Virus record (IMG/VR): IMGVR_UViG_3300047323_000263
Length of the DNA stretch: 64,000 nt
From: an uncultured virus (IMG/VR IMGVR_UViG_3300047323_000263)
Taxonomy: Duplodnaviria; Heunggongvirae; Uroviricota; Caudoviricetes; Schitoviridae
Direction: 5' to 3' (one strand)
Under the pieces are notes generated by a model. The model did not search any database. It was not told where the DNA came from and was given only the letters and a program-made list of their open reading frames with translations. Positions within the stretch are counted from its first letter, which is position 1; the number at the start of each line of letters is the position of its first letter. Below are positions 1 through 64,000 of the stretch, one piece after another. A program made the translations under genes and the position numbers.

Positions 1-61
1 AGAATCCGAATCCCGTTGCGATCAGGAATGCGATCGTGAAGCCGCCCATGAACTTGTTCAT
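1..61 (-). CDS. Partial early gene (runs off window start), hydrophobic N-terminus MNKFMGGFTIAFLIATGFGF
   Basis: ATG at 61-59 preceded on the - strand by GAGGAAAAACACCATC (SD-like); frame open to window edge. Confidence 0.55.
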   Translation of the reverse strand, partial: MNKFMGGFTIAFLIATGFGF

Positions 62-221
62 GATGGTGTTTTTCCTCAAAGTTATTTCTAATGATGAATG
101 TGAAAAAGGACCGGAGAGATTTCCCTGTCGAACAGGAATTTCTCTGCGATCCTTTCTGGGAATTTCTAGGGGAAGTAGAAGAATTTCTACTATCCAATCT
201 AACTATCTTAGATTTATCTTT

Positions 222-245
222 GGGGTATAGCCGTAGCCATACCCC
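222..245 (-). other. RNA hairpin with cUACGg tetraloop just downstream of the gp1-like gene
   Basis: - strand GGGGTATGGC-TACG-GCTATACCCC (10-bp stem, one G:U); no U-tract, so not a canonical intrinsic terminator. Confidence 0.6.
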
Positions 246-251
246 TTAGAC

Positions 252-569
252 TTACTTTTGTTTCAGAAGAGTCAGAACTTCGTCATAGTTCTTCTGATAA
301 TCAGCAGCAGAATCAGGATTCTGTGCAACAAATTCTTTAACCTTCTTCTGCCGAAGAGTTCTTTCCATACCGATTTCTTCAGCAATCTTGTAATCCAAGT
401 CCAACAGTTCAGCCTTATACCGCTTCTCTTGCTCCGTCTTCGCCTTGGTGACGAAGTTGTCAACCATGTCTACGCCTTTAATCACTGCGTTGACCGTGGT
501 GTCCACTGCCTTAGCTGCACCGACAACGGTGTCCATTGCGCTGCCGAAAGTCATACGTACGCTTGCCAT
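252..569 (-). CDS. N4 gp1-like early protein (105 aa)
   Basis: ATG at 569 (MASVRMTFGSAMDTVV) with GGAG upstream; first gene after a vRNAP hairpin promoter; size and position match the first gene of N4-like phages. Confidence 0.75.
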   Translation of the reverse strand: MASVRMTFGSAMDTVVGAAKAVDTTVNAVIKGVDMVDNFVTKAKTEQEKRYKAELLDLDYKIAEEIGMERTLRQKKVKEFVAQNPDSAADYQKNYDEVLTLLKQK

Positions 570-604
570 GAGATAGCTCCAGTTATAGTGACGGCCCCAT
601 ATGT

Positions 605-625
605 GCCGATACAGGCGTAGCCTGT
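605..625 (-). promoter_or_regulatory. N4-type virion RNA polymerase hairpin promoter (template = + strand), predicted +1 at 607
   Basis: GCCGAT-ACAGGC-GTA-GCCTGT: 6-bp stem, C-GNA-G triloop, G at -8, C at -9 and CC at +1/+2 in the same register as N4 P2; 38 nt upstream of gp1-like start. Confidence 0.8.
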
Positions 626-659
626 GTACCCGTGTACCGGGGGGGGTGTACTGGTGTAC
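624..659. repeat. Four GTGTAC copies flanking a G8 run
   Basis: GTGTAC at 624, 632, 646 and 654; GGGGGGGG at 639-646. Confidence 0.8.
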
Positions 660-661
660 AA

Positions 662-676
662 GGGGCCGGAGGCCCC
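662..676. promoter_or_regulatory. Second C-GNA-G triloop DNA hairpin (possible vRNAP promoter or terminus element)
   Basis: GGGGCC-GGA-GGCCCC; lacks C at the predicted +1. Confidence 0.45.
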
Positions 677-834
677 ACACTGCTATGGGAAGTAGCTATG
701 AAGTTTTGCCAAACCCGACTGCCCAAAAAATTTGCAAGAAATTTCTCTCCATGAGCAGATAAGTTTGGGGTCGCTGGATGCGGCACTCAAAATGCTGGAT
801 GACCTGGAGATCAACCAGCCGGGGCAGAGCAGAC

Positions 835-1059
835 ATGAAAATCGACTTTATGGAGTGGACCCTCGACTCTCACCCGGAGAAGCGGGGCTTCCATTGGCAT
901 GCGTGGGTCGAGGTCGAACGTGGCCCGTGGGAAGACGAGGACGAGGGGCAGATCTTCCACTTCATGGACATTGGCTACTACGACACCGAGGCGGCCGCCA
1001 TTGAGCGGGGCATCAGCTGGGCGAAAGCCTGGCTTGAGTCGAACAACTACTGCTACTGA
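835..1059 (+). CDS. Hypothetical protein (74 aa, acidic, Trp-rich)
   Basis: ATG at 835 (MKIDFMEW), phage-typical GC3-rich codons. Confidence 0.65.
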   Translation: MKIDFMEWTLDSHPEKRGFHWHAWVEVERGPWEDEDEGQIFHFMDIGYYDTEAAAIERGISWAKAWLESNNYCY

Positions 1060-1660
1060 TCTTTCCCTTGGCTCGACGCAAGTCACCGGGGATACGACAC
1101 TCGCTGCTCCGAGAGCAGCTCGCGTCCTGTTATAGACAGGGGTGGCAAAAGCGAACCGTTGACTTGTCAACGAATTGGCAACTAACGGTCTGCTGCGCAG
1201 GAGCCAGAGAGAAGAGGGCCTGCGCTAGGGTTAACTTAGAGTGGGGGAAGCAACCAAAGAAAAGAGCCGGGGCGTATACACAGCCACCGGCTCTAGTATC
1301 GGATCACGTCTGGACTCAGCTGGCGACTGAGTAGGAGGTCGACGCTCCGACTGTGGAAGTTATGTGCCCCACTATCCACTGGGGTATCGAAACGAAGCAC
1401 TGACGTTTCACAAGGTCCGCTGTCAGCTCAGGCATTGCACCGTCGCATTGGCCTGGCCAGGTTAACACAAACTTTCATTCGTATACAGGATTCAGTATTC
1501 CTGCCCCTCCCTTGTGCGGCAGCACCATACCTTTATCCCTCCCATTCCCATACAGAATAGAGTGTGCCGAAAGGATTCCTTTGACGAATTCGGGGATAGA
1601 CTTTAGACTACCTTTAGTCCATGTATGGACTTTACCCAACAGACAGGGAGAAGTAAACCG

Positions 1661-2464
1661 ATGAACACCGCAGCAGCAGAGAAAATTTTGGCGGCGGGCG
1701 CTACCGCGCCGCGAGTCAGCCTCGAACAAGTCGAGCGCGCGATTGCCGAGGGCAAGGTGAGCTTTATTGTGTTGCCGAACGGGCGCACGACCGTGGCCCA
1801 GGTCGAGCTCTTTGGCGAGCGCTTCTCGGTGGAAGGCAGCTCGGCCTGCGTCTCGAAGGAGAACTTCAACCAGGAGATGGGCGAGAGCTTCGCGCTGAAG
1901 GAAGCGACCCAGGGAGTCTGGAAAGCACTCGGCACTGTGCTCGCGTGGCAGCTGTCACTGGTCGATGCGGCCGGCCCGGCCTCCGGCTCCATCCTTTCCT
2001 TGGCTCCCGAAGTCCAAACCTACGTCGGCACGAAGGTGGTCCGCGCTGTGCCGATGCGACTAGCGGACTACCACCACGCGACGGGCCTCTTCTATGACGG
2101 CCGCCGTGCGCTGGACGAGGAAGGCTACCTGGTGGAATACACCGACGGCGGCGCACCCAACGTTGAAGGCTTTGCCGGTTACGTGTCTTGGTCACCCAAG
2201 GGCGTATTCGAGAAGGCCTACACGGTTGGCGCGACCCCGCGTGCCACGACCTGGCTGGAACGCCTGAAGGCAGAGCATCAAGCACGCCGCGGCGAGTACG
2301 AGCGACTGCTGGCGTTCATCCAGACGGATGCCTACAAAGCCCTGCCGGATGCCGAGCGGCGTGACCTCGCCACGCAGCGTGACTGCATGGAAGAGCTGGT
2401 CTGGCTGCTCAACAAGCGCCTCACCCGCGCTACGGCGGCGCCTACCCCGGTTTTGGGCCATTAA
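1661..2464 (+). CDS. Three-module phage protein: N4 Gp49/Sf6 gp66-like domain + YVGTK...WSPKGVFE domain + C-terminal helical hairpin (crAss001_48-like)
   Basis: Motifs APRVSLEQVE..GSSACVSKENFNQEMGE, YVGTKVVRAVPM..GYLVEY..YVSWSPKGVFEKAY and WLERLKAE..LLAFI..L...ER..L..Q...M......L..RL; SD GGGAGA before ATG 1661 (alternative start 1625). Confidence 0.7.
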   Translation: MNTAAAEKILAAGATAPRVSLEQVERAIAEGKVSFIVLPNGRTTVAQVELFGERFSVEGSSACVSKENFNQEMGESFALKEATQGVWKALGTVLAWQLSLVDAAGPASGSILSLAPEVQTYVGTKVVRAVPMRLADYHHATGLFYDGRRALDEEGYLVEYTDGGAPNVEGFAGYVSWSPKGVFEKAYTVGATPRATTWLERLKAEHQARRGEYERLLAFIQTDAYKALPDAERRDLATQRDCMEELVWLLNKRLTRATAAPTPVLGH

Positions 2465-2542
2465 ATCATTCACTGCTAATAACGATTAGCAGACAAGGCG
2501 AGGCCGGCGAAAGCTGGCCTTTGCCAGTTAACGGGGAAAGAA

Positions 2543-3223
2543 ATGCTGACTCAAGAGATGGTGGTGCGGGCTCTCCCGCCGAACCTCAAGGGCGCAGCCA
2601 CGCAGCAGCTGGTCGACATGGTGAACAACGTCGTGACCGATCCGCTGATTGCCGAGCAGGTGCGCAACAACTTCATCTCGTACACCGGGGTGCTGAAAGA
2701 CGGGAAGTTCAAGACCGAGGACTACCTGAACGCGGTGACCTACGTCAGCTACAAGCTGATGGGGGATTCGAACCAGGACGCCTACTTCAAGACCTTCCCC
2801 CAGCGCTACCAGGCGCTCACCGCCAAAGGCGCCACGACCAAGGAGATCTCGGCCTACGTCTCCGCCTTCAACAAGGGCAAGCTCGTCAACCTGATCCTCG
2901 AGCAGAGCCTGGTGCCGACCTGGGTCTTGAACCAGGACATCCACCAGAAGGCGATCAACCGTCTGTCGGATCTGATGATGACGGCCGCCAGCGAGAAGGT
3001 GCAGGCAGATGCCGCGATCGGACTGCTCGCTCACCTCGCCAAGCCGAAGGAAGCAGGGCCGCTCGTGAACTTCAACGTGCCGGAATCCTCGGGCATGGCG
3101 GAGATGAAGGAGCTGCTCGGCAAGATGGCCGCCCAACAGCAGGCACTGATTGCTCAGGGAGTGACGGCCAAAGACATTGCCGCGCAGAAGATCATCGACG
3201 TTGAGGTGAAGGAGCTTCCGTAA
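2543..3223 (+). CDS. N4 gp69-like protein (putative terminase small subunit)
   Basis: Immediately upstream of and coupled (TAATG) to TerL; size and synteny as in N4-like phages. Confidence 0.75.
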   Translation: MLTQEMVVRALPPNLKGAATQQLVDMVNNVVTDPLIAEQVRNNFISYTGVLKDGKFKTEDYLNAVTYVSYKLMGDSNQDAYFKTFPQRYQALTAKGATTKEISAYVSAFNKGKLVNLILEQSLVPTWVLNQDIHQKAINRLSDLMMTAASEKVQADAAIGLLAHLAKPKEAGPLVNFNVPESSGMAEMKELLGKMAAQQQALIAQGVTAKDIAAQKIIDVEVKELP

Positions 3224-4815
3224 TGCCACTGATCAAGCAAGAGTTGGATGAGTGGCTGGATCAGGTCGACTACAAAGAACTGAACTCTCCAAACTACAAG
3301 CCGAGTGTGTTCGCACTCACTTTCATGAACTTCATCAAACTCGTGAACGGCGAGACTGGAGAGAGCCACAAGACACCGCCTGTTCACCTGAAGATGCTGG
3401 ATAAGGTGGTGGAGTCGAACTCTGATTACATTGCAAACCTCTGTTTCCGGGGTGCAGCCAAAACTACTCTGTTCATGGAGTATTTCTGCCTGTTCCTCGG
3501 AATGTTCGGACACTTGCCAGGGTTCGGCAAGGTTGAAGGGATGATCTACGTCTCTGACTCAATGGACAACGGCGTGAAGTCTGCGCGAAAGAACATTGAG
3601 TTCCGATACAACAACAGTGAGTTCCTGCGCGAGTGGATTCCGAAGGCGACCTTCACTGACAACTACATCGAGTTCGAGAACAAGGAAGGCCATCGCCTGG
3701 GCATCAAAATGTTCGGCGCGAAAACTGGCTTGCGCGGTACGAAGATCTTCGGCAAGCGCCCCGTGTTATGCGTGCTCGATGACCTGATCTCGGATGACGA
3801 CTCGAAGTCCAAGGCCGCGATGGATGCGATCAAAGACACCGTTTATAAAGGCGTGAATCACGCCCTCGATCCGACCCGTCGCAAGGTGGTGTTCAATGGC
3901 ACGCCCTTCGCCAAGGAAGACATCCTGATCGAAGCGGTGGAGTCCGGTGCCTGGGACGTGAACGTGTGGCCGGTGTGCGAACGCTTCCCGTGCGAGGAGC
4001 ACGAGTTCGTCGGCGCATGGGAGGATCGCTTCACGTTCAAGTACGTGAAAGAGCAGTACGAGATGGCGGTGAAGACCGGCAAAGTCGCGGCCTTCATGCA
4101 GGAACTGATGCTTCGTATCACGTCCGAGGAAGAGCGCCTCGTGCAGGATGCGGATCTGCGCTGGTACAACCGCAAGAATCTGCTGGCGAACCAGAGCAGT
4201 TTCAACTTCTACATCACCACCGACCTCGCAACCTCAATTAAACAGACCGCTGACTTCTCCGTGATCAGTGTCTGGGCGTACAATTCCAACGGGGACTGGT
4301 TCTGGGTTGACGGCATCATCGAGCGTCAGAAGATCAACAAAACATTCGACGATCTTTTCAGGCTAGTTCAGCAGTACAAACCACAGCAGGTTGGCATCGA
4401 GATCACCGGCCAGCAAGGCGCCTACATCTCATTGCTCCAGACTGCGATGCTGGACCGGAACATCTGGTTCAACTTCGCCAGCTCGGAGAAGAGTGGCGAA
4501 CCTGGTATTCGGCCGATCACCGACAAGCTCTCCCGCTTCAATCTGGTTGTTCCTTGGTTCAAGGCGGGCAAGTTCTACTTCCCCGAAGAATTGAAGCTGT
4601 CGAAGACGCTCGGTATCGCAATGGGTCAGCTCCGGCTGGTCACCTCCAGCGGCATCAAGGGTAAAGACGACTTCATCGACACTGTGTCGATGCTCGGCTA
4701 TCTGAAGCCGTGGAAGCCCTCGGAATCCGCGCCGGCGACACCGACTGAAGTGTCGATCTACGAGGAAGAAGAGCAGCAGGGCGAACCGAGCGGACTGTCC
4801 GCTTATATCGTGTGA
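3223..4815 (+). CDS. terL: Terminase large subunit (N4 gp68-like)
   Basis: Walker A-like RGAAKTT, GLRG..LCVLDD Walker B, GTP coupling motif, nuclease ITTDLA..DFS..KDDFID. Confidence 0.95.
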   Translation: MPLIKQELDEWLDQVDYKELNSPNYKPSVFALTFMNFIKLVNGETGESHKTPPVHLKMLDKVVESNSDYIANLCFRGAAKTTLFMEYFCLFLGMFGHLPGFGKVEGMIYVSDSMDNGVKSARKNIEFRYNNSEFLREWIPKATFTDNYIEFENKEGHRLGIKMFGAKTGLRGTKIFGKRPVLCVLDDLISDDDSKSKAAMDAIKDTVYKGVNHALDPTRRKVVFNGTPFAKEDILIEAVESGAWDVNVWPVCERFPCEEHEFVGAWEDRFTFKYVKEQYEMAVKTGKVAAFMQELMLRITSEEERLVQDADLRWYNRKNLLANQSSFNFYITTDLATSIKQTADFSVISVWAYNSNGDWFWVDGIIERQKINKTFDDLFRLVQQYKPQQVGIEITGQQGAYISLLQTAMLDRNIWFNFASSEKSGEPGIRPITDKLSRFNLVVPWFKAGKFYFPEELKLSKTLGIAMGQLRLVTSSGIKGKDDFIDTVSMLGYLKPWKPSESAPATPTEVSIYEEEEQQGEPSGLSAYIV

Positions 4816-4823
4816 GGTGACTC

Positions 4824-5528
4824 GTGAAAGTATCTGATCTGTTTAGCCTCCTGTCCTACGGCGAATTCAGCAACATCGCCCTCGGACTGGAAGGCGCGGG
4901 TGGCATCGAAGAAGCCTCCAAACCCAAGGTGGTCATCGCCGCCAACGAGGCGCTGCGGCGCATCTACTCGCGCTTTGTCCTGTCGGAAAAGGACGTGGTG
5001 ATCGAGATGGTGAGCCACATCACCAACTACCACCTGCTCAAGAAGTTTGCCGAAAGCGGCTTCGACCCGGAGCAGGTGCGCTATCCCTACATCAAGGATC
5101 TCGGGCGTGAGTCGTTCGAAGAGGACGCCATCAAGATCCTGGCGGTCTATGACAGCCTCGGCTGCCAGATGTCGCTCAATGATTCGGGCCGCTTGAGCTC
5201 GCTGTTCACCCCGCAGCCGACGGTGCTCCAGGTGCCGCGGCCGATTCAGGGTGTCTCGCTCTCGGTGAACTACCAGGCGGCGCACCCTCAGCTCGCACTC
5301 GATGACGAAGAACAGGAGATCGTTCTGCCGCCGTCGTTGCACGGTGCCCTGACTGCGTATGTCGCCTACAAGGTTTTCAGCTCGATGGGAACCGAAGGCA
5401 GCGGAGCCAAGGCACAAGAACACCAGTCGATGTACGAGGCGATCTGCCACGAAGTCGCGGACATGGATCTGGTGAACGCGTCCATCTCAACCACCAACAC
5501 CCGCTTCGAACAGCGGGGATGGGTATAA
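4824..5528 (+). CDS. N4 gp67-like virion protein (head-tail adaptor)
   Basis: LSYGEFSN N-terminus and FEQRGWV C-terminus; position after TerL. Confidence 0.75.
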   Translation: MKVSDLFSLLSYGEFSNIALGLEGAGGIEEASKPKVVIAANEALRRIYSRFVLSEKDVVIEMVSHITNYHLLKKFAESGFDPEQVRYPYIKDLGRESFEEDAIKILAVYDSLGCQMSLNDSGRLSSLFTPQPTVLQVPRPIQGVSLSVNYQAAHPQLALDDEEQEIVLPPSLHGALTAYVAYKVFSSMGTEGSGAKAQEHQSMYEAICHEVADMDLVNASISTTNTRFEQRGWV

Positions 5529-5531
5529 CCA

Positions 5532-6533
5532 ATGAACATGCGCACTGTGAATGACCCGCTCGGCGGGGAAGCCGGCCTTGTCGATAAGTTCCTCGGCAAC
5601 GCCTACGACACGGTTCGCCACGTCGCGCTGAACATCGCCTACGTGAAACACGTCTCCTCGCAGTTGAAGGACGTGTATCTCGTGGCCGAGTCGTTGGCCG
5701 ATGTGGTAGCGGTGTCGGGCAGCTTGACGGACTTGAAGAGTGTGTCTGCGGTTCAGGCGCAGGTGACGGCTGTGGCAGCACAGCTCGATAACCTCACCTC
5801 GATTGCGGGCTCGCTCTCCAAGCTCGTCGACCTGCGCACCAACATGACGAGCCTGCTCGATCTCCAGAGCAACGAGTCGGCGCTGGTCGACCTGCACTCG
5901 CACCAGAACCAGCTGCTCTCGGTGTACGGGTCGCTCGCTTCCGTCTCGGCGGTGAACGACAAGCTCGCCCAGATCGGCACGGTCTTCAACAACCTGGCCG
6001 ACATCGTGTCAGCGGGTGACAACGTGGCTGCGATCGTCGCCGTCAACCAGGCGCTCACCCAGTTGATCTCGGTGCAGGGCCAGCTGACGATGCTCACCAC
6101 CATCAGCGCAAATCTGACGGATATCGTCGCGGTCGGCAACAAGATCGCGGACGTGTCCGCAGTCGCCGCCGATCTGACGAAGCTCGATGCGATCTTCGCG
6201 GACCTGGCCCAGCTCGAGGCGATCTACACCAACCTCGATGCGCTGACGACCAAGCTGACCTCGCTCCAGACGCAGAAGACGCTCACCGGCGTCGCCCCTG
6301 CGAACGGCGCCTCGGTCAATCTTCCCCTTGGCTCGGATGCCCCGGCCGCCAACGTCGCCGCAGTCTCGGTGCGCCTGACGGGCACCGACGGCAGCGTCTA
6401 CTTCCCGGACGGCACCAACCTGATCGTCAAGATCACGGGCACGAACGTGGTGGTGTCGCTCGGCGCTTCGGCCCCGGCTGCGTACACGACTGGCGCGGTG
6501 AAGGCGCTGGTCAGCTACACGCCGTCGGCGTAA
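5532..6533 (+). CDS. Tail appendage/fibre stalk protein with about 20 decad (10-residue) coiled-coil repeats
   Basis: N4-type anchor GLVDKFLGNAYDTVRHVALN, 10-aa periodic core, small beta-rich C-domain. Confidence 0.7.
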   Translation: MNMRTVNDPLGGEAGLVDKFLGNAYDTVRHVALNIAYVKHVSSQLKDVYLVAESLADVVAVSGSLTDLKSVSAVQAQVTAVAAQLDNLTSIAGSLSKLVDLRTNMTSLLDLQSNESALVDLHSHQNQLLSVYGSLASVSAVNDKLAQIGTVFNNLADIVSAGDNVAAIVAVNQALTQLISVQGQLTMLTTISANLTDIVAVGNKIADVSAVAADLTKLDAIFADLAQLEAIYTNLDALTTKLTSLQTQKTLTGVAPANGASVNLPLGSDAPAANVAAVSVRLTGTDGSVYFPDGTNLIVKITGTNVVVSLGASAPAAYTTGAVKALVSYTPSA

Positions 6534-6542
6534 GGAGAGGAG

Positions 6543-8774
6543 ATGAGCGAATACAAAGACATCTCCGCCTTCGAGCTGAGTGAACAGTATTCGAGCCGGG
6601 TGATCCATGACGACCAGTTCCAGGCCCCGTACCGGGGTGACCTGAAGCCGGACGCCATCACCTTCGGCTCGATCGTGACCGGCAGCCAGTCGGCCGACGT
6701 GACGGCAACGCTCACGAACATGGGCTTCCGTCCGCTCCCGGTCGAGGAGATCAAGATCTCGGGCGACTTCCTCTACTCGACGGACTGCCCGGTGGGCGGC
6801 GAGCTGGGTGTAGGCAAGACCTGCTCGATCGTGCTCAACTTCAACCCGTCGTCGGCGGGCCTGAAGCAGGGCGGGCTTTACGTGAACACCGGCGACGCAC
6901 AGGGGGCAGAGTTTGTCGGGCTGCTCGGCTACGGCGTGGCTTCGGGCAAGGGTGTGGCTGGACTCTCGGCCTCTTCCCTTTCCTTTGGCTCAGTCGATGT
7001 GGGCGTGAGCTCCGACACAAAAACCGTCACCTTGGTCAACAACGGCGACGTGGACCTGGCGGTGAAGACGCTCACAGTCTCGGGTGAGTTCTCGCTGACG
7101 AGCTCGCCGGCTGTGCCGACCACGCTTGTCTCCGGTGCGTCGATGGTGATCTCAGTGAAGATGACCCCGATCTCGGCTGGAGCCAAGAGCGGAACAGTCA
7201 GCATCGGCCACGACGGATCCGGTTCGACCAGCATTGCGCTGTCGGGCACGGGTGTCGCTGCTGGCACGACGCCGGTCATGTCGATCTCGGACGCGATCAT
7301 CGAGGCCTACCAGAATCAGGCCACGGTGACGAGCTCGGTCACGGCACTCGCCTTCGACACGACCGAAACCGGTCACAGCTCGGTCGCCAAGTCGGTGCTG
7401 CTCACCAACTCGGGCCTGCTCGATGCGACCATCACCGGTGTGACGCTCTCGAACACCACTGACTTTTCGCTCTCGAGCGACTCGGCAACGGTGGGCGATG
7501 CGGTGCCGGCATCCGGTACGGCGCTGCTGCGGGTGCTGTTCAATCCGAGCGCAGGCGGCGCACGCACGGCGACACTCACGGTGACCACCGATGCGACCTC
7601 CGGTTCGAGCTTCATCATCCCGCTCTCGGGCACGGGTGAAGTGGTGTCGACCGATCTCGCCCGGCTGGCGATCAGCGGCAACCAGTTTGTGCTGGCCTCC
7701 GACCCCTCGAGCACGGTGCGTCTGAAGTCGATCAACTGGTTTGGTGCCGAAGGCACGAACTACACGCCGCACGGTACGTGGCTGCGCCCGTGGAAAGCGA
7801 TCCTCGACGACATCAAGGCGATGGGTTTCAACTGCGTGCGTTTCCCGTTCTCGGGCGACACCTGCACGGTCGGCCGCACACCGCCGACCACCGCCATTGA
7901 CGAAGTGGCCAACCCTGACCTCGTGGGCCTGAACAGCCTCGAGATCCTCGACCTGTACTTCGACTACTGCAACACGATCGGTCTGTACGTGGTGCTCGAC
8001 CACCATCGCCGCACGGCGGGTGACGGTGCCGACGGCTCGCCGGTGGACAGCAGCTACACCGAAGCGCAGTGGCACGCGGACTGGCTGGTGATGGCCAACC
8101 GCTACAAGGCGCACCCGGCTGTGGTGGGCGCTGACCTGCACAACGAACCGCACGACCTCACCTGGTCGCAGTGGGCCACTTACGTGGAGAGCTGCGCGAA
8201 TGCGATCATTGCGGTCGCACCGCTCTGGCTGTACTTCGTTGAAGGCGTCGGCACCAACTCCGACAGCACCTCGACCTGGTGGGGCGGTGCGTTGAAAGAC
8301 GTGGCGACTCGTCCGATCGTGTTGTCGGTGGCGTCGAAGGTGGCCTACTCGCCGCACGAATACGGCCAGTCGACCGGCTCGCAATCGTGGCTGTCCACCG
8401 ACTCGAATGCAGTGTCCGGCTACCCGAACAACCTCTATGCCGTGTGGGATGCGAACTGGGGCTTCATCTACAAGAACAACCTCGCTCCGATCTGGATTGG
8501 AGAGTTCGGGGGCAAGTTCGGTGTGGATGGATCGGGCAACGCCACGCAAGCCAACGGCACGGTGGAAGCACAGTGGGTGACCAACCTCGCCAAGTATCTG
8601 AATGGCGACTTCAACGGTGACGGTACGAGCGACATCGCCACCACCAAGAAGGGTATGAGCTTCGCCTTCTGGGCCTACAACCCGAACTCGTCCGACACGG
8701 GCGGTCTGGTCGAAGATGACTGGACCACGCACCAAGCCGTGAAGGTTTCTCTCCTGGCTCCGCTTCTGACTTAA
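6543..8774 (+). CDS. GH5 endoglucanase (cellulase) with three N-terminal ASH/choice-of-anchor-D Ig-like domains; probable virion depolymerase
   Basis: NWFGAE..PHG, GFNCVRFPFS, LDHH, DLHNEPH (acid/base Glu), WWGG, YSPHEYG, IWIGEFG (nucleophile Glu), FWAYNPNSSDTGG; three L.FG...VTL.N.G...F.P...G.....L....G.G repeats. Confidence 0.93.
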   Translation: MSEYKDISAFELSEQYSSRVIHDDQFQAPYRGDLKPDAITFGSIVTGSQSADVTATLTNMGFRPLPVEEIKISGDFLYSTDCPVGGELGVGKTCSIVLNFNPSSAGLKQGGLYVNTGDAQGAEFVGLLGYGVASGKGVAGLSASSLSFGSVDVGVSSDTKTVTLVNNGDVDLAVKTLTVSGEFSLTSSPAVPTTLVSGASMVISVKMTPISAGAKSGTVSIGHDGSGSTSIALSGTGVAAGTTPVMSISDAIIEAYQNQATVTSSVTALAFDTTETGHSSVAKSVLLTNSGLLDATITGVTLSNTTDFSLSSDSATVGDAVPASGTALLRVLFNPSAGGARTATLTVTTDATSGSSFIIPLSGTGEVVSTDLARLAISGNQFVLASDPSSTVRLKSINWFGAEGTNYTPHGTWLRPWKAILDDIKAMGFNCVRFPFSGDTCTVGRTPPTTAIDEVANPDLVGLNSLEILDLYFDYCNTIGLYVVLDHHRRTAGDGADGSPVDSSYTEAQWHADWLVMANRYKAHPAVVGADLHNEPHDLTWSQWATYVESCANAIIAVAPLWLYFVEGVGTNSDSTSTWWGGALKDVATRPIVLSVASKVAYSPHEYGQSTGSQSWLSTDSNAVSGYPNNLYAVWDANWGFIYKNNLAPIWIGEFGGKFGVDGSGNATQANGTVEAQWVTNLAKYLNGDFNGDGTSDIATTKKGMSFAFWAYNPNSSDTGGLVEDDWTTHQAVKVSLLAPLLT

Positions 8775-8788
8775 AGGACCACTTCAAC

Positions 8789-11200
8789 ATGCGACAAGCA
8801 CGCTTTACCGTTTCGCTGAGTGCAGCGAGCGATAAAACCGTGTCAGTCAACTACGCCACCGTCGATGGGACGGCGGTGGCGGGTACGGACTACACGGCCA
8901 AGACGGGCACCTTGACCTTCGCTCCAGGCGAAGTTTCCAAGGACATTCTGGTGCTGATCCGAGACGAACTCACCGGCTCCGCCGATGAGGCCTTCACGGT
9001 TCATCTCTCGACCCCGACCAACGCCACGCTGGCTACCTCGAGCGCGGGCAGCTGCGCCATTCCGGGAGATCCGGATGCGCTGCCGTCATACCTCGATCGT
9101 TTCCACACGATGTACACGGACATGAAGACGCCGGCCAACGGCTACTTCGGGCCGAAGACCGGCACGTACGCGTACTCGGTGCCGTACCACTGCATCGAGA
9201 CGCTGATCTGCGAAGCGCCGGACTGGGGCCACGAATCGGTGTCGGAAACGGCATCCTTCTGGGTGGGCCTCGAAGCATGGAAGGGTCTGCTCGATGGAGA
9301 CTGGACCGGCTTCAACAAGGCGTGGACGACGATCGACGGCGTCTATGTGCCAAGCACCGCCAACCAGCCGGTGAACGTCTACTTGCCGAGCTCGCCCGCT
9401 GACTACACGCCCGAAGGCGACACGCCCAACGCTTACCCGACACTGGGTGATCCGAACGCGGCCAAGGGTGTGGACGGTCTGTATCAGGAGCTGCTCACCA
9501 CCTACGGCACCAAGGGCGTCTACCTGATGCACTGGATCGTTGACGTTGACGGGGCCTACGGTTTCCACAACGGTGACGGCGCCACGACGAACGTCTACAT
9601 CAACAACTACCAGCGCGGTCTGCAAGAGTCGGCGTGGGAGACGATTCCGCAGCCGGAGTGGGAAGACTTCGACTTCGGCAACGCCTACGGCTACCTGCCG
9701 ATTTTCAGTCAGGGCACGCCCACGTATCCCGCCGCGGCGAACGCTTACGGCAAGCAGTGGCGCTACACATGCGCACCGGATGCTGAGTCCCGTGCCATTC
9801 AGTGGGCGTTCTGGGCCAACAAGTGGGCCACCGCTGGCGGTGCTGCATCGTCGGTTGCGACCTCGATGGGCCGGGCCAAGAAGATGGGTGACTACCTGCG
9901 CTACTGCCTGATGGACAAGTACTTCCGTCAGATCGGAACGAACCGGGCGCTCGGCTCGACCAGCACGAACCCGTACCTCGCCTGCCATTACCTGATCGGC
10001 TGGTATGCGAGCTGGGGCGGCCAGGTGCCGGACACCGACGGCGGCAATTACTGGAGCTTCCGCATTGGATCCAGCGAATGCCACTTCGGCTATCAGGCTC
10101 CGGACGCGGCCTACTACATGGCCACCGGTGGCGGCGGCATCACGCCTCAGTCGGCCTCGGCCGGCGACATCTGGCTGGGCTCGCTCTACCGCCAGCTCGA
10201 GATGATCCGCTGGTTGCAGACGGCCAAGGGTCCGATTGCCGGGGGTGTGTCGAACTCGTGGAATGGTCGCTACGAGACGCCGGGTGATGGACGCGATGCG
10301 TTCACCTTCTACGGCATGCACTACACGTATGCGCCGGTGTGGCACGATCCGCCGTCGAACAACTGGTTTGGTTTCCAGGCATGGGGCCTGGGCCGGGTGG
10401 CTGACCTGTACCTGGAAGTCGCGGACAAGTCGGGCACGCTGCAATCAAACGTGCGCAGCAACTGCGGCGTGATCCTCGATCGCTTCGTGGGCTGGGTGCT
10501 GGCCAACGTTTCAGTCGATGTGACGGCGGGCACCTTCGTCTTGCCCGACACGCTGAACTGGACGAGCCCGACGCAGATCGCCGGCAAGACGACGACCAAG
10601 GCCAACCTCGAAGGCGTCTTCGAGTACATCCCGTCGGCGGCGTGGGATGGCACGCAGGACCAGGCTACGTTCTGGTCGGGCTCCTCGGTGCCGAACCCCA
10701 ACCTCGATTTCACGGTCGTGGCGACGGGCCAGGATCTGGGTGTGGCAAGTTCGCTGTCGCTCTTGATGATCCACTACGCCCAGGCGAAGCGCCTGCTCGG
10801 TGCGTTCGACACGGCGATCCCGAACTCGGCCAAGACCCCGCGTGATGCGTACACGCTCGCTCGCAACCTGATCGACATCATCTGGAAGACCTGCAAGGAT
10901 GACGTGGGCATTGCGCGCACCGAAGGTCGTGGCGACTACAACCGCTACAACCAGCAGCTCTACGTGCCGTCGAACTACAGCGGCACGATGCCTAACGGCG
11001 ACGTGATCAACTCGAGCTCGACGTTCATCTCGATTCGCAGCTGGCAGAAGACGGATCCGGACTGGCACAAGATTCAGGCCTACCTGGACAACCCGTCCGA
11101 TGCGACGATCCCGCAGTTCACGTACCACCGTTTCTGGGCGAATGCTGAGTACGCGATGTGCTGTGGCGCTCTGCACCACTACTTCGCAGACATCAACTAA
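8789..11200 (+). CDS. GH48 cellobiohydrolase/processive cellulase with an N-terminal (truncated) Calx-beta domain
   Basis: VPYHCIETLICEAPDWGHESVSE, MHWIVDVD, NNYQRGLQESAWETIPQP, QWRYTCAPDAE, PVWHDPPSNNWFGFQAW, FTYHRFWA; Calx-beta VSVNYATVDGTAVAGTDY..GTLTFAPGE. Confidence 0.93.
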   Translation: MRQARFTVSLSAASDKTVSVNYATVDGTAVAGTDYTAKTGTLTFAPGEVSKDILVLIRDELTGSADEAFTVHLSTPTNATLATSSAGSCAIPGDPDALPSYLDRFHTMYTDMKTPANGYFGPKTGTYAYSVPYHCIETLICEAPDWGHESVSETASFWVGLEAWKGLLDGDWTGFNKAWTTIDGVYVPSTANQPVNVYLPSSPADYTPEGDTPNAYPTLGDPNAAKGVDGLYQELLTTYGTKGVYLMHWIVDVDGAYGFHNGDGATTNVYINNYQRGLQESAWETIPQPEWEDFDFGNAYGYLPIFSQGTPTYPAAANAYGKQWRYTCAPDAESRAIQWAFWANKWATAGGAASSVATSMGRAKKMGDYLRYCLMDKYFRQIGTNRALGSTSTNPYLACHYLIGWYASWGGQVPDTDGGNYWSFRIGSSECHFGYQAPDAAYYMATGGGGITPQSASAGDIWLGSLYRQLEMIRWLQTAKGPIAGGVSNSWNGRYETPGDGRDAFTFYGMHYTYAPVWHDPPSNNWFGFQAWGLGRVADLYLEVADKSGTLQSNVRSNCGVILDRFVGWVLANVSVDVTAGTFVLPDTLNWTSPTQIAGKTTTKANLEGVFEYIPSAAWDGTQDQATFWSGSSVPNPNLDFTVVATGQDLGVASSLSLLMIHYAQAKRLLGAFDTAIPNSAKTPRDAYTLARNLIDIIWKTCKDDVGIARTEGRGDYNRYNQQLYVPSNYSGTMPNGDVINSSSTFISIRSWQKTDPDWHKIQAYLDNPSDATIPQFTYHRFWANAEYAMCCGALHHYFADIN

Positions 11201-11271
11201 ATCGTCTGAAAAGCAGGGTAGTTCTAGTATCATTGCAAGCAGTTGTAATACCCAGTGAACTTCGGTTCACC

Positions 11272-11314
11272 AAGGGGAGTAGAGATCCTAATCCGATCTC
11301 TGCTCCCCTTTTTT
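11272..11314 (+). terminator. Intrinsic terminator after the cellulase genes
   Basis: GGGGAGTAGAGATC-loop-GATCTCTGCTCCCC followed by TTTTTT. Confidence 0.85.
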
Positions 11315-11333
11315 CGTTTACAGGGCTAGAGAA

Positions 11334-11669
11334 ATGCCGAATGAATCCCTTGAAGTCCAGCTTGCCGTGCTGAGTGAGCGCTTCGCCTTCATTAAGCAGG
11401 AACTGGAAGAGGCGAAGACGGCACGCAAGAGCCAGTACGAGAAGATGGAAGAGCAGTCCGTGATGATGGTGAACATGGACAACCGGATGCGGGCCGTCGA
11501 GATTTCGCTGACGAGCCAGGCACCGACGATCGAAGAGTTCATCACGATCAAGCACAAGATCACCGGAGCCGGGCTCGCTGGTCACTGGGTCTGGAAGATC
11601 GGTGGCGGTGTGCTGATCGTCCTCTGTTATTTCCGCACGCAGATCTACCAATGGCTGACAAAAAGTTAA
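11334..11669 (+). CDS. Lysis-cassette membrane protein (coiled coil + C-terminal TM; holin/antiholin-like)
   Basis: One C-terminal hydrophobic segment; first gene of the lysis cluster. Confidence 0.6.
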   Translation: MPNESLEVQLAVLSERFAFIKQELEEAKTARKSQYEKMEEQSVMMVNMDNRMRAVEISLTSQAPTIEEFITIKHKITGAGLAGHWVWKIGGGVLIVLCYFRTQIYQWLTKS

Positions 11670-11908
11670 CGCTAGTTCCGAACTGGCGAGACGCACACAC
11701 GTGGGCGTCGATGTGGTGGAGCGGTCTGGGTTTTGTCACATCTCTGTGCGATTTGCTCGCAGAGATCTGGGAAGGTCTAGGCCACCGGACAACCGAGCAC
11801 CTGCCCTATGCCGGGGTGATCGGGCTCGTGTTGTTCGGCGCAACCATGATCGGCCGTCTCCTCGTGTGGACCCATGAACAACTGGAGGACACCGATGGGA
11901 ATCACTAA
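11651..11908 (+). CDS. Putative holin (2 TM)
   Basis: LVPNWRDAHTWASMW N-terminus, two hydrophobic helices, overlaps the endolysin start. Confidence 0.7.
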   Translation: MADKKLTLVPNWRDAHTWASMWWSGLGFVTSLCDLLAEIWEGLGHRTTEHLPYAGVIGLVLFGATMIGRLLVWTHEQLEDTDGNH

Positions 11909-12512
11909 GAAGCACGTAGGGATCGGCTCGGTCGCAGCGGCAATCATTTCCGCTGTGGTCGCAGTCGAGGGTGGCTACGTCAATGACCCGCACGACCCAG
12001 GCGGCGAGACGAACCACGGCATCACGAAGACGGTGGCAGTGGCCCACGGCTACACCGCGCCGATGAAGAGCCTGAGCGTGGAACTGGCGGACTCGATCTA
12101 CTTCGAGGACTACATCCAGAAGCCCGGATTCGAGCCGTTCCTGCAACTCTCGCCGGCAGTGGCGCAGGAGCTGGTCGACAGCGCAGTAAACATCGGCCCG
12201 GCTAAACCTTCTCTTTGGCTCCAGAAAGCGCTGAATTCCCTCAGTAGAGGGGGCAAAGACTTCCCTCAAACTAATGTTGATGGTAAAGTTGGCACGTCAA
12301 CGATTCAGGCATTCCGAACTTTGCAGAAGGTTCGTGGACGAATTCCAGCGTGTGAGCTGGTGATTAAGCTGCTCGACTCGCAGCAAGCCGTCTACTACAT
12401 GTCTCTGGACAAGTTGAGCATGTATACAGTGGGCTGGGTACAGAACAGAGTCGGAAACGTGCCGCTGAGTCGGTGCAAGGATGAAGGGGAGAGCACAGAT
12501 GCTGCCACCTAA
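11895..12512 (+). CDS. Endolysin, GH108 N-acetylmuramidase with SAR-like N-terminus and PG-binding domain
   Basis: EGGYVNDPHDPGGETNHGIT catalytic motif, VDGKVG and GW..NRV; GGAGG before ATG 11895. Confidence 0.92.
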   Translation: MGITKKHVGIGSVAAAIISAVVAVEGGYVNDPHDPGGETNHGITKTVAVAHGYTAPMKSLSVELADSIYFEDYIQKPGFEPFLQLSPAVAQELVDSAVNIGPAKPSLWLQKALNSLSRGGKDFPQTNVDGKVGTSTIQAFRTLQKVRGRIPACELVIKLLDSQQAVYYMSLDKLSMYTVGWVQNRVGNVPLSRCKDEGESTDAAT

Positions 12513-13011
12513 AGTCCTGCTCTACGGGGTGCTGCCAGCAGCAATCATCGCTGGAGCAGGTTGGAAGTGCTACTCATCTGGATTGGAACACGGTAAATCC
12601 GAGATTCAATCCAAATGGGATGCCGAGAAAGACGCGAGAAAAGCCGCTGAAGAGCAACTCAAGGCGGTGGTCGCGGACAAGGAAAAGACGCATGCCCAGG
12701 ATTCTCAACGTGCAGCCGATGCACTCGAGGCTGCCGCACAAGCTCACGCGACTGAGCTTGCTGCTGTGCGTGCCGATGCTGTTCGCAGCGTGCAGCGCAG
12801 TGACGCCAGAGCCGCAATTTATCAACGTGAAGCCCAAGGCGGCTCCGCTGAGTGCAGCCGTCTCGCAAGCCATACAGCCGAACTCGACCGATCTCTTGAA
12901 GCGGGCCGATCTCTGGTTGGAGAACTCCGAGCAACTCTTGAACTGCGTGACCGACAGCTCGTGCAAGTCGGCCAGCAATTGACCGCAGATCGCGCTCTCC
13001 TCTCCGACTGA
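12499..13011 (+). CDS. Rz-like i-spanin
   Basis: N-terminal TM followed by an Ala-rich coiled coil; directly after the endolysin. Confidence 0.8.
   Translation: MLPPKVLLYGVLPAAIIAGAGWKCYSSGLEHGKSEIQSKWDAEKDARKAAEEQLKAVVADKEKTHAQDSQRAADALEAAAQAHATELAAVRADAVRSVQRSDARAAIYQREAQGGSAECSRLASHTAELDRSLEAGRSLVGELRATLELRDRQLVQVGQQLTADRALLSD
12719..12982 (+). CDS. Rz1-like o-spanin lipoprotein embedded in the +1 frame of Rz (start 12719 or 12692)
   Basis: Signal peptide RLSLLLCVPMLFAA|C lipobox, Pro-containing mature part, fully nested in Rz. Confidence 0.75.
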   Translation: MHSRLPHKLTRLSLLLCVPMLFAACSAVTPEPQFINVKPKAAPLSAAVSQAIQPNSTDLLKRADLWLENSEQLLNCVTDSSCKSASN

Positions 13012-13021
13012 AGGCCCCGAC

Positions 13022-15331
13022 ATGCAGATGACCAGCACTGACCAGGTGCTTCCGCGCACGCCGGATGAGGCAGCGCGCAAGCTCACGACCTGGAAGAACG
13101 AACCCACGATTCAGACCTTCAAGGGCGACCTCGAGAACTCGAAGTCTGCCCACGATGCACACGTCGCCAAGGTCCAGAAGTGGGACGACCTGATGAACGT
13201 GAAGGGCGCAGCCAAGCCCCCGAAGGTGAAGGGCCGCTCCCAAGTCCAGCCGAAGCTGATTCGCCGGCAGGCCGAGTGGCGCTACGCTGCGCTCTCTGAG
13301 CCTTTCCTTGGCTCAAACAAACTGTTCCAGGTGACGCCCGGTTCGTGGGAAGACACGAAGTCGGCCCAGCAGAACGAACTCGTCCTCAACTGGCAGTTCC
13401 GCACGAAGATGAACCGGGTCCGGTTCGTCGATCAATACGTGCGCTGCACGGTAGACGAAGGATCGTCGGTGGTGCGCCTCGGCTGGAAGCGGGTGACCAC
13501 GAAGATCAAGCAGCAGGTGCCGGTGTTCGCGCACTACCCGGTCGAGAGTCAGGAGCAGCTCATGCAGCTGCAACAGGACATCTCGCTGCAACAGAGCGAC
13601 CCGAAGGCCTACGGCGCTCTGGCGTCTGAGCGTCAGTCCGCGGTCGACTACTACAGCGAATCGCAGCAGCCGACCTATGCCGTGAAGACCGGCATGCAGA
13701 CGATCACGACTGATCAGCTGGTGGAGAACCGGCCGACGGTCGACGTGATCGATCCGCGCAACTTCTACCTTGACCCGTCCTGTGACGGCGACTTCGACAA
13801 GGCGCTCTTCGCCATCGTCACGTTCGAGACGAACCGGGCCGAGCTCCAGAAGGAAGGCGACCGCTACAAGAACCTCGAGCAGGTCAACTGGGAAGGCAAC
13901 ACCACGGTCACCTCCCCCGACCATGCCACCCAGACGCCGGACACCTTCAACTTCACCGACAAGGCGCGGAAGAAGGTCGTGGCCTACGAATACTGGGGCC
14001 TCTACGACATCGAAGGCACGGGCGAGCTGGTGCCGATCGTCTGCACGTGGATCGGTGACACCATCATCCGTCTGGAGAAGAACCCCTTCCCCGACCAGAA
14101 GCTGCCGTTCATCGTCGTGCCGTACCTGCCGGTCAAGCGGCAAGTGTTCGGGGAAGCCGATGCGGAGCTGCTCGAAGACAACCAGAAGATCCTGGGCGCG
14201 GTGACGCGCGGAATGATCGACCTGCTCGGCCGCTCGGCCAATGGCCAGCAGGGTTTTGCCAAGGGCATGTTGGACCCGTTGAATCGCCGTCGCTATGAAG
14301 ACGGCAAGGACTACGAGTTCAACCCGAACACCCCGGTCCAGCAAGGGCTCATCGAGCACAAGTTCCCGGAGTTGCCACAGTCAGCGCTTTTGATGTTGAA
14401 CCTTCAGAACCAGGAAGCAGAGGCTCTGACCGGTGTGAAGAGCTTTGGCGGAGGCATCTCTGGGGAAGCATACGGCGACGTTGCTGCTGGAATCCGGGGT
14501 GTACTGGATGCCGCCTCCAAGCGCGAGATGGCGATCCTTCGCCGCCTCGCCAAGGGCATGAGCGACATCGGTACGAAGGTCATCTCGATGAATGGCGCCT
14601 TCCTGTCGGACAAGGAAGTGGTGCGCGTCACGAACGAGCAATTCGTCACGGTCGAGCGTGATGACCTGATGGGCAACTTCGACACCATCTGCGACATCTC
14701 CACCGCCGAGGTGGACAACCAGAAGGCTCAGGATCTGGCCTTCATGCTGCAAACGCTCGGACCCAAGGGTGACTGGGGCATGGTCGCGCTCATCCTCTCG
14801 GAGATCGCACGCCTGAAGCGTATGCCTGAACTGGCACACCGCATCCAGAACTACCAGCCGCAGCCCGATCCGATGCAGCAGCAGCTCCAGCAGAAAGAGC
14901 TCGAGAAGGTTCAGTCGGAGATCGACAAGAACAAGGCTCAAGCCGATCTGTTCGAAGCGCAGGCAAAGATGGCCGGTACGCAGACGGACCTGAACAACCT
15001 CAACTACGTCGAGCAAGAGACGGGCACCAAGCACGCCCGCGACATGCAGAAGCAGCAGGCGCAGTCCGAAGGCAACCAGGATCTGGAAGTCACCAAGGCG
15101 CTGCTCGCCAAGCGCAAGCAGGCCAACGGTGGCGAGTCGAAGCCCGACATTCACGCCGCTGTTGGGTACAACGAACTGACGAAAAACCGGGCGAATGCTG
15201 GACAGCCCGATGCGCCGGAATCTACAATCACGCGAGATAACTTAGCGGAACAGAACCCGCAAATGTCCCTGGGATCCAAGTATTTTCAACCCTCGATGGA
15301 TCCCTCCCTCAATCCTAACTTGAACGTCTAA
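13022..15331 (+). CDS. Portal protein (N4 gp59-like)
   Basis: KLTTWKNEPT, GRSQVQPKLIRRQAEWRY, EAEALTGVKSF, LDAASKRE motifs; 769 aa. Confidence 0.93.
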   Translation: MQMTSTDQVLPRTPDEAARKLTTWKNEPTIQTFKGDLENSKSAHDAHVAKVQKWDDLMNVKGAAKPPKVKGRSQVQPKLIRRQAEWRYAALSEPFLGSNKLFQVTPGSWEDTKSAQQNELVLNWQFRTKMNRVRFVDQYVRCTVDEGSSVVRLGWKRVTTKIKQQVPVFAHYPVESQEQLMQLQQDISLQQSDPKAYGALASERQSAVDYYSESQQPTYAVKTGMQTITTDQLVENRPTVDVIDPRNFYLDPSCDGDFDKALFAIVTFETNRAELQKEGDRYKNLEQVNWEGNTTVTSPDHATQTPDTFNFTDKARKKVVAYEYWGLYDIEGTGELVPIVCTWIGDTIIRLEKNPFPDQKLPFIVVPYLPVKRQVFGEADAELLEDNQKILGAVTRGMIDLLGRSANGQQGFAKGMLDPLNRRRYEDGKDYEFNPNTPVQQGLIEHKFPELPQSALLMLNLQNQEAEALTGVKSFGGGISGEAYGDVAAGIRGVLDAASKREMAILRRLAKGMSDIGTKVISMNGAFLSDKEVVRVTNEQFVTVERDDLMGNFDTICDISTAEVDNQKAQDLAFMLQTLGPKGDWGMVALILSEIARLKRMPELAHRIQNYQPQPDPMQQQLQQKELEKVQSEIDKNKAQADLFEAQAKMAGTQTDLNNLNYVEQETGTKHARDMQKQQAQSEGNQDLEVTKALLAKRKQANGGESKPDIHAAVGYNELTKNRANAGQPDAPESTITRDNLAEQNPQMSLGSKYFQPSMDPSLNPNLNV

Positions 15332-15342
15332 AGGACCACACC

Positions 15343-15687
15343 ATGTCGGAAGTCCAAGCCCAAATCGACCAACTCGAACGGCAATTGAGCGACACGAAAC
15401 AAGTCGTCGAGCGCATGAACATGGCGCAGAAGCTCTTCACCAACCGCGAGTTCAAGAAGCTGATTCTCGAAGAATTCTGCGTGCAGGAATCGGCCCGCTA
15501 CGCGCACACCTCGGCCGATCCGTCGCTCTCGCCGGAGAACCGTGCTGATGCACTGGCGCTCGCTCAGGCAGCCGGCCACCTCAAGCGCTGGCTGTCGGTG
15601 CAGTGCCGGATGGGTGAAGTCGCAGCACGCGACATCGAACAGATCGATGCGGCTCTCGTTGAACTGCGCACGGAGGCGGGTGAGTAA
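15343..15687 (+). CDS. N4 gp58-like hypothetical protein
   Basis: NREFKKLILEEF motif; synteny between portal and gp57-like. Confidence 0.75.
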   Translation: MSEVQAQIDQLERQLSDTKQVVERMNMAQKLFTNREFKKLILEEFCVQESARYAHTSADPSLSPENRADALALAQAAGHLKRWLSVQCRMGEVAARDIEQIDAALVELRTEAGE

Positions 15688-15689
15688 AT

Positions 15690-16952
15690 ATGACGACGCA
15701 AACGGAAGAAGTAGTTGTTGAGAATCCGCTTGCTCTGTCCGACGAAGACTTCCTCAACCAGACACCTCCCGGTGTTGAGCTTGAGGAAGTCTCCGACGAA
15801 GGCAAAGACAAGTCGGGTGAGGCAGCAGGTGAGACGGCTGCAACCGCAGTCGTTGACGAGTCAAACACCACTCAAGTCGCACAGACCACTAGCAAAGATG
15901 ACCTGAACAATGTTAACGTTCAGGCTAACGCGGAAGTCCAACAGGACGGCAAGAAAGACGCGGCAACTGCAAGTGAGTCGGCGGCATCCACGACGGTAGA
16001 TGCGAGCAAGACCACCCAGGCAGCGGACCCCAAGGCGGCCAGTACCGCAGGGGATTCCAGTGCAGCCGGTAGTCAGAATGTCGCTGTGGATTACGAGTCC
16101 GAGTACAAGCGCTTGATGGCGCCTTTCAAGGCAAACGGCAAACAGATCGAACTTCGTTCAATCGACGAAGCGATCCAGCTGATGCAGATGGGGGCGAACT
16201 ACACGCGCAAGATGCAGGACATCACTCCGCATCGCAAGACGCTGATGATGCTGGAGTCGGCGCAGTTGATGGACCCTGCAAAGCTCGCGTTCCTGATCGA
16301 TGTGAACAACGGCGACCAGAAGGCAATCCAGAAGCTGCTCAAAGACAAGTCGATCGACCCGATGTCGATCGATACCAGCGAAGATTCAAACTACCTTGGT
16401 GGAAATCATCAAGTCAGTGACGAAGAAGTGAATCTGCGCAACGCACTGGACGACATTCGTTCGACCCCAGAAGGTGTGCAGACGCTTACAGCAGTCAACT
16501 CGACGTGGGATCAGGCCTCAAAGGAAGAGCTGTGGAAAGACCCTGAGATTCTGGGTGCGATTCATAACCAGCGAGAAAACGGCATCTACGCCCGCATCGA
16601 AGCTGAAGTGAGCCGCCTCCGAACCCTGGGGCAAATCCGTGCCGATCTGCCATTCATCAAAGCCTACCAGGCTGTCGGTGAAGCGATGCAGGCCAAGGGT
16701 GCGTTCAACGATCTCGTTGCTCCTCCCTCTGGTTCGACGGCAACAGCTGCTTCTGCTACGGCTGAGGCTGCTGCTGCGGTGAAGGAACCGGTGGCCACTC
16801 GTGTAGCTGCGCCTAAGACGACTGTGGCGAATGGTGATCAGGCAAGTGCTGCTGCGGCAACGCGGAGCACACCCCGAGAAGTCAAGAAGCTCGTGAACCC
16901 GTTGGCAATGTCCGACGACGAGTTTCTCAAGACTTTCGAGAACCGTGTCTGA
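15690..16952 (+). CDS. N4 gp57-like protein (probable scaffold; often mis-annotated tape measure)
   Basis: PFKANGK..LMQMGANYTRKMQ, terminal NPLA(L/M)SD(E/D)(D/E)FL repeats; directly upstream of the MCP. Confidence 0.8.
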   Translation: MTTQTEEVVVENPLALSDEDFLNQTPPGVELEEVSDEGKDKSGEAAGETAATAVVDESNTTQVAQTTSKDDLNNVNVQANAEVQQDGKKDAATASESAASTTVDASKTTQAADPKAASTAGDSSAAGSQNVAVDYESEYKRLMAPFKANGKQIELRSIDEAIQLMQMGANYTRKMQDITPHRKTLMMLESAQLMDPAKLAFLIDVNNGDQKAIQKLLKDKSIDPMSIDTSEDSNYLGGNHQVSDEEVNLRNALDDIRSTPEGVQTLTAVNSTWDQASKEELWKDPEILGAIHNQRENGIYARIEAEVSRLRTLGQIRADLPFIKAYQAVGEAMQAKGAFNDLVAPPSGSTATAASATAEAAAAVKEPVATRVAAPKTTVANGDQASAAAATRSTPREVKKLVNPLAMSDDEFLKTFENRV

Positions 16953-16972
16953 TACAGGGAACCTGACCCACC

Positions 16973-18202
16973 ATGTTGAACTACAACGCCCCGGCCGATG
17001 GCCAAAAGTCGAGCATCGATTCCTCGGGCTCGGACCAGATGAACACGTTCTTCTGGTTGAAGAAGTCGCTGATCACGGCGCGCAAGGAGCAGTACTTCAT
17101 GCCCCTCGCGTCGGTCACGAACATGCCGAAGAACTACGGCAAGAAGATCAAGGTGTACGAGTATGTGCCGATGCTCGACGACCGCAACATCAACGACCAG
17201 GGCATCGACGCCTCGGGCGCAACGGTCGCCAACGGCAACCTGTACGGTTCGTCGAAGGATGTCGGCTCGATCACGGCGAAGCTGCCGCTCCTGACGGAAA
17301 ACGGCGGCCGCGTGAACCGCGTCGGCTTCACCCGTCTGGAACGTGAAGGCTCGATCCACAAGTTCGGTTTCTTCACCGAATTCACGCAAGAGTCGCTCGA
17401 CTTCGACAGCGACGACGGCCTGAAGGATCACCTCTCGCGTGAGCTGATGAACGGTGCCGTGCAGATCACGGAAGCCGTGCTCCAGAAGGATCTGTTGGCA
17501 GCTGCCGGCGTGATCCTGTACGCAGGCGCTGCAACGTCGGATGCGACGATCACCGGCGAAGTGACGCCGGCAGCGGGTGCTGTGCCCGAGATTCCGGCTT
17601 CGGAATTCTCGTACAAGAACCTGATGCGTCTGGACCAGATCCTGACGGACAACCGCACGCCGACGTCGACGACCATCATCACCGGTTCGCGCCTGCAAGA
17701 CACGAAGGTGATCGGCTCGACCCGCGTGCTGTACGTCGGCTCGGAACTGGCGCTCTCGCTCAAGTCGCTGAAGGATCTGTTCGGCAACAAGGCGTTCATC
17801 GAGATCCAGCACTACGCTGATGCCGGCAACGTGTTGAACGGCGAGATCGGCTCGGTCGACAAGTTCCGCGTCATCCAGGTGCCGGAAATGCTGCACTGGG
17901 CAGGCGCTGGTGCGGCGGTCGACGAGAACCCCGGCTATCGCACGTCGATGAAGGCTGGCGTCGAACACTACGACGTGTTCCCGATGCTCTGTATCGGTGA
18001 CGACAGCTTCACCACGATCGGCTTCCAGACCGACGGCAAGACCGTGAAGTTCTCGGTCCTGACGAAGATGCCGGGTGCCGAGACGGCCACCAAGGACGAC
18101 CCGTACGGTGAGACGGGCTTCAGCTCGATCAAGTGGTACTACGGCATCCTGGTCAAGCGTCCGGAACGGATCGCCATGATCAAGACCGTGGCTCGCGTCT
18201 AA
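16973..18202 (+). CDS. Major capsid protein (N4 gp56-like)
   Basis: [50 protein letters not shown]; highly biased codons. Confidence 0.95.
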
Positions 18203-18213
18203 GCTGCGCTGCT

Positions 18214-18262
18214 GAACCAACGAGAAGAGAGGTTGCCCCGCAGTCTCTCTTCTCCTTGGCTC
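18214..18262. promoter_or_regulatory. Inverted repeat after the MCP built from two opposed copies of the dispersed motif
   Basis: GAACCAACGAGAAGAGAG ... CTCTCTTCTCCTTGGCTC. Confidence 0.7.
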
Positions 18263-18284
18263 CCTCCTCCAAGGAAGATAAATC

Positions 18285-18911
18285 GTGACGAACCCGTTGC
18301 AAGATGTGGCTGACAACCAGCCCACCGAACTCCAGATGCTCAAGGCTCGCGCCGACATGATGGGCATCACATATTCGAACAACATCGGCCCCGAAGCGCT
18401 TCGCAAGAAGATCGAGGCGAAGATGAATGGCGAGGAAGAGCCGGCTGCGGCCGATGCTCCGGCTGCTGATGCAGTCCACGCTGCCAACCCGCTCGTCGGT
18501 CAGGACAAGCCGGTCAAGCGTAAGTCGCTGCGCCAGCACCTCTACGACGAGGAAATGAAGCTGGTGCGTATCCGCATCCAGTGTCTGGACCCGAAGAAGT
18601 CGAACCTGCCGGGCGAGATCTTCACGGTCGCCAACGATCACCTTGGCACGGTCAAGAAGTTCGTGCCCTACGGCGAGTACTCGGAAGGCGGCTACCACGT
18701 GCCGCACATCATCTACAAGATGCTGCTCGCACGCCGGTTCCTGAACATTCGCACGGTCAAGGACAAGCGCACTGGCGTCACCACGCCGATCTCGAGCTAC
18801 GCCAAAGAGTTCGCCATCGAAGTGCTGCCGCCGCTCACGTCCGCTGAAGTCGAGAACCTGAAGGTGGCGCAAATCGCCGCAGGCTCGGTCGAAGCGCACT
18901 CGGAAGAGTAA
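18285..18911 (+). CDS. N4 gp55-like protein
   Basis: LKARADMMGITYSNNIG, KLVRIRIQCLDP, EFAIEVLPPLT; synteny. Confidence 0.8.
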   Translation: MTNPLQDVADNQPTELQMLKARADMMGITYSNNIGPEALRKKIEAKMNGEEEPAAADAPAADAVHAANPLVGQDKPVKRKSLRQHLYDEEMKLVRIRIQCLDPKKSNLPGEIFTVANDHLGTVKKFVPYGEYSEGGYHVPHIIYKMLLARRFLNIRTVKDKRTGVTTPISSYAKEFAIEVLPPLTSAEVENLKVAQIAAGSVEAHSEE

Positions 18912-18931
18912 TCGCCGCACTCTGTGCCTCG

Positions 18932-18967
18932 AAAAGCCCGTCCGGGATAGGGCGGGCTTTTTGTTTT
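18932..18967 (+). terminator. Intrinsic (possibly bidirectional) terminator
   Basis: AAAAGCCCGTCC-loop-GGGCGGGCTTTTTGTTTT. Confidence 0.85.
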
Positions 18968-18984
18968 GAACCAAGGAAAAGATC

Positions 18985-19926
18985 ATGAGTTACGGCGTCG
19001 ATACCGATGCAAACGAGCTGCTCACCTCGCTCACCACGGATGTCGCATTCACCATCCCGAACGTCGATTTGTCGGGGGCTGAATTCGAGATCCCTGGTGG
19101 CGTGGACAGCGACCTGTACAAGGCGCTCACCAAGCTCACCAATGCGGACCTGACCACCGGCGAAGTCACCGGCACCGGCACGTTCGATGTCTTCATGCAG
19201 GGCATGAAGGCGCAGCTCTCGAAGGAATACGAGAAGGGGCGCATCACCGGCGCTGAATACTCGAAGACCTACATCGAGCTCACCCAGGCGGCCATGTCCA
19301 ACGCCGTGCAATACCTGCTTGGCCGCGACCAGGCGTACTGGGCGGCCGTCGCTGCACAGGCGCAGGCAATCGCGGCGAAAGTGGCGCTCGAGCAGGCCAA
19401 GGTGCAGATGGCGGCCATGCAGCTCGAAGCCCAGACGGCCAAGGCGAACTATGGTCTGACGAAGGCGAAGATTGCCACCGAAGACATGCAGTTCGCGCAG
19501 GGCAAGTACCAGTTGACCTCGGTGTTGCCGGCGCAAGTCGCACAGAGCACGGCGCAAACCACGTTGCTCGGCACGCAGAACACGCAAGCCGCCACCCAGA
19601 CTCAGCAGATCGCCGCTCAGACGACGCTCCTTGGCAAGCAGCAGCTGCTCATCCAGGAACAGGTGGAATCCACCCGTGCGCAGACGCTCGATGTGCGCTC
19701 CGATGGTCAGGCAGTGGCGGGCTCGGTCGGCAAGCAAAAGGCGCTCTACGACCAGCAGGTGGTCAGCTACAAGCGTGATGGCGAAGTCAAGGCGACCAAG
19801 CTCTTTACCGACGCGTGGATCACGATGAAGACGATGGACGAAGGCCTGACGCCGCCCGACAACTTCACGAATGCGACGCTCAACGGCATCCTCCAGTCGG
19901 TGATCACCAACAACGCGCTGGGTTAA
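18985..19926 (+). CDS. N4 gp54-like structural protein
   Basis: GTGTFDVFM..EYEKGRITGAEYSK, GSVGKQKALY motifs; synteny. Confidence 0.8.
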   Translation: MSYGVDTDANELLTSLTTDVAFTIPNVDLSGAEFEIPGGVDSDLYKALTKLTNADLTTGEVTGTGTFDVFMQGMKAQLSKEYEKGRITGAEYSKTYIELTQAAMSNAVQYLLGRDQAYWAAVAAQAQAIAAKVALEQAKVQMAAMQLEAQTAKANYGLTKAKIATEDMQFAQGKYQLTSVLPAQVAQSTAQTTLLGTQNTQAATQTQQIAAQTTLLGKQQLLIQEQVESTRAQTLDVRSDGQAVAGSVGKQKALYDQQVVSYKRDGEVKATKLFTDAWITMKTMDEGLTPPDNFTNATLNGILQSVITNNALG

Positions 19927-19928
19927 TC

Positions 19929-22655
19929 ATGGGGTTCTTCGGCTCAAACAAAATCACCGCCGTCTCCAGCTCGGTCTACAACCTGGCGGGCGACCAGAAA
20001 ACGCGCGCCAACTTCCTGAAGACGACGGTGGTGGGGGCGGTGCTGGGCGATGAGGAGATGGGCGAGTCGATCACCGCTGCCTACCTCGGCGGGCCGGGGA
20101 TCAAGCTGCGCAACTTCACCAACTGGGCGAACGGCAGCTCGGGCTACAACGACTACATGAAGCAGGTGTCGGGCTCGATCAAGAACGGCGACTCGATCGA
20201 TAACGCCGTGCTCGCCACGCAGCTGCCGTACAACGCCGGCGAGACGGTGAACCTGCAAAGCTCGGAGATCGGCCAGTTCGATGCGAGCTACTGGGCCGAG
20301 GACTGGATTCTCAAAAATCGGCTCGAGCTGCTCAACACCGACTGGAATGCGGACTACACCGGGGGCCAGGTGGTCATCACCTTGGCCGACGGCTCGACCA
20401 CCTCCTTCGTCCCGGACAACTTCGACCAGTACGGCCGCTACCTCTATGCGGTGTACACGACGAGCACGGGCCGGGTGGAAGGCACGGTCGTCGCCGGCAC
20501 TCCTGTTTCCCTTGGCTCAAGCGAAGCCTGGCCGGATGTCACGGGCTGGACGCCGGACGCCAACACAGTGGGCACGACCTACCCGGAGCTGAAGACCACG
20601 GTGAACACCACGGTCAGCTATTCGGATGGGCGTGCCGACGAGTCGAGCTCGAGCGAGTCGACCGAAGCGGGCACCCTGGTCGAGACGCACGGTGTATGGG
20701 AAAAGTCGAAATACGACGGCGTGCAGCAGACAGCAGCCGGGACGGTCGCCACGTCCACCCGCTCGATCATGTATCAGGACGAGACGGGGGCAGTGGTCGA
20801 TGGCGAACCCACGGTCGAAACGACCACGGAAACCATTAAGGACGACGCCGGCCATGACGTGACGAAGACCACGACCCGGACGACGGTCGTGCAGTCGGTT
20901 GTGCAGACGCGCACCTACCGCGTCGACACGCAGCCGATCGTGAACGGCGTCACCTCGGCGCTGAAGATCTTCATCTACCACTACCAGACGGGCAATGCCA
21001 CGCTCGACGCGATGTTCTCGGAGCCGTCGGATCTGGGCGAGTTCCTGCCGTTCATCCCGTTTCGGCTCGACAACCGGGAGATCGGGGATGCCTTTTTGCC
21101 GGATGCCTACAAGCTGTGCAAGAAGGCCTTCAAGAAGTCGATCGCTGGCGACTACGACAAGATCACCGACCAGATTCTCGACAACGAGAGCATTGGCGAT
21201 CTCGATTACGTCTACACGGTGTTCGGTGTGTCGCTCAACGTGCAGGAGGTGTCTTGTAAGAAGTACCTGTTCCAGTTCCTCCAGATGCTGATGGATGCGA
21301 CCAACGCCGATCCGGCAGCGTATGCGGCGTGGCAGGCGCAGTACGACGCAGCGGCGGCGAGCCAGAAAGCCTATGACGACTGGCTGAACTCGCAGCCGTA
21401 TAGCGGTGGCGGCGACACCGGCAGCACGCTCGACTATTCGCAGGCGCCGGTCGTGTTGCCGTATCCGCAGATGCCGGCGACTTCGGTCACCATCGCCACG
21501 CCCGATAACCCGATCATGAACATCAACTTCAAGATCAGCTGGGCGGCAATGGCGGGCGATTCCGGGCCGGGCATCAAGGATCCGGCGCACTACAAGGGCG
21601 ACCTGTGGTGGGTCATCAACGGCACCGACACCTATGACCAGGTGATCTACAACGGCAGCGGCGGGGCGCAGCAGACGCAGAACGTGGATCACGTGACGCT
21701 CTACTGGCAGGTGGATGACAACAACTGGAAGTCGATCGCCGTCTGGGGGCTCAAGCACACCAACACGATCTACAACGGCAAGTCAGTCGAGATCTCGGCT
21801 AAGGATGCGTTGAACGACGCCGACGAGTCGGGCTTCATCATCCCGATCCACTCGAATCTCTACAAGGAGATGAGTCTGGTTGACGCCACGCAGATGTCGA
21901 CGGCGTGCGCGTATCTCGTCTTCAACTGCTACGTGGTGAAGAAGAAGCCCTGGTATGCGACGGGATTGTTCACCGTGATCGTGATCATCATCATCATCAT
22001 TATCTCGGTGGTCACCTGGGGCACGGGCACCGCACCCTCGGTCGGCCTGCTCGGCTCGGCAGCTGCGGTGGGAGCCTCGGTTGGCCTCACGGGACTGGCC
22101 GCGGTGATCGTCGGCTCGATCATCAATGCGCTCGCCGCGATGATCCTGATGAAGCTGATCGGGATGGCCGCCAACCTGATTCTCGGCCCGAAGATTGGTG
22201 CCATCGTCGGGGCGATCGTGGCGGTGGTGGCCATCGCTGTGGGCTCGGCCTACATGGGCGGCTCCACGATGGCTGAAGCCTTCGGCTCGCTCTCCTCGGC
22301 CTCCAACATCATGCAGCTCACCTCGGCAGTCGGCAAAGGTGTTGCCGGTTACCTGGAGCAGTCGGTTGCTGAGATTCAGGGCAAGACTCAGGATATGTTG
22401 GCCGATTACAATGCTAAGGAGAAAGCAGTCGAAGACCAATGGTTCGACACCTTCGGGACTTCTGAAGGAATTATCGACCCACTCGGATTTACTGACACGT
22501 CTCAGCACGGCGAGTACGTGTACGAGACAGCAGACAGCTTTCTTTCCAGAACACTGATGACCGGAAGTGATGTGGCCCAGATGTCTATGGACCTCCTGAC
22601 CAACTTCTGCGAGTTGACTCTGAACACCGACCTGTCAGGCGACAACTTCACTTGA
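19929..22655 (+). CDS. N4 gp53-like structural protein with C-terminal transmembrane region
   Basis: Start ATG 19929 (MGFFGSNK..VSSSVYNLAG); KKKPWY followed by long hydrophobic segments. Confidence 0.8.
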   Translation: MGFFGSNKITAVSSSVYNLAGDQKTRANFLKTTVVGAVLGDEEMGESITAAYLGGPGIKLRNFTNWANGSSGYNDYMKQVSGSIKNGDSIDNAVLATQLPYNAGETVNLQSSEIGQFDASYWAEDWILKNRLELLNTDWNADYTGGQVVITLADGSTTSFVPDNFDQYGRYLYAVYTTSTGRVEGTVVAGTPVSLGSSEAWPDVTGWTPDANTVGTTYPELKTTVNTTVSYSDGRADESSSSESTEAGTLVETHGVWEKSKYDGVQQTAAGTVATSTRSIMYQDETGAVVDGEPTVETTTETIKDDAGHDVTKTTTRTTVVQSVVQTRTYRVDTQPIVNGVTSALKIFIYHYQTGNATLDAMFSEPSDLGEFLPFIPFRLDNREIGDAFLPDAYKLCKKAFKKSIAGDYDKITDQILDNESIGDLDYVYTVFGVSLNVQEVSCKKYLFQFLQMLMDATNADPAAYAAWQAQYDAAAASQKAYDDWLNSQPYSGGGDTGSTLDYSQAPVVLPYPQMPATSVTIATPDNPIMNINFKISWAAMAGDSGPGIKDPAHYKGDLWWVINGTDTYDQVIYNGSGGAQQTQNVDHVTLYWQVDDNNWKSIAVWGLKHTNTIYNGKSVEISAKDALNDADESGFIIPIHSNLYKEMSLVDATQMSTACAYLVFNCYVVKKKPWYATGLFTVIVIIIIIIISVVTWGTGTAPSVGLLGSAAAVGASVGLTGLAAVIVGSIINALAAMILMKLIGMAANLILGPKIGAIVGAIVAVVAIAVGSAYMGGSTMAEAFGSLSSASNIMQLTSAVGKGVAGYLEQSVAEIQGKTQDMLADYNAKEKAVEDQWFDTFGTSEGIIDPLGFTDTSQHGEYVYETADSFLSRTLMTGSDVAQMSMDLLTNFCELTLNTDLSGDNFT

Positions 22656-22665
22656 GGATCCAGTC

Positions 22666-23163
22666 ATGGATTTGAATTTCGGTTACAACGACGTTGGCTC
22701 GAACCAGTACGGGTTCACGGCCGGCAACGGGGCGAGTACGCCGGTGTACGGCTACAACCCCCTTCAGACTTTTGGACAGGGGCTCTCTCCGACGAGCGGC
22801 TCGGTGGTGGATGGCCTGGGCGGCACCATCGGCAACGGCTCGACCAGCAGCATCGCCGGGGTGACGAATGCCGGAGACGGGGCCGGTTCCCTCTCTGGCT
22901 CGCTGGGCATGAACGTGCCGACGTTTCAGCTCGGGCTTCAGGGCCTCAGCTCGCTTGCCAGCATGTACACGGGCCTGAAGGCGCTTGGGCTTGCCAAGGA
23001 TCAGTTCGCGTTCCAGAAGTCGCTGGCCACCAAGAATCTCCAGAACTCGGTGACAAGCTACAACACTTCGCTGTCGGATCGGGCGAACTCCCGCGCTGTG
23101 ATGGAAGGGCAATCGACCTCGGATCGTGACGCCTACATCAACGCTAACAAGCTGTCTGCCTAA
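22666..23163 (+). CDS. N4 gp52-like small ejection/internal virion protein
   Basis: Gly/Ser-rich, LAKDQFAFQK..SYNTSLSDR; synteny. Confidence 0.75.
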   Translation: MDLNFGYNDVGSNQYGFTAGNGASTPVYGYNPLQTFGQGLSPTSGSVVDGLGGTIGNGSTSSIAGVTNAGDGAGSLSGSLGMNVPTFQLGLQGLSSLASMYTGLKALGLAKDQFAFQKSLATKNLQNSVTSYNTSLSDRANSRAVMEGQSTSDRDAYINANKLSA

Positions 23164-23177
23164 GAGGAGAAGACCCA

Positions 23178-25340
23178 ATGGCAGTTTTGACGTGGCGAAA
23201 TGTGGATTCGCCCAACTTTAACGGTTCGATTGACGGGCTGGCTACGGCCGGTCGGTTGATCGGCAACTCCACCACCGGGCTGGCCGATGCACTCGGCAAG
23301 TTCGGGGATTACCAGACGCAGCAGGCCGATACCGCGGCCTTGCTCAACGCCCAGAAGTATCAGGATGCGGCGGGCCTGCGTGCGGGCTTGCAGAGCGGCG
23401 CGGTGTTCAATGGCGTCGATCAGTCGCACGTGAACGCGGCGACGATCAAGAACCTGAACGGCCAGGTGAATGATCTGCTCACGCAGCAGACCACGCAGCA
23501 GAATCTGGACAAGGGCGTACTGGACATGGACCAGACTCGCCTCAATGTCCAGAAGGGCCAGTATGGATTCGACCGCTTGCAGAAGGGGGACGCAGCTGGG
23601 GACGCATTTGCACCGATTCAGGCGAATGCGTTGGCACTTGCGGCTTCCGGCAAGCACGACCAGGCCAATGCGCTGCTCAACGATCCGAAGTTCGCGGCAC
23701 TGCCTTACGAGAAGCAGCAGGAAGTGATCTCCAAGCTGCAATCGGCCGAGGGCACGAACACGACGAACTCGCAGAGCGCCTTCACGCTCAACCGCGACCA
23801 GACGGCGTACAAGGACCAGCAGGCCGGTCTTCAGGCGGCGATGGATGCGATGCAGGATGGCACGCCGGACGGCGCACGCCGCTCGCTCATGGGCCGCTCG
23901 GACCTGAGCCCGGCAGCGCTGGAGTATGCACAGCGCTTCATCGGCGGCCACGGCTATGGCGACATGAACGCTCCGATCGGCACGCCGGTGACTGGTGTGG
24001 CAGGTGGCGGTGCAGGCTCGAGCGCTACGCCAGTGGTGGGTGGCGGCAATGGTGCTGCGGGCACGCTCGGCGGCAACTCCTACTCGGTCGTGCTCGGCGG
24101 CGGCCGCTATGGTTTGCCCACGGATGACAAGGGTCAGCCGGTCGACATCACCACGAAGACGATGGGCGAGGTCAATGACTTCGGCACCAAGCTCATCGAC
24201 AAGACGCGCAACGATCCGCAGCTTGGCCTCGCTGACACGGGCAAGGGCAGCTCCGCAATGGGCGCCTACCAGTTCACCAACGAGTCCCGTGAAACCTACG
24301 GCAAGAAGCTCTTTGGCGACAACTGGAAGAACCAGAAGTACGACGCTGACACCCAGGAGAAGCTGGCCGAGGCGATGTACAACGACAGCAAGGGTGGCGA
24401 TCTCTCGAAGATCTGGACCTCGCTGAAGAAGATCCCCGGTGCGGAGAAGACCGGTGCCTTCGCCAACATGCCGTGGAGCCAGGCAAAACAGATCATCGCC
24501 GGTGGGGAGTCGAATACCAATGCGCTGCGTAACAGTCGGCTGGCGACAGCCAACACGGTGCAGCAGCTGATCGACTCGGCCTCGATGCGCAATACGCAGA
24601 ATCTGGCTCCGACGATTGATCCGGACACCTGGACCAAGGCCTACAGCGCGAACGACAGCCTGGACAAGGTGACCAATGACCTGATCACGACGGTGCCGAG
24701 CCTGAAGGGTGCGAACTCGAGCTACGTGTCCAATTTCGTCCAGAAGCTGGTGGATGACTCCAAGCACGGCGGACAAGTCCCGCAGATGAGCTACAAGCAG
24801 GCGGGCCTCATCGCCCAGAACTCGCTGCGTGGCACCGACAGCAGCTGGCTCGGTAACTGGACGCGTTCGAGTGGCATCCTCACCTCGGCATCGCAGGCAC
24901 CGTCGAGCATGGCGTTCAACGACGCCGCTGCGCAGGATCTGAGCGAGCGCTACCAGACCGGGCAGTTCATGTCGGACGCACAGGGCAAGCGCCTGGCCGA
25001 TCAGAACGTCGAAGGCCTGAAGACGGCGCTGGCGCAATCGCAGGCAGCGGACAACGCACTCCAGCAGGCGCAACTGGCGTCGACTCGGGGTCTGCGCAAC
25101 GTGTCCTACGCCACGCTTAGTGATCTCGCAGCGCAGGCCGAGCTGGCGCACCAGAACCTGGATGCGCTCCAGTCGCAGGTGCAGGCAAAGGATGCGCAGG
25201 GCAACCGGCCGAATCTGGCCAAGGGGACCGACGTGGCCACCAAGATCGTGGAGGACGTCAAGAAAGCGGCCGCTGCGAAGAAGGCGGCGACGAACAACCT
25301 GCCGAATGCCCGGAAGCAGAATCCTCTGTCGATTGGGTAA
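23178..25340 (+). CDS. N4 gp51-like ejection protein with an internal lysozyme-like domain
   Basis: MAVLTWRNVDSP N-terminus; SSAMGAYQF..DADTQEKLA..W.SL muramidase-like motif; upstream of vRNAP. Confidence 0.75.
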   Translation: MAVLTWRNVDSPNFNGSIDGLATAGRLIGNSTTGLADALGKFGDYQTQQADTAALLNAQKYQDAAGLRAGLQSGAVFNGVDQSHVNAATIKNLNGQVNDLLTQQTTQQNLDKGVLDMDQTRLNVQKGQYGFDRLQKGDAAGDAFAPIQANALALAASGKHDQANALLNDPKFAALPYEKQQEVISKLQSAEGTNTTNSQSAFTLNRDQTAYKDQQAGLQAAMDAMQDGTPDGARRSLMGRSDLSPAALEYAQRFIGGHGYGDMNAPIGTPVTGVAGGGAGSSATPVVGGGNGAAGTLGGNSYSVVLGGGRYGLPTDDKGQPVDITTKTMGEVNDFGTKLIDKTRNDPQLGLADTGKGSSAMGAYQFTNESRETYGKKLFGDNWKNQKYDADTQEKLAEAMYNDSKGGDLSKIWTSLKKIPGAEKTGAFANMPWSQAKQIIAGGESNTNALRNSRLATANTVQQLIDSASMRNTQNLAPTIDPDTWTKAYSANDSLDKVTNDLITTVPSLKGANSSYVSNFVQKLVDDSKHGGQVPQMSYKQAGLIAQNSLRGTDSSWLGNWTRSSGILTSASQAPSSMAFNDAAAQDLSERYQTGQFMSDAQGKRLADQNVEGLKTALAQSQAADNALQQAQLASTRGLRNVSYATLSDLAAQAELAHQNLDALQSQVQAKDAQGNRPNLAKGTDVATKIVEDVKKAAAAKKAATNNLPNARKQNPLSIG

Positions 25341-25395
25341 ACTGAGGGATGGCACGCCAGTCCGGGTGCCGTCTTTCCCCCAACATAGGACCGGC

Positions 25396-25620
25396 ATGAA
25401 CGCGACAGAAGGACTTCGGCGCATTGCCAGGGGAGTCGGCTACATCGGCTGGCTTCCTCTGGTTCTAGTGATCTTCTTTACCCTGCAAGACTTGCAAGAG
25501 CGGGGCCATTGGCCAAGAGACGCACTACTCAACACACTCTTTGCAATACTTGCCTTGTCAATCTTCAAGGTAATCGAGTGGATCATCCTTGGATTCGCCA
25601 CACCGAAGCGGTCGGACTGA
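25396..25620 (+). CDS. Small 2-TM membrane protein (74 aa), low GC
   Basis: AGGA SD, ATG 25396 (MNATEGLRRIARG), two hydrophobic helices. Confidence 0.65.
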   Translation: MNATEGLRRIARGVGYIGWLPLVLVIFFTLQDLQERGHWPRDALLNTLFAILALSIFKVIEWIILGFATPKRSD

Positions 25621-25651
25621 CGTAAACTGTCATTGCTCTCGACAACTGACG

Positions 25652-25685
25652 AGCCTCACCCCAAAAGGGTGGGGCTTTTTTGTTT
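25652..25685 (+). terminator. Intrinsic terminator upstream of vRNAP
   Basis: AGCCTCACCC-CAAAA-GGGTGGGGCT followed by TTTTTGTTT. Confidence 0.8.
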
Positions 25686-25711
25686 CTAAAGGGTTTACAA
25701 CCCGGTATGAT
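25683..25711 (+). promoter_or_regulatory. Possible sigma70-type late promoter for vRNAP
   Basis: TTTCTA-17 nt-TATGAT located between the terminator and ATG 25748. Confidence 0.35.
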
Positions 25712-25747
25712 TCCCCTCAAACATATCTCTTATAACCGGACTCTTCG

Positions 25748-28700
25748 ATGCCATCTGCGCAAGACCTCCTCAATGAGAAACTTGGACTGTCAACAGGTCC
25801 AGCGGGGCTCTCTCCAACGCCCGCAGACACCGCTTATCAGCAAGGCGTGCAAGCAGCCAACGCACAATTGCGTCCGAATCTGACGCCGGCCGCACCGACT
25901 GCTGCCGACCAGCGCTTCAATGCCGCACAGCAGGGTGCGGATCAGGGGCTGCTCGACGGAATCAAGCGCTTCTTCCCCCAGAAGCCGACCAAGCAGCAGG
26001 ATGTGGCGGCCACGGCGGACGCCAAGCAGGCGTCGCTCGCCCAGACGGCCGATGCCAAGAAGGCCGAGCTCGCCCAGCAGACCGGAGCGCCGGCAGTCAA
26101 CATCACCAACGACCAGATGTACAACGCCGTGCTGGCACGTCGCACGGGTGATGGCCTGAACTCGATGCCGTCACAGGCCGAAGCGGACATGGCGAGCATG
26201 TCGCCGCTCGATCTGATCAACAAGTACGGCTACGACCGTGGCACGCAGCTCATGCAGCAGCGCACCGATGCGCGCAACACCCTCTCGGGTGAATCCACCT
26301 ACGGCGATCGCCGGGTAGTGAGCGGCATTGCCGACTTCGGTAAGGGTGTGGGCCTCGGTGTGGCCAACTCCGTCGGCGGCATGGCAGCACTCGGCGCGGG
26401 CATCCTGAACAAGGACGCCGGCACTCAGATCGCTCGTGGCGTGTCGGATCTCAACGACGCAGTGCAGGGCAGCGAGACGCCGCAGATGCAGGCTTCGCGT
26501 CGACTGAACGCGGCGAAGAATGCACTCGGCTACCGGGACAACCGAGCCCAGTACGCCACGGATCTCGAGCAGTACGGCACGGTCGGTGCGGACATGCGCC
26601 GGGTCGTCAATGACGCAGGCACGGCAGTCGGCAATGCGATCGACGATCCGCTCGCGTTCCAGGACGGCACGGCTCAGGGCTTGGGCTCACTGGTGACCGC
26701 AGGCCCGACCGGCAAGCTGATCGGCGCAGGTGCCAAGGTGGCGCTCGCCGCTGCCCCGGAGCTCGGCATTGCTCCTTCCCTCTTGGCTCGAGCAGCTGCA
26801 TCCAAGACCGGCCAGTACATCGCGCACGAAGGCCCGACGATGGCCGCCATCGGTGCGACTGAGGCGGGCGGCGCCTACCAGCAAAATGCCTCCGATGTGG
26901 TGAAGCAGTCCTTTGAAGATCTGGCTAAGAACAGCCCGATGTTCAAAGAACTGGTCGCCTCGGGCATGAGCAAGGAAGAAGCTCGCACGACGGTAGCGAA
27001 CCGCTCGGGCCTGATCGCTGCCGCTATTCAGGCACCGATGGCTGTGGCGGCCGGCGCAATCGCCTCGAAGTTCGAAGCGAACCCGTTCTCGGTGCCCAAG
27101 CTGCGTGACATCGGCAAGAACGTCCTCAAGGAAGGCGTCGAGGAAACGATTCAGTCTGGCACCGGCCAATGGTCGCAGAACGTCGCCACGCAGCATACGG
27201 CCAACGAGAATCAGGATCTGCTTGAGGGCGTCGGTGAGCAGGCTGGCCTGGGTGGCCTCTACGGCATGTCCTCGGCAGGTGCCACGCAAGGTCCGGGCGC
27301 GGTGTTCTCCCATACGGTGAGCACGGCACTCAAGGCCGGTCAGGCTGTAGCGGGTGCCGTCGGCAAGATGGCTGACAAGGTGCAGGAGCGCAACGACCGC
27401 AACTCGCCGGTGGCTGATCACATCGTCGCGCAAGCGGCGACCGAGTTCGAACATAATGCGGCCACCGCTGGCCAGCAGGCGATCGATTCGGTGCAGGCCT
27501 CCAACCTCTCGGACGAGAAGAAGGCCACGGCCAGCCAGTACATTCAGGATCTGGTCGGCTCCTCGCAGTTCGATCCGAAGGAGATGGAAGGTGCGCCGCA
27601 GCCGCTGATCGATGCAGTGGGCAATGCCACCACGCGGGTGGGCATGCTCCAGAACCTGCTCTCCTACGCACGCAATCAGGAGAACCCGCACGACGTTCGG
27701 GCAATGGCCTACGGTGTCTTCAAGGAAAACCTGGACGCACTGCACCAGAAGGTTGCTGAAGCACCGGTGCAGCTCGAAGGCCTCCCGCACGACGACGCCG
27801 CGGTGACGTTCGCCTCGCAGATCCAGGATCTGGCAGGCAAGTGGCTTGACACGCCCTCAGCGGTTCGCGCCAAGGAATCGATTCAGAAGTCGCTCGACAA
27901 GATCGTGTTGCCGGAGCTCAACGAAGAGTCGATCCAGACCGAAGAAGGTCAGCATGGTTTGCAGACGGCGCTCGCAATGGCCACCATCGATCCGTCGAAG
28001 ATGCCGGCCGCTGCTGTGCAGTCGATCAATGAGCTCGCCGCCAAGGGCAGGCTGCGTCTGACCAGCCAGCAGGAAGCGGGCATTCGCACGGCGATGGGCA
28101 TCCTGGCGGGCCGCGAGAAGTACGTGAGCGAGCTCCAGGCGAATGGCCTGAATGCGCCCAAGGACATCGTGGCGGCGCAGGTGTCAACCGATAAGGGATC
28201 GCCCGAAGGCAAGGATTCGGCGGCAGTACATCTGAACGCGATTCGAACGGCGTATGCGTCGGGTGATCGTGAAGGTGCCAAGACTGCGCTCTCCCACTTC
28301 GGCAAGTTCGCGCAGACGCTCCAGAACAAGGTGAGTGCGGTCAATTCCCAGATTGCGACTCACGGAGCCCAGTCGAATGACAAGAACTCGCTCCACTACG
28401 ACACTGTGAGCCGGGACAAGACCAAGTGGAACAAGTCGAAGCGCCCCTTCGGTGTCACTCCGCAGTCCCCCACCTCCGTCAAGTTCGTGCAGGAAGTTCA
28501 TGCGGAGGCGAAAGCGCTCACTGCTATGCACAATGCTCTGGCTACGGCGTATCCGGAGTTGGGTGTTAGTCATATGGGTCAGGTCGATTTGCATCCGTCG
28601 CTTACCGGTGCTCACCCGCGTGAAGTTGCTCAGGAGTGGAAGCAGGGCAAGCGCACGGTTGACACGTCAAAGGTTGATGGGGAGCCTGCTGCGCAGCCCA

Positions 28701-31700
28701 CCGAGTCTACCGCGACTCCCACTGAATCGAAGCCTGCTGAAACAGAAACTAACAAGCCGACGGAAAAGCCCGCCGATGTTGCCTCTCAAGACCTAGGTTC
28801 CAAGGAACCTAGCAAGGTAGGAGCCAAGGAAGAGAGCAAGTCGCAGGGCAATGCCGAGCGCCTGGCCAAACTCACGGACAAGCAGATCGAAGCGTCGATC
28901 AAGGGCCTCGAGGCAATGGACAAGGCCGGCACGATCACGTCTGCCAATGCCGAGCTGCTCGACAACCTGCGCTGGGAGCAGCAATCCCGTGTGCCGGCTG
29001 AAGCGAAGCCGGCTGCTACCGTCACCGATGAAGGGACCAAGCCGCAAGTCACTGAACAGAAAGCAGAACCTGCTGCTGAAAAAGTTGCGACTGTTGCTGA
29101 TGAAGCCACGGATTCGACCACTCACGCAAAGGTCGGTGACGCTCATGCGGACAACGCTGTTGCTCAGGCGTACCCGGACCTGATCAATCCCGGCACGGGC
29201 AACCGCTTTGTCACGGCATTCTCGCTGCCGAACACGGCACGCTCGAACCTCGCCGGATCGGAGAATCCGCTGGAGACGGTCAACCAGGCGCTGCGCTCGG
29301 AGTCGAGCTTCGCTGCGATGGCGGCGGGCAAGATGAAGGCCGGCTTCGATCTGACGGTGGGCCGCAACTACCGTGACTTCCTTTCCTTGGTTCCCGGCAT
29401 CGTCGACGAGATCGGCCGGCACATGCAGGCGTTCCTCGACCAGACCCCTGAGAAGGGCAAGCAGGCGGGCACGTCGATCGAAGAGGCGCTGCACCTGGCC
29501 GAGATCGATCCGCACCGTTACCGCCAGGGCAAGCTCCTGAACCTGGCCGTGCAGAATGCCGACGGCACGCTGTCGCTGCACCAGGGCCTGATGCAAACGG
29601 CGGTGCTCGCCGGCATGCAGTGGCTGCTCACCGCGCGCAACAACGTGGGCAAGCTCGATGAGAAGAAGGCCGCCAACATTCTCGGCATTGACGAGAGTGA
29701 AGTGCGTGATGGCATGGTCGATCTGCTGGAAGACGGCGTGCTGCGCCTCTCGGCTGTGCAGGCGCTCGCCGCGAAGATCACCCAGTACTGGGGCCTCACT
29801 GAGAACCGTGACGAGACAAAGGGCTTCACTGAAGGTATCGCCCAAGCGGCGGCCGCCGAAGTGTTGCGCACGCTCACGGACCCGAAGCTCACGGTGGAAG
29901 TGCCGGTTCGCAACCCGGACACCGGTGAAGTGGTGAAGTACCGCACGGTGCCGTTGCTTGGCGAAGAGACGCAATACTTCGACCGCGAGGCGAAGGTGTT
30001 CGTCGACCAGAAGAACGCGAACACGCAGGAGATCAACGTCCTCAAGCCTGCGTTCATGGAAGACCTCTCCGTGTACCCGGATGCGATCGAGCAGCTGGTG
30101 GCCACTGAGCCGGAGATGACGCACCACTTCGACCAGGATCTGCCGAAAGTGGCCGAGCGCCAGATGAACAACCCGGACGTGGAGAATACGTCCGAGCAGC
30201 GCAACATGATCGAGCGGGAGCAGAAGACCGGTCACTTCCTGAATGAACGGATGGCAGCGCTCTACACCGCGCTCGGTCTGCCCACGATTCTCGACATCTT
30301 CGGTGCAGGCGCGAACCTCGATCCGGAGTACGTGAACGTCGAGAACATGAAGACCCGTGACGGCCGCAACCGCACGATCTCCTCGGCATTCGAGACGGCG
30401 TTCGCCACAGTCGACGCACTGCGCCAGCACGCCAAGCAGGCGGGCAAGGATGCGGTTGATGTGGCGGTTCACTACGGCTACAACATCACCCGCGTGGGTC
30501 GCTTGCAGATGCTCGGCAAGTACAACCCGCAGTCGAGTAAGCTGATGCGCGAGCTGATCCTGCCGACGGTGGCCACACTCGATCTCACCGGCCGTCAGCG
30601 CCGTGCCTTTAACCTGGCTGTCGCTCAGGGGATCGGCGTGAAGGTCCACAATCTCCCGTACCGCAGCATGGTGCGCGAGATGAACAAGGAACTCGCCAAG
30701 ATGCGCCCGGCAATCGACGCGCTCAAGGAGTTCCAGAAGAGCGGCACGCTCAACACCGAGCAGATGAAGACTGGCCTCGGCAAGGGTGCGACGTTCGTGC
30801 AGCTGCACGCGCTGTCGGAGTTCGCTCGCTTTGAGGCAGCCACCGAAGCCGAGAAGAAGGCGTTCAAGACGCAGCTCTACCTCGAAGCCGACGGCATGAC
30901 CAATGGTCCGATCAACGCAATGGCGCTGCTCGGCACCGGCAGCTTTGCGCCGGAGTGGGTCGAGAACATGGGCCTGGGCGGACTGTGGTTTGGCGGTCTG
31001 AAGAACCAGACTTCGACTGCACAGCGCAACGGCAGCACGGACGATCTGTATCAGCGCCTCGCTACCATCACGCGCAAGAAAGTGATGGAGCTGCGCAAGG
31101 CACTGTCCAAGCCGATGCTCGATCAGCAGACGGCGCTCATCAAGCTGATGAACCAGCTCATGCCGAAGGATGTGGTGCTCACCGCCGACGGCGATCTGGA
31201 TCTCACGCGCGGTATCGCCAAGAACCCGCTGACGATCACGATCTACGGCTCGGGCTCGCAGGGCATCGCCGGCAAGCTCACCAAGGCGGTGACCGACGCC
31301 ATCTACGAAAAGATGACGCAGGCGCTGGAGTACAAGCGGACCAATCCGGATGCCACCGAAGCCGAGGCGATGTTCGGCCCCGGTAAGGCCGGCGAGGATG
31401 CGTATAAGCTCTTCAATGATTCGATCAAGTCGCTGATCACCCAGCAAGTCACCTATGAGTGGAAGCGTGGTGTGAAAGTCCGCGTGATGGAACAGACTGC
31501 GGGCCGCTTTGACCTGTCCCAAGGTTTCCAGGGTGCAACACTGAACGCGGAAGCCCACGCTTCGATTCAGGAGAACATGCACAATCTGTTCGTCGAGAAG
31601 ATGACGGATGCGATTGAGTCGGTGGTGGACCAGTCGGTGTTGAAGTCTGCTGACCGTATCCGCAAGGCCACGCAGGTTCAGTCGATTGTTCTTCAGCATC

Positions 31701-34700
31701 TGTTCGTGCAGAAGGTGAAGGAAGCGATCGTCAAGAAGAAAGAGTCGGACCCGAACTACAAGGGCGGCGACTTCCTGAGCCAGAACGAGCTGGATGCAAT
31801 CAAGAAGTCTCTCTCTTCCTTGGCTCCGATCATCGACACCGGCTCACAGCGCTTCTACGTGGCGGGCAACGAGAAGGCGACGATCGCCAAGGACAACAAG
31901 GGCGGCAAAGAGAACCTGGCCGGCTACGGTTACGCTCGTGCGTTCGATGACACGTTCGGCATTCCGGCGATGGTCAATGGTCCGTTCAATGCAGGCGTGG
32001 CCGGTATCCCGTTCCTGAACATCGGCATGGGCGACGGCATGATGATGCAGCACATCGCCAACTACCTGAACGCGCCGGAACGCACGCTCAAGATCTTCGA
32101 CGGCATGAACATGCCGCTCGATGCAATCGACGAGCAGTCGGTGATGGCCAACCAGGGCGTCTACGACTCGTGGCAGGGCAACCCGCTGCAAGCTGTGTCC
32201 AAGACGTTCGACAAGTTCATGGAGAACTGGAACGGCAAGGACGCCGGGTTCGGGGAGACGTTCGCGCGTGACATGCAGATCGCGCTGTATGGCTGGGGCA
32301 AGGACGGTCAGGGCCGCAATCTCCGGGATTTCCTCAGTGAGATGAAGCGGCTTCAGGCCGAGCTCAAGCAAACGGCACTGGAAGCCGAGGCACGTCACCG
32401 CACGATCGCACGGGTGAATACGTCGGTCGACCAGATGGCGGCCGCATCGTCGCCGTACCAGGTCACGGACAAGGAGTCGGTCACCGGCACGCCGGAAGAG
32501 GTCGCCGCACGTCTGAACGAGATCTACGCCGAAGAGCGTGCCAAGCTCACGAAGGAGCGCCCGCAGACGAGCGACTTCATCAAGTCGGAGCTGTTGCAGG
32601 GCGCGAACCAAGACAAGGATTCGGGTGTACGCATTCTGAATGGCGTGGGGCTGAACAATCTGCCGGGCCTGCTTGCTGACAAGATCCCGGCCAACATGAA
32701 GCCGTTGATCGACTCGGCGCTGCATGCGCTTCGCAACTCCAACACCCAGATCATCATGGGCACCCGCGAGCAGCTGATGAAGCATGCTCGACTCCACGCC
32801 GGCGCACTGGTTCAGGAAGGCATCTCGCGCGGAGACGTGCAGGGTATGTATGACCCGACCACAGGCCACCTGTGGATGATCGAACCATCGGCCGAAGTGC
32901 TCACGCACGAGCTGATCCATGCGGCCACGGTACGGATCATCGACACCTTCTACAAGGGCGGTGATCTCGGCAAGAACGCACGTGTGGTCCGTGACTCGAT
33001 CGGCAACATCGAGCAGCTGATGGGCCAGTTCCTCTCGCTCAACCCGGACGAGATGACGCCGGACCAGCGTGAAGCATTCGGCTGGCTGAAGGCACAGCTC
33101 GACCAACACGCCGAGATGGCAGAGAACGATCGCAAGGTCTACGACCTCTCCGAGTTCATTGCCTGGGCGCTGGCCAACCAGAACCTGGCGGCCGTCGGCG
33201 AAAAGGCGCAGGCCCCGGCGATCGTGCGCATCGCACGCCAGGTCGTGCAGTACCTGAAGTCGCTCTTCACCGGCAGCAACAAGCCGGAAGTGCTCTCGCC
33301 GCTCAATGACATCTTCAGCAACCTGCGCTTTAACACGCAGCTGATCATGGCCGCCCAGCCGACGCTGCGCGGGGTGATGGCCGATGTCGCACCGCTCGCC
33401 ATGCAGAACGCGACGTATGGTGACGATGAGCGCCTGGCTGAAGTTGGTCAGACGTTTGACCGCACGGTGGCTGACTGGGTGGACGACACGCCGGAAGTCT
33501 CGCTCGAGCGCGATCAGCGCAAGACGACGCTCTCCGACGCCGGCCAGATGATCGGCACGCTCTCGCGCCAGTTCGTCGGCACCTTCGGCATGAACATGCA
33601 GCAGGCGGTGGTCTTCAAGAAGATCATGACGGCGCTCGCCACCGAGGCCAAGTTCGACGGCAACGTGATGGCACGCATGCAGGATCTGTTCGCCCACGTG
33701 ACGAAGAACCTGACGGCGGAAAAGCTGATGGATCCGGTCAAAGCGGGCAAGGAAGGCTCGGACACGTGGGAACGCGAACGCAACTACGCCGCCGAGAAGC
33801 TCAACGCGATGCTCGGCCGCAAAGGTTCCTTGACCGATGCGGCGGGCCGCTCGACGCTCTTGCCGGCATTCGTGGCACTGGCGCTGACCAATCCCGATCT
33901 GCGCCGGGCACTGGCCGACATCAAGATGCCGACGACCGACAAGAGCAACGCCAGCTCGAAGACGGATGCGGCACTCGAAGACTTCGCCAGCAGCGTGATG
34001 CAGGCGCTGGGCCGCCGTCTCTCCGGAGAGGGCAAGGCCGAGAACGTGCAGCAGGCGATGGACATGATGGCCGAGCAGCTGCGCGAGATCGCAGATGACC
34101 AGCAGGCCTTCTTCGACCAGATCGCCAATCCGATCGGGGATCTCTCGGATCGGACCAACCAGATCGTGATCGACGCGATGAACTCGCTCGCACGCTGGGC
34201 CACCGGCAAGGCCGATGCGCTGCACACCCGCTACAACAACAAGCTCACCAAGCTGATGGCCACCGGAGCCAAGGTGACAGAGGCGATCGTCAACAATGAC
34301 GCAGCGGCGCAAGTGGCCGAGGGTGTGCTTTCGATGATCAACCGCGTGGACGGGTTCGCACCTTTCCGCGAACTGATCGGGGATATGGTCGGACGAACTC
34401 TGTCCAATGCCGCGGTCTACGACATGATCAAGACGGTGCGCTCGTGGATTCAGGCCGATCGCCAGCAGTATCGTGAGATCGTCCCGAACACGATTGCCGA
34501 GCAGTTCAGCCGCGAGCTGACCGAGGACGAGTGGTCGATGCTGCACCGGGCAATGGGCCGCACTGATCTTGCTTCCTTGGTTCAGGGCATGAGCCAGGAC
34601 GAAGTGCTGAAGCTCATCTCCAACTCCAAGGCGATGAAGGCGAAGGTGAGCGAGCTCGAGCAGGCAATCAAGGGCGCGGACTCCGCCAACTGGAAGCTCT

Positions 34701-36811
34701 ACGAGAAGAAGATGAAGCAGCTCGCGGAGTACATGATGACGGGTGTGCCGGGCACGAAGCTGCTGCGCAATGCTCAGGCGATTGCCAAGCTGCTCAACGA
34801 GGGCACGGCCAAGAAGAGCCTGATTCAGGATCCGAAGGCCTTCGTCAACAACATCGACATGCTGACGACGCTCTACGCGATGGAGCACCTCGAGGATGCG
34901 CACCGCCTGTCGCTCGGCACGCTTGCTGACACGCAAGCCAAGGGCATGAACTTCGCCCTGGCGTACCTGCAAGGCCAGCGGGTCGAGGAGCAGAACCGCA
35001 CGGTAGAAAACCCGCGTGCGCTCTTCAATGCGTACAAGGGCTACATCCCGTCGGTTCAGGAATCCGGCAAGTCGCTGATCGTGGCGGACGACACCGAGTA
35101 CAGCAATCTCACCTCGCGCTCGTATGTCCGGGTGGGCGACTACACGGGGAGTCTCTCCGAGCGTGCCGGTGGCGTGGTGTCGAAGAAGGGCTACTACTTC
35201 GCGCCGGTGTCGGGCCGCAACATCTTCCAGCAGGGCATTCTCCAGAATGTCCGGCAGACGGCCGGTGGCGTGGACGCCGCCACGGGCTACACGGTGGGCT
35301 CGATGACGGCCGGTCGGATCACGGACCCGAAGGCGATCGATCGGATCAAGATGAATCTGACGGCCGGGCTCGAAGGCCCGAACGAGTCACTGCTGCCGGT
35401 CTACGACGACGGCGGCCAGCTGGTGGCGCTTGAGCGTTCGATTGATCCGGCGCAGCTCGAGCGGCTTGACTTCAACACGCAGCTGCACCAGATGGTTGGT
35501 GTGTGGCGTGGCCGTCAGGTCGAAGAAGCCAAGTCGGCCATCTACAACGATGCGCTCGTCGATCGCCTCGCAGAAATGTGGGAGAAAGACGGTGCGACGG
35601 ATCGGGCCAACGAGTACGTGAACGTGTTCGATGCGAAGACGCTCGCCAAGGATCCGGTGCTCTCTGATGCGGTGGCGCTGATCACCCCGCTGATGAAGGA
35701 CCGGATCGAGGACAGCTTCGGGCAGGACACGTTCTGGGTGCGCCGCGAACTGCTCAACGATGCGCTCGGTTACCGGGCCGCTTCGGTGGGTGATGCGTGG
35801 ACGGGCACCAGCCGCTGGAGCGAGTCGACGCAGAAGCACTTCAAGAACGCGGCAATGGCGGTGTTCGGCAACAAGGCCTACCAGTACGCGGTCAATGCCG
35901 AGAAGCTCTTGCAGAACGTCGTGTCCGACGCGAAGACCCTGATCGTCGTGAAGTCGATCGTGGTGCCGGTGGGCAACATGGTGTCGAACATGTACCAGCT
36001 GGCCAGCCGTGGTGTGCCGATCAAGCACATCGTGACGGGCCTGCCGAGGAAGACGGCCGAAGTGCAGACGTTCGTCAAGAACGAGGTGCGTCGCGTGAAG
36101 GCGGAAGCCGAGCTGCGGGTGGCTGAAGGCCTGAACGATGTGAAGAAGCAGCACGAGCTGCGCACCGAGATCCAGTCGATTGCCGACATTCACCGGCGTC
36201 TCTCGATCTGGCCGCTGATTGAAGCGGGCGAGTTCTCGGCAATTTCGGACGGTCGTGCAACGCCCGAAGACATCGAGATCACGAGCGGCCGGCTGCACGG
36301 TGCGATTGAGTCGCTCGTTCATAAGCTGCCCGCAGGTGTGCGCACGGCGGGCCGGTACGCGATGATCACCAAGGACACGGCGCTCTTCCGCGGCATGCAG
36401 ACGGCGACCGAGTACGGTGACTTCTTGGCCAAGGCGATCCTGTTCGACGACATCACCAAGCGCAAGAAGGGCACGGTGGCTGAAGCACTGGCAGCGGTGA
36501 CTGAGGAATTCGTGAACTACGACCGCCTGCCGGGCCGTGCTCGAGGCTATCTCGAGTCGATCGGGGCGATGTGGTTCTACAACTTCAAGATCCGCTCGAC
36601 GAAGATCGCGCTCTCGACGATTCGCAACAACCCGGTCCACGCATTGCTCGCCGGGCTTGCGCCGACGCCTGAGTTCCTGGGCTCCATCGGCACGCCAATG
36701 GGCGACAACCTGATCTCCAAGGCGGCGAACGGGCAGCTCACGTTCAGCTTCGGGTTTGGGCAGATCATGCACGCGCCGATGATGAATCCCTGGCTCCATC
36801 TGACGAAGTAA
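25748..36811 (+). CDS. Virion-encapsidated RNA polymerase (N4 gp50-like, 3687 aa)
   Basis: YNITRVGRLQM, LEADGMTNGP (motif A), RGIAKNPLTITIYG (motif B), LKIFDG (motif C); giant size; no Cys seen on reading. Confidence 0.97.
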   Translation: MPSAQDLLNEKLGLSTGPAGLSPTPADTAYQQGVQAANAQLRPNLTPAAPTAADQRFNAAQQGADQGLLDGIKRFFPQKPTKQQDVAATADAKQASLAQTADAKKAELAQQTGAPAVNITNDQMYNAVLARRTGDGLNSMPSQAEADMASMSPLDLINKYGYDRGTQLMQQRTDARNTLSGESTYGDRRVVSGIADFGKGVGLGVANSVGGMAALGAGILNKDAGTQIARGVSDLNDAVQGSETPQMQASRRLNAAKNALGYRDNRAQYATDLEQYGTVGADMRRVVNDAGTAVGNAIDDPLAFQDGTAQGLGSLVTAGPTGKLIGAGAKVALAAAPELGIAPSLLARAAASKTGQYIAHEGPTMAAIGATEAGGAYQQNASDVVKQSFEDLAKNSPMFKELVASGMSKEEARTTVANRSGLIAAAIQAPMAVAAGAIASKFEANPFSVPKLRDIGKNVLKEGVEETIQSGTGQWSQNVATQHTANENQDLLEGVGEQAGLGGLYGMSSAGATQGPGAVFSHTVSTALKAGQAVAGAVGKMADKVQERNDRNSPVADHIVAQAATEFEHNAATAGQQAIDSVQASNLSDEKKATASQYIQDLVGSSQFDPKEMEGAPQPLIDAVGNATTRVGMLQNLLSYARNQENPHDVRAMAYGVFKENLDALHQKVAEAPVQLEGLPHDDAAVTFASQIQDLAGKWLDTPSAVRAKESIQKSLDKIVLPELNEESIQTEEGQHGLQTALAMATIDPSKMPAAAVQSINELAAKGRLRLTSQQEAGIRTAMGILAGREKYVSELQANGLNAPKDIVAAQVSTDKGSPEGKDSAAVHLNAIRTAYASGDREGAKTALSHFGKFAQTLQNKVSAVNSQIATHGAQSNDKNSLHYDTVSRDKTKWNKSKRPFGVTPQSPTSVKFVQEVHAEAKALTAMHNALATAYPELGVSHMGQVDLHPSLTGAHPREVAQEWKQGKRTVDTSKVDGEPAAQPTESTATPTESKPAETETNKPTEKPADVASQDLGSKEPSKVGAKEESKSQGNAERLAKLTDKQIEASIKGLEAMDKAGTITSANAELLDNLRWEQQSRVPAEAKPAATVTDEGTKPQVTEQKAEPAAEKVATVADEATDSTTHAKVGDAHADNAVAQAYPDLINPGTGNRFVTAFSLPNTARSNLAGSENPLETVNQALRSESSFAAMAAGKMKAGFDLTVGRNYRDFLSLVPGIVDEIGRHMQAFLDQTPEKGKQAGTSIEEALHLAEIDPHRYRQGKLLNLAVQNADGTLSLHQGLMQTAVLAGMQWLLTARNNVGKLDEKKAANILGIDESEVRDGMVDLLEDGVLRLSAVQALAAKITQYWGLTENRDETKGFTEGIAQAAAAEVLRTLTDPKLTVEVPVRNPDTGEVVKYRTVPLLGEETQYFDREAKVFVDQKNANTQEINVLKPAFMEDLSVYPDAIEQLVATEPEMTHHFDQDLPKVAERQMNNPDVENTSEQRNMIEREQKTGHFLNERMAALYTALGLPTILDIFGAGANLDPEYVNVENMKTRDGRNRTISSAFETAFATVDALRQHAKQAGKDAVDVAVHYGYNITRVGRLQMLGKYNPQSSKLMRELILPTVATLDLTGRQRRAFNLAVAQGIGVKVHNLPYRSMVREMNKELAKMRPAIDALKEFQKSGTLNTEQMKTGLGKGATFVQLHALSEFARFEAATEAEKKAFKTQLYLEADGMTNGPINAMALLGTGSFAPEWVENMGLGGLWFGGLKNQTSTAQRNGSTDDLYQRLATITRKKVMELRKALSKPMLDQQTALIKLMNQLMPKDVVLTADGDLDLTRGIAKNPLTITIYGSGSQGIAGKLTKAVTDAIYEKMTQALEYKRTNPDATEAEAMFGPGKAGEDAYKLFNDSIKSLITQQVTYEWKRGVKVRVMEQTAGRFDLSQGFQGATLNAEAHASIQENMHNLFVEKMTDAIESVVDQSVLKSADRIRKATQVQSIVLQHLFVQKVKEAIVKKKESDPNYKGGDFLSQNELDAIKKSLSSLAPIIDTGSQRFYVAGNEKATIAKDNKGGKENLAGYGYARAFDDTFGIPAMVNGPFNAGVAGIPFLNIGMGDGMMMQHIANYLNAPERTLKIFDGMNMPLDAIDEQSVMANQGVYDSWQGNPLQAVSKTFDKFMENWNGKDAGFGETFARDMQIALYGWGKDGQGRNLRDFLSEMKRLQAELKQTALEAEARHRTIARVNTSVDQMAAASSPYQVTDKESVTGTPEEVAARLNEIYAEERAKLTKERPQTSDFIKSELLQGANQDKDSGVRILNGVGLNNLPGLLADKIPANMKPLIDSALHALRNSNTQIIMGTREQLMKHARLHAGALVQEGISRGDVQGMYDPTTGHLWMIEPSAEVLTHELIHAATVRIIDTFYKGGDLGKNARVVRDSIGNIEQLMGQFLSLNPDEMTPDQREAFGWLKAQLDQHAEMAENDRKVYDLSEFIAWALANQNLAAVGEKAQAPAIVRIARQVVQYLKSLFTGSNKPEVLSPLNDIFSNLRFNTQLIMAAQPTLRGVMADVAPLAMQNATYGDDERLAEVGQTFDRTVADWVDDTPEVSLERDQRKTTLSDAGQMIGTLSRQFVGTFGMNMQQAVVFKKIMTALATEAKFDGNVMARMQDLFAHVTKNLTAEKLMDPVKAGKEGSDTWERERNYAAEKLNAMLGRKGSLTDAAGRSTLLPAFVALALTNPDLRRALADIKMPTTDKSNASSKTDAALEDFASSVMQALGRRLSGEGKAENVQQAMDMMAEQLREIADDQQAFFDQIANPIGDLSDRTNQIVIDAMNSLARWATGKADALHTRYNNKLTKLMATGAKVTEAIVNNDAAAQVAEGVLSMINRVDGFAPFRELIGDMVGRTLSNAAVYDMIKTVRSWIQADRQQYREIVPNTIAEQFSRELTEDEWSMLHRAMGRTDLASLVQGMSQDEVLKLISNSKAMKAKVSELEQAIKGADSANWKLYEKKMKQLAEYMMTGVPGTKLLRNAQAIAKLLNEGTAKKSLIQDPKAFVNNIDMLTTLYAMEHLEDAHRLSLGTLADTQAKGMNFALAYLQGQRVEEQNRTVENPRALFNAYKGYIPSVQESGKSLIVADDTEYSNLTSRSYVRVGDYTGSLSERAGGVVSKKGYYFAPVSGRNIFQQGILQNVRQTAGGVDAATGYTVGSMTAGRITDPKAIDRIKMNLTAGLEGPNESLLPVYDDGGQLVALERSIDPAQLERLDFNTQLHQMVGVWRGRQVEEAKSAIYNDALVDRLAEMWEKDGATDRANEYVNVFDAKTLAKDPVLSDAVALITPLMKDRIEDSFGQDTFWVRRELLNDALGYRAASVGDAWTGTSRWSESTQKHFKNAAMAVFGNKAYQYAVNAEKLLQNVVSDAKTLIVVKSIVVPVGNMVSNMYQLASRGVPIKHIVTGLPRKTAEVQTFVKNEVRRVKAEAELRVAEGLNDVKKQHELRTEIQSIADIHRRLSIWPLIEAGEFSAISDGRATPEDIEITSGRLHGAIESLVHKLPAGVRTAGRYAMITKDTALFRGMQTATEYGDFLAKAILFDDITKRKKGTVAEALAAVTEEFVNYDRLPGRARGYLESIGAMWFYNFKIRSTKIALSTIRNNPVHALLAGLAPTPEFLGSIGTPMGDNLISKAANGQLTFSFGFGQIMHAPMMNPWLHLTK

Positions 36812-36825
36812 GGATCCAGAAAAAG

Positions 36826-36858
36826 AAAAACCCCCGGCTCTCACACCGGGGGTTTTTT
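36826..36858. terminator. Bidirectional terminator between the convergent late and middle blocks
   Basis: AAAAACCCCCGG-loop-CCGGGGGTTTTTT. Confidence 0.9.
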
Positions 36859-36902
36859 ACTTCTTGCTACTCTCTCTCAGGCCCTTCGAAAGCCCAAGGG
36901 GG

Positions 36903-37100
36903 TCAGTCTACAGCAGGTGGCCCGGATGGGCCGGATTGCGGTGGTTCAGGCTTGTCGACCGAGATGGCCATCCAGCCGACAATGGCAAGAATCACCACGC
37001 CCAGAGCGATCCAGGGGGCCGCAGCCGTGATAGCTACCGTCAGGGCGAAGACGGCAGCAACCAGCACGGCACCGAGGACGATGATCGTGCTGAATTTCAT
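36903..37100 (-). CDS. Small membrane protein (2 TM)
   Basis: 65 aa, hydrophobic, last gene of the middle block. Confidence 0.7.
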   Translation of the reverse strand: MKFSTIIVLGAVLVAAVFALTVAITAAAPWIALGVVILAIVGWMAISVDKPEPPQSGPSGPPAVD

Positions 37101-37101
37101 C

Positions 37102-37623
37102 TTACGAATTCACCGGCTTTTTCAGGCCAGCGAACAGGCTGCGAGCCGGGGATGCCGGAGGCGTGTCGCTCGATGCTGCTGCCGGCGCTTCGGTCGACGA
37201 CGGAGCTGCGTCAGCCGGTGCAGGCTCACCAGCGGCCTTCGTGTCCGAGGTCGTATTCGTCGGCGCCGAAGTGTCGGTCATGCCATCGACGGGCGCTTCT
37301 TCCTTTCCCTGGCTCACGACTTCGGCCTTCGGTACGAGCTTGACGCTGGCGGTGGATGCGGTCTGGATGCTCTCGGCCTTCGTCTCCTTCTTCGTCGGAG
37401 CCGGAGCCGGATCTGCTGCGGGGGCCGGTGCCGGTGCCGGGGTGGGTGCCGGTGCTGCCTGGCCCGACTGGGCCACGATGTCGATCGTCGCGGTGAAGCC
37501 CTTGTCACCACGGGTCGCTGCGAGATCGATGATGATCTCGTTGCCGTCAGCAACTTTCAGGCGAGCGTTCACGTAGTCGCGGATTGCCTGTTCGATCTCG
37601 GATTGGATGATGATGATTTGCAT
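37102..37623 (-). CDS. Conserved N4-like hypothetical protein (Pro/Ala-rich)
   Basis: MQIIIIQSEIEQAIRDYV N-terminus and RSLFAGL C-terminus. Confidence 0.75.
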   Translation of the reverse strand: MQIIIIQSEIEQAIRDYVNARLKVADGNEIIIDLAATRGDKGFTATIDIVAQSGQAAPAPTPAPAPAPAADPAPAPTKKETKAESIQTASTASVKLVPKAEVVSQGKEEAPVDGMTDTSAPTNTTSDTKAAGEPAPADAAPSSTEAPAAASSDTPPASPARSLFAGLKKPVNS

Positions 37624-37641
37624 TTTTCTTACTCTCTCTTC

Positions 37642-38220
37642 TCACAGAGTTGCGAATAGTCGCATCAGATTTTGAAACATGGGCGTTCGAACGCCCGCGT
37701 GTATGGCGGCAATGGCATCAGCAACATGCTCTGCCTCGTTCTTCAGGTCGCCTTTCTTGTGCTTGGCCCCGTTGCGTTCCTGGCGTGGCCAGTTCGCATC
37801 CGGATAGTCCAACACTCCCTGCGCGATCATCTGCTCCTTAGTGGCGAGCTTCTTGCCAGTGAAGGATTCCTTCACCTCAAATGCCGTCACTTCGATGATC
37901 TCGTGACCTTCCGCCCTGATCGCACCCAGTATACCGACACACATTCCGTACCCCTTCATGCTGGAGGCGGACTTCGAGCCGACTGGGCACTCCACGAAGA
38001 TGACCTTGTTGCGGCGAGCCGCACAGATGGCATGGTCGTAGAGCAGTTTGGCGAGATGAAGATCGTTGGAGTTCTGGCGTGTCTGCTTCGTCTTGATGTC
38101 CTCTGGCGAGCAGAGGGACAGTCGAGGAGTCGACAGCACGCCAGTATCCAGGTCGAGGATGGCTTCAGCGATCCCCCAATTGCGCATTGAGGGATCCATG
38201 CCGGCGACTGGAATTCGCAA
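37642..38220 (-). CDS. RuvC-like Holliday junction resolvase (N4 gp46-like)
   Basis: VAGMDPSMRNWG, IFVECP, EHVADAIAA acidic motifs. Confidence 0.85.
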   Translation of the reverse strand: MRIPVAGMDPSMRNWGIAEAILDLDTGVLSTPRLSLCSPEDIKTKQTRQNSNDLHLAKLLYDHAICAARRNKVIFVECPVGSKSASSMKGYGMCVGILGAIRAEGHEIIEVTAFEVKESFTGKKLATKEQMIAQGVLDYPDANWPRQERNGAKHKKGDLKNEAEHVADAIAAIHAGVRTPMFQNLMRLFATL

Positions 38221-38234
38221 GGCTCAGACTCCGA

Positions 38235-38990
38235 TCACTTGCCGAACAGCGACTTGCGCGGAGCTGCGGCAGCCGACGGGGGCGGAGCCATGCGGCCCTT
38301 CGGCGGCGCACCGGCAACACCTGCTTCGCCGTCCTTGATCACGCGCTTGTCACGCGTCTTGCCCTTGTTGCGCTCGAGCCAGCCGCCGTAGAAGTTGGCG
38401 ACCGTGGCTTCGGCCTTCGCTTCGACGACCGTCAGGTTCAGTTCCGGGTGGAACACCTTGTCCGTCGAATTGACTTCGCGGGTTTCGGCCGTCGGCTCGT
38501 AGTCGCCCGTCGAGTCGTTCTTCACCGACTTGTTCTCGAGCGTCTTGATGACGCCGAGCTTCACGTGCTTGCCGATGACTTCGATGGCGACCGGCACCGA
38601 CTTCGGCGCTTCCTTCTTCAGGTCCGCATCGTAGACCTTGACCGTCTTGTCTTCGAACTCGAGCTCGTGCAGCTCCTTGCCCGTCGTGATCAGGCAGATG
38701 TCGTTGACGGTCGTGAAGCCCGGCAGCGGCACCTTCTTGGTCTTGTCGTCCTTGTTCAGGAAGTAGTTCTGACCGTCCTTGTTCGTGAAGTAAATCTGTT
38801 CACGGTACTCGCGGTCGCCGTCCTTGGCGATCAGCTGGATGAAGTTCGCGCCCTTGGCCGACTTGCCGGCGTAGAACTGCGTGACAACGAAGTCGTAAAT
38901 GTCCGACTCGACTGCGCCGAAGTTGCCGCCCAGGCGGTCTTGTGCTTCTTCGAGGCCGGTGGTGCTGAGGTTTCCGAACAGAGTGCTCAT
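38235..38990 (-). CDS. Single-stranded DNA-binding protein (N4 gp45-like; late-transcription activator in N4)
   Basis: DRLGG, LPGFTTVNDIC and C-terminal RKSLFGK; start MSTLFGNL at 38990. Confidence 0.88.
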   Translation of the reverse strand: MSTLFGNLSTTGLEEAQDRLGGNFGAVESDIYDFVVTQFYAGKSAKGANFIQLIAKDGDREYREQIYFTNKDGQNYFLNKDDKTKKVPLPGFTTVNDICLITTGKELHELEFEDKTVKVYDADLKKEAPKSVPVAIEVIGKHVKLGVIKTLENKSVKNDSTGDYEPTAETREVNSTDKVFHPELNLTVVEAKAEATVANFYGGWLERNKGKTRDKRVIKDGEAGVAGAPPKGRMAPPPSAAAAPRKSLFGK

Positions 38991-39044
38991 GATGTTTTGT
39001 CTTTGGTTCAAGGTTTGATGGAGAGTTCTTTGCGTGTTTTTTGG

Positions 39045-39797
39045 TTAAGCGTAGAACTCTGTCAGGTGGTCCAGCAGCTTCTGAGCATCGTTGTCGATGT
39101 AGGTCTCTTCGCGCTTGAACATGCCCAACGGGCTGCGGATTCGCATCCCGGTGGTTTGCTTCGTGATGCGGGTCTGGTAGACGTGTTTGAAGCCAAGCTC
39201 CTTTTCGTCTTCCGTGATGTCCAGCATCTTGTTGCCAAATTTCTCCAGCTCCTTGAGCGGGATCTTCGTGGCACCGACAACTGTCGAGAAGTAGGCTTCC
39301 AGACCGTTGTTCTTGAGTGCTCCCTTGATGGGCACACTCGTTTTCATGGACATGCTCTTTTCATCGAGCACGTCGAGCAGGTGAGCGGTGATCAGCACAG
39401 GCTTGCCGAAAGCGGCCACCTTCTGCTGCATCAGCGTCTTCCAGAATTGCTGGTATTGGCTCCAGCCCTTCATGGTGTCGGCCGCACCGAGCACGTACTG
39501 CGTCTCGAACATTTCCATCAGGAACGTGGCCGAGTCGACGATGATCCCTTCGGGGTCGTAGTTGAGCTGTCCCTGCGAGGCTGCGTCGAACGCCTCATGC
39601 ACCTGGTACGGATCGGTGATGGTGTAGCGGTCGAACTTGTTGGCGAACGGCAGGCGCTTGCCCGCTTCGCAGTTCAGGTACAGCCACTTGCTCTGGTTGC
39701 GGATATGACGCAGGCTTGCGCTCTTACCCTCACCGGAGAACCCGCAGATCATGATCAGCTGATCATTGGGTTCGATGTTCTCTTCTACGTCGCTCAT
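39045..39797 (-). CDS. AAA/Sak4-like ATPase (N4 gp44-like)
   Basis: GFSGEGKS Walker A, IIVDS Walker B, IRSPLGMF. Confidence 0.85.
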   Translation of the reverse strand: MSDVEENIEPNDQLIMICGFSGEGKSASLRHIRNQSKWLYLNCEAGKRLPFANKFDRYTITDPYQVHEAFDAASQGQLNYDPEGIIVDSATFLMEMFETQYVLGAADTMKGWSQYQQFWKTLMQQKVAAFGKPVLITAHLLDVLDEKSMSMKTSVPIKGALKNNGLEAYFSTVVGATKIPLKELEKFGNKMLDITEDEKELGFKHVYQTRITKQTTGMRIRSPLGMFKREETYIDNDAQKLLDHLTEFYA

Positions 39798-39861
39798 GTG
39801 TTTCTCCGGTTTCCTCTCTCTGGCTCAAAAGACATGAGCCAAAGAAAGGGATAAGGGGTTG

Positions 39862-42039
39862 CTAGGCAGCACGCCGGTAGCGCTTGCCGACGGACACCAT
39901 GACCGTGGCCCGCAGCTCGTCTTCGGGTAGCGAGTTGTTGATCTTCGCGTTGAAGGCAAGCAGCTGGTTGTTCACGGCCATCTGGTCCATGCCGCTGTCC
40001 ACCAGTGCCATTGCATACTTGAGCATCTGGTTGTTGCGGTTGCCCGAGGCGATACGCTGCGCAAACCAACGTTCCAGGTTGTCCATCGATTCGATCTTCT
40101 TCATCTCGCCCAAGTGCTGCTCGTTCTTGGTGGTCTTCGGGATGAAGCGAAGCGCGTCGAAGATTTCCCCTTCGGTGTTGTAGTGATACTTGCCCGTCGG
40201 CCGGGTTTCCCACTTCTTGCTGCGCTGATTCGCGGCTTCGTCCGACTTGAACGGCAGCCACGCCATGATGTTGTTCATGAACTCCTTGTAATCCTCGGAG
40301 TCCAGTTCCAGCACATAGTTGATCGGCAGGATCAGCCGGAAGCGGTCGCCATGACCTTCGGCCTGGTGGCGCTTGGTCGTGTAGGTCAAGAACTTGTAGT
40401 CCTTCATCAGCTCGTGACACGTCTCGAGCGTGACGCCTTCGTCCACGTCAATCACCACGCAGTTAAAGCCTGGGATCACGTTCTCGTCAGCCCGGTGACC
40501 GTTCTTCAGACGATGGTTGACCCAGTGCAGCGGGCCGCCGTGTTCGTCCGTGGCTTCGCTGGTGAGCCGCCACATCTCGGAGAACGGAACCGTCTCGGAG
40601 AGGTAGTTGTAGGCCCAGTGCTCGCCGTAACTGAGCATCAGCTCGTCGAGATTGGTTTCCTTCAGCTTGGCGCCCCGGAAGAACTCGATGCCGTCGATGA
40701 AGAACTTCTTGATCGAGATGTGCTTCTTGTAGCCCCAGGCCACCGCGAGATTCATCATCTCGTTGCGTGCGGCGGCGCTCGACTTGTAGAAGGGCAGCGC
40801 CTCGTGCAGGTCCGCATGCGTCACGTCCGTGTCGCAGGCAGCGATGTACTTGGCGAGCTTCTCGTAAGCCTTCTCGCGGTTGAGAATGGTCTGGAACGCC
40901 AGGCCCGACTCTTCGACGAGCAGAATCGCCTGCTTCAGGTGATCCATCTCGACTTCGTTCGATTCGTCGATGAAGGCGTAAGCGCCGGCGAGCTTCAGGG
41001 CCTTGAAGTAACGGTGCGAGAGCTCCGCCTTCTTCACGTCCTCGTGGTCCGCCATGTCGTCAGCTTTCACCTCACACTTCTGCTTGTAGTCGAGCAGGGC
41101 GATAGCGACGGGCTCCTCGACCATCATCTTCCAGCCGAACATGGCCGGGTCCGCGAGCTTGTGAAAATGCTGCGACCATTTCTGGACCGTGGCATTGTTC
41201 GTCGGCTGCGTGAGGCGCTTGTAGACCTCTTCGGGCGAGAGCTGGTGAGCGGCCTTGCGGTCCTGCTGGCCGTAACCGAACAGGCAGCGTCGGGCGTAGC
41301 CGGTTTCGAGGAACGAATAGAACTCGTTCTCGGTGACGCCGCCATCGAGCAGCTTGGAGGGCGTGCCGAAGAGCAGCATGTTCGTCGGCGTCTTGCCGTC
41401 AACCTCTTCACCACGGATGTTGTCCGTCGTGTTCTTGGTCAGCTTCTGCTTGACGATGCCCTGGTCGTAGAGCTCGAGGAACAGGTTGAGCACCTCGACT
41501 TCCTTGACCAGGTTCGAGCCGATCTCATCGATCTGCAAGTTGATCGCACCGCAGTTGGCGAGCAGGAGCTTCTCGCGCAGCTGCTTCACAGCCGGTGCCG
41601 TGCCGCCGTCGAACGTGAACGGGAATGCGCCGGCACGCTCAAAGCGCCCGCTGATCTTCTCGAACTCCTCGTTCGGATCGGTGCCGGCCCGGCCTGCCTT
41701 GGTCTGGGCCATCTCCCAGAGATGCTTTTCAGCGATCACCGTGAGCGTCTCTTCCATGAAGCGCTTGCGAAAGCTCTTCAGGAATTCCTGCTCGACGATG
41801 TTCACCGACAGCCCCTTGCCGAAGCCGGAGGTGGCGAGTGCCAGTGCGTAGATGTTGACCGGGATTTCGCCGCGGTCTTGCGTGACGATCGTCGCACGCA
41901 TGTTGCTCGCCAGCTTGCCGAGGAAGTAAGCGACTTCGGTGCGGAAGAATCCGCGATCCGTGTTCTGGGCTTTCGCGCAGAGCACGTCGACGATCTCTTC
42001 GATCGCCGGGTGGTGGGTCACACCGGTGAGATCAATCAT
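39862..42039 (-). CDS. DNA primase (N4 gp43-like): N-terminal P-loop domain + AEP prim-pol domain + PriCT-1
   Basis: ATSGFGKG / IDEIG; AEP motifs VIDVD, YTTKRH, RFRLILP; GNRNNQM PriCT-like; start MIDLTG at 42039. Confidence 0.85.
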   Translation of the reverse strand: MIDLTGVTHHPAIEEIVDVLCAKAQNTDRGFFRTEVAYFLGKLASNMRATIVTQDRGEIPVNIYALALATSGFGKGLSVNIVEQEFLKSFRKRFMEETLTVIAEKHLWEMAQTKAGRAGTDPNEEFEKISGRFERAGAFPFTFDGGTAPAVKQLREKLLLANCGAINLQIDEIGSNLVKEVEVLNLFLELYDQGIVKQKLTKNTTDNIRGEEVDGKTPTNMLLFGTPSKLLDGGVTENEFYSFLETGYARRCLFGYGQQDRKAAHQLSPEEVYKRLTQPTNNATVQKWSQHFHKLADPAMFGWKMMVEEPVAIALLDYKQKCEVKADDMADHEDVKKAELSHRYFKALKLAGAYAFIDESNEVEMDHLKQAILLVEESGLAFQTILNREKAYEKLAKYIAACDTDVTHADLHEALPFYKSSAAARNEMMNLAVAWGYKKHISIKKFFIDGIEFFRGAKLKETNLDELMLSYGEHWAYNYLSETVPFSEMWRLTSEATDEHGGPLHWVNHRLKNGHRADENVIPGFNCVVIDVDEGVTLETCHELMKDYKFLTYTTKRHQAEGHGDRFRLILPINYVLELDSEDYKEFMNNIMAWLPFKSDEAANQRSKKWETRPTGKYHYNTEGEIFDALRFIPKTTKNEQHLGEMKKIESMDNLERWFAQRIASGNRNNQMLKYAMALVDSGMDQMAVNNQLLAFNAKINNSLPEDELRATVMVSVGKRYRRAA

Positions 42040-43013
42040 GATTGGATGTACCTGTTTTTCTGAGTGCAGGCGTCGTAGCCCGCGCAATATCCGCAGCGCT
42101 TCACTTCGCCCGGCACGGTGATGACGATGCCCTTGACCTTCTCGGCCAGATGCTTGTTCGCGTCAGCGAGGGTGTCGAAATTCTTGGTCGACTTGCCCCC
42201 GGTCTTCGTCACGTCGCTGTAGTACTTGAACTTCGGAGCCGAGCGCCAGAGTTCTTCTTCCGTGCATTCCGGCAGCTGCGCTTCAGGCACATTCGAATAC
42301 TTCTGAATGAGGCCGAGCTTCCAGCGCACCCATGCTTCCGTCTCTTCGATCGAGAGCAGGGGAATGTCCTTGTGCTGGACGCGCTTCTGCGGATATTTCG
42401 GGTTCGACGCCGCATCGGCTTTGCTCCAGTCCGTGAAGATGAAGTTGATGCGAATGAAGTCCTCGGTGATCTTCTCCGGGTTCAGCCAGCGATAGAGCGA
42501 GCCTTGCAGGCGGTAGTCGTCGTCCTTGCCGCCATACACCCAGGTGTAGGCAGAGGTGGACTTGTTGTCCATGACGATGCCTTCCATCACCATGTCGTAC
42601 TTGCCGCCAACGGTGTAGCGCACGCCATTCACGACGATCTGACGCTTCGCACGCTGCTCGAGGTAGATCGGGATGATCCCGTCCTCGACCGTTTCCGGAT
42701 TGATGCGCACGTGCTCGATGACGCTATCGGGATAGCCGAGCATCTTGAGCGAGCGGGCATAACCCTTCGTCCATGCCTTCTCGATGGAGTCGTGCAGGGC
42801 ATGGCCCAAGGTCGTGGCGATGTACTCTTCCACGTCCGGGGTGCGGCGTTGCGCTGCGGGGATCCGGCCCGGCAGAACGATGTGCCGGAGCGGCTTCATC
42901 AGGCCGGTGGCGCTGATGTAGTTCTCCTCGTTCTGATAGTCGTACTCGTCGTGCAGGAGCCACACGGCGAGCGCCAGCGAAATGTCGCTGTTGTTCGTGA
43001 TCTGTTGTTTCAT
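42036..43013 (-). CDS. PD-(D/E)XK/Cas4-like exonuclease (N4 gp42-like)
   Basis: ISATGL, GHALHDSIE, GKYD..DNKSTS, Q...Y and C-terminal C..C....C. Confidence 0.8.
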   Translation of the reverse strand: MKQQITNNSDISLALAVWLLHDEYDYQNEENYISATGLMKPLRHIVLPGRIPAAQRRTPDVEEYIATTLGHALHDSIEKAWTKGYARSLKMLGYPDSVIEHVRINPETVEDGIIPIYLEQRAKRQIVVNGVRYTVGGKYDMVMEGIVMDNKSTSAYTWVYGGKDDDYRLQGSLYRWLNPEKITEDFIRINFIFTDWSKADAASNPKYPQKRVQHKDIPLLSIEETEAWVRWKLGLIQKYSNVPEAQLPECTEEELWRSAPKFKYYSDVTKTGGKSTKNFDTLADANKHLAEKVKGIVITVPGEVKRCGYCAGYDACTQKNRYIQS

Positions 43014-43076
43014 GGGAGTGTCTTCTTTGAATGAGGAGTTGCCGAACCAAGAAAAGGAATCAGCAGCTCCCCCAGT

Positions 43077-43460
43077 TCAACTGAGATCTGTCGCTGTCCG
43101 GGCGATGGCCATGCTCATCTGCGTCTGCTGCTGCTGGATCAGGACCAGACGATCCCGCTCGAGCTGCGCATGACGCTTGGCCTTCTTCAGGATGCGGCCG
43201 CTGTAATGCACGTACTTTTCAGCGGCCCGCAGCGGCGTATTGCCGAGCTTGCCGACGCCGTGCGTGCGTTCGTTGGCGGTGCGCCAGAGCTCTTTGAAGA
43301 TGTTCCCTTCGTCGAAAGTCAGGCCGAGCGCTTCGATAATGTCCTCGCACTCAGCCCGGTACGGCGGCTGGTCTTCGCGCTGCGGATAGTCGACCTGGAC
43401 CAGGTAATAGTTCACCCGGCCCGCCGAGATCTCGAGCTGCTTGTTCTGTCCTTGGCTCAT
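43077..43460 (-). CDS. DUF3310-like hypothetical protein
   Basis: NYY..ECEDIIEALGLTFDEGNIFK.LWR..K..HY. Confidence 0.6.
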   Translation of the reverse strand: MSQGQNKQLEISAGRVNYYLVQVDYPQREDQPPYRAECEDIIEALGLTFDEGNIFKELWRTANERTHGVGKLGNTPLRAAEKYVHYSGRILKKAKRHAQLERDRLVLIQQQQTQMSMAIARTATDLS

Positions 43461-43852
43461 TGCAGCGTCGACGCGCCGTTGGCCACCACCGAGAGCTTCG
43501 TCTTCGCCGGTGCGACTTCCTGCTGCTTGGTGCCGTCGGGCGTGGCCGAGAATTCCTCGTCGGTCATATAGCCGAGGTTCATGATGTTCAGAATCACCAC
43601 GTCGACCACGTTGATCTTCGGCATGTCGTCGCCCATCTTCTTGGCGAACTGGAGCTGCACGACTTGCTGGGCCTTGCCGAGCAACTTCGCCGGCACCTTG
43701 TCTTCGGAGTGGGTGACCACGCCGTTCAGGCTCACCGCGTTCATGGCGACATTCTCGGGATTGGCTTCATCGAGCTTCACCGAGAACACGATCTGAGCGG
43801 CGACCATAAAGAAGAATTTGCGGTCGGACGAAGTGGTGTTTTGCTTTTTCAT
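43457..43852 (-). CDS. Hypothetical protein
   Basis: 131-aa ORF, coupled overlap with the next gene, typical codon usage. Confidence 0.7.
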   Translation of the reverse strand: MKKQNTTSSDRKFFFMVAAQIVFSVKLDEANPENVAMNAVSLNGVVTHSEDKVPAKLLGKAQQVVQLQFAKKMGDDMPKINVVDVVILNIMNLGYMTDEEFSATPDGTKQQEVAPAKTKLSVVANGASTLQ

Positions 43853-43961
43853 TTGGCGGAAACCCTTATAGAACGGGAAGGAGCCGGGGTCACCGGCTCC
43901 ACAAACTTATCTCTAAGTTAGATATTACTTTGGGGGAGAAGAAACGGCAAGTTAACGTTGA

Positions 43962-46352
43962 TCAGGCGATCGTCGTCATCGTGCCGAGGGGGGTGAAGAC
44001 CAGGTGCGAGCCCTTCAAAATGTTGCACCACGACCCCGACGCGAGCTTCACGCTCAGATCCGGGCCGGTGGGGCCGACATAGCTGAAGAGGGCGAACCCC
44101 TCGATGGACACAGTGGAATCCTGCGCACCGAGCGGCACGGTCATCGCAACCGAATCCTGCGTGGTCGTCGAGGCGATCACCGTTCCGGCCGAGTTGGCGG
44201 CCTTCGCCGTCAGCCGGAAGCCGTTCGCCCCTTCGTTGAGCACCGTGATGGCGATCGTGCCGGCCGCATCACCCTGCGTGACGAGCAGTCCGGTGACCCG
44301 GTACAGCACGCCGACGAGCGGGATCGTGCCGAGCTTCATCCCGAGCGCCGTGGTGCTCGAGCTGTTGATCGTCTTGTCCGCGCCCTGATAGACGCACGGT
44401 GTTGCGCTGCCGCCACCACTGCCCGCAGGGGGAACTGCCCACGTCGCATCTTCCCGGAGGAATTTGGTCGTGCCGGCCGTCGCACCCGGATCGGGAGCGA
44501 GGCCTGCTGCGTGAGTGGTGCCCGAAGCGCCCATCACCGAGGCGCTGCCGCCACTAGACGCACCGATCTGCGTCCATGCCGACCAGGTGGAAGCACCTGA
44601 CTGGTAGCGGACGTACATCTTGGCGGTGTCGTTTTCGACGGCGATCTGCGTGACGTAGCCATCACCGGCCGGCAGCGTGATGCCACGGCCATAGGTGGAA
44701 GCGGTCGGGATGTTGGTGGTCGTGTTCGAGTAGTTGAAGAACTGACCCTTCACGGCCGTGTTCAGATCGGCCACCGTGGTGGTGTAGGTGGCGGTGAGCC
44801 CGAACTGCTCGAGGTACTCGCGCACCTTCGCCGGCGTCATCAGCACGAGGTTGCTGGTGGCAGCCTGCGCCTGCGCCGTGGTGGCGATCGGCGGCATGGC
44901 CCCAACCGAAGCCCACGCACCAGAGGCCCGGTAAAAGACCACCGTGGAGCTGGTGTTCAGATACCAGTTGCCGTCGGCACCCGTGGCCGAGGTCGGATCG
45001 GACGTGCCCGAGAGCCAGGTGGAACCAGAACCACCCGTGCCAGCCGAGCCGTCTGCACCCTGATACGCCACGCTGTAGATCGTGACGGTCGAAGCATCGG
45101 AGAGCGTGAGCACAGTCCGGGTCCACAGATACTGACCCTTGGTGATGGCCGGAACGGCGGAAGTCCACGTGCTGGTCGGTGCGGTCGTGCCGGAAGCGGC
45201 CGTCTGGTAGGTGACCGCAGAGCTTGCGATTCCCACACCGTTCGAACCATTCGTGCCAGCGGTCCCAGCCGTGCCCGTGTCGCCCTTCGCACCGTCCGCA
45301 CCTTGATAGGCCACCGTGTAGGCGGTCGCCGTCGAGGCGTCGGAAAGCGTGAAGATCGTGCGGGTCCAGAGGAACTGGCCCTTCGTGACAGCAGGAACCG
45401 TGCTGCTCCATGCGCCGGTCGGGGTGACCGTGCCGGACGCCGCGGCTTGATACGTGGTGACGGTCGAGGCAATGCCGACGCCGTTGGAACCGTTCGTTCC
45501 GTTGGTCCCTGCGGTGCCGGTGTCGCCCTTGTCGCCCTTGATAGCGGAGAGCAGAACGAGATCCGCCCAGGTGCCGCCGACCACTCGCCACTGAATGGCG
45601 GTCGCCGTCTTCTGAAGCTCGACAGACTTGCCATCGGCACCCGCAGCACCGGCAGGCGCCTGGAATTCAATCCAGTGCGCCGTGTCGCTCTTCGGGGCGA
45701 TGGTGGACACGTAGTCGGTGTCGCCCGACTGAATCCACATCGAGGTGTTGCCCGCCGCGTTGGCAGCGAACACGTAGTCGGACGGGGAATAGGTGACGCC
45801 CGAGGCCCAGTTGCCCCGGTTGGTCAAGCCAGTGCCGGCGTCGCCCTTATCACCTTTCTCGCCCGGATCGCCTTTCTCTCCCTTGGCTCCGTCAGCGCCA
45901 TCGGCACCGTCCTTACCGTCGACACCATTGGTCCCGTTCGTACCATCACGTCCGTTGGTGCCATTGGTCCCGTTGGTGCCAGCTGCGCCAGCGTCGCCCT
46001 TCGGTCCCTTGAGCGTGGCGAGAAAGTCGGAGAGCGTGCCGCTGTTGCCGGCATTGAGCCAGGTCTGGTAGGCCGAGTCGCCGTCTTCACCCTTGAGGCT
46101 TGCCAAGAAGTCGTCTACTGATCCGACGTTCCCATTGGCAAGCCACAACTGGTAGGCCGATTGGCCTGTGGCACCCGTATTACCGTCCTGTCCGTCCTGC
46201 CCATCTGCACCGTTGGTGCCGTTCGTTCCGTCTTTGCCGTTTGTGCCGGCGTCACCTTTGTCCCCCTTTTCGCCTTGTGGCCCCTCGGGGCCTTGAATCG
46301 GAGTGCCGGTGAAGTCAAGCACAAGGTCATCGAGTGTCGTTACATCACTCAT
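43962..46352 (-). CDS. Collagen-like tail fibre / receptor-binding protein
   Basis: Multiple Gly-X-Y runs, SAYQ.WL..GN.G...DFLA.LKG repeats, two 81-aa repeats with KGQ(F/Y)LWTRT, knob-like QIAVE..MYVR....WSAW. Confidence 0.85.
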   Translation of the reverse strand: MSDVTTLDDLVLDFTGTPIQGPEGPQGEKGDKGDAGTNGKDGTNGTNGADGQDGQDGNTGATGQSAYQLWLANGNVGSVDDFLASLKGEDGDSAYQTWLNAGNSGTLSDFLATLKGPKGDAGAAGTNGTNGTNGRDGTNGTNGVDGKDGADGADGAKGEKGDPGEKGDKGDAGTGLTNRGNWASGVTYSPSDYVFAANAAGNTSMWIQSGDTDYVSTIAPKSDTAHWIEFQAPAGAAGADGKSVELQKTATAIQWRVVGGTWADLVLLSAIKGDKGDTGTAGTNGTNGSNGVGIASTVTTYQAAASGTVTPTGAWSSTVPAVTKGQFLWTRTIFTLSDASTATAYTVAYQGADGAKGDTGTAGTAGTNGSNGVGIASSAVTYQTAASGTTAPTSTWTSAVPAITKGQYLWTRTVLTLSDASTVTIYSVAYQGADGSAGTGGSGSTWLSGTSDPTSATGADGNWYLNTSSTVVFYRASGAWASVGAMPPIATTAQAQAATSNLVLMTPAKVREYLEQFGLTATYTTTVADLNTAVKGQFFNYSNTTTNIPTASTYGRGITLPAGDGYVTQIAVENDTAKMYVRYQSGASTWSAWTQIGASSGGSASVMGASGTTHAAGLAPDPGATAGTTKFLREDATWAVPPAGSGGGSATPCVYQGADKTINSSSTTALGMKLGTIPLVGVLYRVTGLLVTQGDAAGTIAITVLNEGANGFRLTAKAANSAGTVIASTTTQDSVAMTVPLGAQDSTVSIEGFALFSYVGPTGPDLSVKLASGSWCNILKGSHLVFTPLGTMTTIA

Positions 46353-46681
46353 GCGGTGATCCCTCGTTCAATTTGAAACTTGATGGTCCTGGAGCGGATT
46401 TGTGTGCCGCCTGCGGACGTGAATACGACATCGAGCTCGGCTTCACCGATCGGCCACTTGGCAGTGAGCGAGTGGTGCAGCGTGAGAAGACGCGTCGTCT
46501 TGGGATCAGCCCAGAAGCACGACACCTCGGCAATGAGGCCATCGGCTGAGGTGTTGCGTGCTTTCCGGAGCTGGGCGCGGGGAAGCCACGACCGGAGGAA
46601 CCCATCCTCGATCGTGTCAGGAATCTTCATGGCAAAGCTGAAGGTCTGCCCCCGCTTGAAGGCAGTTGGTGTGCTCGGCAT
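46349..46681 (-). CDS. Small fibre adaptor/attachment protein (Ig-like, BppU/LtfC-like)
   Basis: FKRGQTFSF..AQLR..T.KWP.G....DV.F.....S.T..F.IE..IT; ATGA-coupled to the fibre gene. Confidence 0.6.
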   Translation of the reverse strand: MPSTPTAFKRGQTFSFAMKIPDTIEDGFLRSWLPRAQLRKARNTSADGLIAEVSCFWADPKTTRLLTLHHSLTAKWPIGEAELDVVFTSAGGTQIRSRTIKFQIERGITA

Positions 46682-46717
46682 GTTGCATCGTCCAGAGTTG
46701 GAAAATGCACCAGCTGT

Positions 46718-49309
46718 TTACGGACTCATGGCTGTGTCGATGACTTCACACAGCATCTCTTCGGTTGCATCGTTGGGGATACCGATTTCCTTCGACCAGT
46801 TAGGGTAGAAGATCGAGAGTTCGCCGCCGAGCCTGACCTGGGGGTGAGCAATATCAGGGTGCGCCTGCCATTCTACAGCCTCCACTAGATGTTTATTTGT
46901 GTAAAGCACCGGGTCAAGATCGTCTCGGATCAGGTAATACTGGGCGTCGTGGATCTGTGCGCACGGTCTGATTGACAGACGGTGTTCACTTTTCCGGACC
47001 TTGCCCATGAACTCCACACCTGCGCGGGAATTCAGGAGACACCAGCTCTGGCCGAGCGCATTCCCTGCGGTTCGACCTTCGGCTTCTGCCTCGTGCGGCG
47101 TCTTCGATGTGCCCCGGATGACCTGAGCCAAGAGAGGAGTACGGACCCGCAGCCCGAATGCCACGGTGACGTAGCCGTCTTTTGCTGCCTGGTTCAGCTT
47201 GTCCTGCACCCAGTCGATCGACACCTTGTAGAGCGAGCGATACGCTGCCTCGATCGCCTTCGCCTTGGTCAGTGTGAAGCCGCAGTTCTTCATCAGCGTG
47301 GAGAACGTGCCCTGATAGGTGAGGGCGAAGGTCGGTGCCTTCGAATCCTGCCGGAATGGCTTGTACTTCTTCTCGATTGAGTTGATGCTGGCCACCGAAT
47401 TAGGATCGATGTCCGGCATGTTCTCGCCAAAGTACGCATGCGCACGCAGACAGTGACCGTCGTAGCCGTCGGTGTACACCTTCAGCTTGTTCGGATCCTT
47501 GGTCGTGAGCGCACTGATGCGGTCTTCCAGTGATGCGAAGTCGAGCCCTGTGAAGAGCCACCCAGGCGGAGCCTCGATACAACTCTTGAATGCTTTCGCA
47601 TACTTCGAGTTGGCGGGCAGATTCTGCAAGTTCGGATCGTTCGAGGACAGTCGTCCGGAGACGGTGCCGCCCAGATTGAAGTTGCCGAACAGGTAGTGCC
47701 AGCCGTTGTATTCCTGCGCGTTCTCCAATGCCGGGATGAACGTGCCGAGGATCTTTTCGACCGACTTCCAGTCGAGCAGCGCGTTCAGGAACTCCAGCAC
47801 CAGCGGATCGCCGGCGTGGTGTTTCAGCTTCACCAAAGTGTCGGCGTCACAGGCCGGCTGCTTGCTCTTCGTGTACTCGATGATGGGCAGGCCCAACACC
47901 TTGTAGAGCAGGTCTTGCAGCTGCGGAGCCGAGTTCGGATTGAACGTCGCCTCGTCGGCCGGCACATCAGCAAGGGTGATGCGCTTTTTCACCCAGATGC
48001 CGTGCATCTTCTCGATGTACTTCTCAGCAAGCCGGTAGTTGTAGCGCTGCACGATCTGCGACTGCATGAGCGTCTGCATCGCCTTGTCGTAATCGGCCTG
48101 CATCTCGGCCTTGACGACCTTCACCCGCTCCATGTTCACTGGCAGGCCGGTCAACTGCATCTGAATGATGTCGATGGTGGCCGGCTGGAACAGCGACTCG
48201 TAGACCCCGAACTGCTGGTCCTGAATCATGGTCGCGTAGTGCTTCTCGTGGACGTACCAGGTGGACAGGGCGTCGACCAGGTTGTACTCGAGCAGCTTCG
48301 CCAACGGGATCTTGGTGATGTCCTTGATCTCGTCCTGCGCGTAGTTGCCAGCGAACGCCTGCGCCTGGTCCTTCAGGCCCAGCTCGTTGCCGGCGCACGT
48401 GTTGGTGGCGAGGTAGGTGATGAGCTTGGTGCAGTCCCATCCGTGCTCGGGCAGCATCACGTTCAGGCCATTGAGCAGGCCTTCGGTGTCACAGATGTGA
48501 TCCATGAACAGCTGATAGATCAGCACATACGCATCGAAGGCGATGTTGTGATAAATCGCCTTCTTCTGGAGCTGGAGAAAGAATGCCCGCAGCATCTCGC
48601 GCCGGTACTCGTTGCGCACTTTCTTGCCGAAAGGCGCCTCGGTCGCGCCATCGATCGCCACATAGTCGATCGGGAAAGCGATCCCTTCGTGTTTGTTCCA
48701 CGCAAAGGAGATCGTGCCAATCCCGGCGTCATAGTGTTTCAGACTGAACGTCTCGATGTCGATCGTGAGCGGCACGTCCATGTCGAGGAGCTTGACCAGC
48801 CACGCCTCGATCTCCGCGTCCGTCGTCGGATAGTCCGCGTACTTGATGATGCCGTGGCCCGGATCCTTGTAGGCGCCGGTGGCATGATCAATGAGTGCGT
48901 CCATCGCCTGAGCGATCTTGGTCTTCACGCCTGCCGGGTCGTAGAAGATCGTCCGGTAGGAAGGGGCGAAGACCACCCTCTGCGTGCCGAACTTGGAGTC
49001 CATCACGTAGCCGAGATTGGCGTCCGTCTTGACCGCACCGGTGAGCGTCTTGAAGTAGCCGCTGTCGGTGCAGATGACGTAGCGCACCCGGTTGTCCTCG
49101 AACACAGGTTGCAGGACTTCCGTGATGTAGCGCTTCATCTCGGCGGCCGGCGTCTTCTTGCCGGTGAAGTGCAGATCGAGCACGAGACAGTCTTCCGCAT
49201 CGACGGCGCGGCCATCGAAGTAGGCTTTCTGGATCTCGTCAGGCCGGATCTGCCCGGTGAGGAGTGCTACGGGGTAATCGGGCTGTACGGCATAGACGTG
49301 GTGGCGCAT
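46718..49309 (-). CDS. DNA polymerase family A (N4 gp39-like)
   Basis: Exo IDIET, HNIAFD, YNLVD; GTVSGRLSS.DPNLQN, DFASLEDR, RQDSKAPTFALTYQG, QIHDA; start MRHHVY at 49309. Confidence 0.95.
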   Translation of the reverse strand: MRHHVYAVQPDYPVALLTGQIRPDEIQKAYFDGRAVDAEDCLVLDLHFTGKKTPAAEMKRYITEVLQPVFEDNRVRYVICTDSGYFKTLTGAVKTDANLGYVMDSKFGTQRVVFAPSYRTIFYDPAGVKTKIAQAMDALIDHATGAYKDPGHGIIKYADYPTTDAEIEAWLVKLLDMDVPLTIDIETFSLKHYDAGIGTISFAWNKHEGIAFPIDYVAIDGATEAPFGKKVRNEYRREMLRAFFLQLQKKAIYHNIAFDAYVLIYQLFMDHICDTEGLLNGLNVMLPEHGWDCTKLITYLATNTCAGNELGLKDQAQAFAGNYAQDEIKDITKIPLAKLLEYNLVDALSTWYVHEKHYATMIQDQQFGVYESLFQPATIDIIQMQLTGLPVNMERVKVVKAEMQADYDKAMQTLMQSQIVQRYNYRLAEKYIEKMHGIWVKKRITLADVPADEATFNPNSAPQLQDLLYKVLGLPIIEYTKSKQPACDADTLVKLKHHAGDPLVLEFLNALLDWKSVEKILGTFIPALENAQEYNGWHYLFGNFNLGGTVSGRLSSNDPNLQNLPANSKYAKAFKSCIEAPPGWLFTGLDFASLEDRISALTTKDPNKLKVYTDGYDGHCLRAHAYFGENMPDIDPNSVASINSIEKKYKPFRQDSKAPTFALTYQGTFSTLMKNCGFTLTKAKAIEAAYRSLYKVSIDWVQDKLNQAAKDGYVTVAFGLRVRTPLLAQVIRGTSKTPHEAEAEGRTAGNALGQSWCLLNSRAGVEFMGKVRKSEHRLSIRPCAQIHDAQYYLIRDDLDPVLYTNKHLVEAVEWQAHPDIAHPQVRLGGELSIFYPNWSKEIGIPNDATEEMLCEVIDTAMSP

Positions 49310-49317
49310 CTTCTTTC

Positions 49318-49824
49318 TCAGTAAATCAGCTTGCTCATTGCATACAGCTCGATTTTCGGCAGGATCTTGTGGAACTGCTTCAGATCGCGGGGGTTGTGCC
49401 GGATCAGGAACTCCTGTTCGAACTTGCGGCTCATGCCGCTGAACGTCGGGATCAGCGAGATCAGGCAGTCCGGCAGCGTGTCGCGCATCTCCTGAAGGTC
49501 GTTCGCCTGATACAGCAACTTGAACAGCATCTGGCCGATCTGGTCCTTGTCGAGAGCGACGGCCTTTTTGTCCTTTAGCCATTTTTCCATCTCGTCGTTA
49601 AGGGCAAACGGCAGCACCGGGTAGTGCTTGTGGATCACCTGATGGCGGCTGTGCCGGTAGTGATCCCCCGAGAAGCTGAAGCCCAGGTAGAGCAGGAACT
49701 GCTTGTCGTCCTCACCGGCCTGGTCCACGAGCCGGTCGATGCCGCCTTGCAAGCGGCGCTCTTCGGGCGTGAACAGGGTTTTCTTCAGTGAGTCGATCAG
49801 CGGAAACGTGTTGTCGAGTGCCAT
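49318..49824 (-). CDS. N4 gp38-like hypothetical protein
   Basis: QEMRDTLPDCL motif; located between helicase and DNA polymerase. Confidence 0.75.
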   Translation of the reverse strand: MALDNTFPLIDSLKKTLFTPEERRLQGGIDRLVDQAGEDDKQFLLYLGFSFSGDHYRHSRHQVIHKHYPVLPFALNDEMEKWLKDKKAVALDKDQIGQMLFKLLYQANDLQEMRDTLPDCLISLIPTFSGMSRKFEQEFLIRHNPRDLKQFHKILPKIELYAMSKLIY

Positions 49825-49839
49825 GTCCTTTCCCTTGGC

Positions 49840-51144
49840 TCAGTGGATCAAGCCTCCATACTTGTCCGCGAGTTCGCCATAAAGGACGACTCGTGAGCGG
49901 GCACGGCTGAAGGCAACGTAGAAGAGGCGGGCGGCGGTGTCGGGATTGCGGCAGCTCGACACGTCATCGAGATCGATGAACACGGTGTCGTAGGTCGAGC
50001 CTTGGGCCTTGTGGACAGTCGCCGCATCGCGCGGTCGGAGATCCGGAAAGTTGTTCTTCAGGAAGAAGAATCTGTTCCAGAGCTTGTGCGTCTTGTAATA
50101 CCTGAGCAGCTGATCATAGTGGCTGCGGTCGGCCGGCACCATCACATCAGCGTAGATCGTGCCCCACTGACTCTTGAGCATCGCACGGCGGATCATCAGC
50201 TCGGTGTCGTTGTCGTCGATCGTAACCGGCTCGAGCAGCGGCGAGACTTCCAGCACCTCGAGCTCCTGTTCGACTTTCATGCGGCTGTTTTTCAGCTGGA
50301 TGGCCGAGTTGCAGATCACGAGTTCGCCAACGGTGAGCTCTTCCGGGAGCGCTCGGATGCCACGGATGTGGCCGTTGTAGGCCATCACCTGGTTGTTGGT
50401 GTAGCCGAGAATGCGCGCCTCCTTGGTCTGCTCACGGAACGTGGCGTTGACCAGGTGCTCCATTTGCTCGCCGTCCAGGTGGTCGATGACCCCCGGAACA
50501 ATCCGGATCGGGCGGAACTCGCCCGTCTTCACCGTCTCACGCAGCTGCTGGTTGACGAGCTGAAGCGGGCCGAGGTTGGTGCGCATCGGCTCGGTGAGCT
50601 CATAGAAGGGCAGGCTTTCCCGGTAGACCGGCGAGAGCGGCTCCATCACCGGGGCCAGCTGGCAGTGGTCCCCGACGTAGACGATCTTGCAGTCGTGCGT
50701 GCCTTCGAGGATGTAGTTCCGCAGCGGCGTGTCGATCATCGACGCCTCGTCGACGAAGATGATCTTGTTCTTGTGGACAACCCAGTCCCGGCTCTTCGTG
50801 ATGAAGGTCTTGCCGGTCGTGTTGTCTTCCTTCACGGTCAGGCGCATGAAGGAGAAGATGGTCCCACAGGGGCGGCCAGTGGCTGAGGACAGCACTTCGG
50901 CGGCCTTGTTGGTGGTGGCCGTCATCTCGACTTCGGTGTATTGCGCCGCGATCCCCATCATCTTGCAGGTGGCCAGATACTGCGGCATCACCGCATCGAT
51001 CAGATGGCCCATCAGATAGGTCTTGCCGACGCCTCCGGGGCCGGAGATGCACAGCTCTTTGTCCTTGCTGAACAGGAACTCGAAGAACCCGTCCGCGGCT
51101 TGTTGTTGTCCCTGGTTCAGCGGGACGGAGCTAAGTTGTTCCAT
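49840..51144 (-). CDS. SF1B Dda/RecD-like DNA helicase (N4 gp37-like)
   Basis: GPGGVGKT, TNKAA, VDEASM, GDHCQLAPV, TVHKAQGSTYD, YVAFSRA. Confidence 0.93.
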   Translation of the reverse strand: MEQLSSVPLNQGQQQAADGFFEFLFSKDKELCISGPGGVGKTYLMGHLIDAVMPQYLATCKMMGIAAQYTEVEMTATTNKAAEVLSSATGRPCGTIFSFMRLTVKEDNTTGKTFITKSRDWVVHKNKIIFVDEASMIDTPLRNYILEGTHDCKIVYVGDHCQLAPVMEPLSPVYRESLPFYELTEPMRTNLGPLQLVNQQLRETVKTGEFRPIRIVPGVIDHLDGEQMEHLVNATFREQTKEARILGYTNNQVMAYNGHIRGIRALPEELTVGELVICNSAIQLKNSRMKVEQELEVLEVSPLLEPVTIDDNDTELMIRRAMLKSQWGTIYADVMVPADRSHYDQLLRYYKTHKLWNRFFFLKNNFPDLRPRDAATVHKAQGSTYDTVFIDLDDVSSCRNPDTAARLFYVAFSRARSRVVLYGELADKYGGLIH

Positions 51145-51230
51145 TTTCGTTTTCTTTAGGCAATAGGAGGCCCATCCCCTTGATTGGAACCAAGGGGAAG
51201 AGCACTCAAAAGCAGGTGGGGAGAGTGGTC

Positions 51231-51746
51231 CTAGTCGTTCAGGACCGTAATGCGGGAGGGGACGAATGCTGAGAGATCAGGCTTGAAGTAGCCCGGTCCC
51301 TTCATGATCTTGCCATTCGCATCAACGATGGCTTTGCCGTCGACGAACTTGGACCAGTTGGATGCGTTGACTTCATCCAGTGCCTCCACAACCGGGAAAC
51401 CGCAATGCGCGGCGACTCCAGTGGCGGTAACAATCTGATCGCAGATTGCGTCGAGGAAGTTGGTGCGGCATTCCGGTTCCACCGTGATGGTGTTGTCGGT
51501 TTGCTTGAGGTACGTGGCCAATGCCTTGAGCGATACCTTCGCTTCATGCAACAGGACTGTCGCTTGAGCGGTGAGGGGACGAATCTCTTCGACCATCTCT
51601 GCCACTTCTTCGAAGTGAACGCCGGTTTGGGTATGGAACTGTTTGCTGGTCGGAGCAGGCCTTGCCTCTTCGAACCACGCAAAGGTAGTGCTCAAGGTAT
51701 TGGCATTAAGCGTTGCTGCTTTCTGTTGCGATTGTTTCTTGCCCAT
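51231..51746 (-). CDS. MazG-like nucleoside triphosphate pyrophosphohydrolase
   Basis: HFEEVAE..LDAICDQIVTATG..EVNASNWSK..GKIMKGPGYFKPDL. Confidence 0.85.
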   Translation of the reverse strand: MGKKQSQQKAATLNANTLSTTFAWFEEARPAPTSKQFHTQTGVHFEEVAEMVEEIRPLTAQATVLLHEAKVSLKALATYLKQTDNTITVEPECRTNFLDAICDQIVTATGVAAHCGFPVVEALDEVNASNWSKFVDGKAIVDANGKIMKGPGYFKPDLSAFVPSRITVLND

Positions 51747-52065
51747 CTGGAACTCTGCTGGATTGGGAGTTGGATATAAACTCTTTCACCAGTAGGCCAC
51801 GTACAAAGTCCTTGATAGTCTTGTGCGGACCCAACTGTTGAACGAGCCACTTCTGTTGATTCGGGGGCAGAGAGACAAAGACATCTTCCATAAAAGTCCG
51901 GCGAGTATCCGCTGGAGCAATGCCAAGTGCTTTCAACCTCAATGTGATTGTGGTTGGGTGGCACCCAAGCATCTTTGCAATTGTGGCAAGTGATAGTCCA
52001 ACCGAGTTCAACTCGATAATGTCACTGTCCTCGGCCTTTCGATTGACCCTGTAAGCGGTAGACAC
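51706..52065 (-). CDS. HTH DNA-binding protein
   Basis: LNSVGLSLATIAKMLGCHPTTITLRL..PADTRR. Confidence 0.8.
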   Translation of the reverse strand: MSTAYRVNRKAEDSDIIELNSVGLSLATIAKMLGCHPTTITLRLKALGIAPADTRRTFMEDVFVSLPPNQQKWLVQQLGPHKTIKDFVRGLLVKEFISNSQSSRVPDGQETIATESSNA

Positions 52066-52169
52066 AATTCTTCTCCTGTGAAATAGCCTCTAGTTTGCCA
52101 TTACTAGAGGTAAGTAGGAAGAGAAACACTTGTCAAGTGTTTCCTTCCACTCACAGGTTCAGACTCTTT

Positions 52170-53909
52170 TCAGCTCTGGAGCTTCTTCTTCAGACGATAG
52201 ACCTGATCCTTGGAGAGCCCCGTCTTTTGGGCGACTTCGGCGTTGCTGAGGCCATCTTTGAGCAGATTCAACGCCTTTTTCTGCGCTTTCTCCAGAGCTT
52301 CGTCCTTCGGAGCAACCGGCAAAGAGGGCTTAACCGGGCGCACTTTTTCAGGTTGAGTTGGAGAAGAAACAGAATGTTTCGGAGAGAGTTTTCCAAGCAA
52401 TTTGGCCACTGCTTCTCCGTCGGCATCCGTCAGTCCCAAAGCTGTCCAGCTTTTCCGCGCCCCACGCTTGAACTCGAACAGCTCTTTGGCACGGGCTTTC
52501 TGGCTGTCGCCGTCCCGTGCCTGGAGCAATGCCAGGTGCAATTGGGCAGCTTTAGCTGTCTGGCCAAGCGGCTTGGCGGCCGCATCTGCCACGCTCTTCG
52601 GATCGACGATCGGGGCATCGAGCTTTGGTGCCGGCTTCTCTTCGATGTCAATCGCTTCTGCCAGCTTCGGCGTCGAAGTGTCCGTAACTTCGGTCTTCTT
52701 CGTCGAATTTGACATAATGAAAGTTATCAACCGGGGCGTGATCTGGACGTTGGTGCCCAGTTGGCCGCCGATCTTGACGTCTTCGATGATGCCGATGTGG
52801 TCGCCGTTGATGGCCCGAGCGAGCAGCTGCTGACCACGCTCGGTGTCAGTGATTGCCTGGTTGGACTTGAGCTTGCTGTAGTCCGCCCCATCCAGCTCGA
52901 ACAGGATGTGATAACCGCAGACGCGCATTTTGTTCGCGTCGTAGGTCGGCACTGCGATCACATCTTCCGGGCGGACCTTGCCGAGCACGCACACGTCACC
53001 CGAGAAGCCCCCGATGTAGCCGCGGCGAGCGACGTGCAGACCATTCGAGCACTCGTTGTTGCGGTTGCGGTCGACCAGGCTTTCATCCATGTGGACGAAG
53101 GAGCCGATTCGCTGCGTGACTTTGCCGGTGTGGCAGTCCACGTAGTAGCCTTCCTTGTCCGGATGGCGGCGCAGCACCTTGTAGATGATGATCGAGCCGT
53201 CTTCCGCAATCGGCAGATCGCCGCGCTTCATGAACTTGAGCAGGTCATCGACCGAGTGGCTGCGCCGGTCCATCACTTCTCCGATGCGGGACATGAACGC
53301 TTCGACGGCGGCCGTCGTGCCGAGCTTGGTGGCCCGTTCCAACTGGCCGGTGATGCGCTCGATGTGCGGGACGATCGTCTTCGATCCATCCTGCTTTTCG
53401 ATCACAGCGACCACCGTGTCGTCGGCGTCGTCGCCTACCTGGGCGTCATGAAAACGCGAGGAGCTGGCCGGCACCGCATGTTCCATGATGTCTTCGAGCG
53501 CTCGGTCCATGTTGTCTTTCGCAGCCGCAGCCGCATCAGGTACAGCCGGCGTCGGAGTCGCAAAAACGTCACTTCTTTCCTCCTGGCTCTTGGGGATTGC
53601 ACCCACCTGCTGGTCGGGCACCCGGTTGGCGAAGAACTCCGCGACCTTCTTCTTGGCCATGCGGAAGAGCTTCACCAGACCCCCGTTTTGGCGTGAGGTT
53701 TCCTCGAATGCGGCGAACGTCGCATCCTTGCCGGCGATCTCGAGTTCGATCTCGGCCACGCCACCCGCACGGATCACCGGAGTGATCTGGGCGAGCAGTT
53801 CGGCCACACGCGGATCGCCCTGCGGGATCTCGATCGTTTGCCCGTTGTCCTGGTACATCTTGAGTTGCCGCACATCAACAACGGCGGCCACGATACGAAG
53901 TTTGCTCAT
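52170..53909 (-). CDS. rIIB: rIIB-like protein (C-terminal HTH)
   Basis: LPIAEDGSIIIYK, CSNGLHV, V.PEDVIAVP....KMRVC; downstream of rIIA. Confidence 0.9.
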   Translation of the reverse strand: MSKLRIVAAVVDVRQLKMYQDNGQTIEIPQGDPRVAELLAQITPVIRAGGVAEIELEIAGKDATFAAFEETSRQNGGLVKLFRMAKKKVAEFFANRVPDQQVGAIPKSQEERSDVFATPTPAVPDAAAAAKDNMDRALEDIMEHAVPASSSRFHDAQVGDDADDTVVAVIEKQDGSKTIVPHIERITGQLERATKLGTTAAVEAFMSRIGEVMDRRSHSVDDLLKFMKRGDLPIAEDGSIIIYKVLRRHPDKEGYYVDCHTGKVTQRIGSFVHMDESLVDRNRNNECSNGLHVARRGYIGGFSGDVCVLGKVRPEDVIAVPTYDANKMRVCGYHILFELDGADYSKLKSNQAITDTERGQQLLARAINGDHIGIIEDVKIGGQLGTNVQITPRLITFIMSNSTKKTEVTDTSTPKLAEAIDIEEKPAPKLDAPIVDPKSVADAAAKPLGQTAKAAQLHLALLQARDGDSQKARAKELFEFKRGARKSWTALGLTDADGEAVAKLLGKLSPKHSVSSPTQPEKVRPVKPSLPVAPKDEALEKAQKKALNLLKDGLSNAEVAQKTGLSKDQVYRLKKKLQS

Positions 53910-53912
53910 TGT

Positions 53913-56456
53913 TTATCCTTGAAGAGCGAGCAGCAGGATCTTCATCGTCTGATCGATCTCTGCCTTGTTTTTCACTGGGTCAGACTTGAGGAGCTGGGTA
54001 ATTCGGTCGAAGTCGAACAACTCCAGCAACGCATTGGCTTTCATCTGCTTCTTGAACGCCATTGCATCGGCGTGGGTGGTGATGCTCTCGACGTGCTTCC
54101 TGACCGTCTCGAACTGCGTGCCGAACTCTTTCTGGAGCCGGGAGTTGAAGGAGGCTTGGTAGCTCACGCGCCGGAAGATCTTCCAGTGACGGCTGTCTTC
54201 CACCGTCATGTTGTTTTCGAGCTTGAACTGCTTGCGCAGCTCAGGCACCGACATCACCATCTTGTAGGCCTTGTGACCGGCCGTTGCGCGGTGCTCCTGT
54301 TCGTCGCCATAGACACGGTGACGGGCGAATTGCAGCCACTCAGCGATGCCCTTGCTGTTGAGCACGTGCTTGGAGGTCTGCTCCACCACGAACCGGTCGA
54401 CGGGCAGTGCGCCCGCCTTGATGAGCTTGTCCTGCTGCACATCGGTCGTGATGATTGCGCCCTGGTCGCCGTAGAGACGGATGAACGCCTTGAGGCACGA
54501 GCCGTCGATGATCGAACCGAGGTCGTGCGGGTAGTACCCTTCCCGGCTCTTCTTGGGAGCCCGTGCGAACCAGAGAGGATCAGTGATGCGCTTGGCGTCT
54601 TCTTCCTTCCAGTACGCCACATCGAAGTGGTCGTCCTTGTTGAAGGCGGCCGAGGCGCACACGTAGCCCACTTTCTTCGGCTTCGCCGGCGCTGCGTCAC
54701 GGTTCTCCGGTTCAGCTACATCGGCTGCTTCCCACGGCTGGGCGATAGTCAGATCGAGCACCGTCATTCCCTGGCTCTCGAAGAACTTGCGCGCAGCGTC
54801 CACACGCTTTTGCACGCGGGGAGCCACGTACAGCAGGTAGCCGGTGCGGGCACCGCCCTGCTCTTCGATCATCGGGAACTTGCGCACCCGCTTGTCGATC
54901 TCGATCCGGGAGTGCGAGAGCACAACCAGATTGCGCAGGTACGGCAGGTAGTGCTCCATCGGCAGCCGCTTGGCGCTCGTTGCACGGCAGCAGGGTTCGA
55001 TCTCCGAGCGACCCCAGCGAACCGTGTCGCCGTGGCCGTAGACCATCAGACGGTCGCCCGACAGCAGGCTATCGGGCGTCATCTTGGTGATCAGCGGCGT
55101 GACGACTCGACGCAGGAACCAGTTGCCGGTGTCGTACTTGTCGGCGCTGTAGGCGCTCACGTGGCCCTTGGTCTGGGCGTACTCGACCTTGTAGGCGTCG
55201 CGGTACGACTGGATGAGCCCTTGCGGGCCGAGCTTGTTGTCGAGCAGCGTTTGCAGGCGCTGAAGGATGTCGGCCTTGCGGAAATTCTTGAAGTCCGGGT
55301 AGGCCCGTGTGCAGAGGATCGCCGCGAGATTGTTGATCTCGGTGAAGTAGTTGCCGACGACGTTCGACGAGGCGTGATGCAGATTCGGGATCTGCTCGGT
55401 CGGCTGGTAAAGCAAACCCGCCTTGTTGGCCGTCACGGCACTGGCGATGCTTTCACGCATGACCTTGTACGACTCGGCCTGCATCTGTCCGTCCATCAGC
55501 GCGACGAACTTGCCCATCAGCGTCTTCAACGTGCCGATGGTGTGCTCCTGCATCGAGAGCTCTTCACGGCTGGGCGTGACGGAGATCGAGTGCGGGGCCG
55601 CCTGGAAGACGATCTTGCGATGGGTGCTGCTGTGGCCCCAGCTGTTGCGCGTCATGCTGGCGCCCATCCGGGAGAGCACGCCGCTGATCTTGCGATACTC
55701 CTCGGCGTAGGCATCGTTCTCGCCCACCGGGTAGATCACGTTGCCGTAGCGCACGAAGACCACCCGGTTGGTATTCGGATACACCTCGTCGTGGGTGATC
55801 AGGAAGCTGTGCTTCATGGTGGAGAACGGGATCGTCTCGACCTTGTGGCCGTTGAGCAGCACGTTCATCTCGCCGTTGCGGGCGATGCGCTCGACCAGCT
55901 CCTTGAAGGTGCGCTGGTCCGACTGCGACTTGAGCTCGAGCGTCACCTTGATGCCGGTATCGGTCGAGGGGAACGTGGCGATCGGGATGATGCCGGGCTT
56001 GCCCATCACCTGAGCGGCAGACTTGCTCATGTTGTAGATGGTCTTCTCGCCGCCATGCCCCGACTGCACTTCGAAGTGATCGGTGTAGGCGAAAGGCGCC
56101 TTGCAGCCAAGCCCGAAGCCACCGGTCTGCGCACCGTCATGCTTCTTGGTACTGGCTCCATACGTGCCGTAGATCGGCCCGATCTTGTCGCGGGGAATGC
56201 CGAGGCCGAAGTCCTCGACGCTGAATTTCTCGGTGGTGAGGCTGACGATGACCGGGCGGTCAGTGCAGCCGGCCTCCACATGGGCGTCCCAGGCGTTGCA
56301 CAGCACTTCACGGACAACCGCGAGCTTCTGGTCCTTGTAGAGCGTGGACGAGAGAATGTTGAAGAACTCGGCGCTCGAGCTGATGCCGAAGTCGATGGTT
56401 TCCGCTCCGCCAATGACAGCGTGCGTGACGTGATCTGCAACGTGAGTGACTTGCAT
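53913..56456 (-). CDS. rIIA: rIIA-like protein (GHKL ATPase N-domain)
   Basis: ILSSTLY..AVVREVLCNAWDAH, DFGLGI, YGASTK, GGFGLGCKAPFAY, PSREELS. Confidence 0.92.
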   Translation of the reverse strand: MQVTHVADHVTHAVIGGAETIDFGISSSAEFFNILSSTLYKDQKLAVVREVLCNAWDAHVEAGCTDRPVIVSLTTEKFSVEDFGLGIPRDKIGPIYGTYGASTKKHDGAQTGGFGLGCKAPFAYTDHFEVQSGHGGEKTIYNMSKSAAQVMGKPGIIPIATFPSTDTGIKVTLELKSQSDQRTFKELVERIARNGEMNVLLNGHKVETIPFSTMKHSFLITHDEVYPNTNRVVFVRYGNVIYPVGENDAYAEEYRKISGVLSRMGASMTRNSWGHSSTHRKIVFQAAPHSISVTPSREELSMQEHTIGTLKTLMGKFVALMDGQMQAESYKVMRESIASAVTANKAGLLYQPTEQIPNLHHASSNVVGNYFTEINNLAAILCTRAYPDFKNFRKADILQRLQTLLDNKLGPQGLIQSYRDAYKVEYAQTKGHVSAYSADKYDTGNWFLRRVVTPLITKMTPDSLLSGDRLMVYGHGDTVRWGRSEIEPCCRATSAKRLPMEHYLPYLRNLVVLSHSRIEIDKRVRKFPMIEEQGGARTGYLLYVAPRVQKRVDAARKFFESQGMTVLDLTIAQPWEAADVAEPENRDAAPAKPKKVGYVCASAAFNKDDHFDVAYWKEEDAKRITDPLWFARAPKKSREGYYPHDLGSIIDGSCLKAFIRLYGDQGAIITTDVQQDKLIKAGALPVDRFVVEQTSKHVLNSKGIAEWLQFARHRVYGDEQEHRATAGHKAYKMVMSVPELRKQFKLENNMTVEDSRHWKIFRRVSYQASFNSRLQKEFGTQFETVRKHVESITTHADAMAFKKQMKANALLELFDFDRITQLLKSDPVKNKAEIDQTMKILLLALQG

Positions 56457-56458
56457 GG

Positions 56459-56764
56459 TCAGTTCTTTTTGAGTGGTGTGAATGTGAATTTGGCCGCCTC
56501 TTGTTTGAGGTGGTCCTTGTAATCGCCGTCGACGATCCAGCTGTCACCCCAGGCCACGGTGCCGCCCTTTTCTTGGGCTTGGCGTGGGGCCTGGATGTAA
56601 TGCGGGAACGGCAACGCATTGCCTTCGATGGGCAAGAGACACAGGCCGTGAATGGCCAGCGACAGGATGAAGTCGTTGTTCCACGCGGCTGCGTTGTCAG
56701 ACACCCAGGAGGTCTTGTTGAGCACATCGCCAACAACCTCCCGGTACTTCTGTTCGGAAAGCAT
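56459..56764 (-). CDS. Hypothetical protein
   Basis: AAGGAG SD, 101 aa, abuts rIIA. Confidence 0.7.
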   Translation of the reverse strand: MLSEQKYREVVGDVLNKTSWVSDNAAAWNNDFILSLAIHGLCLLPIEGNALPFPHYIQAPRQAQEKGGTVAWGDSWIVDGDYKDHLKQEAAKFTFTPLKKN

Positions 56765-56816
56765 GGGTTTCTCCTTTATTAGAAGTCTCTCCTCAAAGAA
56801 ATCTCTAATAAGGGGG

Positions 56817-56846
56817 AAAAAAGAGGGGTGATCCGTAGATCACCCC
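56817..56846 (-). terminator. Intrinsic terminator after thyX
   Basis: - strand GGGGTGATC-TACG-GATCACCCC followed by TCTTTTTT. Confidence 0.85.
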
Positions 56847-56914
56847 AGAAGAAAGCACGTCTTTATGGAGGAGCTACCCCCAAACAAACCTGCTCACATC
56901 CCACAAACTTAATT

Positions 56915-57826
56915 CTAACCGGCGACGAATTCGCGCGGCAACATCTTTCGGTACTGGCACCAGCCAGTGAGGTTTCCGTGCAACTCCGGCGACGTGTAGC
57001 CAAGGCTCGGCTCGGCCGCCGAAATGAGCATGTCAGGACACGCCTGGTGCTCGGCGGGCGAAGCGTGCAGCGGCTCGGCCACCACCAGCTTGTTGTGCAG
57101 GTCCACGTCCTCGCCGGCGACAGTCTTGCGGCCGTCGTGGGTGAGGTACGAGGTGCGGGCACAGCGAGCGGTGCTGACCTTGCGCAGGACGTTGTTGATC
57201 TCGTCCCGGCTCGGCATGTCTCGGGTGATCCGGCCTTCCTGGCAGTAGCGCTGCGCCTGCACGAAGGTTTCGGAGTCGTCGGCATACGGCAGGTGCCATT
57301 CGCCGGGGCCGAGCAGCTTCGGTGTGGAGAGCTGCATGGCGTGCTCCATGATCTGCGCCAGTTCCTGAATCTCGGGTTGAGCGTCCGGATGGCAGCGCAG
57401 AGCGAAGAAGTTCGCCCACTGAGTGGAGGTGACCACCACGTTGATGTGGGACCACGGCTCCAGCAGCCGATTGGCCACTTGTTTGTGAAGGCCGATCTCG
57501 ATCAGCGCTTCGACTTCCGCGATCACCTTGTCCATTGCATCGAGCCAATGGCAGGAAGCAAGGAGTCGGGCTTCGGGGTTCAATTCTTCACGCGCCTGCA
57601 TGCCGGGCTGGTTTGCGCCCCAGTGAACAGGAATCGCCGGATCCTTCTTGATGTCGTCGATGATCTTCGCTACCGGAATAGCGCGGCTCGATGACGCATT
57701 GCGAGAAAAGACACGGTGAGTCATGAACTCAGCATGGATGAAACGCGGGTAACGGAGTTGCAGTGTAGTAAGCCGCTGGCCAGCGGAACTGATACTGTCT
57801 GCAATCATTTTTACTGTTATGGTCAC
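56915..57826 (-). CDS. thyX: Flavin-dependent thymidylate synthase (phage ThyX type)
   Basis: PRFIHAEFMTHRVFSRNASSSRA, HKQVANRLLEP, NFFALR.H..AQPEI, HASPAEHQA. Confidence 0.9.
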   Translation of the reverse strand: MTITVKMIADSISSAGQRLTTLQLRYPRFIHAEFMTHRVFSRNASSSRAIPVAKIIDDIKKDPAIPVHWGANQPGMQAREELNPEARLLASCHWLDAMDKVIAEVEALIEIGLHKQVANRLLEPWSHINVVVTSTQWANFFALRCHPDAQPEIQELAQIMEHAMQLSTPKLLGPGEWHLPYADDSETFVQAQRYCQEGRITRDMPSRDEINNVLRKVSTARCARTSYLTHDGRKTVAGEDVDLHNKLVVAEPLHASPAEHQACPDMLISAAEPSLGYTSPELHGNLTGWCQYRKMLPREFVAG

Positions 57827-57827
57827 T

Positions 57828-58310
57828 TTACTGCTCCTTCACTTTCTCGATCATTAGCCGGAGATTGGTCATCGTGAAGCTGAACCCGCCAATGATTCCC
57901 TGCACCTGCTTGTACATCTCAAGGAGCTGCCGCCTCGTAGTTACGGCTTGTAGATCATCGGTCAGGTTCAACCCTTCTTTCAGGTTGGTCAGTTCGTCAC
58001 CGTTGCAACCGAACTTGCCTAGCCTTTCATACCGCTCACCCACAGCAATGAGACTGTTGAGCGAAGCCAGAAACACCTCGTTGAGAGGCTTCTGATCTTC
58101 GTCATCAGCGAAGGCTGTGAGCGAGCAACCGACCGCAACTCGGAAAGCTACGGTCAGGAATTCGTCTTCCATGCCTCGACCATCCACTAACGCCTGAAGG
58201 TGAGCGTGTGGGACGATCATTAAGGTCACTTGATGCGCTTGCGGACGCCGAAAGAGCAACGGCGCTTTCACGACAGGTTTGCGTGAATGGAAAAACTGAG
58301 GACGGGCCAC
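57828..58310 (-). CDS. Hypothetical protein
   Basis: 160-aa ORF tightly packed between its neighbours. Confidence 0.65.
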   Translation of the reverse strand: MARPQFFHSRKPVVKAPLLFRRPQAHQVTLMIVPHAHLQALVDGRGMEDEFLTVAFRVAVGCSLTAFADDEDQKPLNEVFLASLNSLIAVGERYERLGKFGCNGDELTNLKEGLNLTDDLQAVTTRRQLLEMYKQVQGIIGGFSFTMTNLRLMIEKVKEQ

Positions 58311-58311
58311 T

Positions 58312-58629
58312 TCAATTACTCTTCAATTCGCTGATGAGGTTCTGGGCGAACTGGAGTGCCCAGTCCGGGGGTGATGCAGACAGAGCGCCACAGTCGCGCC
58401 ATGCCTTTCCGATCTTGTGGGCTAGAGCGCCGTGGACCGGTAGTTGCGTTCTGAGGTTGCAGCGAATGCACTCGCGGCCGATCACGCTATCGCCATAGAA
58501 GATATCGACCCACTCATGCTCATGCGGTCCAAGCGCCTTTTCGAGCAGCTGCCAGTCCTCGAGCGAGATATTGCGGGCCGCGGCCTTGATGCGCTGGAGA
58601 GCGTCGAACAGCTCACGGGTCATGGGCAT
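58312..58629 (-). CDS. Hypothetical protein (HEHEW..C..C)
   Basis: Start MPMTRELF at 58629 (or 58623) overlapping the upstream stop. Confidence 0.6.
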   Translation of the reverse strand: MPMTRELFDALQRIKAAARNISLEDWQLLEKALGPHEHEWVDIFYGDSVIGRECIRCNLRTQLPVHGALAHKIGKAWRDCGALSASPPDWALQFAQNLISELKSN

Positions 58630-58829
58630 GTCGGCTCCGGAACGCCGAAGTCGTGTTGTTCCCACGGCTGCTTGCACTTCAGGCAGCGGCCCTCGAGCTC
58701 GACCAGATCTTTCTCGCACTGCTGGTAGATCTGCTCGGCCTTCTGCTTGTCGCCGTCTTCCAGTGCCTGGTAGAGCTGCGATCCGGGAGCCACTTTCACG
58801 TCCCGGTACGTCTTGCAGTTGCGGTGCAT
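58620..58829 (-). CDS. Small hypothetical protein (C..C....H zinc-ribbon-like)
   Basis: 69 aa, translationally coupled on both sides. Confidence 0.65.
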   Translation of the reverse strand: MHRNCKTYRDVKVAPGSQLYQALEDGDKQKAEQIYQQCEKDLVELEGRCLKCKQPWEQHDFGVPEPTCP

Positions 58830-59338
58830 CAGAACCTCCGGTTCTTGTGATAGAACGGCAGCTTGGCCTTGGCCTGCTCCGTCTTGCGGTTAGCCAGCTT
58901 CCCGTTCTTTGCCCTTGGCTCCTCGGGCTCGACCGCCAGCGGCGACTCGATGAAGCGGAACCGATCGATGTGGCCGATCTCCAGCTTCTCCAACGGCGGG
59001 CCGTTGTAGAGATCGTCGATCCAGACCACATCGAAGATGTCGCCCCGCTTCACGCCGGCGACGATCGTGGTAAGTTCGCCGTAAGCGCCGATGTCGATAC
59101 CCATCAGCACGGCGGGGAGCTTGCCGCTCGGACGGACCATGCTGGCGAGGATCCGCTTCTCGAGCGCGGAAAAGTCCACGTCACCGAGCACATCGAAGAT
59201 GCTCTGCTCGAGCGGATCGTGGAAGATGTGCGGCGAGTAGAGCGCTGCCAGCTCCTTGAGCGACAGCTTCTTGGTCGCCGCCGGCGCGTTCAGCAGCTTC
59301 TTCATGAAGTCGTCGAACTTCGGGTCATGCGTCGTCAC
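58829..59338 (-). CDS. Hypothetical protein
   Basis: 169 aa, typical codon usage, LPFYHKNRRF C-terminus. Confidence 0.7.
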   Translation of the reverse strand: MTTHDPKFDDFMKKLLNAPAATKKLSLKELAALYSPHIFHDPLEQSIFDVLGDVDFSALEKRILASMVRPSGKLPAVLMGIDIGAYGELTTIVAGVKRGDIFDVVWIDDLYNGPPLEKLEIGHIDRFRFIESPLAVEPEEPRAKNGKLANRKTEQAKAKLPFYHKNRRF

Positions 59339-59720
59339 TTTCTGCCTCCCGTTCCAGCTGTTCGTTGACGTGTGCGGCTTCCGATTCCTTCAGCTCACGG
59401 ATGTACGACCATTCGGTCACGACTTCGAGCTCGGCGCTCCAGTCATCCATCGACTGATAGCTCGTCACCTTGTAGGTGCCGGCCAGGAGAACCAGAAGGT
59501 AGGAATCGACGAGCAGCTCCTTGAACCCTTCCCAGTCGCGCACGAGATCGAACATGGCGTTCTTGATCTCGTCGTTGTCGTCGTCCTCGAAGGACCAGTC
59601 AACGCGCTCGTTGTCGGCCCCATAAAACATGACTTCAAAGCCGCTTTCCTGCTCGCCCTCGCCTTCCCCCAACCAGTGGAGGCAGGCATGAGCGGTGAAT
59701 TTGTCTGCGGAGTAGCCCAT
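59325..59720 (-). CDS. Hypothetical acidic protein
   Basis: 131 aa, GAGGAAGAG SD. Confidence 0.7.
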   Translation of the reverse strand: MGYSADKFTAHACLHWLGEGEGEQESGFEVMFYGADNERVDWSFEDDDNDEIKNAMFDLVRDWEGFKELLVDSYLLVLLAGTYKVTSYQSMDDWSAELEVVTEWSYIRELKESEAAHVNEQLEREAESDDA

Positions 59721-59734
59721 CTCTTCCTCTTGGC

Positions 59735-59923
59735 TCAGTAGTGCCCGCGTGCGAGGCGCACTTCGGACACCGGGTAGGTGTTGCCCATCGCAAGCGGCTG
59801 CTCGGGATGGTGTTCGATGGTGATCACCAGCCCGTACTCATGGGCCACCCTGACCAGGCGCTTCATCTCTTGCTGAAGAGAGCGCATCACCACTTCGCGT
59901 TCGGCTTGTGCGATGGTGCTCAT
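59735..59923 (-). CDS. Hypothetical protein
   Basis: 62 aa, GLVITIE..P..PLAMGN motif seen in small phage proteins. Confidence 0.65.
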   Translation of the reverse strand: MSTIAQAEREVVMRSLQQEMKRLVRVAHEYGLVITIEHHPEQPLAMGNTYPVSEVRLARGHY

Positions 59924-60063
59924 GCGTCCGCCTTGTGGGCGATGGCTTCACGGATGGCCTTCACGCGATGCAGGTAGGCCGCTTCGCTGTAGTGAACGCC
60001 CTGCACCATGCCGTGCGTGCGCAGCCACTCTTCGATCTCGTCCAACAGTTGTTCTTGGTCCAT
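59920..60063 (-). CDS. Small hypothetical protein (47 aa)
   Basis: GAGGAG SD before ATG 60063 (MDQEQLLDEIEEW). Confidence 0.65.
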   Translation of the reverse strand: MDQEQLLDEIEEWLRTHGMVQGVHYSEAAYLHRVKAIREAIAHKADA

Positions 60064-60087
60064 ATCAACTCCTCTCGTATACAAGTG

Positions 60088-60122
60088 AAAAAGGGCGAAG
60101 ACCTTGCGATCTCCGCCCTTTA
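60088..60122. terminator. Probable intrinsic terminator
   Basis: AAAAAGGGCG...CGCCCTTTA. Confidence 0.65.
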
Positions 60123-60439
60123 GGTAATGAGCATCTGGCAGGACTCTGACGAGAAAGCCCTGCCAACTGCTCATGTGCAATTAATGGTTCAGGTTTCCCT
60201 AGCCATACCCATCTTGTCGTTCAGCCGGCCTCTCCCGAGGTTGGGCTTGAGGATGAACAACTCGACGTAACCGACCCATTGCACGAGGCCAGTGTTCCTT
60301 TAGAAGGAAGTAGGCCAGGATGAGCATCAACAGAGTGATGTACATCTTGGTTTCCCTCAAAGTTATGTCTAACAATGTACGTTAGAACACACTGGCTGTC
60401 AATGGTCTGACTAGGGCATGACCCCCAAAAAACCACGAA

Positions 60440-60637
60440 TCACGGGGTGTTGAGATTGATGAACTGGCGCACGAGCACGTCCAGCTGATCCGTGTCGATC
60501 TGATTCCCACAGCTGGCTCGAAAGGCCAGCAGGGTGGACTCGAGCGCGTTGTAGCAGTCGCCGCACATGAACCTGTAGCGCTTCTCGTCGACTAGCGCCC
60601 AGGCGTTTGGCTTGCCGCACTCTTTACACGGACGCAA
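60440..60637 (-). CDS. Small zinc-finger protein (CKEC..CGDC)
   Basis: Probable TTG start at 60637 overlapping the dcd stop; two CxxC pairs. Confidence 0.55.
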   Translation of the reverse strand: MRPCKECGKPNAWALVDEKRYRFMCGDCYNALESTLLAFRASCGNQIDTDQLDVLVRQFINLNTP

Positions 60638-61148
60638 TCGCTTCCACCGGTCGGTTGGCCTGATTCTGGTACTTGCCGGCGTAGTAGCGGCGCTCACTCG
60701 TCTGGTGGAAGACGACTTGCGCAATGGCAGCTCCGGCCGGGATGACCAGGCCGTCATTGCCGTGATAGACGAGCTCGAGCGTGAGGAAGCCCTTCCATCC
60801 CGGTTCGATCACCGTGTTGAAGACCGAGAGTCCTTGCCGCGCCCAGGTGCTCTTGTCGTGAACGATGCCGGTGAGGTTGCCCGGCATGTCGAACTCCTCG
60901 ATGGCCGAGGCAATCGTGAAGCGGCCCATCTTCTTGTGATAGGCCACGACCTTGCCGCCTGCATCGCGCTCGGTGGAGAGCACGTGATGACGGATGTGGT
61001 CGGTTGAGCAGAACTGGATCTCCTGCTTGATGCGAATGTCGTAGCCAGTTTCCCCGAGCCCGGAGGTGACGCCGTGCTCATGGACCTTGCCTTCCAACAT
61101 GTTCTTGATCGGCGCTGCGATGAGCAGGTCCGTACCGTTGATGACCAT
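60624..61148 (-). CDS. dcd: dCTP deaminase / trimeric dUTPase family (N4 gp26-like)
   Basis: GYDIRI, DKSTWARQGL, NTVIEPGWKGFLTLEL, IAQVVF, YAGKYQNQ. Confidence 0.9.
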   Translation of the reverse strand: MVINGTDLLIAAPIKNMLEGKVHEHGVTSGLGETGYDIRIKQEIQFCSTDHIRHHVLSTERDAGGKVVAYHKKMGRFTIASAIEEFDMPGNLTGIVHDKSTWARQGLSVFNTVIEPGWKGFLTLELVYHGNDGLVIPAGAAIAQVVFHQTSERRYYAGKYQNQANRPVEAIASV

Positions 61149-61151
61149 CTT

Positions 61152-62300
61152 CTATTCCCTGATGTGAATCACTTCGCCGTAGGCCGGCACATGGCCACCG
61201 TTGCCGGTAACAATCCAGATGATCGGAATGTCGATGCCGAGGGGTTCCATCGGCCGACACTGCATATCGGAGAAGATGATAGCAGCGGTCGGCTTCTCCT
61301 CCAATATATCTCTACGGACACAATCGAGGCGGGTGCCTCCGCGGCCCTTGATCTCGATCTTCTCGAACGGGTCGTCCTCTGTCCATACGTCTCGGCGCTG
61401 GATCATGGTGTCGAACTGCACCACCGTGATCTTGCCCGGATTGAACTGTTCTTTCACAAACTTGAGTTCAGATCCGAAGCGCAGAATGTCGTGGCTGGTG
61501 ATCGAGCCCGACACGTCGAGGTAGTAGGCGAGGTTCTCCAGCCGGCCGCCTTCGAGGAAGCGGCTGGGCAGGTAGATGTCCTGGAAGCGGCGGTTCGGCC
61601 GTGCCCACGTGTAGTCCTCGTCGATGTGCTGGGTGAACCAGCGCTGCAACAGGATCTGCCACTTGATGACCGGCGCCAGGAACTTGTCGAGGATCTCTTC
61701 GATGTTGCCCGGCACGTTGCCCGCTCCGCTCATCTTCGCCTGGTGAACGGCGGTGACGACGGTGTTGACCACCTGCGTCTTCTCTTCCGCTGTCATCGGC
61801 ACGAGATCGCCGCCGCCTTCTCCGAACGAGTTGAACGGCATCTGCATCATCTTCGGCTGCGCCTGGATGGCCGCGTAGATCTCTTCCTCGGCCATGCTGC
61901 GGTACTGATCGTCCACGCACAGCTCGAAGCCCACGTCGAGGTTGTAGCCCTCGTCCTTGAGCAGCAGGTTGATGTTGTGGTCGCAGGCCTTGTTCCAGTC
62001 CTCCGGATCGAAGTTGGTGCCGCGCAGCATGTGCAGCTTGGCCACGTGCCAGAGCTCGTGCATCAGCACGAACTGGTTGGCGGTGCGGCTCACGCGCAGG
62101 AAGAAGTGCGGATTCCAGTACAGACGGATGCCGTCGGTGCCGGCCGTGCCGATCTGCTCGCTCCAGATGAACTCGAGCGAACACATGATGGAGCCAAGGA
62201 AGGCAGCAGTCTTGCCGAGGAATACGGCCGACTTCACCTTGTCCAGCTCCCGGTTGAGCGCCGGGTAGTCCAGCGCCTCATTGGTGGTCGGCGCGAGCAT
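61152..62300 (-). CDS. Metallopeptidase (HExxH) + vWA domain protein (N4 gp25-like)
   Basis: TAGTDG, HELWH, N.ACD..IN, MIDAS DVSGS, GRGGT, FSD. Confidence 0.88.
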   Translation of the reverse strand: MLAPTTNEALDYPALNRELDKVKSAVFLGKTAAFLGSIMCSLEFIWSEQIGTAGTDGIRLYWNPHFFLRVSRTANQFVLMHELWHVAKLHMLRGTNFDPEDWNKACDHNINLLLKDEGYNLDVGFELCVDDQYRSMAEEEIYAAIQAQPKMMQMPFNSFGEGGGDLVPMTAEEKTQVVNTVVTAVHQAKMSGAGNVPGNIEEILDKFLAPVIKWQILLQRWFTQHIDEDYTWARPNRRFQDIYLPSRFLEGGRLENLAYYLDVSGSITSHDILRFGSELKFVKEQFNPGKITVVQFDTMIQRRDVWTEDDPFEKIEIKGRGGTRLDCVRRDILEEKPTAAIIFSDMQCRPMEPLGIDIPIIWIVTGNGGHVPAYGEVIHIRE

Positions 62301-62518
62301 TACGCCTCCTGCTCTTCGAGCACGACGGTGCGGCCTTCGCCCAGCTCGTGCAGGTTGACGGCGACCAGGCCCTGCTCCTTCTTCTTGGGCTTGAAGTGCT
62401 CGACGGCACGCTGCTTGGCTTCATACAGCGAGCGTGCATAGACGACCACACCGGCGCCCTTGAAGTGGGCGATGTAGGTGTGATCGATCGGACCTTTCTT
62501 GTTGATGAACGTGGTCAT
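62300..62518 (-). CDS. Hypothetical protein
   Basis: 72 aa, YIAHFKG..VYA.SLYEAKQ.A...FK..K. Confidence 0.7.
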   Translation of the reverse strand: MTTFINKKGPIDHTYIAHFKGAGVVVYARSLYEAKQRAVEHFKPKKKEQGLVAVNLHELGEGRTVVLEEQEA

Positions 62519-62607
62519 TTCTTCTCTTGGTTCGAAGATTGAGGAACAGGCGTGCAGATGCGGACCCAGACTCCAAAGAGGAGCTGGGCGTAAGTCAGGA
62601 AGAACAT
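62515..62607 (-). CDS. Putative 30-aa peptide MFFLTYAQLLFGVWVRICTPVPQSSNQEKK
   Basis: Fills the gap exactly, starts 4 nt after the upstream stop and ends in an ATGA overlap. Confidence 0.4.
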   Translation of the reverse strand: MFFLTYAQLLFGVWVRICTPVPQSSNQEKK

Positions 62608-62611
62608 GGAT

Positions 62612-63685
62612 TTACTCGCGCAGGTATTGAGCGAGGCTCGACATCGAACGGGCAAAGCTCGGGTGTTGACGCAGATGCGGCTGGCGAGCCATCACTGAGC
62701 GGAAGAACAGGATGCGGAACGACAGGTCGAAGCGGTTTGCGTAGGTGCAAAGCGCATCGAAGTTGAGGTCGTTGACGTTCTCCATCAGGTGAGCGATGGT
62801 TGCCCACTTGGTCGACGGGTCCGTCGGCACCGGCGTGTTCTCCGGGCTGCGGACAACCTGATCGATCTTCACCAGATTCTGGAAGACCTTCACGTAGGTG
62901 ACGAACTCGGTCGCAATGCCCGAGGTGATCGTGCCCGTGAAGATCGGCGTCTTCGACATGAGGTCGTGGCCAGCGTAGTTCGGCAGCTGGAGCAGACTGT
63001 TCATGAACTCCCAGGTGCGCGGCGAGCAGAACGTCTTCTCGTTGTGATCCGGGCGGAAGTCCATCAGCTTGCTCGGATACTGCGAGAGGAACGAGACAAT
63101 GCGGCTGTCCCAGTTTTGCTTGAGCGCCACGTCGTAGAGCCACTCTTCGAAGTTGACTTCGAGCTCGAGGTGGATCATGCGCGACTGCATCGCCGTCGAC
63201 AGCTGGTTGACGATCGCCCGGTCGGTGGCCAGATTGCCGGCCGCCGAGATCACGCAGTTCTCGTGCAGCTTGTGCTGTCCGACCATTCGATCGAGCACGA
63301 GCTTGTAGGCGGCAGCTTGCGTGGCCTTCGCACCCGAGTTGAACTCGTCGAGGAACAACATCCAGCCCTGATGGGTCTGGTCGCCATTCTTGTCACGCGG
63401 CAGCGGCGTGTTCTCGAGCGGGAACAGGTCAGCGAACGGCGCGAAGCGGGCAAAGCCGTTCTCGTCGAAGCGGGGCAATCCGGAGAGATCCTCGGGGGCC
63501 GAGGTGGAGAGGCGGTGGTCGATGACCTTCAGATCGAGATCGTCAGCCACCAGCTTCATGATGCTGGACTTGCCGACGCCCGGTGAGGCGGTCACGAAGG
63601 GGACCAGGCCTGCGTACAGTGCGTCGGTGATGAAACCGCGGAGTTGGCGAGGGGAGCAGCGATATGCGTCGAGAATGTTGGACAT
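62612..63685 (-). CDS. MoxR-like AAA+ ATPase (N4 gp24-like)
   Basis: SPGVGKS, LFLDEFN, AAGN, MQSR, SPRTWE. Confidence 0.9.
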   Translation of the reverse strand: MSNILDAYRCSPRQLRGFITDALYAGLVPFVTASPGVGKSSIMKLVADDLDLKVIDHRLSTSAPEDLSGLPRFDENGFARFAPFADLFPLENTPLPRDKNGDQTHQGWMLFLDEFNSGAKATQAAAYKLVLDRMVGQHKLHENCVISAAGNLATDRAIVNQLSTAMQSRMIHLELEVNFEEWLYDVALKQNWDSRIVSFLSQYPSKLMDFRPDHNEKTFCSPRTWEFMNSLLQLPNYAGHDLMSKTPIFTGTITSGIATEFVTYVKVFQNLVKIDQVVRSPENTPVPTDPSTKWATIAHLMENVNDLNFDALCTYANRFDLSFRILFFRSVMARQPHLRQHPSFARSMSSLAQYLRE

Positions 63686-63693
63686 TTATGGGT

Positions 63694-64000
63694 TCATTCT
63701 AGGTCGACCTCCTTGTCTACGCGCACTGCCTGATGTGTATCGAACATCTGGCACAGCTCGTCGTAGCAGCGCAGCAAGTCATCCTTGCTGAGTTGACGGA
63801 AGTCGGGAATTGTCTTCGAAGGTTTGTAATCGGAAAGACCAAACCGGCCTCGGGCCTTCAGCACCGCTGAATCCCCAAAAAACACCGGAATCATGGGCGT
63901 GATCAGCGTCGTTTCACGGCGATCCATCACCGCTTCCAGCCACTGATCAGCGAACATGTGCTGCTCATTCGTCCAGCGCCACTCCGGATGCGCTTGCAAA
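63694..64000 (-). CDS. Hypothetical protein, partial (start beyond window)
   Basis: Open frame to window end; stop TAG at 63694-63696. Confidence 0.55.
   Translation of the reverse strand, partial: LQAHPEWRWTNEQHMFADQWLEAVMDRRETTLITPMIPVFFGDSAVLKARGRFGLSDYKPSKTIPDFRQLSKDDLLRCYDELCQMFDTHQAVRVDKEVDLE

Follow-up and report, generated by a model that had tools for sequence, protein, structure and literature searches.

The closest described system is that of Erwinia phage vB_EamP-S6 (Waedenswilvirus, Schitoviridae), for which the available text of PMC9544554 and PMC13101476 reports that cellulose (bcs) is needed for infection; a sequence-only reading of the DNA studied here had drawn this link between S6 and bacterial cellulose correctly. 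In its available part, the commentary PMC9544554 describes S6 gp095 as a GH5 protein that degrades a CMC-type substrate and gp094, printed in 2022 with the architecture and locus of the GH48 protein found here, as a predicted Calx-beta plus GH48 protein. The same text places the catalytic residues at E155 and D331 of gp094 and at E570 and E689 of gp095, and it finds gp094 homologues "predominantly" in Streptomyces and Bacillus (PMC9544554). For phage GH48, this commentary was the sole relevant match among the literature matches listed.

Other N4-like phages have a branched adsorption apparatus (G7C gp63.1/gp66, Possum gp66/gp67 and the polymorphic receptor-binding region of N4), in which a virion-proximal adaptor and enzyme-bearing appendages act on a host surface glycan (available text of PMC9569702 and PMC9544554). 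Its genes occupy the same genomic slot as those described here; however, the G7C and Possum enzymes are SGNH deacetylases acting on O-antigen or exopolysaccharide, whereas the slot examined here holds a pair of glycoside hydrolases, of which one belongs to a processive family.

We analysed a 64,000-nucleotide stretch of DNA from an uncultured virus (IMG/VR IMGVR_UViG_3300047323_000263), hereafter the window, and found a gene for a GH5 protein followed by one for a GH48 protein. We consider it highly probable that these two genes are the counterparts of S6 gp095 and gp094, forming an N4-like tail-appendage module that uses host-secreted cellulose (bcs-type) as first receptor. By its hallmark genes, the window phage is N4-like (Schitoviridae): it has a 3687-aa ORF for the virion RNA polymerase (vRNAP; 25748-36811; phrog_2206, 2704 bits), and N4-type portal, capsid, terminase and replication genes are present. 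The portal is 62-66% identical to those of named schitoviruses (65.6% for phiEaP8). With 12.3 kb of structural genes as the megablast query, named phages match across the capsid gene only, which is about 10% of the query. Hence, the phage represents at least a new genus.

Sequencing runs X2-X4, which are labelled rhizosphere metagenome, contain 73-76% of the sampled words of the stretch, and runs X8-X12 contain small shares only; run X1, which may be the source of the stretch, was left out of this habitat count. No RNA run was found to contain the stretch among the sequencing runs listed. The host is probably a plant-associated rhizosphere proteobacterium, which we assume to produce cellulose.

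The genes run in the order terL (3223-4815), SU10-adaptor-like (4824-5528), appendage-like (5532-6533), GH5 (6543-8774), GH48 (8789-11200), holin/endolysin/spanin and portal. Together with the vRNAP, this order agrees with the initial placement of both enzymes where N4-like genomes have their receptor-binding genes, before lysis. S6 shares the gene order from terL to portal (gp098 to gp088), the domain architectures, the aligned catalytic residues and a relative (gp066) of the collagen-like fibre described below. It differs in that its proteins are 58-59% (GH48) and 39-42% (GH5 protein) identical to those of the window, its GH5 protein has two choice-of-anchor D stretches (available text of PMC9544554) rather than three, and its locus is 52% GC rather than about 60%. 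The nearest cultured relatives are Erwinia phages phiEaP8, Fifi051, Kuerle, Fifi067, Fifi287 and Fifi450, with 72% identity for GH48 and 52-54% for the GH5 protein. This group has the same locus, including the phrog_5211 gene after GH48, but that of phiEaP8 is 47% GC.

Upstream of the enzymes, a 234-aa gp67-like virion structural or adaptor protein is encoded at 4824..5528 (plus strand; phrog_2125 'virion structural protein', E 1.2e-81; Pfam SU10_adaptor, E 1.2e-6), and its position next to terL is conserved in S6, phiEaP8 and 5 uncultivated N4-like loci. The 333-aa appendage-like protein follows at 5532..6533 (plus strand; phrog_29955 'appendage', E 6.4e-19, residues 15-181). We found that it matches the 'putative tail-spike protein' of phiEaP8 and a protein of locus L093 over its full length at 38-40% identity, and that the match to S6 and L091 is confined to the first ~50-70 residues. 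It probably serves as the stalk of the appendage or as its virion-proximal adaptor.

The GH5 protein (P0001, 743 aa; 6543-8774, plus strand) consists of three Ig-like (choice-of-anchor D) domains and a GH5 endoglucanase domain. In the N-terminal part (6543..7649), Pfam recognises HYDIN-like Ig, ASH and Cep192_D4 stretches and NCBIfam recognises choice_anch_D three times (E 1.9e-33). Residues 2-238 are 46-47% identical to N-termini in the Erwinia N4-like phages Frozen, Ea9-2, Rexella and Gutmeister, whose proteins bear different heads, and the myophage Hena1 has another sequence in its place. Judged by these alignments, residues 2-238 appear to be a lineage-specific anchor. The catalytic domain (7650..8774, plus strand) matches the (beta/alpha)8 domain profile PF00150 over residues 396-715 (E 4.7e-38). 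Among solved structures, it is closest to CelE2 (8fc0, E 1.3e-83) and to Acidothermus E1 (1ece, E 3.9e-72), and the protein matches phrog_18474 'hydrolase' (E 2.6e-180). The subfamily is presumably GH5_1. We found the acid/base E535 in the motif LHNEPHD and the nucleophile E654 in WIGEFGG; both glutamates are invariant in 23/23 aligned relatives and are also conserved in the S6 and phiEaP8 GH5 proteins. The endoglucanase with two catalytic glutamates that had been read from the letters is thus borne out.

The GH48 protein (P0002, 803 aa; 8789-11200, plus strand) joins a Calx-beta domain to a full GH48 domain. The E-values of the GH5 and GH48 matches on these open frames of 743 and 803 aa are far beyond chance. 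The GH48 catalytic domain (9074..11200, plus strand; PF02011, E 3.5e-209) scores 696.8 bits against a profile cut-off of 25 and matches 14/14 GH48 PDB sequences (best 6d5d, E 4.5e-159), confirming the full-length domain claimed at first sight. In the alignment, E153 falls on the position where the Cel48F PDB sequences 1f9o and 1f9d differ (E/Q), and D331 on position 230 of the Cel48F chain. In Cel48F, we take Glu55 to be the proton donor and Asp230 the putative base. For P0002, the proton donor is accordingly assigned to E153 and the putative base to D331, with E142 as a further catalytic residue; an acid/base assignment of the GH48 positions is also given in the available text of the S6 commentary (PMC9544554).

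Cellular GH48 enzymes (Cel48F, CelS and those of Caldicellulosiruptor and Streptomyces) resemble P0002 in their full-length catalytic domain (38-44% identity), their conserved donor and base and their endoglucanase partner. In contrast to them, P0002 lacks a signal peptide, a dockerin and any cellulose-binding module and has an N-terminal Calx-beta domain instead. Read from the translations, neither the P0001 nor the P0002 N-terminus has a hydrophobic signal-like core, as the sequence-only reading had stated, and in P0002 the Calx-beta domain starts at once.

This Calx-beta domain (8789..9073, plus strand; residues 4-79, PF03160, E 1.1e-15) also heads other tail proteins. The same N-terminal domain is found 3' of GH5 genes on fibre-domain ORFs in L086, L090 and L097, as well as on the PEp14 EPS depolymerase and PEp14_00019, and it is unchanged between N4-like and rV5-like phages. 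We propose that in P0002 it is a docking or spacer module. Elsewhere, Calx-beta is C-terminal (P0157) or present in tandem copies (L090, L092 and L098), which fits a spacer or sugar/Ca-binding role as well as docking.

The GH5 and GH48 genes have phage-like codons, as had been noted, with RSCU correlations of r 0.95 and 0.97 to the other structural genes of the phage and a GC3 of 0.83. Four long antisense ORFs of the region (7152-8735, 9086-10444, 10511-11233 and 6009-6608) contain no Pfam family (0/4), and we treated them as high-GC artefacts. A terminator-like hairpin (11272..11310, plus strand) with a 16-bp stem, 8 G-C pairs and a following T-run lies 72 nt past the GH48 stop and likely marks the end of the terL-to-GH48 transcription unit. 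Since shuffled sequence yields as many terminator-like sites as the region itself (mean of 7.4 versus 6 found), the argument for this hairpin is entirely its unusual stem length. The count from a sigma-70 promoter scan of the region was likewise not above chance (1 site versus 1.8 expected).

We infer that both proteins are located on the virion, from the locus and from domain logic: the genes lie in tail-fibre clusters, an appendage N-terminus is shared and signal peptides are absent, which argues for a structural role. On three unrelated backbones, namely those of N4-like phages, Vequintavirinae Hena1 and Pavtokvirus PEp14, the genes belong to the tail-fibre cluster. Alternatively, the proteins could be soluble enzymes that are made late, stay off the particle and are freed at lysis, where they would dissolve cellulose biofilm for progeny spread. 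That the two genes close the late transcription unit directly 5' of holin, endolysin and spanin agrees with such a role, as does the Pfam finding that no trimerisation domain or beta-helix tailspike domain is obvious in either protein; in addition, the literature matches listed include no virion proteomics and, for the module proteins of any member, no virion mass spectrometry or structure. We nevertheless think soluble enzymes unlikely, since the N-terminal 238 residues of the GH5 protein are common to differently headed N4-like appendage proteins, the Hena1 and PEp14 copies lie inside tail-fibre clusters, far from lysis genes, and S6 requires cellulose for infection and not just for spread (available text of PMC9544554 and PMC13101476).

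A phage-borne GH48 had been called very unusual. As a claim of novelty this was overstated, since we found a full-length GH48 in 17/50,697 phage records, S6 gp094 was already in print and Calx-beta plus GH48 proteins form a large metagenomic phage-type clade of more than 100 clusters. This clade spans at least three virion architectures, plus proviruses. A scan of viral contigs with a single protein returned 2 GH48 loci and an alignment-based scan returned 15. Whole-library HMMER with full P0002 gave mostly giant Calx-beta repeat proteins among the best 150, with ~10 usable GH48 representatives. The nearest record, G001, has no GH48 match but is a fragment of 19.6 kb only and is uninformative.

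We found GH5 upstream of GH48 in 15/15 IMG/VR loci, adjacent in 11 and with one Calx-beta ORF between in 4, on N4-like, rV5-like and provirus backbones. Natural fusions occur in both orders (GH5-GH48-Ig in P0049 and GH48-GH5-Calx in P0157). Gene order and fusions together show a tight coupling of GH5 with GH48.

The phylogeny does not place the origin of the phage enzyme in the cellulolytic Clostridia or Actinobacteria, where a traceable donor had been expected. One 100*-supported branch of length 0.76 parts the phage-type clade from all sampled cellular GH48s, none of which nests with or inside it; hence, no recent donor is visible. The cellular sample comprised the 79 best loci of one scan plus 8 database proteins, with Streptomyces thinned to 1 in 6 and a single stop-containing locus removed; the tree was built without eukaryotic GH48s and without gammaproteobacterial ones such as 4fus. 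The clade also has specific insertions, at P0002 residues 548-557, about 597-631 and 673-680.

Within the phage-type clade, D331 is present in 114/114 members, E142 in 112/114 and E153 in 110/114. At the level of sequence, this conservation indicates that catalysis is under selection across the clade. The proton-donor glutamate is lost in 2/114 members (R in P0034, A in P0050), so catalysis is not obligatory everywhere in the clade. These two members would suit a receptor dominated by binding, in which GH48, and perhaps GH5, mainly grips cellulose like a lectin, hydrolysis is slow or dispensable and there is no directional travel; GH48 enzymes are, moreover, slow on their own. Such a receptor seems to us very unlikely given the conserved GH48 residues and the invariant GH5 glutamates, which point to selection on catalysis, and given that S6 gp095 is reported to be active (available text of PMC9544554).

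The substrate could also be something other than plain cellulose. Extra SGNH/GDSL esterase domains occur in some relatives, on the GH48 side in P0102 and on the GH5 side in P0290, P0303 and P0338, and hint at acetylated substrates. Some insect GH48s are reported to be chitinases, and the rhizosphere is the habitat of the phage. The pair could thus act on another beta-linked glycan of the host, such as a chitin-like polymer, a mixed-linkage glucan or cellulose that is modified or acetylated. Equally conceivable is a role as auxiliary metabolic genes in the degradation of plant cellulose for the host. We give these substrates very little chance, because both domains have cellulases as their nearest characterised relatives and S6 genetics implicate the bcs operon (available text of PMC9544554 and PMC13101476). 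A nutritional role is further opposed by the tail-fibre-cluster location and by the absence of secretion signals, cellulose-binding modules and dockerins.

Elsewhere in the window, a collagen-like fibre with a two-part C-terminal head (P0389, 796 aa; 43962..46352, minus strand) matches Pfam Collagen (PF01391, E 7.7e-15) and tail-fibre PHROGs. Its C-terminal 344 aa have a match in 19/50,697 phage records, namely the 17 GH48 carriers and two BcepNazgul records in which the match is partial; a fibre of this type is therefore present in 17/17 GH48 phage records. In the uncultivated GH48 records, the fibre head was found in 3/10, where the ORF that encodes it lies between those for GH5 and GH48. 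We rejected a universal role of this head as third component, since it is absent from the near-complete GH48 records G002 and G006. P0389 is a candidate third component of a cellulose-adsorption kit.

In the predicted fold of P0389, the knob gives Z 9-10.6 (R2 pyocin fibre, Z 10.6; phi812 baseplate chain 9euf_5, Z 10.4, rmsd 2.7 over 89 residues), and the TNF/C1q-like jelly-roll head, whose residues 196-340 are modelled at pLDDT >90, gives Z 6.9-9 (4-1BBL, C1q-type domains, BclA and ExsFA at 6.9-8.4), values for the head that fall in a range common for the tool, with Foldseek TM-scores of 0.35-0.45 per target. P0389 would thus resemble collagen fibres with C1q/TNF heads (BclA, ExsFA and C1q) and pyocin or phage knobs in its series of collagen repeats, knob and jelly-roll end, but it has no sequence similarity to them.

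For the preferred reading, a tail-appendage module with cellulose as first receptor, we propose the following mechanism. The short appendage-like protein, encoded just upstream, would link the virion to the lineage-specific Ig-like region at the N-terminus of the GH5 protein, and the GH48 protein would be attached by its Calx-beta N-terminus. Because the two enzymes are transferred together between phage families, this domain probably docks on the GH5 protein. GH5 would nick a cellulose chain and so create a new reducing end on the stub tethered to the cell; GH48, as a reducing-end-directed processive enzyme, could then thread that end, release cellobiose and move toward the non-reducing, cell-proximal end, carrying the particle to the outer-membrane exit pore. 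There, a further contact may trigger ejection of the DNA and the vRNAP; a candidate for making it is the collagen-like fibre, through its TNF/C1q-like head. The GH48 enzyme CfCel48A is reported to move from the reducing to the non-reducing end (available text of PMC7443863), and bacterial cellulose is reported to leave the cell reducing end first and to grow at the non-reducing end on BcsA (available text of PMC8892547). By analogy, these published polarities combine so that travel of GH48 toward the cell would fit.

A stronger version of this reading is possible but doubtful in our view: GH5, Calx-beta plus GH48 and the fibre head would constitute a portable kit that is moved as a set and acts as a winch to the BcsC pore, where the fibre head would make the last contact. 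Such a kit would be spread across N4-like podophages, rV5-like myophages and temperate phages, with hosts of 41-67% GC.

A GH5 plus GH48 tail module has already been described for S6, and the window module is a new, distant member. What is new here is a rhizosphere relative of ~60% GC, the coupling of GH5 and GH48, the natural fusions, the co-occurrence of the fibre and the fit of the polarities. The module is far wider than the literature examined suggests, in view of the number of phage-type clusters and the emphasis on Streptomyces and Bacillus in the available part of the commentary. GH5/GH48 coupling and the fibre head in many genomes provide concrete partner proteins, and the published chain polarities make the idea of travel toward the cell testable with existing cultured phages. 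If the portable winch were real, phages of plant-associated Proteobacteria would widely use secreted cellulose as their primary receptor, with a processive glycosidase as the motor of virus delivery. If cellulose is commonly a phage receptor in rhizosphere bacteria, this would bear on biofilm ecology and on the phage biocontrol of plant pathogens.

The window encodes a GH5 protein with Pfam, NCBIfam and PDB matches (P0001, 743 aa; 6543-8774, plus strand) and, after a gap of 14 nt on the same strand, a Calx-beta and GH48 protein with Pfam and PDB matches (P0002, 803 aa; 8789-11200, plus strand), each preceded by a Shine-Dalgarno-like sequence. In P0001, three Ig-like domains (Pfam HYDIN/ASH/Cep192-type) precede the GH5 domain (PF00150, residues 396-715, E 4.7e-38), and NCBIfam finds choice-of-anchor D on three stretches (E 1.9e-33). 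Among solved structures, its best matches are to endoglucanases, namely CelE2 (8fc0, E 1.3e-83), E1 of Acidothermus (E 3.9e-72) and the major endoglucanase of Xanthomonas (4tuf, E 4.4e-59). In P0002, an N-terminal Calx-beta domain (Pfam, residues 4-79, E 1.1e-15) accompanies a complete GH48 domain (Pfam, E 3.5e-209), and all 14 solved GH48 sequences match the protein (best 6d5d, E 4.5e-159). No Pfam family was found in four long antisense ORFs of the region.

We found that E535 (HNEP motif) and E654 (GEFG motif) of P0001 are unchanged in Erwinia phage vB_EamP-S6 (S6) and in phiEaP8, the nearest cultured relative, and are invariant in 23/23 aligned relatives. In P0002, E153 aligns with Cel48F chain position 55, the sole E to Q difference between two PDB sequences, and D331 aligns with the Cel48F Asp at position 230; a 2022 commentary on S6 assigns the roles of proton donor and base in its GH48 protein, gp094, to E155 and D331 (PMC9544554). 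All 114 phage-type clade members have D331, 112 have E142 and 110 have E153, the four exceptions at E153 being P0034 (R), P0050 (A) and two truncated proteins. Hence, the GH5 and GH48 pair of the sequence-only reading is confirmed, with both GH5 catalytic glutamates and a full-length GH48 domain.

The virus is N4-like. Its match to the virion RNA polymerase family is an ORF of 3687 aa (2704 bits), and its structural genes, among them portal, capsid and terminase, are of the N4 type, as are the replication genes on the minus-strand half (those for primase, DNA polymerase, helicase, SSB and rIIA/B). On that strand, 52170-56456 holds rIIB-like (579 aa) and rIIA-like (847 aa) genes, thymidylate synthase and dCTP deaminase, an early/middle region of ordinary content among N4-like phages. 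Locally, terL is followed by genes for an SU10-adaptor-like virion protein and an appendage-like protein, by GH5 and GH48, by a small conserved ORF and then by holin, endolysin, spanin and portal, in agreement with the proposed N4-like receptor-binding slot before the lysis genes. A hairpin (16-bp stem plus T-run) lies 72 nt past the GH48 stop. The codons are phage-like, as claimed: both genes agree with the rest of the structural set in GC3 and in relative codon usage (r 0.95 and 0.97), so both are long-resident. No tRNAs were found in the window.

Two neighbouring ORFs deserve comment. The appendage-like ORF (5532-6533, plus strand) has a type III effector match in NCBIfam far below threshold (31 bits; cut-off 1243) and a weak Pfam P10 match, both probably reflecting repeat or coiled-coil composition only. 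The small ORF (11334-11669, plus strand; phrog_5211) also follows GH48 in phiEaP8 and in IMG/VR locus L093 and was undetected in S6; its phiEaP8 counterpart is annotated as a tape-measure protein, which is implausible at 111 aa.

Portal identity to named phages is at most 65.6% (phiEaP8 closest), and when 12.3 kb of the structural region was compared with named phages by megablast, only the capsid gene matched. Hence, this uncultivated schitovirus represents a new genus or a higher rank. In the homology search, the window's own protein stands on a contig of ~75.8 kb. The stretch turns up again in sequencing runs with the label rhizosphere metagenome, with 73-76% of its sampled words in three runs (X2-X4) and 35-40% in three others (X5-X7); since all are dated 2023, they may stem from one campaign, and a further run, X1, may be the source.

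The sequence-only interpretation largely holds, but a pair of this kind has already been published for S6. The S6 locus shares the gene order (gp098, which corresponds to terL, gp097, gp096, gp095, gp094, small ORFs, endolysin, portal), gp095 and gp094 are both annotated as glycoside hydrolases, and phiEaP8 is arranged likewise. The commentary gives gp094 as a predicted Calx-beta and GH48 protein, places gp094/gp095 in a polymorphic region equivalent to the receptor-binding genes of N4 and names cellulose as the first receptor of S6 (PMC9544554). The cellulose dependence of S6 was confirmed in 2026 with a bcs-deletion control (PMC13101476), and in a 2026 Klebsiella screen a subset of one phage family required five cellulose-synthesis genes (PMC13412088). 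Erwinia myophage M7 (Kolesnikvirus) is also stated to be cellulose dependent (PMC13101476), and it is absent from the phage-database GH48 matches and from the GH5 matches listed (40 of 52). Hence, cellulose-dependent infection may not always need these enzymes.

Phage-borne GH48 had been called very unusual; it is rare among cultured phages, yet not new. Using tblastn, we found full-length GH48 in 17 of 50,697 phage records, several phages being present as GenBank and RefSeq copies. The carriers are N4-like Erwinia phages (phiEaP8, Fifi051, Fifi287, Fifi067, Kuerle, Fifi450, Pastis, Fifi011 and S6) and myophages of ~147 kb (pEp_SNUABM_01, pEa_SNUABM_55, pEa_SNUABM_56 and Hena1). When 8000 candidates from a collection of 5.8 billion proteins were scored, at least 1489 reached E <= 1e-20. 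Among the best 113 of these 1489 (43-100% identity), 107 combine GH48 with Calx-beta, 22 lie on contigs of 60-78 kb and five on contigs >150 kb, with names including Rhodoblastus acidophilus and Novosphingobium sp.; the names of these five are alphaproteobacterial or pseudomonadotal. CBM2 and GH48 proteins of the Streptomyces type start at 41-44% identity.

An alignment-based scan of IMG/VR gave 15 GH48 loci (four from cultured genomes, two contigs identical over the locus), and each of the 15 is preceded on its own strand by a GH5 domain. The GH5 ORF adjoins GH48 in 11, and one Calx-beta ORF intervenes in the other four. GC of these loci runs from 41.5% to 67.3%, and they stand on N4-like backbones (with terL, adaptor and portal), on rV5-like myophage backbones or on records of 53-63 kb. 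Natural fusions occur as GH5-GH48-Ig without Calx-beta (P0049) and as GH48-GH5-Calx-beta (P0157). In Hena1 the pair sits inside the tail-fibre cluster, with a tail fibre and a gene for fibre assembly as neighbours, and in PEp14 the GH5 gene adjoins an EPS-depolymerase tailspike. Three of these last records (G002, G004 and G005, with loci L084, L086 and L090; 55-63 kb, 61-66% GC) are classed by IMG/VR as provirus, and five clade members lie on the contigs >150 kb; hence, temperate phages also carry the cassette. Some GH48 or GH5 relatives have an extra GDSL/SGNH esterase domain (P0102, P0290, P0303, P0338) or an alginate-lyase-type domain (PF08787; P0314, P0321), a hint at acetylated or mixed matrices as the targets of some phages.

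Species-representative genomes, when scanned for GH48, yielded 79 cellular loci, all at most 44% identical (Streptomyces, other Actinomycetota, Ktedonobacteria, Myxococcota, Bacillota). In FastTree (99 rows), a branch with support 100 parts 50 phage-type from 49 cellular rows, and IQ-TREE (47 rows, LG+C20 PMSF, quick search) gives the same split (SH-aLRT 100, branch length 0.76); rows omitted were Streptomyces loci (thinned 1 in 6), a single locus interrupted by a stop and two thirds of the phage-type proteins. The phage-type clade has insertions of its own at P0002 residues 548-557, ~597-631 and 673-680. Within the limits of unrooted trees and of a sampling that did not extend to eukaryotic and gammaproteobacterial GH48s, no donor lineage comes into view, and the phage clade is old and diversified. 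P0002 pairs with metagenomic P0004 (75% identity in the homology search, 78% over tree columns) and next with phiEaP8/Kuerle. Erwinia myophage GH48 groups with S6 (support 87, 47-row IQ-TREE), which points to exchange between phage families. Unlike GH48, the GH5 domain has its nearest cellular relatives in GH5 proteins of Rhizobium and Azotobacter (56-59% identity across roughly half the query).

P0001 residues 2-238 are 46-47% identical to the N-termini of otherwise-headed proteins of the Erwinia N4-like phages Frozen, Ea9-2, Rexella and Gutmeister, and in the myophages this N-terminus is replaced, the alignment covering only P0001 residues 245-743. Such a swap would be typical of an exchangeable head joined to a virion anchor that is specific to the lineage. 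The GH48 protein has the same Calx-beta N-terminus in every lineage, and Calx-beta heads further tail proteins behind the GH5 gene, namely the EPS depolymerase of PEp14, the PEp14 protein PEp14_00019 and the ORFs that intervene in loci L084, L086, L090 and L097. This constancy suggests that Calx-beta may plug interchangeable heads onto a co-travelling partner, most simply the GH5 protein. Equally possibly, Calx-beta is a spacer or sugar-binding module, as its C-terminal position in P0157 and its duplication in some loci would allow.

A collagen-like tail fibre (796 aa; 43962-46352, minus strand; collagen repeats and tail-fibre PHROG matches) is a possible third component. Its gene lies among replication genes, between exonuclease and DNA polymerase, where GC is raised (0.657). 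Of the 50,697 phage records, 19 match its C-terminal 344 residues: the 17 that carry GH48 and no others, apart from two copies of BcepNazgul covering 26% of the query; the 17 represent about five lineages rather than 17 independent observations. Neither the GH48-less Erwinia N4-like phages nor the GH5-only PEp14, Pavtok, Stean, SopranoGao, LASTA, SJM3, ZX1, Parlo and Skulduggery match. In Hena1 the domain belongs to a 1297-aa fibre 3 kb downstream of GH48. Among uncultivated GH48 records, it occurs in three of ten, in an ORF between GH5 and GH48 behind an N-terminal Calx-beta, and in two of the four that are at least 90% complete, being absent from G002 and G006. Hence, the link with GH48 is frequent, not universal. 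In the AlphaFold model (mean pLDDT 78.5; >90 for residues 200-340), a knob resembles the R2 pyocin fibre (Z 10.6) and phi812 baseplate chain 9euf_5 (Z 10.4); a second part resembles a TNF/C1q-like jelly-roll (Z 6.9-9.0, a commonly met range), with weak Foldseek matches.

The polarity of cellulose suggests how the pair might act. By high-speed AFM, the GH48 enzyme CfCel48A moves from the reducing to the non-reducing end (PMC7443863), and bacterial cellulose exits the cell reducing end first, elongating at the non-reducing end on BcsA (PMC8892547). Hence, after a GH5 cut in a tethered chain, the piece still attached to the cell would carry a new reducing end, and a virion-bound GH48 threading that end would travel towards the cell. 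Among the papers listed in literature searches on phage GH48 we did not find this argument, and the word "reducing" is absent from the S6 commentary (PMC9544554); the argument may stand in the primary paper (Knecht et al. 2022).

The virion location, GH48 activity and cellulose substrate of the window proteins are predictions from sequence. A large monophyletic phage GH48 clade, its obligatory pairing with GH5, the natural fusions, the shared Calx-beta N-terminus, the co-travelling fibre head and the matching chain polarity are new leads rather than established results. To the phages with this type of pair, the window contributes a distant member from the rhizosphere that is probably not an Erwinia phage.

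Follow-up and report, generated by a model that had tools for sequence, protein, structure and literature searches.

The analysed window is a 64-kb stretch of DNA that forms part of the genome of an N4-like phage of about 75.8 kb, so that some 11.8 kb of the phage lies outside it. On the + strand of the window, to which all features below belong, positions 6543..8774 hold the gene of a GH5 endoglucanase-type tail protein of 743 amino acids, delimited by its open reading frame and by Pfam matches, which is our proposed scaffold and carrier of a docking peptide that we call the plug. Two Ig-like domains of the ASH/HYDIN type occupy positions 6642..7235 (residues 34-118 and 144-231); they match the Pfam families PF22544 and PF15780 and are built of β-strands in the AF2 model. 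A third Ig-like domain, of the ASH/Cep192-D4 type (7326..7637; residues 262-365; PF22073), has AF2 strands from residue 261 onwards. The linker between domains 2 and 3 contains the plug, an orphan Calx-beta strand A (7272..7304; residues 244-254). The GH5 catalytic domain lies further downstream (7728..8687; residues 396-715) and matches the Cellulase family PF00150 with an E-value of 4.7e-38. Within it, Asn534-Glu535-Pro536 and Glu654 are invariant in both homologue alignments; we take the NEP triplet to be the acid/base motif and Glu654 to be the nucleophile glutamate of the GH5 family. The PF00150 match and the conserved catalytic glutamates assign the protein to family GH5 at the level of sequence.

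The junction between the two genes (8774..8791), as read from the sequence, consists of an AAGGA at 8774-8778, a 10-nt spacer and the ATG at 8789-8791 that opens the reading frame of the GH48 protein (8789..11200; 803 amino acids). The first 92 residues of this protein (8789..9064) form a Calx-beta domain devoid of strand A, the socket, which is delineated by Pfam, an AF2 model, a structure match and homologues. The catalytic part, including the stop codon, spans 9089..11200 (residues 101-803). It matches PF02011 (Glyco_hydro_48) with an E-value of 3.5e-209 over residues 101-605 and in a second stretch, and this match classifies the protein in glycoside hydrolase family 48.

The socket is a genuine Calx-beta domain by sequence threshold, and its predicted fold resembles that of NCX1/CALX CBD1. 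The Calx-beta family PF03160 matches residues 4-79 with 58.1 bits (cut-off 27), covering profile positions 24-100 of 119, which means that the match starts about 23 positions late. The N-domain shares 45-59% identity with bacterial Calx-beta repeats, and AF2 models it on its own as a confident six-stranded sandwich (pLDDT 86.6). The socket may accordingly be a stable six-stranded domain even by itself, and complete folding of the N-domain alone was one of the observations that the preliminary description introduced below had named as contrary to its proposal. The model superimposes on NCX1 CBD1 (3gin_B) with a Z-score of 13.1, an r.m.s.d. of 1.8 and 36% identity, residues 1-96 of the model falling on chain residues 387-501 with 96 of 116 positions aligned and 20 unaligned; Foldseek returned a TM-score of 0.74. 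Acidic residues are found around residues 59-67. The A-B loop is missing from the socket because the domain is split, and the gene boundary stands in place of that loop region.

No complete Calx-beta domain with a strand A was found in the GH48 chain, be it by Pfam, by the superposition on 3gin_B or by comparison with homologues. We examined 119 homologues of the GH48 protein, 11 of which lack a Calx-beta domain (fragments, Streptomyces CBM2-GH48 proteins and one fusion). Not one of the remaining 108 carries strand A in cis: their Calx-beta match begins at residue 2-18 of the protein and at position 36-50 of the model used, in which strand A corresponds to positions 22-33. We also looked for a cis strand A reached through an alternative start or a frameshift. 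Upstream of the ATG, the GH48 frame is open for only 23 codons before a TGA (about 8715-8717) closes it, and these codons hold nothing strand-like; no ATG, GTG or TTG precedes the start at 8789 in this open stretch. The C-terminus of the GH5 protein, considered as another source of the strand, bears no likeness to strand A. An HMM search detected a single strand-A-less Calx domain in the 64-kb window (E 1.5e-47), the next match having an E-value of 0.6. Beyond the window, the GH48 protein is 55-72% identical to GH48 proteins of Erwinia phages, and 169 phage records match the socket. A homology search with residues 1-100 gave 2905 matches, mostly bacterial proteins with multiple Calx-beta repeats, and was used solely for the profile of the canonical repeat.

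In the consensus of the canonical bacterial repeat, strand A is followed by an acidic and glycine-containing loop and then by strand B. The GH5 peptide fits the strand-A part of this repeat, and it is with strand B that the GH48 protein begins. To score the resemblance, we derived a strand-A matrix from 400 sampled bacterial Calx-beta repeats (out of 1001 distinct repeats in 120 proteins), with phage GH5 sequences excluded. Residues 244-254 of the GH5 protein rank first among 86,814 six-frame positions of the window with a 9-column matrix (16.3 bits; next 11.5), and again first among 83,482 positions with a 13-column matrix (14.4 bits; next 11.7). An HMM built on the plug likewise finds a single plug in the window, at 20.9 bits, with the next match at 4.7. 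A preliminary description of this DNA, made from its letters, had read the GH48 frame as opening on the second strand of a Calx-beta domain and had placed the orphan first strand in the GH5 protein. Both readings hold: the Pfam match indeed enters the profile late with no strand A in cis, and the residues and nucleotides given for the peptide were exact and coincide with the top-ranking position of the matrix scan.

The matrix is a limited detector of plugs in other phages, as the motifs of G002 score 7.0 and that of the Hena1 GH5 protein 8.9 bits against noise that reaches about 12; some plugs were identified by eye and position rather than by score. A blind genome scan with the plug HMM was clean in the window, phiEaP8, Hena1 and G003. 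It was weak for S6 (6.5 bits, behind a spurious match of 8.1) and for the GH5 protein of G002 (1.2 bits), and it missed the adaptor end of G003. An upstream gene of phiEaP8 contains one unexplained matrix match of 18.3 bits.

A motif of 11 residues is short enough that chance resemblance has to be considered. Profile alignment with hhalign puts the plug in the right register, on columns 21-33 (strand A) of the canonical repeat (P 0.0011), with a probability of only 21%. Against chance stand the first rank among about 85,000 positions, the location of the gene directly beside the only socket, and the conservation and multiplication of the motif described below; given these features of the sequence, we consider a chance origin of the peptide extremely unlikely.

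The plug sits between two β-sandwich domains, a position that would also suit an inter-domain or oligomerization strand of the GH5 protein itself, its likeness to strand A being convergent; extra edge strands are common between such domains. However, in the AF2 model of the full-length GH5 chain, residues 241-258 are coil with a pLDDT below 50, flanked by the last strand of ASH2 (228-238) and the first strand of ASH3 (261-264). The preliminary description had named membership of the peptide in an ASH domain as an observation that would overturn its proposal, and the model does not show this. ASH3 also leaves the strand free in the complex model discussed below, and the profile of the segment aligns with strand A of Calx-beta in the correct register. 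An internal structural element therefore seems very unlikely.

To examine the pairing of the two proteins, we predicted the complex of a GH5 fragment with its GH48 partner. The model scored 0.70 (0.69, 0.70 and 0.71 in three runs), compared to 0.08 for the best of three controls, although this score may reflect only likeness to an intact Calx-beta domain, because the partners are the halves of a split one, and intact structures have been solved for NCX1/CALX CBD1 and integrin β4. Of 157 solved complexes, 116 attain the score mark applied, as do 2 of 215 mismatched pairs; these counts are only approximate in the present case, where our own alignments were used. The runs agreed in at least 91% of contacts, with a partner pLDDT of at least 79. 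In the modelled interface, residues 242-257 of the GH5 protein, together with residue 292, face residues 1-14, 53-57 and 78-92 of the GH48 protein. Residues 245-253 of GH5 run antiparallel to strand B of GH48 (residues 4-11) in the canonical register of an A-B hairpin, the best residue pairs (GH5:GH48) being 247:9, 248:8, 246:10, 249:7 and 250:6. Complex prediction, proposed earlier as a check, thus positions the peptide along the exposed edge of the GH48 N-domain, and the donation of a strand from GH5 to GH48 that the preliminary description had put forward gains support from this model as well as from the comparative data below.

We propose that the GH5 protein tethers the GH48 enzyme by complementing a split Calx-beta domain in trans, a reading to which we assign a probability of about three in four. 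The analysis directly shows that the domain is split, that the split is conserved and in which register the pairing is predicted. Starting at strand B, the GH48 protein would fold into a β-sandwich that is open at one edge and has a gap in its core, while residues 244-254 of the GH5 protein would offer a free, exposed strand A in the linker between Ig-like domains 2 and 3. When the two proteins meet, the plug would pair antiparallel with strand B of GH48 and touch the region of the last strand (residues 78-92). With the fold completed, GH48 would branch off sideways from the GH5 protein, whose N-terminal part presumably binds the virion, and a two-enzyme tail appendage would result. We infer the binding of the two proteins to each other, along with their stoichiometry, their position on the virion and any enzymatic synergy on host cellulose.

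Of the 54 GH5 homologues aligned, 51 retain the plug despite its position in a linker, and its residues Ser247 and Ser249 are invariant among GH5 proteins of 41-52% identity. The GH5 protein of Hena1 is similar to that of the window from the plug onwards. The plug is absent from three of the 54 homologues, including P0289; a socket-headed GH48 protein is encoded on a contig of the same size as that of P0289. Among GH5 proteins, two tandem plugs occur in G003, G002, P0292, P0312, P0327 and P0336, and three in P0325. Complete cis Calx-beta domains are found beside the plugs of P0336 and P0325.

These complete domains make it plausible that ancestral genes with a whole Calx-beta domain existed. 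Such a gene could have been split, or interrupted when an ASH-GH5 cassette was inserted, leaving a functionless strand behind and the GH48 enzyme attached by other means or unattached. The preliminary description had offered insertion of a cassette as its alternative. Plug and socket do fit a single canonical repeat, as expected from a simple cut, and the socket is modelled confidently by itself. A functionless linker peptide, however, would not be expected to stay recognizable in nearly all homologues down to about 41% identity, nor to be duplicated and triplicated and to recur at the C-termini of unrelated adaptors and of phi92 gp141; moreover, strand A has been regained or kept by none of the 108 GH48 homologues. 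Cassette insertion may thus describe how the split originated, but it leaves the conservation and multiplication of the plug unaccounted for, and we regard a mere evolutionary scar as unlikely.

Homologues of the GH5 protein with 41-59% identity occur in the Erwinia phages S6 (gp095), phiEaP8 and Hena1 and in metagenomes. The S6 proteins gp095 (GH5) and gp094 (Calx-beta plus GH48) are 42% and 58% identical to those of the window and are encoded in the same order. Searching for the locus with a single protein returned two loci, and alignment-based scans returned six viral and three metagenome loci; the GH5/GH48 gene pair occurs together in phages of the Schitoviridae and the Vequintavirinae. 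In addition, P0181 is a natural covalent GH5-GH48 fusion without a Calx-beta domain, which shows that the two enzymes are used elsewhere as one physical unit.

Sockets and plugs extend beyond this pair of enzymes. Sockets head varied tail spikes and fibres in other phages, and plugs form the final residues of small tail-fibre-anchor adaptors of 121-124 amino acids, in which the N-domain matches tail-fibre PHROGs over their first ~100 positions. In phi92, gp141 ends in a plug directly before the socket-headed gp142, the gene boundary again falling in the A-B loop, and a 117-aa protein of Hena1 combines a socket and a C-terminal plug in one chain. With sockets counted by HMM, plugs and sockets stand at 1:1 in the window, phiEaP8 and S6, at 2:2 in Hena1 and pEp_SNUABM_01, at 3:3 in G002 and at 2:2 in PEp14, where one plug is weak. 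Two genomes deviate: G003 has three plug-like motifs for two sockets, and SopranoGao has two sockets and only one clear plug. At the sequence level, the numbers of plugs and sockets therefore agree in most of the genomes examined, not in all. The GH5 protein of SopranoGao (gp18) has no recognizable plug; in this phage, only the small adaptor gp13 has a plug-like end.

SopranoGao bears on whether neighbouring proteins are each other's partners. In phages of its type, small adaptors instead of the GH5 protein serve the sockets, at least in part, and the ~11.8 kb of the phage beyond our window could likewise encode another virion protein whose plug fills the GH48 socket, leaving the GH5 plug to serve a different socket. 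Against such an exchange, exactly one socket and one plug lie within the 64 kb, the gene pair has been kept together in two phage groups, and the modelled complex passes its controls. We judge it distinctly unlikely that the two neighbours serve other partners.

Trans complementation between GH5 and GH48 could, more tentatively, be one instance of a general modular connector used across phage families. One to three plugs would be displayed on scaffoldin-like anchors, to which any socket-headed spike, fibre or enzyme could be attached; pieces bearing both socket and plug would serve as extensions, and a pairing code of plug and socket classes would direct assembly. In that case, the two enzymes of the window would form a viral mini-cellulosome free of cohesin. 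Rational exchange of tail spikes is limited by what is understood of how phages join several receptor-binding or depolymerase proteins to each other. If our reading is correct, the joint is small, with a plug of 11 residues and a socket of 90, can be recognized from sequence and seems to be transferable between podoviruses and myoviruses. It would account for the mid-domain start of more than 100 GH48 tail enzymes, and of many other spikes, whose incomplete domain is annotated as whole. Endoglucanase-type and GH48 enzymes would be combined on the virus particle by the principle of bacterial pili, not by that of the cellulosome.

The analogy to cellulosomes lies in the proposed tethering of a GH5 endoglucanase-type enzyme to a GH48 enzyme and in the tandem arrays of two or three plugs, which resemble a scaffoldin. 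Cohesin and dockerin families gave no Pfam match in either protein at E ≤ 0.1, and unlike the domain-domain contact of cohesin and dockerin, the proposed joint is the completion of a fold. In branched receptor-binding complexes such as G7C gp66/gp63.1 and CBA120 TSP1-4, one spike carries another via N-terminal adaptor domains. These are whole domains, in contrast to the split fold described here, and we know of no split fold reported for either complex. A strand-complementation or split Calx-beta joint in phage tailspikes, fibres or receptor-binding proteins could not be found in the full-text literature, and plug-and-socket tail assembly of this kind is apparently undescribed.

Phage S6 requires host cellulose, and its gp095 degrades carboxymethyl-cellulose (PMC9544554). 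The sections of that commentary dealing with these proteins treat the Calx-beta domain of gp094 as whole and leave the location of gp094 and gp095 on the particle to be shown (PMC9544554). Unlike our reading, those sections mention neither a split domain nor docking of gp095 to gp094 (PMC9544554). A close parallel outside the enzyme pair is provided by phi92 gp141/gp142 and by rV5-type lateral tail fibre proteins. In phi92, as in the window, a protein starting with a strand-A-less Calx-beta domain (gp142) is matched by a strand-A-like peptide in its neighbour (gp141), a joint not mentioned in the excerpts on gp142 that we consulted. The plug of gp141 is its C-terminal end, whereas that of the window is internal and followed by Ig-like and catalytic domains; because of this placement, the plug carrier of the window would itself be an enzyme and its partner a side branch.

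In chaperone-usher pili (Fim, Pap, Caf1 and Saf), an Ig-like sandwich missing one strand receives it from a second polypeptide, and the resulting non-covalent joint is very stable. The socket resembles these pilins in being an Ig-like acceptor fold that lacks one strand. The two systems differ in the strand that is absent, which is the C-terminal strand G in the pilins and the N-terminal strand A in the phage socket, and in the donor, an N-terminal extension in the pilins and an internal or C-terminal segment in the phages. The phage joint further has the Calx-beta fold, and its cargo is a tail enzyme or fibre. Pili of this class also depend on a periplasmic chaperone and an usher, neither of which is evident in the phage system. 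The 117-aa protein of Hena1, with its socket at one end and its plug at the other, is built most like a pilin subunit.

The GH5 and GH48 proteins are encoded by neighbouring genes (6543-8774, 743 aa, and 8789-11200, 803 aa) with a gap of 14 bases, and the motif AAGGA lies 10 nt 5' of the GH48 ATG. The GH5 protein contains three Ig-like domains of the ASH type (ASH1-3; aa 34-118, 144-231 and 262-365) and, at aa 396-715, a GH5 catalytic domain. The GH48 protein begins with a Calx-beta match (aa 4-79) that covers only positions 24-100 of the 119-position profile, followed by the GH48 domain. Its start lies one or two residues ahead of strand B, and no strand-like sequence was found in the 23 open codons upstream of the ATG in that frame. 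The peptide that fits strand A is located in the GH5 protein (aa 244-254, nt 7272-7304), within the linker of 23 residues that joins ASH2 to ASH3. We refer to such an orphan strand-A-like peptide as a plug, and to a Calx-beta domain without strand A as a socket.

To score strand A, we used 1001 distinct repeats with 30 upstream residues each, taken from 120 bacterial multi-repeat Calx-beta proteins. In the consensus of 400 aligned repeats, a short loop of the Glu-Gly-Asn type connects strand A to strand B. A matrix of the strand-A columns, containing no phage sequence, was run over the six frames of the window. The GH5 peptide ranked first with both the 9-column matrix (16.3 bits, next 11.5; 86,814 positions) and the 13-column matrix (14.4 bits, next 11.7; 83,482 positions). 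An HMM of the strand-A-less domain had a single match in the window (E 1.5e-47, next 0.6), at the N-terminus of the GH48 protein. The best strand-A match therefore adjoins the gene of the only strand-A-less domain. Together with the partial profile match, this confirms the preliminary description, in which one Calx-beta domain was split across the two genes. The bacterial matrix also scored a peptide at 18.3 bits in an unrelated protein encoded upstream of the appendage gene of phage phiEaP8 (L006:3-698); it may be a chance match, and the top matches of the window included no counterpart.

The GH48 N-domain was modelled with six strands (pLDDT 86.6, 13-row alignment) and resembles CBD1, the Calx-beta domain of NCX1 (3gin_B; Z 13.1, rmsd 1.8, 96 of 116 residues, 36% identity). 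A Foldseek comparison gave a TM of 0.74. In all NCX1 CBD1 entries, residue 1 of the model corresponds to chain residue 387, and the first residues of CBD1, which we take to be its strand A, are left unaligned. In the model of the whole GH5 protein, residues 241-258, flanked by the final ASH2 strand (228-238) and the initial ASH3 strand (261-264), have pLDDT values below 50 and no secondary structure. This prediction therefore does not make the peptide part of an ASH domain, a possibility raised in the preliminary description. An internal structural role of the peptide in the GH5 protein is likewise not supported by the models.

When GH5 aa 228-372 and GH48 aa 1-100 were modelled as a complex, the score was 0.70 (0.69, 0.70 and 0.71 in the individual runs), compared to 0.08 for the best of three controls. 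Of 157 solved complexes, 116 reach the mark that this result passes, as do 2 of 215 mismatched pairs; these figures apply only approximately, as own alignments were used. Contact agreement between runs was at least 91%, and partner pLDDT was at least 79. The interface is formed by GH5 residues 242-257 plus 292 and by GH48 residues 1-14, 18, 20, 22, 53-57, 71, 73, 76, 78-82 and 84-92. The surest GH5:GH48 pairs (247:9, 248:8, 246:10, 249:7, 250:6 and 253:4) have an essentially constant index sum, which indicates antiparallel pairing of the peptide with strand B, as in the canonical A-B hairpin; additional plug contacts are made to the last strand of the GH48 N-domain. Since the two chains together make up a single known fold, the high score may stem from resemblance to intact domains of solved structure, and the model supports the geometry rather than binding.

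The gene pair is present in Schitoviridae (S6, phiEaP8, Fifi and Kuerle phages) and in the Vequintavirinae myophages Hena1 and pEp_SNUABM_01. Within the peptide, S247 and S249 do not vary among four, then six, aligned GH5 proteins (41-52% identity). The N-terminal 230 residues of the Hena1 GH5 protein are unrelated, and similarity starts at the peptide. The plug motif is kept in 51 of the 54 GH5 homologues alignable across the linker (it is absent from P0284, P0285 and P0289), and a profile of the 51 segments aligned to columns 21-33 of the canonical repeat, corresponding to strand A, in the expected register (P 0.0011, probability 21%). Among the GH48 homologues listed (119), 108 contain a Calx-beta domain, which without exception begins at protein residue 2-18 and at position 36-50 of the model, strand A being positions 22-33 in this comparison. 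The remaining 11 comprise fragments, Streptomyces CBM2-GH48 enzymes and P0181, a natural fusion from a metagenome (1326 aa) with GH5 (14-343), GH48 (391 to ~1090) and ASH (1092-1190) in a single chain, in which no Calx-beta domain was found.

Two tandem plugs are found in the GH5 proteins of the uncultivated phages G002 and G003 and in the homologues P0292, P0312, P0327 and P0336. Those of P0327 directly precede the GH5 domain and are not separated from it by an Ig-like domain, and those of P0336 are followed by a complete cis Calx-beta domain; in P0325, a complete cis domain is followed by three tandem plug motifs. Sockets also head further tail proteins, among them the EPS depolymerase and gp19 of PEp14, gp17 and gp14 of SopranoGao, and fibres of G002 and G003. 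In a tblastn search with the socket, 169 phage records matched, and in 98 the match spanned 80% or more of the query. The last ~12 residues of small proteins (121-124 aa) in G003 (L007:6413-6787), G002 (L011:9813-10184), SopranoGao (gp13, L004:7877-8242) and PEp14 (gp20, L018:9387-9752) are strand-A-like, and their N-terminal ~100 residues match the beginning of tail-fibre PHROG families 8469, 30299 and 6427; judged by sequence, these proteins are candidate adaptors presenting a plug at the tail. In phi92 (L017:3116-6450), the 958-aa tail protein gp141 has a C-terminal strand-A-like peptide and the next gene product, gp142, starts with a socket; the stop codon, ribosome-binding site and start codon occupy the A-B loop position of the split domain. 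Just after the GH48 gene, Hena1 (L009:6463-6816) and pEp_SNUABM_01 (L008:6439-6816) encode a 117-aa protein with a socket and then a C-terminal plug. The linker is as short as between tandem repeats; given the Ig-like sandwich topology, this plug presumably cannot reach its own domain and must go to another socket. With both ends in one chain, the protein resembles a pilin subunit or an extension piece. A pure evolutionary scar, with the orphan strand as a leftover, does not explain why plugs are conserved, why they have multiplied or why they recur at the C-terminal ends of unrelated proteins.

Sockets were counted by HMM across whole records. The ratio of plugs to sockets is 1:1 in the window, phiEaP8 and S6, 2:2 in Hena1, pEp_SNUABM_01 and PEp14 (one plug being weak), 3:3 in G002 and at least 1:1 in phi92. 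SopranoGao has one clear plug and two sockets. In G003 the ratio is 3:2, with two plugs in the GH5 protein (L015:267-3347, minus strand) and one at the adaptor end (L007); no third socket was detected in the complete 60.6 kb record. An HMM of GH5 plugs, used in a blind scan, gave top scores of 20.9 bits in the window (next 4.7), 18.6 in phiEaP8 (next 8.5), 17.0 in G003 (next 3.3), and 18.1 (the untrained small-protein end) and 14.3 in Hena1 (next 6.2). Scores were low for S6 (6.5 bits, with a spurious match at 8.1) and for the GH5 protein of G002 (1.2 bits), and the adaptor-end plug of G003 was missed; the plug tally therefore rests partly on position and inspection.

Trans strand complementation, in which the GH5 plug completes the N-terminal Calx-beta domain of the GH48 protein, is the best-fitting reading of the data; from sequence and models, we predict with a probability of about three in four that it joins the two proteins. 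The GH5 protein would act as an anchor displaying the plug, and the GH48 protein would dock on it, thereby completing its N-terminal domain. Such completion of the GH48 fold, proposed in the preliminary description, is supported in silico by the complex model, conservation and recurrence. It would extend donor-strand complementation, a known principle, to a new setting, the phage GH5-GH48 pair. A full-text literature search found neither donor strands or strand complementation linked to phage tail proteins nor a published Calx-beta joint between tail proteins, and passages on phi92 gp142 in papers that name it say nothing of a split domain. According to a commentary on S6 (PMC9544554), gp095 breaks down carboxymethyl-cellulose, gp094 has an N-terminal Calx-beta domain, and the particle location of both is still to be demonstrated.

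The source of the window is marked as an N4-like podophage by a 3687-aa ORF (25748-36811), the size of an N4-type virion RNA polymerase, together with terminase (3223-4815) and portal (13022-15331) genes. A DNA comparison with 50,697 phage records found no close relative. Its core genes share ~81% identity with those of Burkholderia and Achromobacter N4-like phages, and the two-hydrolase region is 67-75% identical to Erwinia phages of the phiEaP8/Kuerle type. Proteins identical to the GH5/GH48 pair occur on ~75.8 kb contigs, which places roughly 11.8 kb of the phage outside the window. Directly before the GH5 gene, a 333-aa protein (5532-6533) matches the 'appendage' PHROG 29955 (E 6.4e-19) and, on the strength of this match, may link the GH5 protein to the tail.
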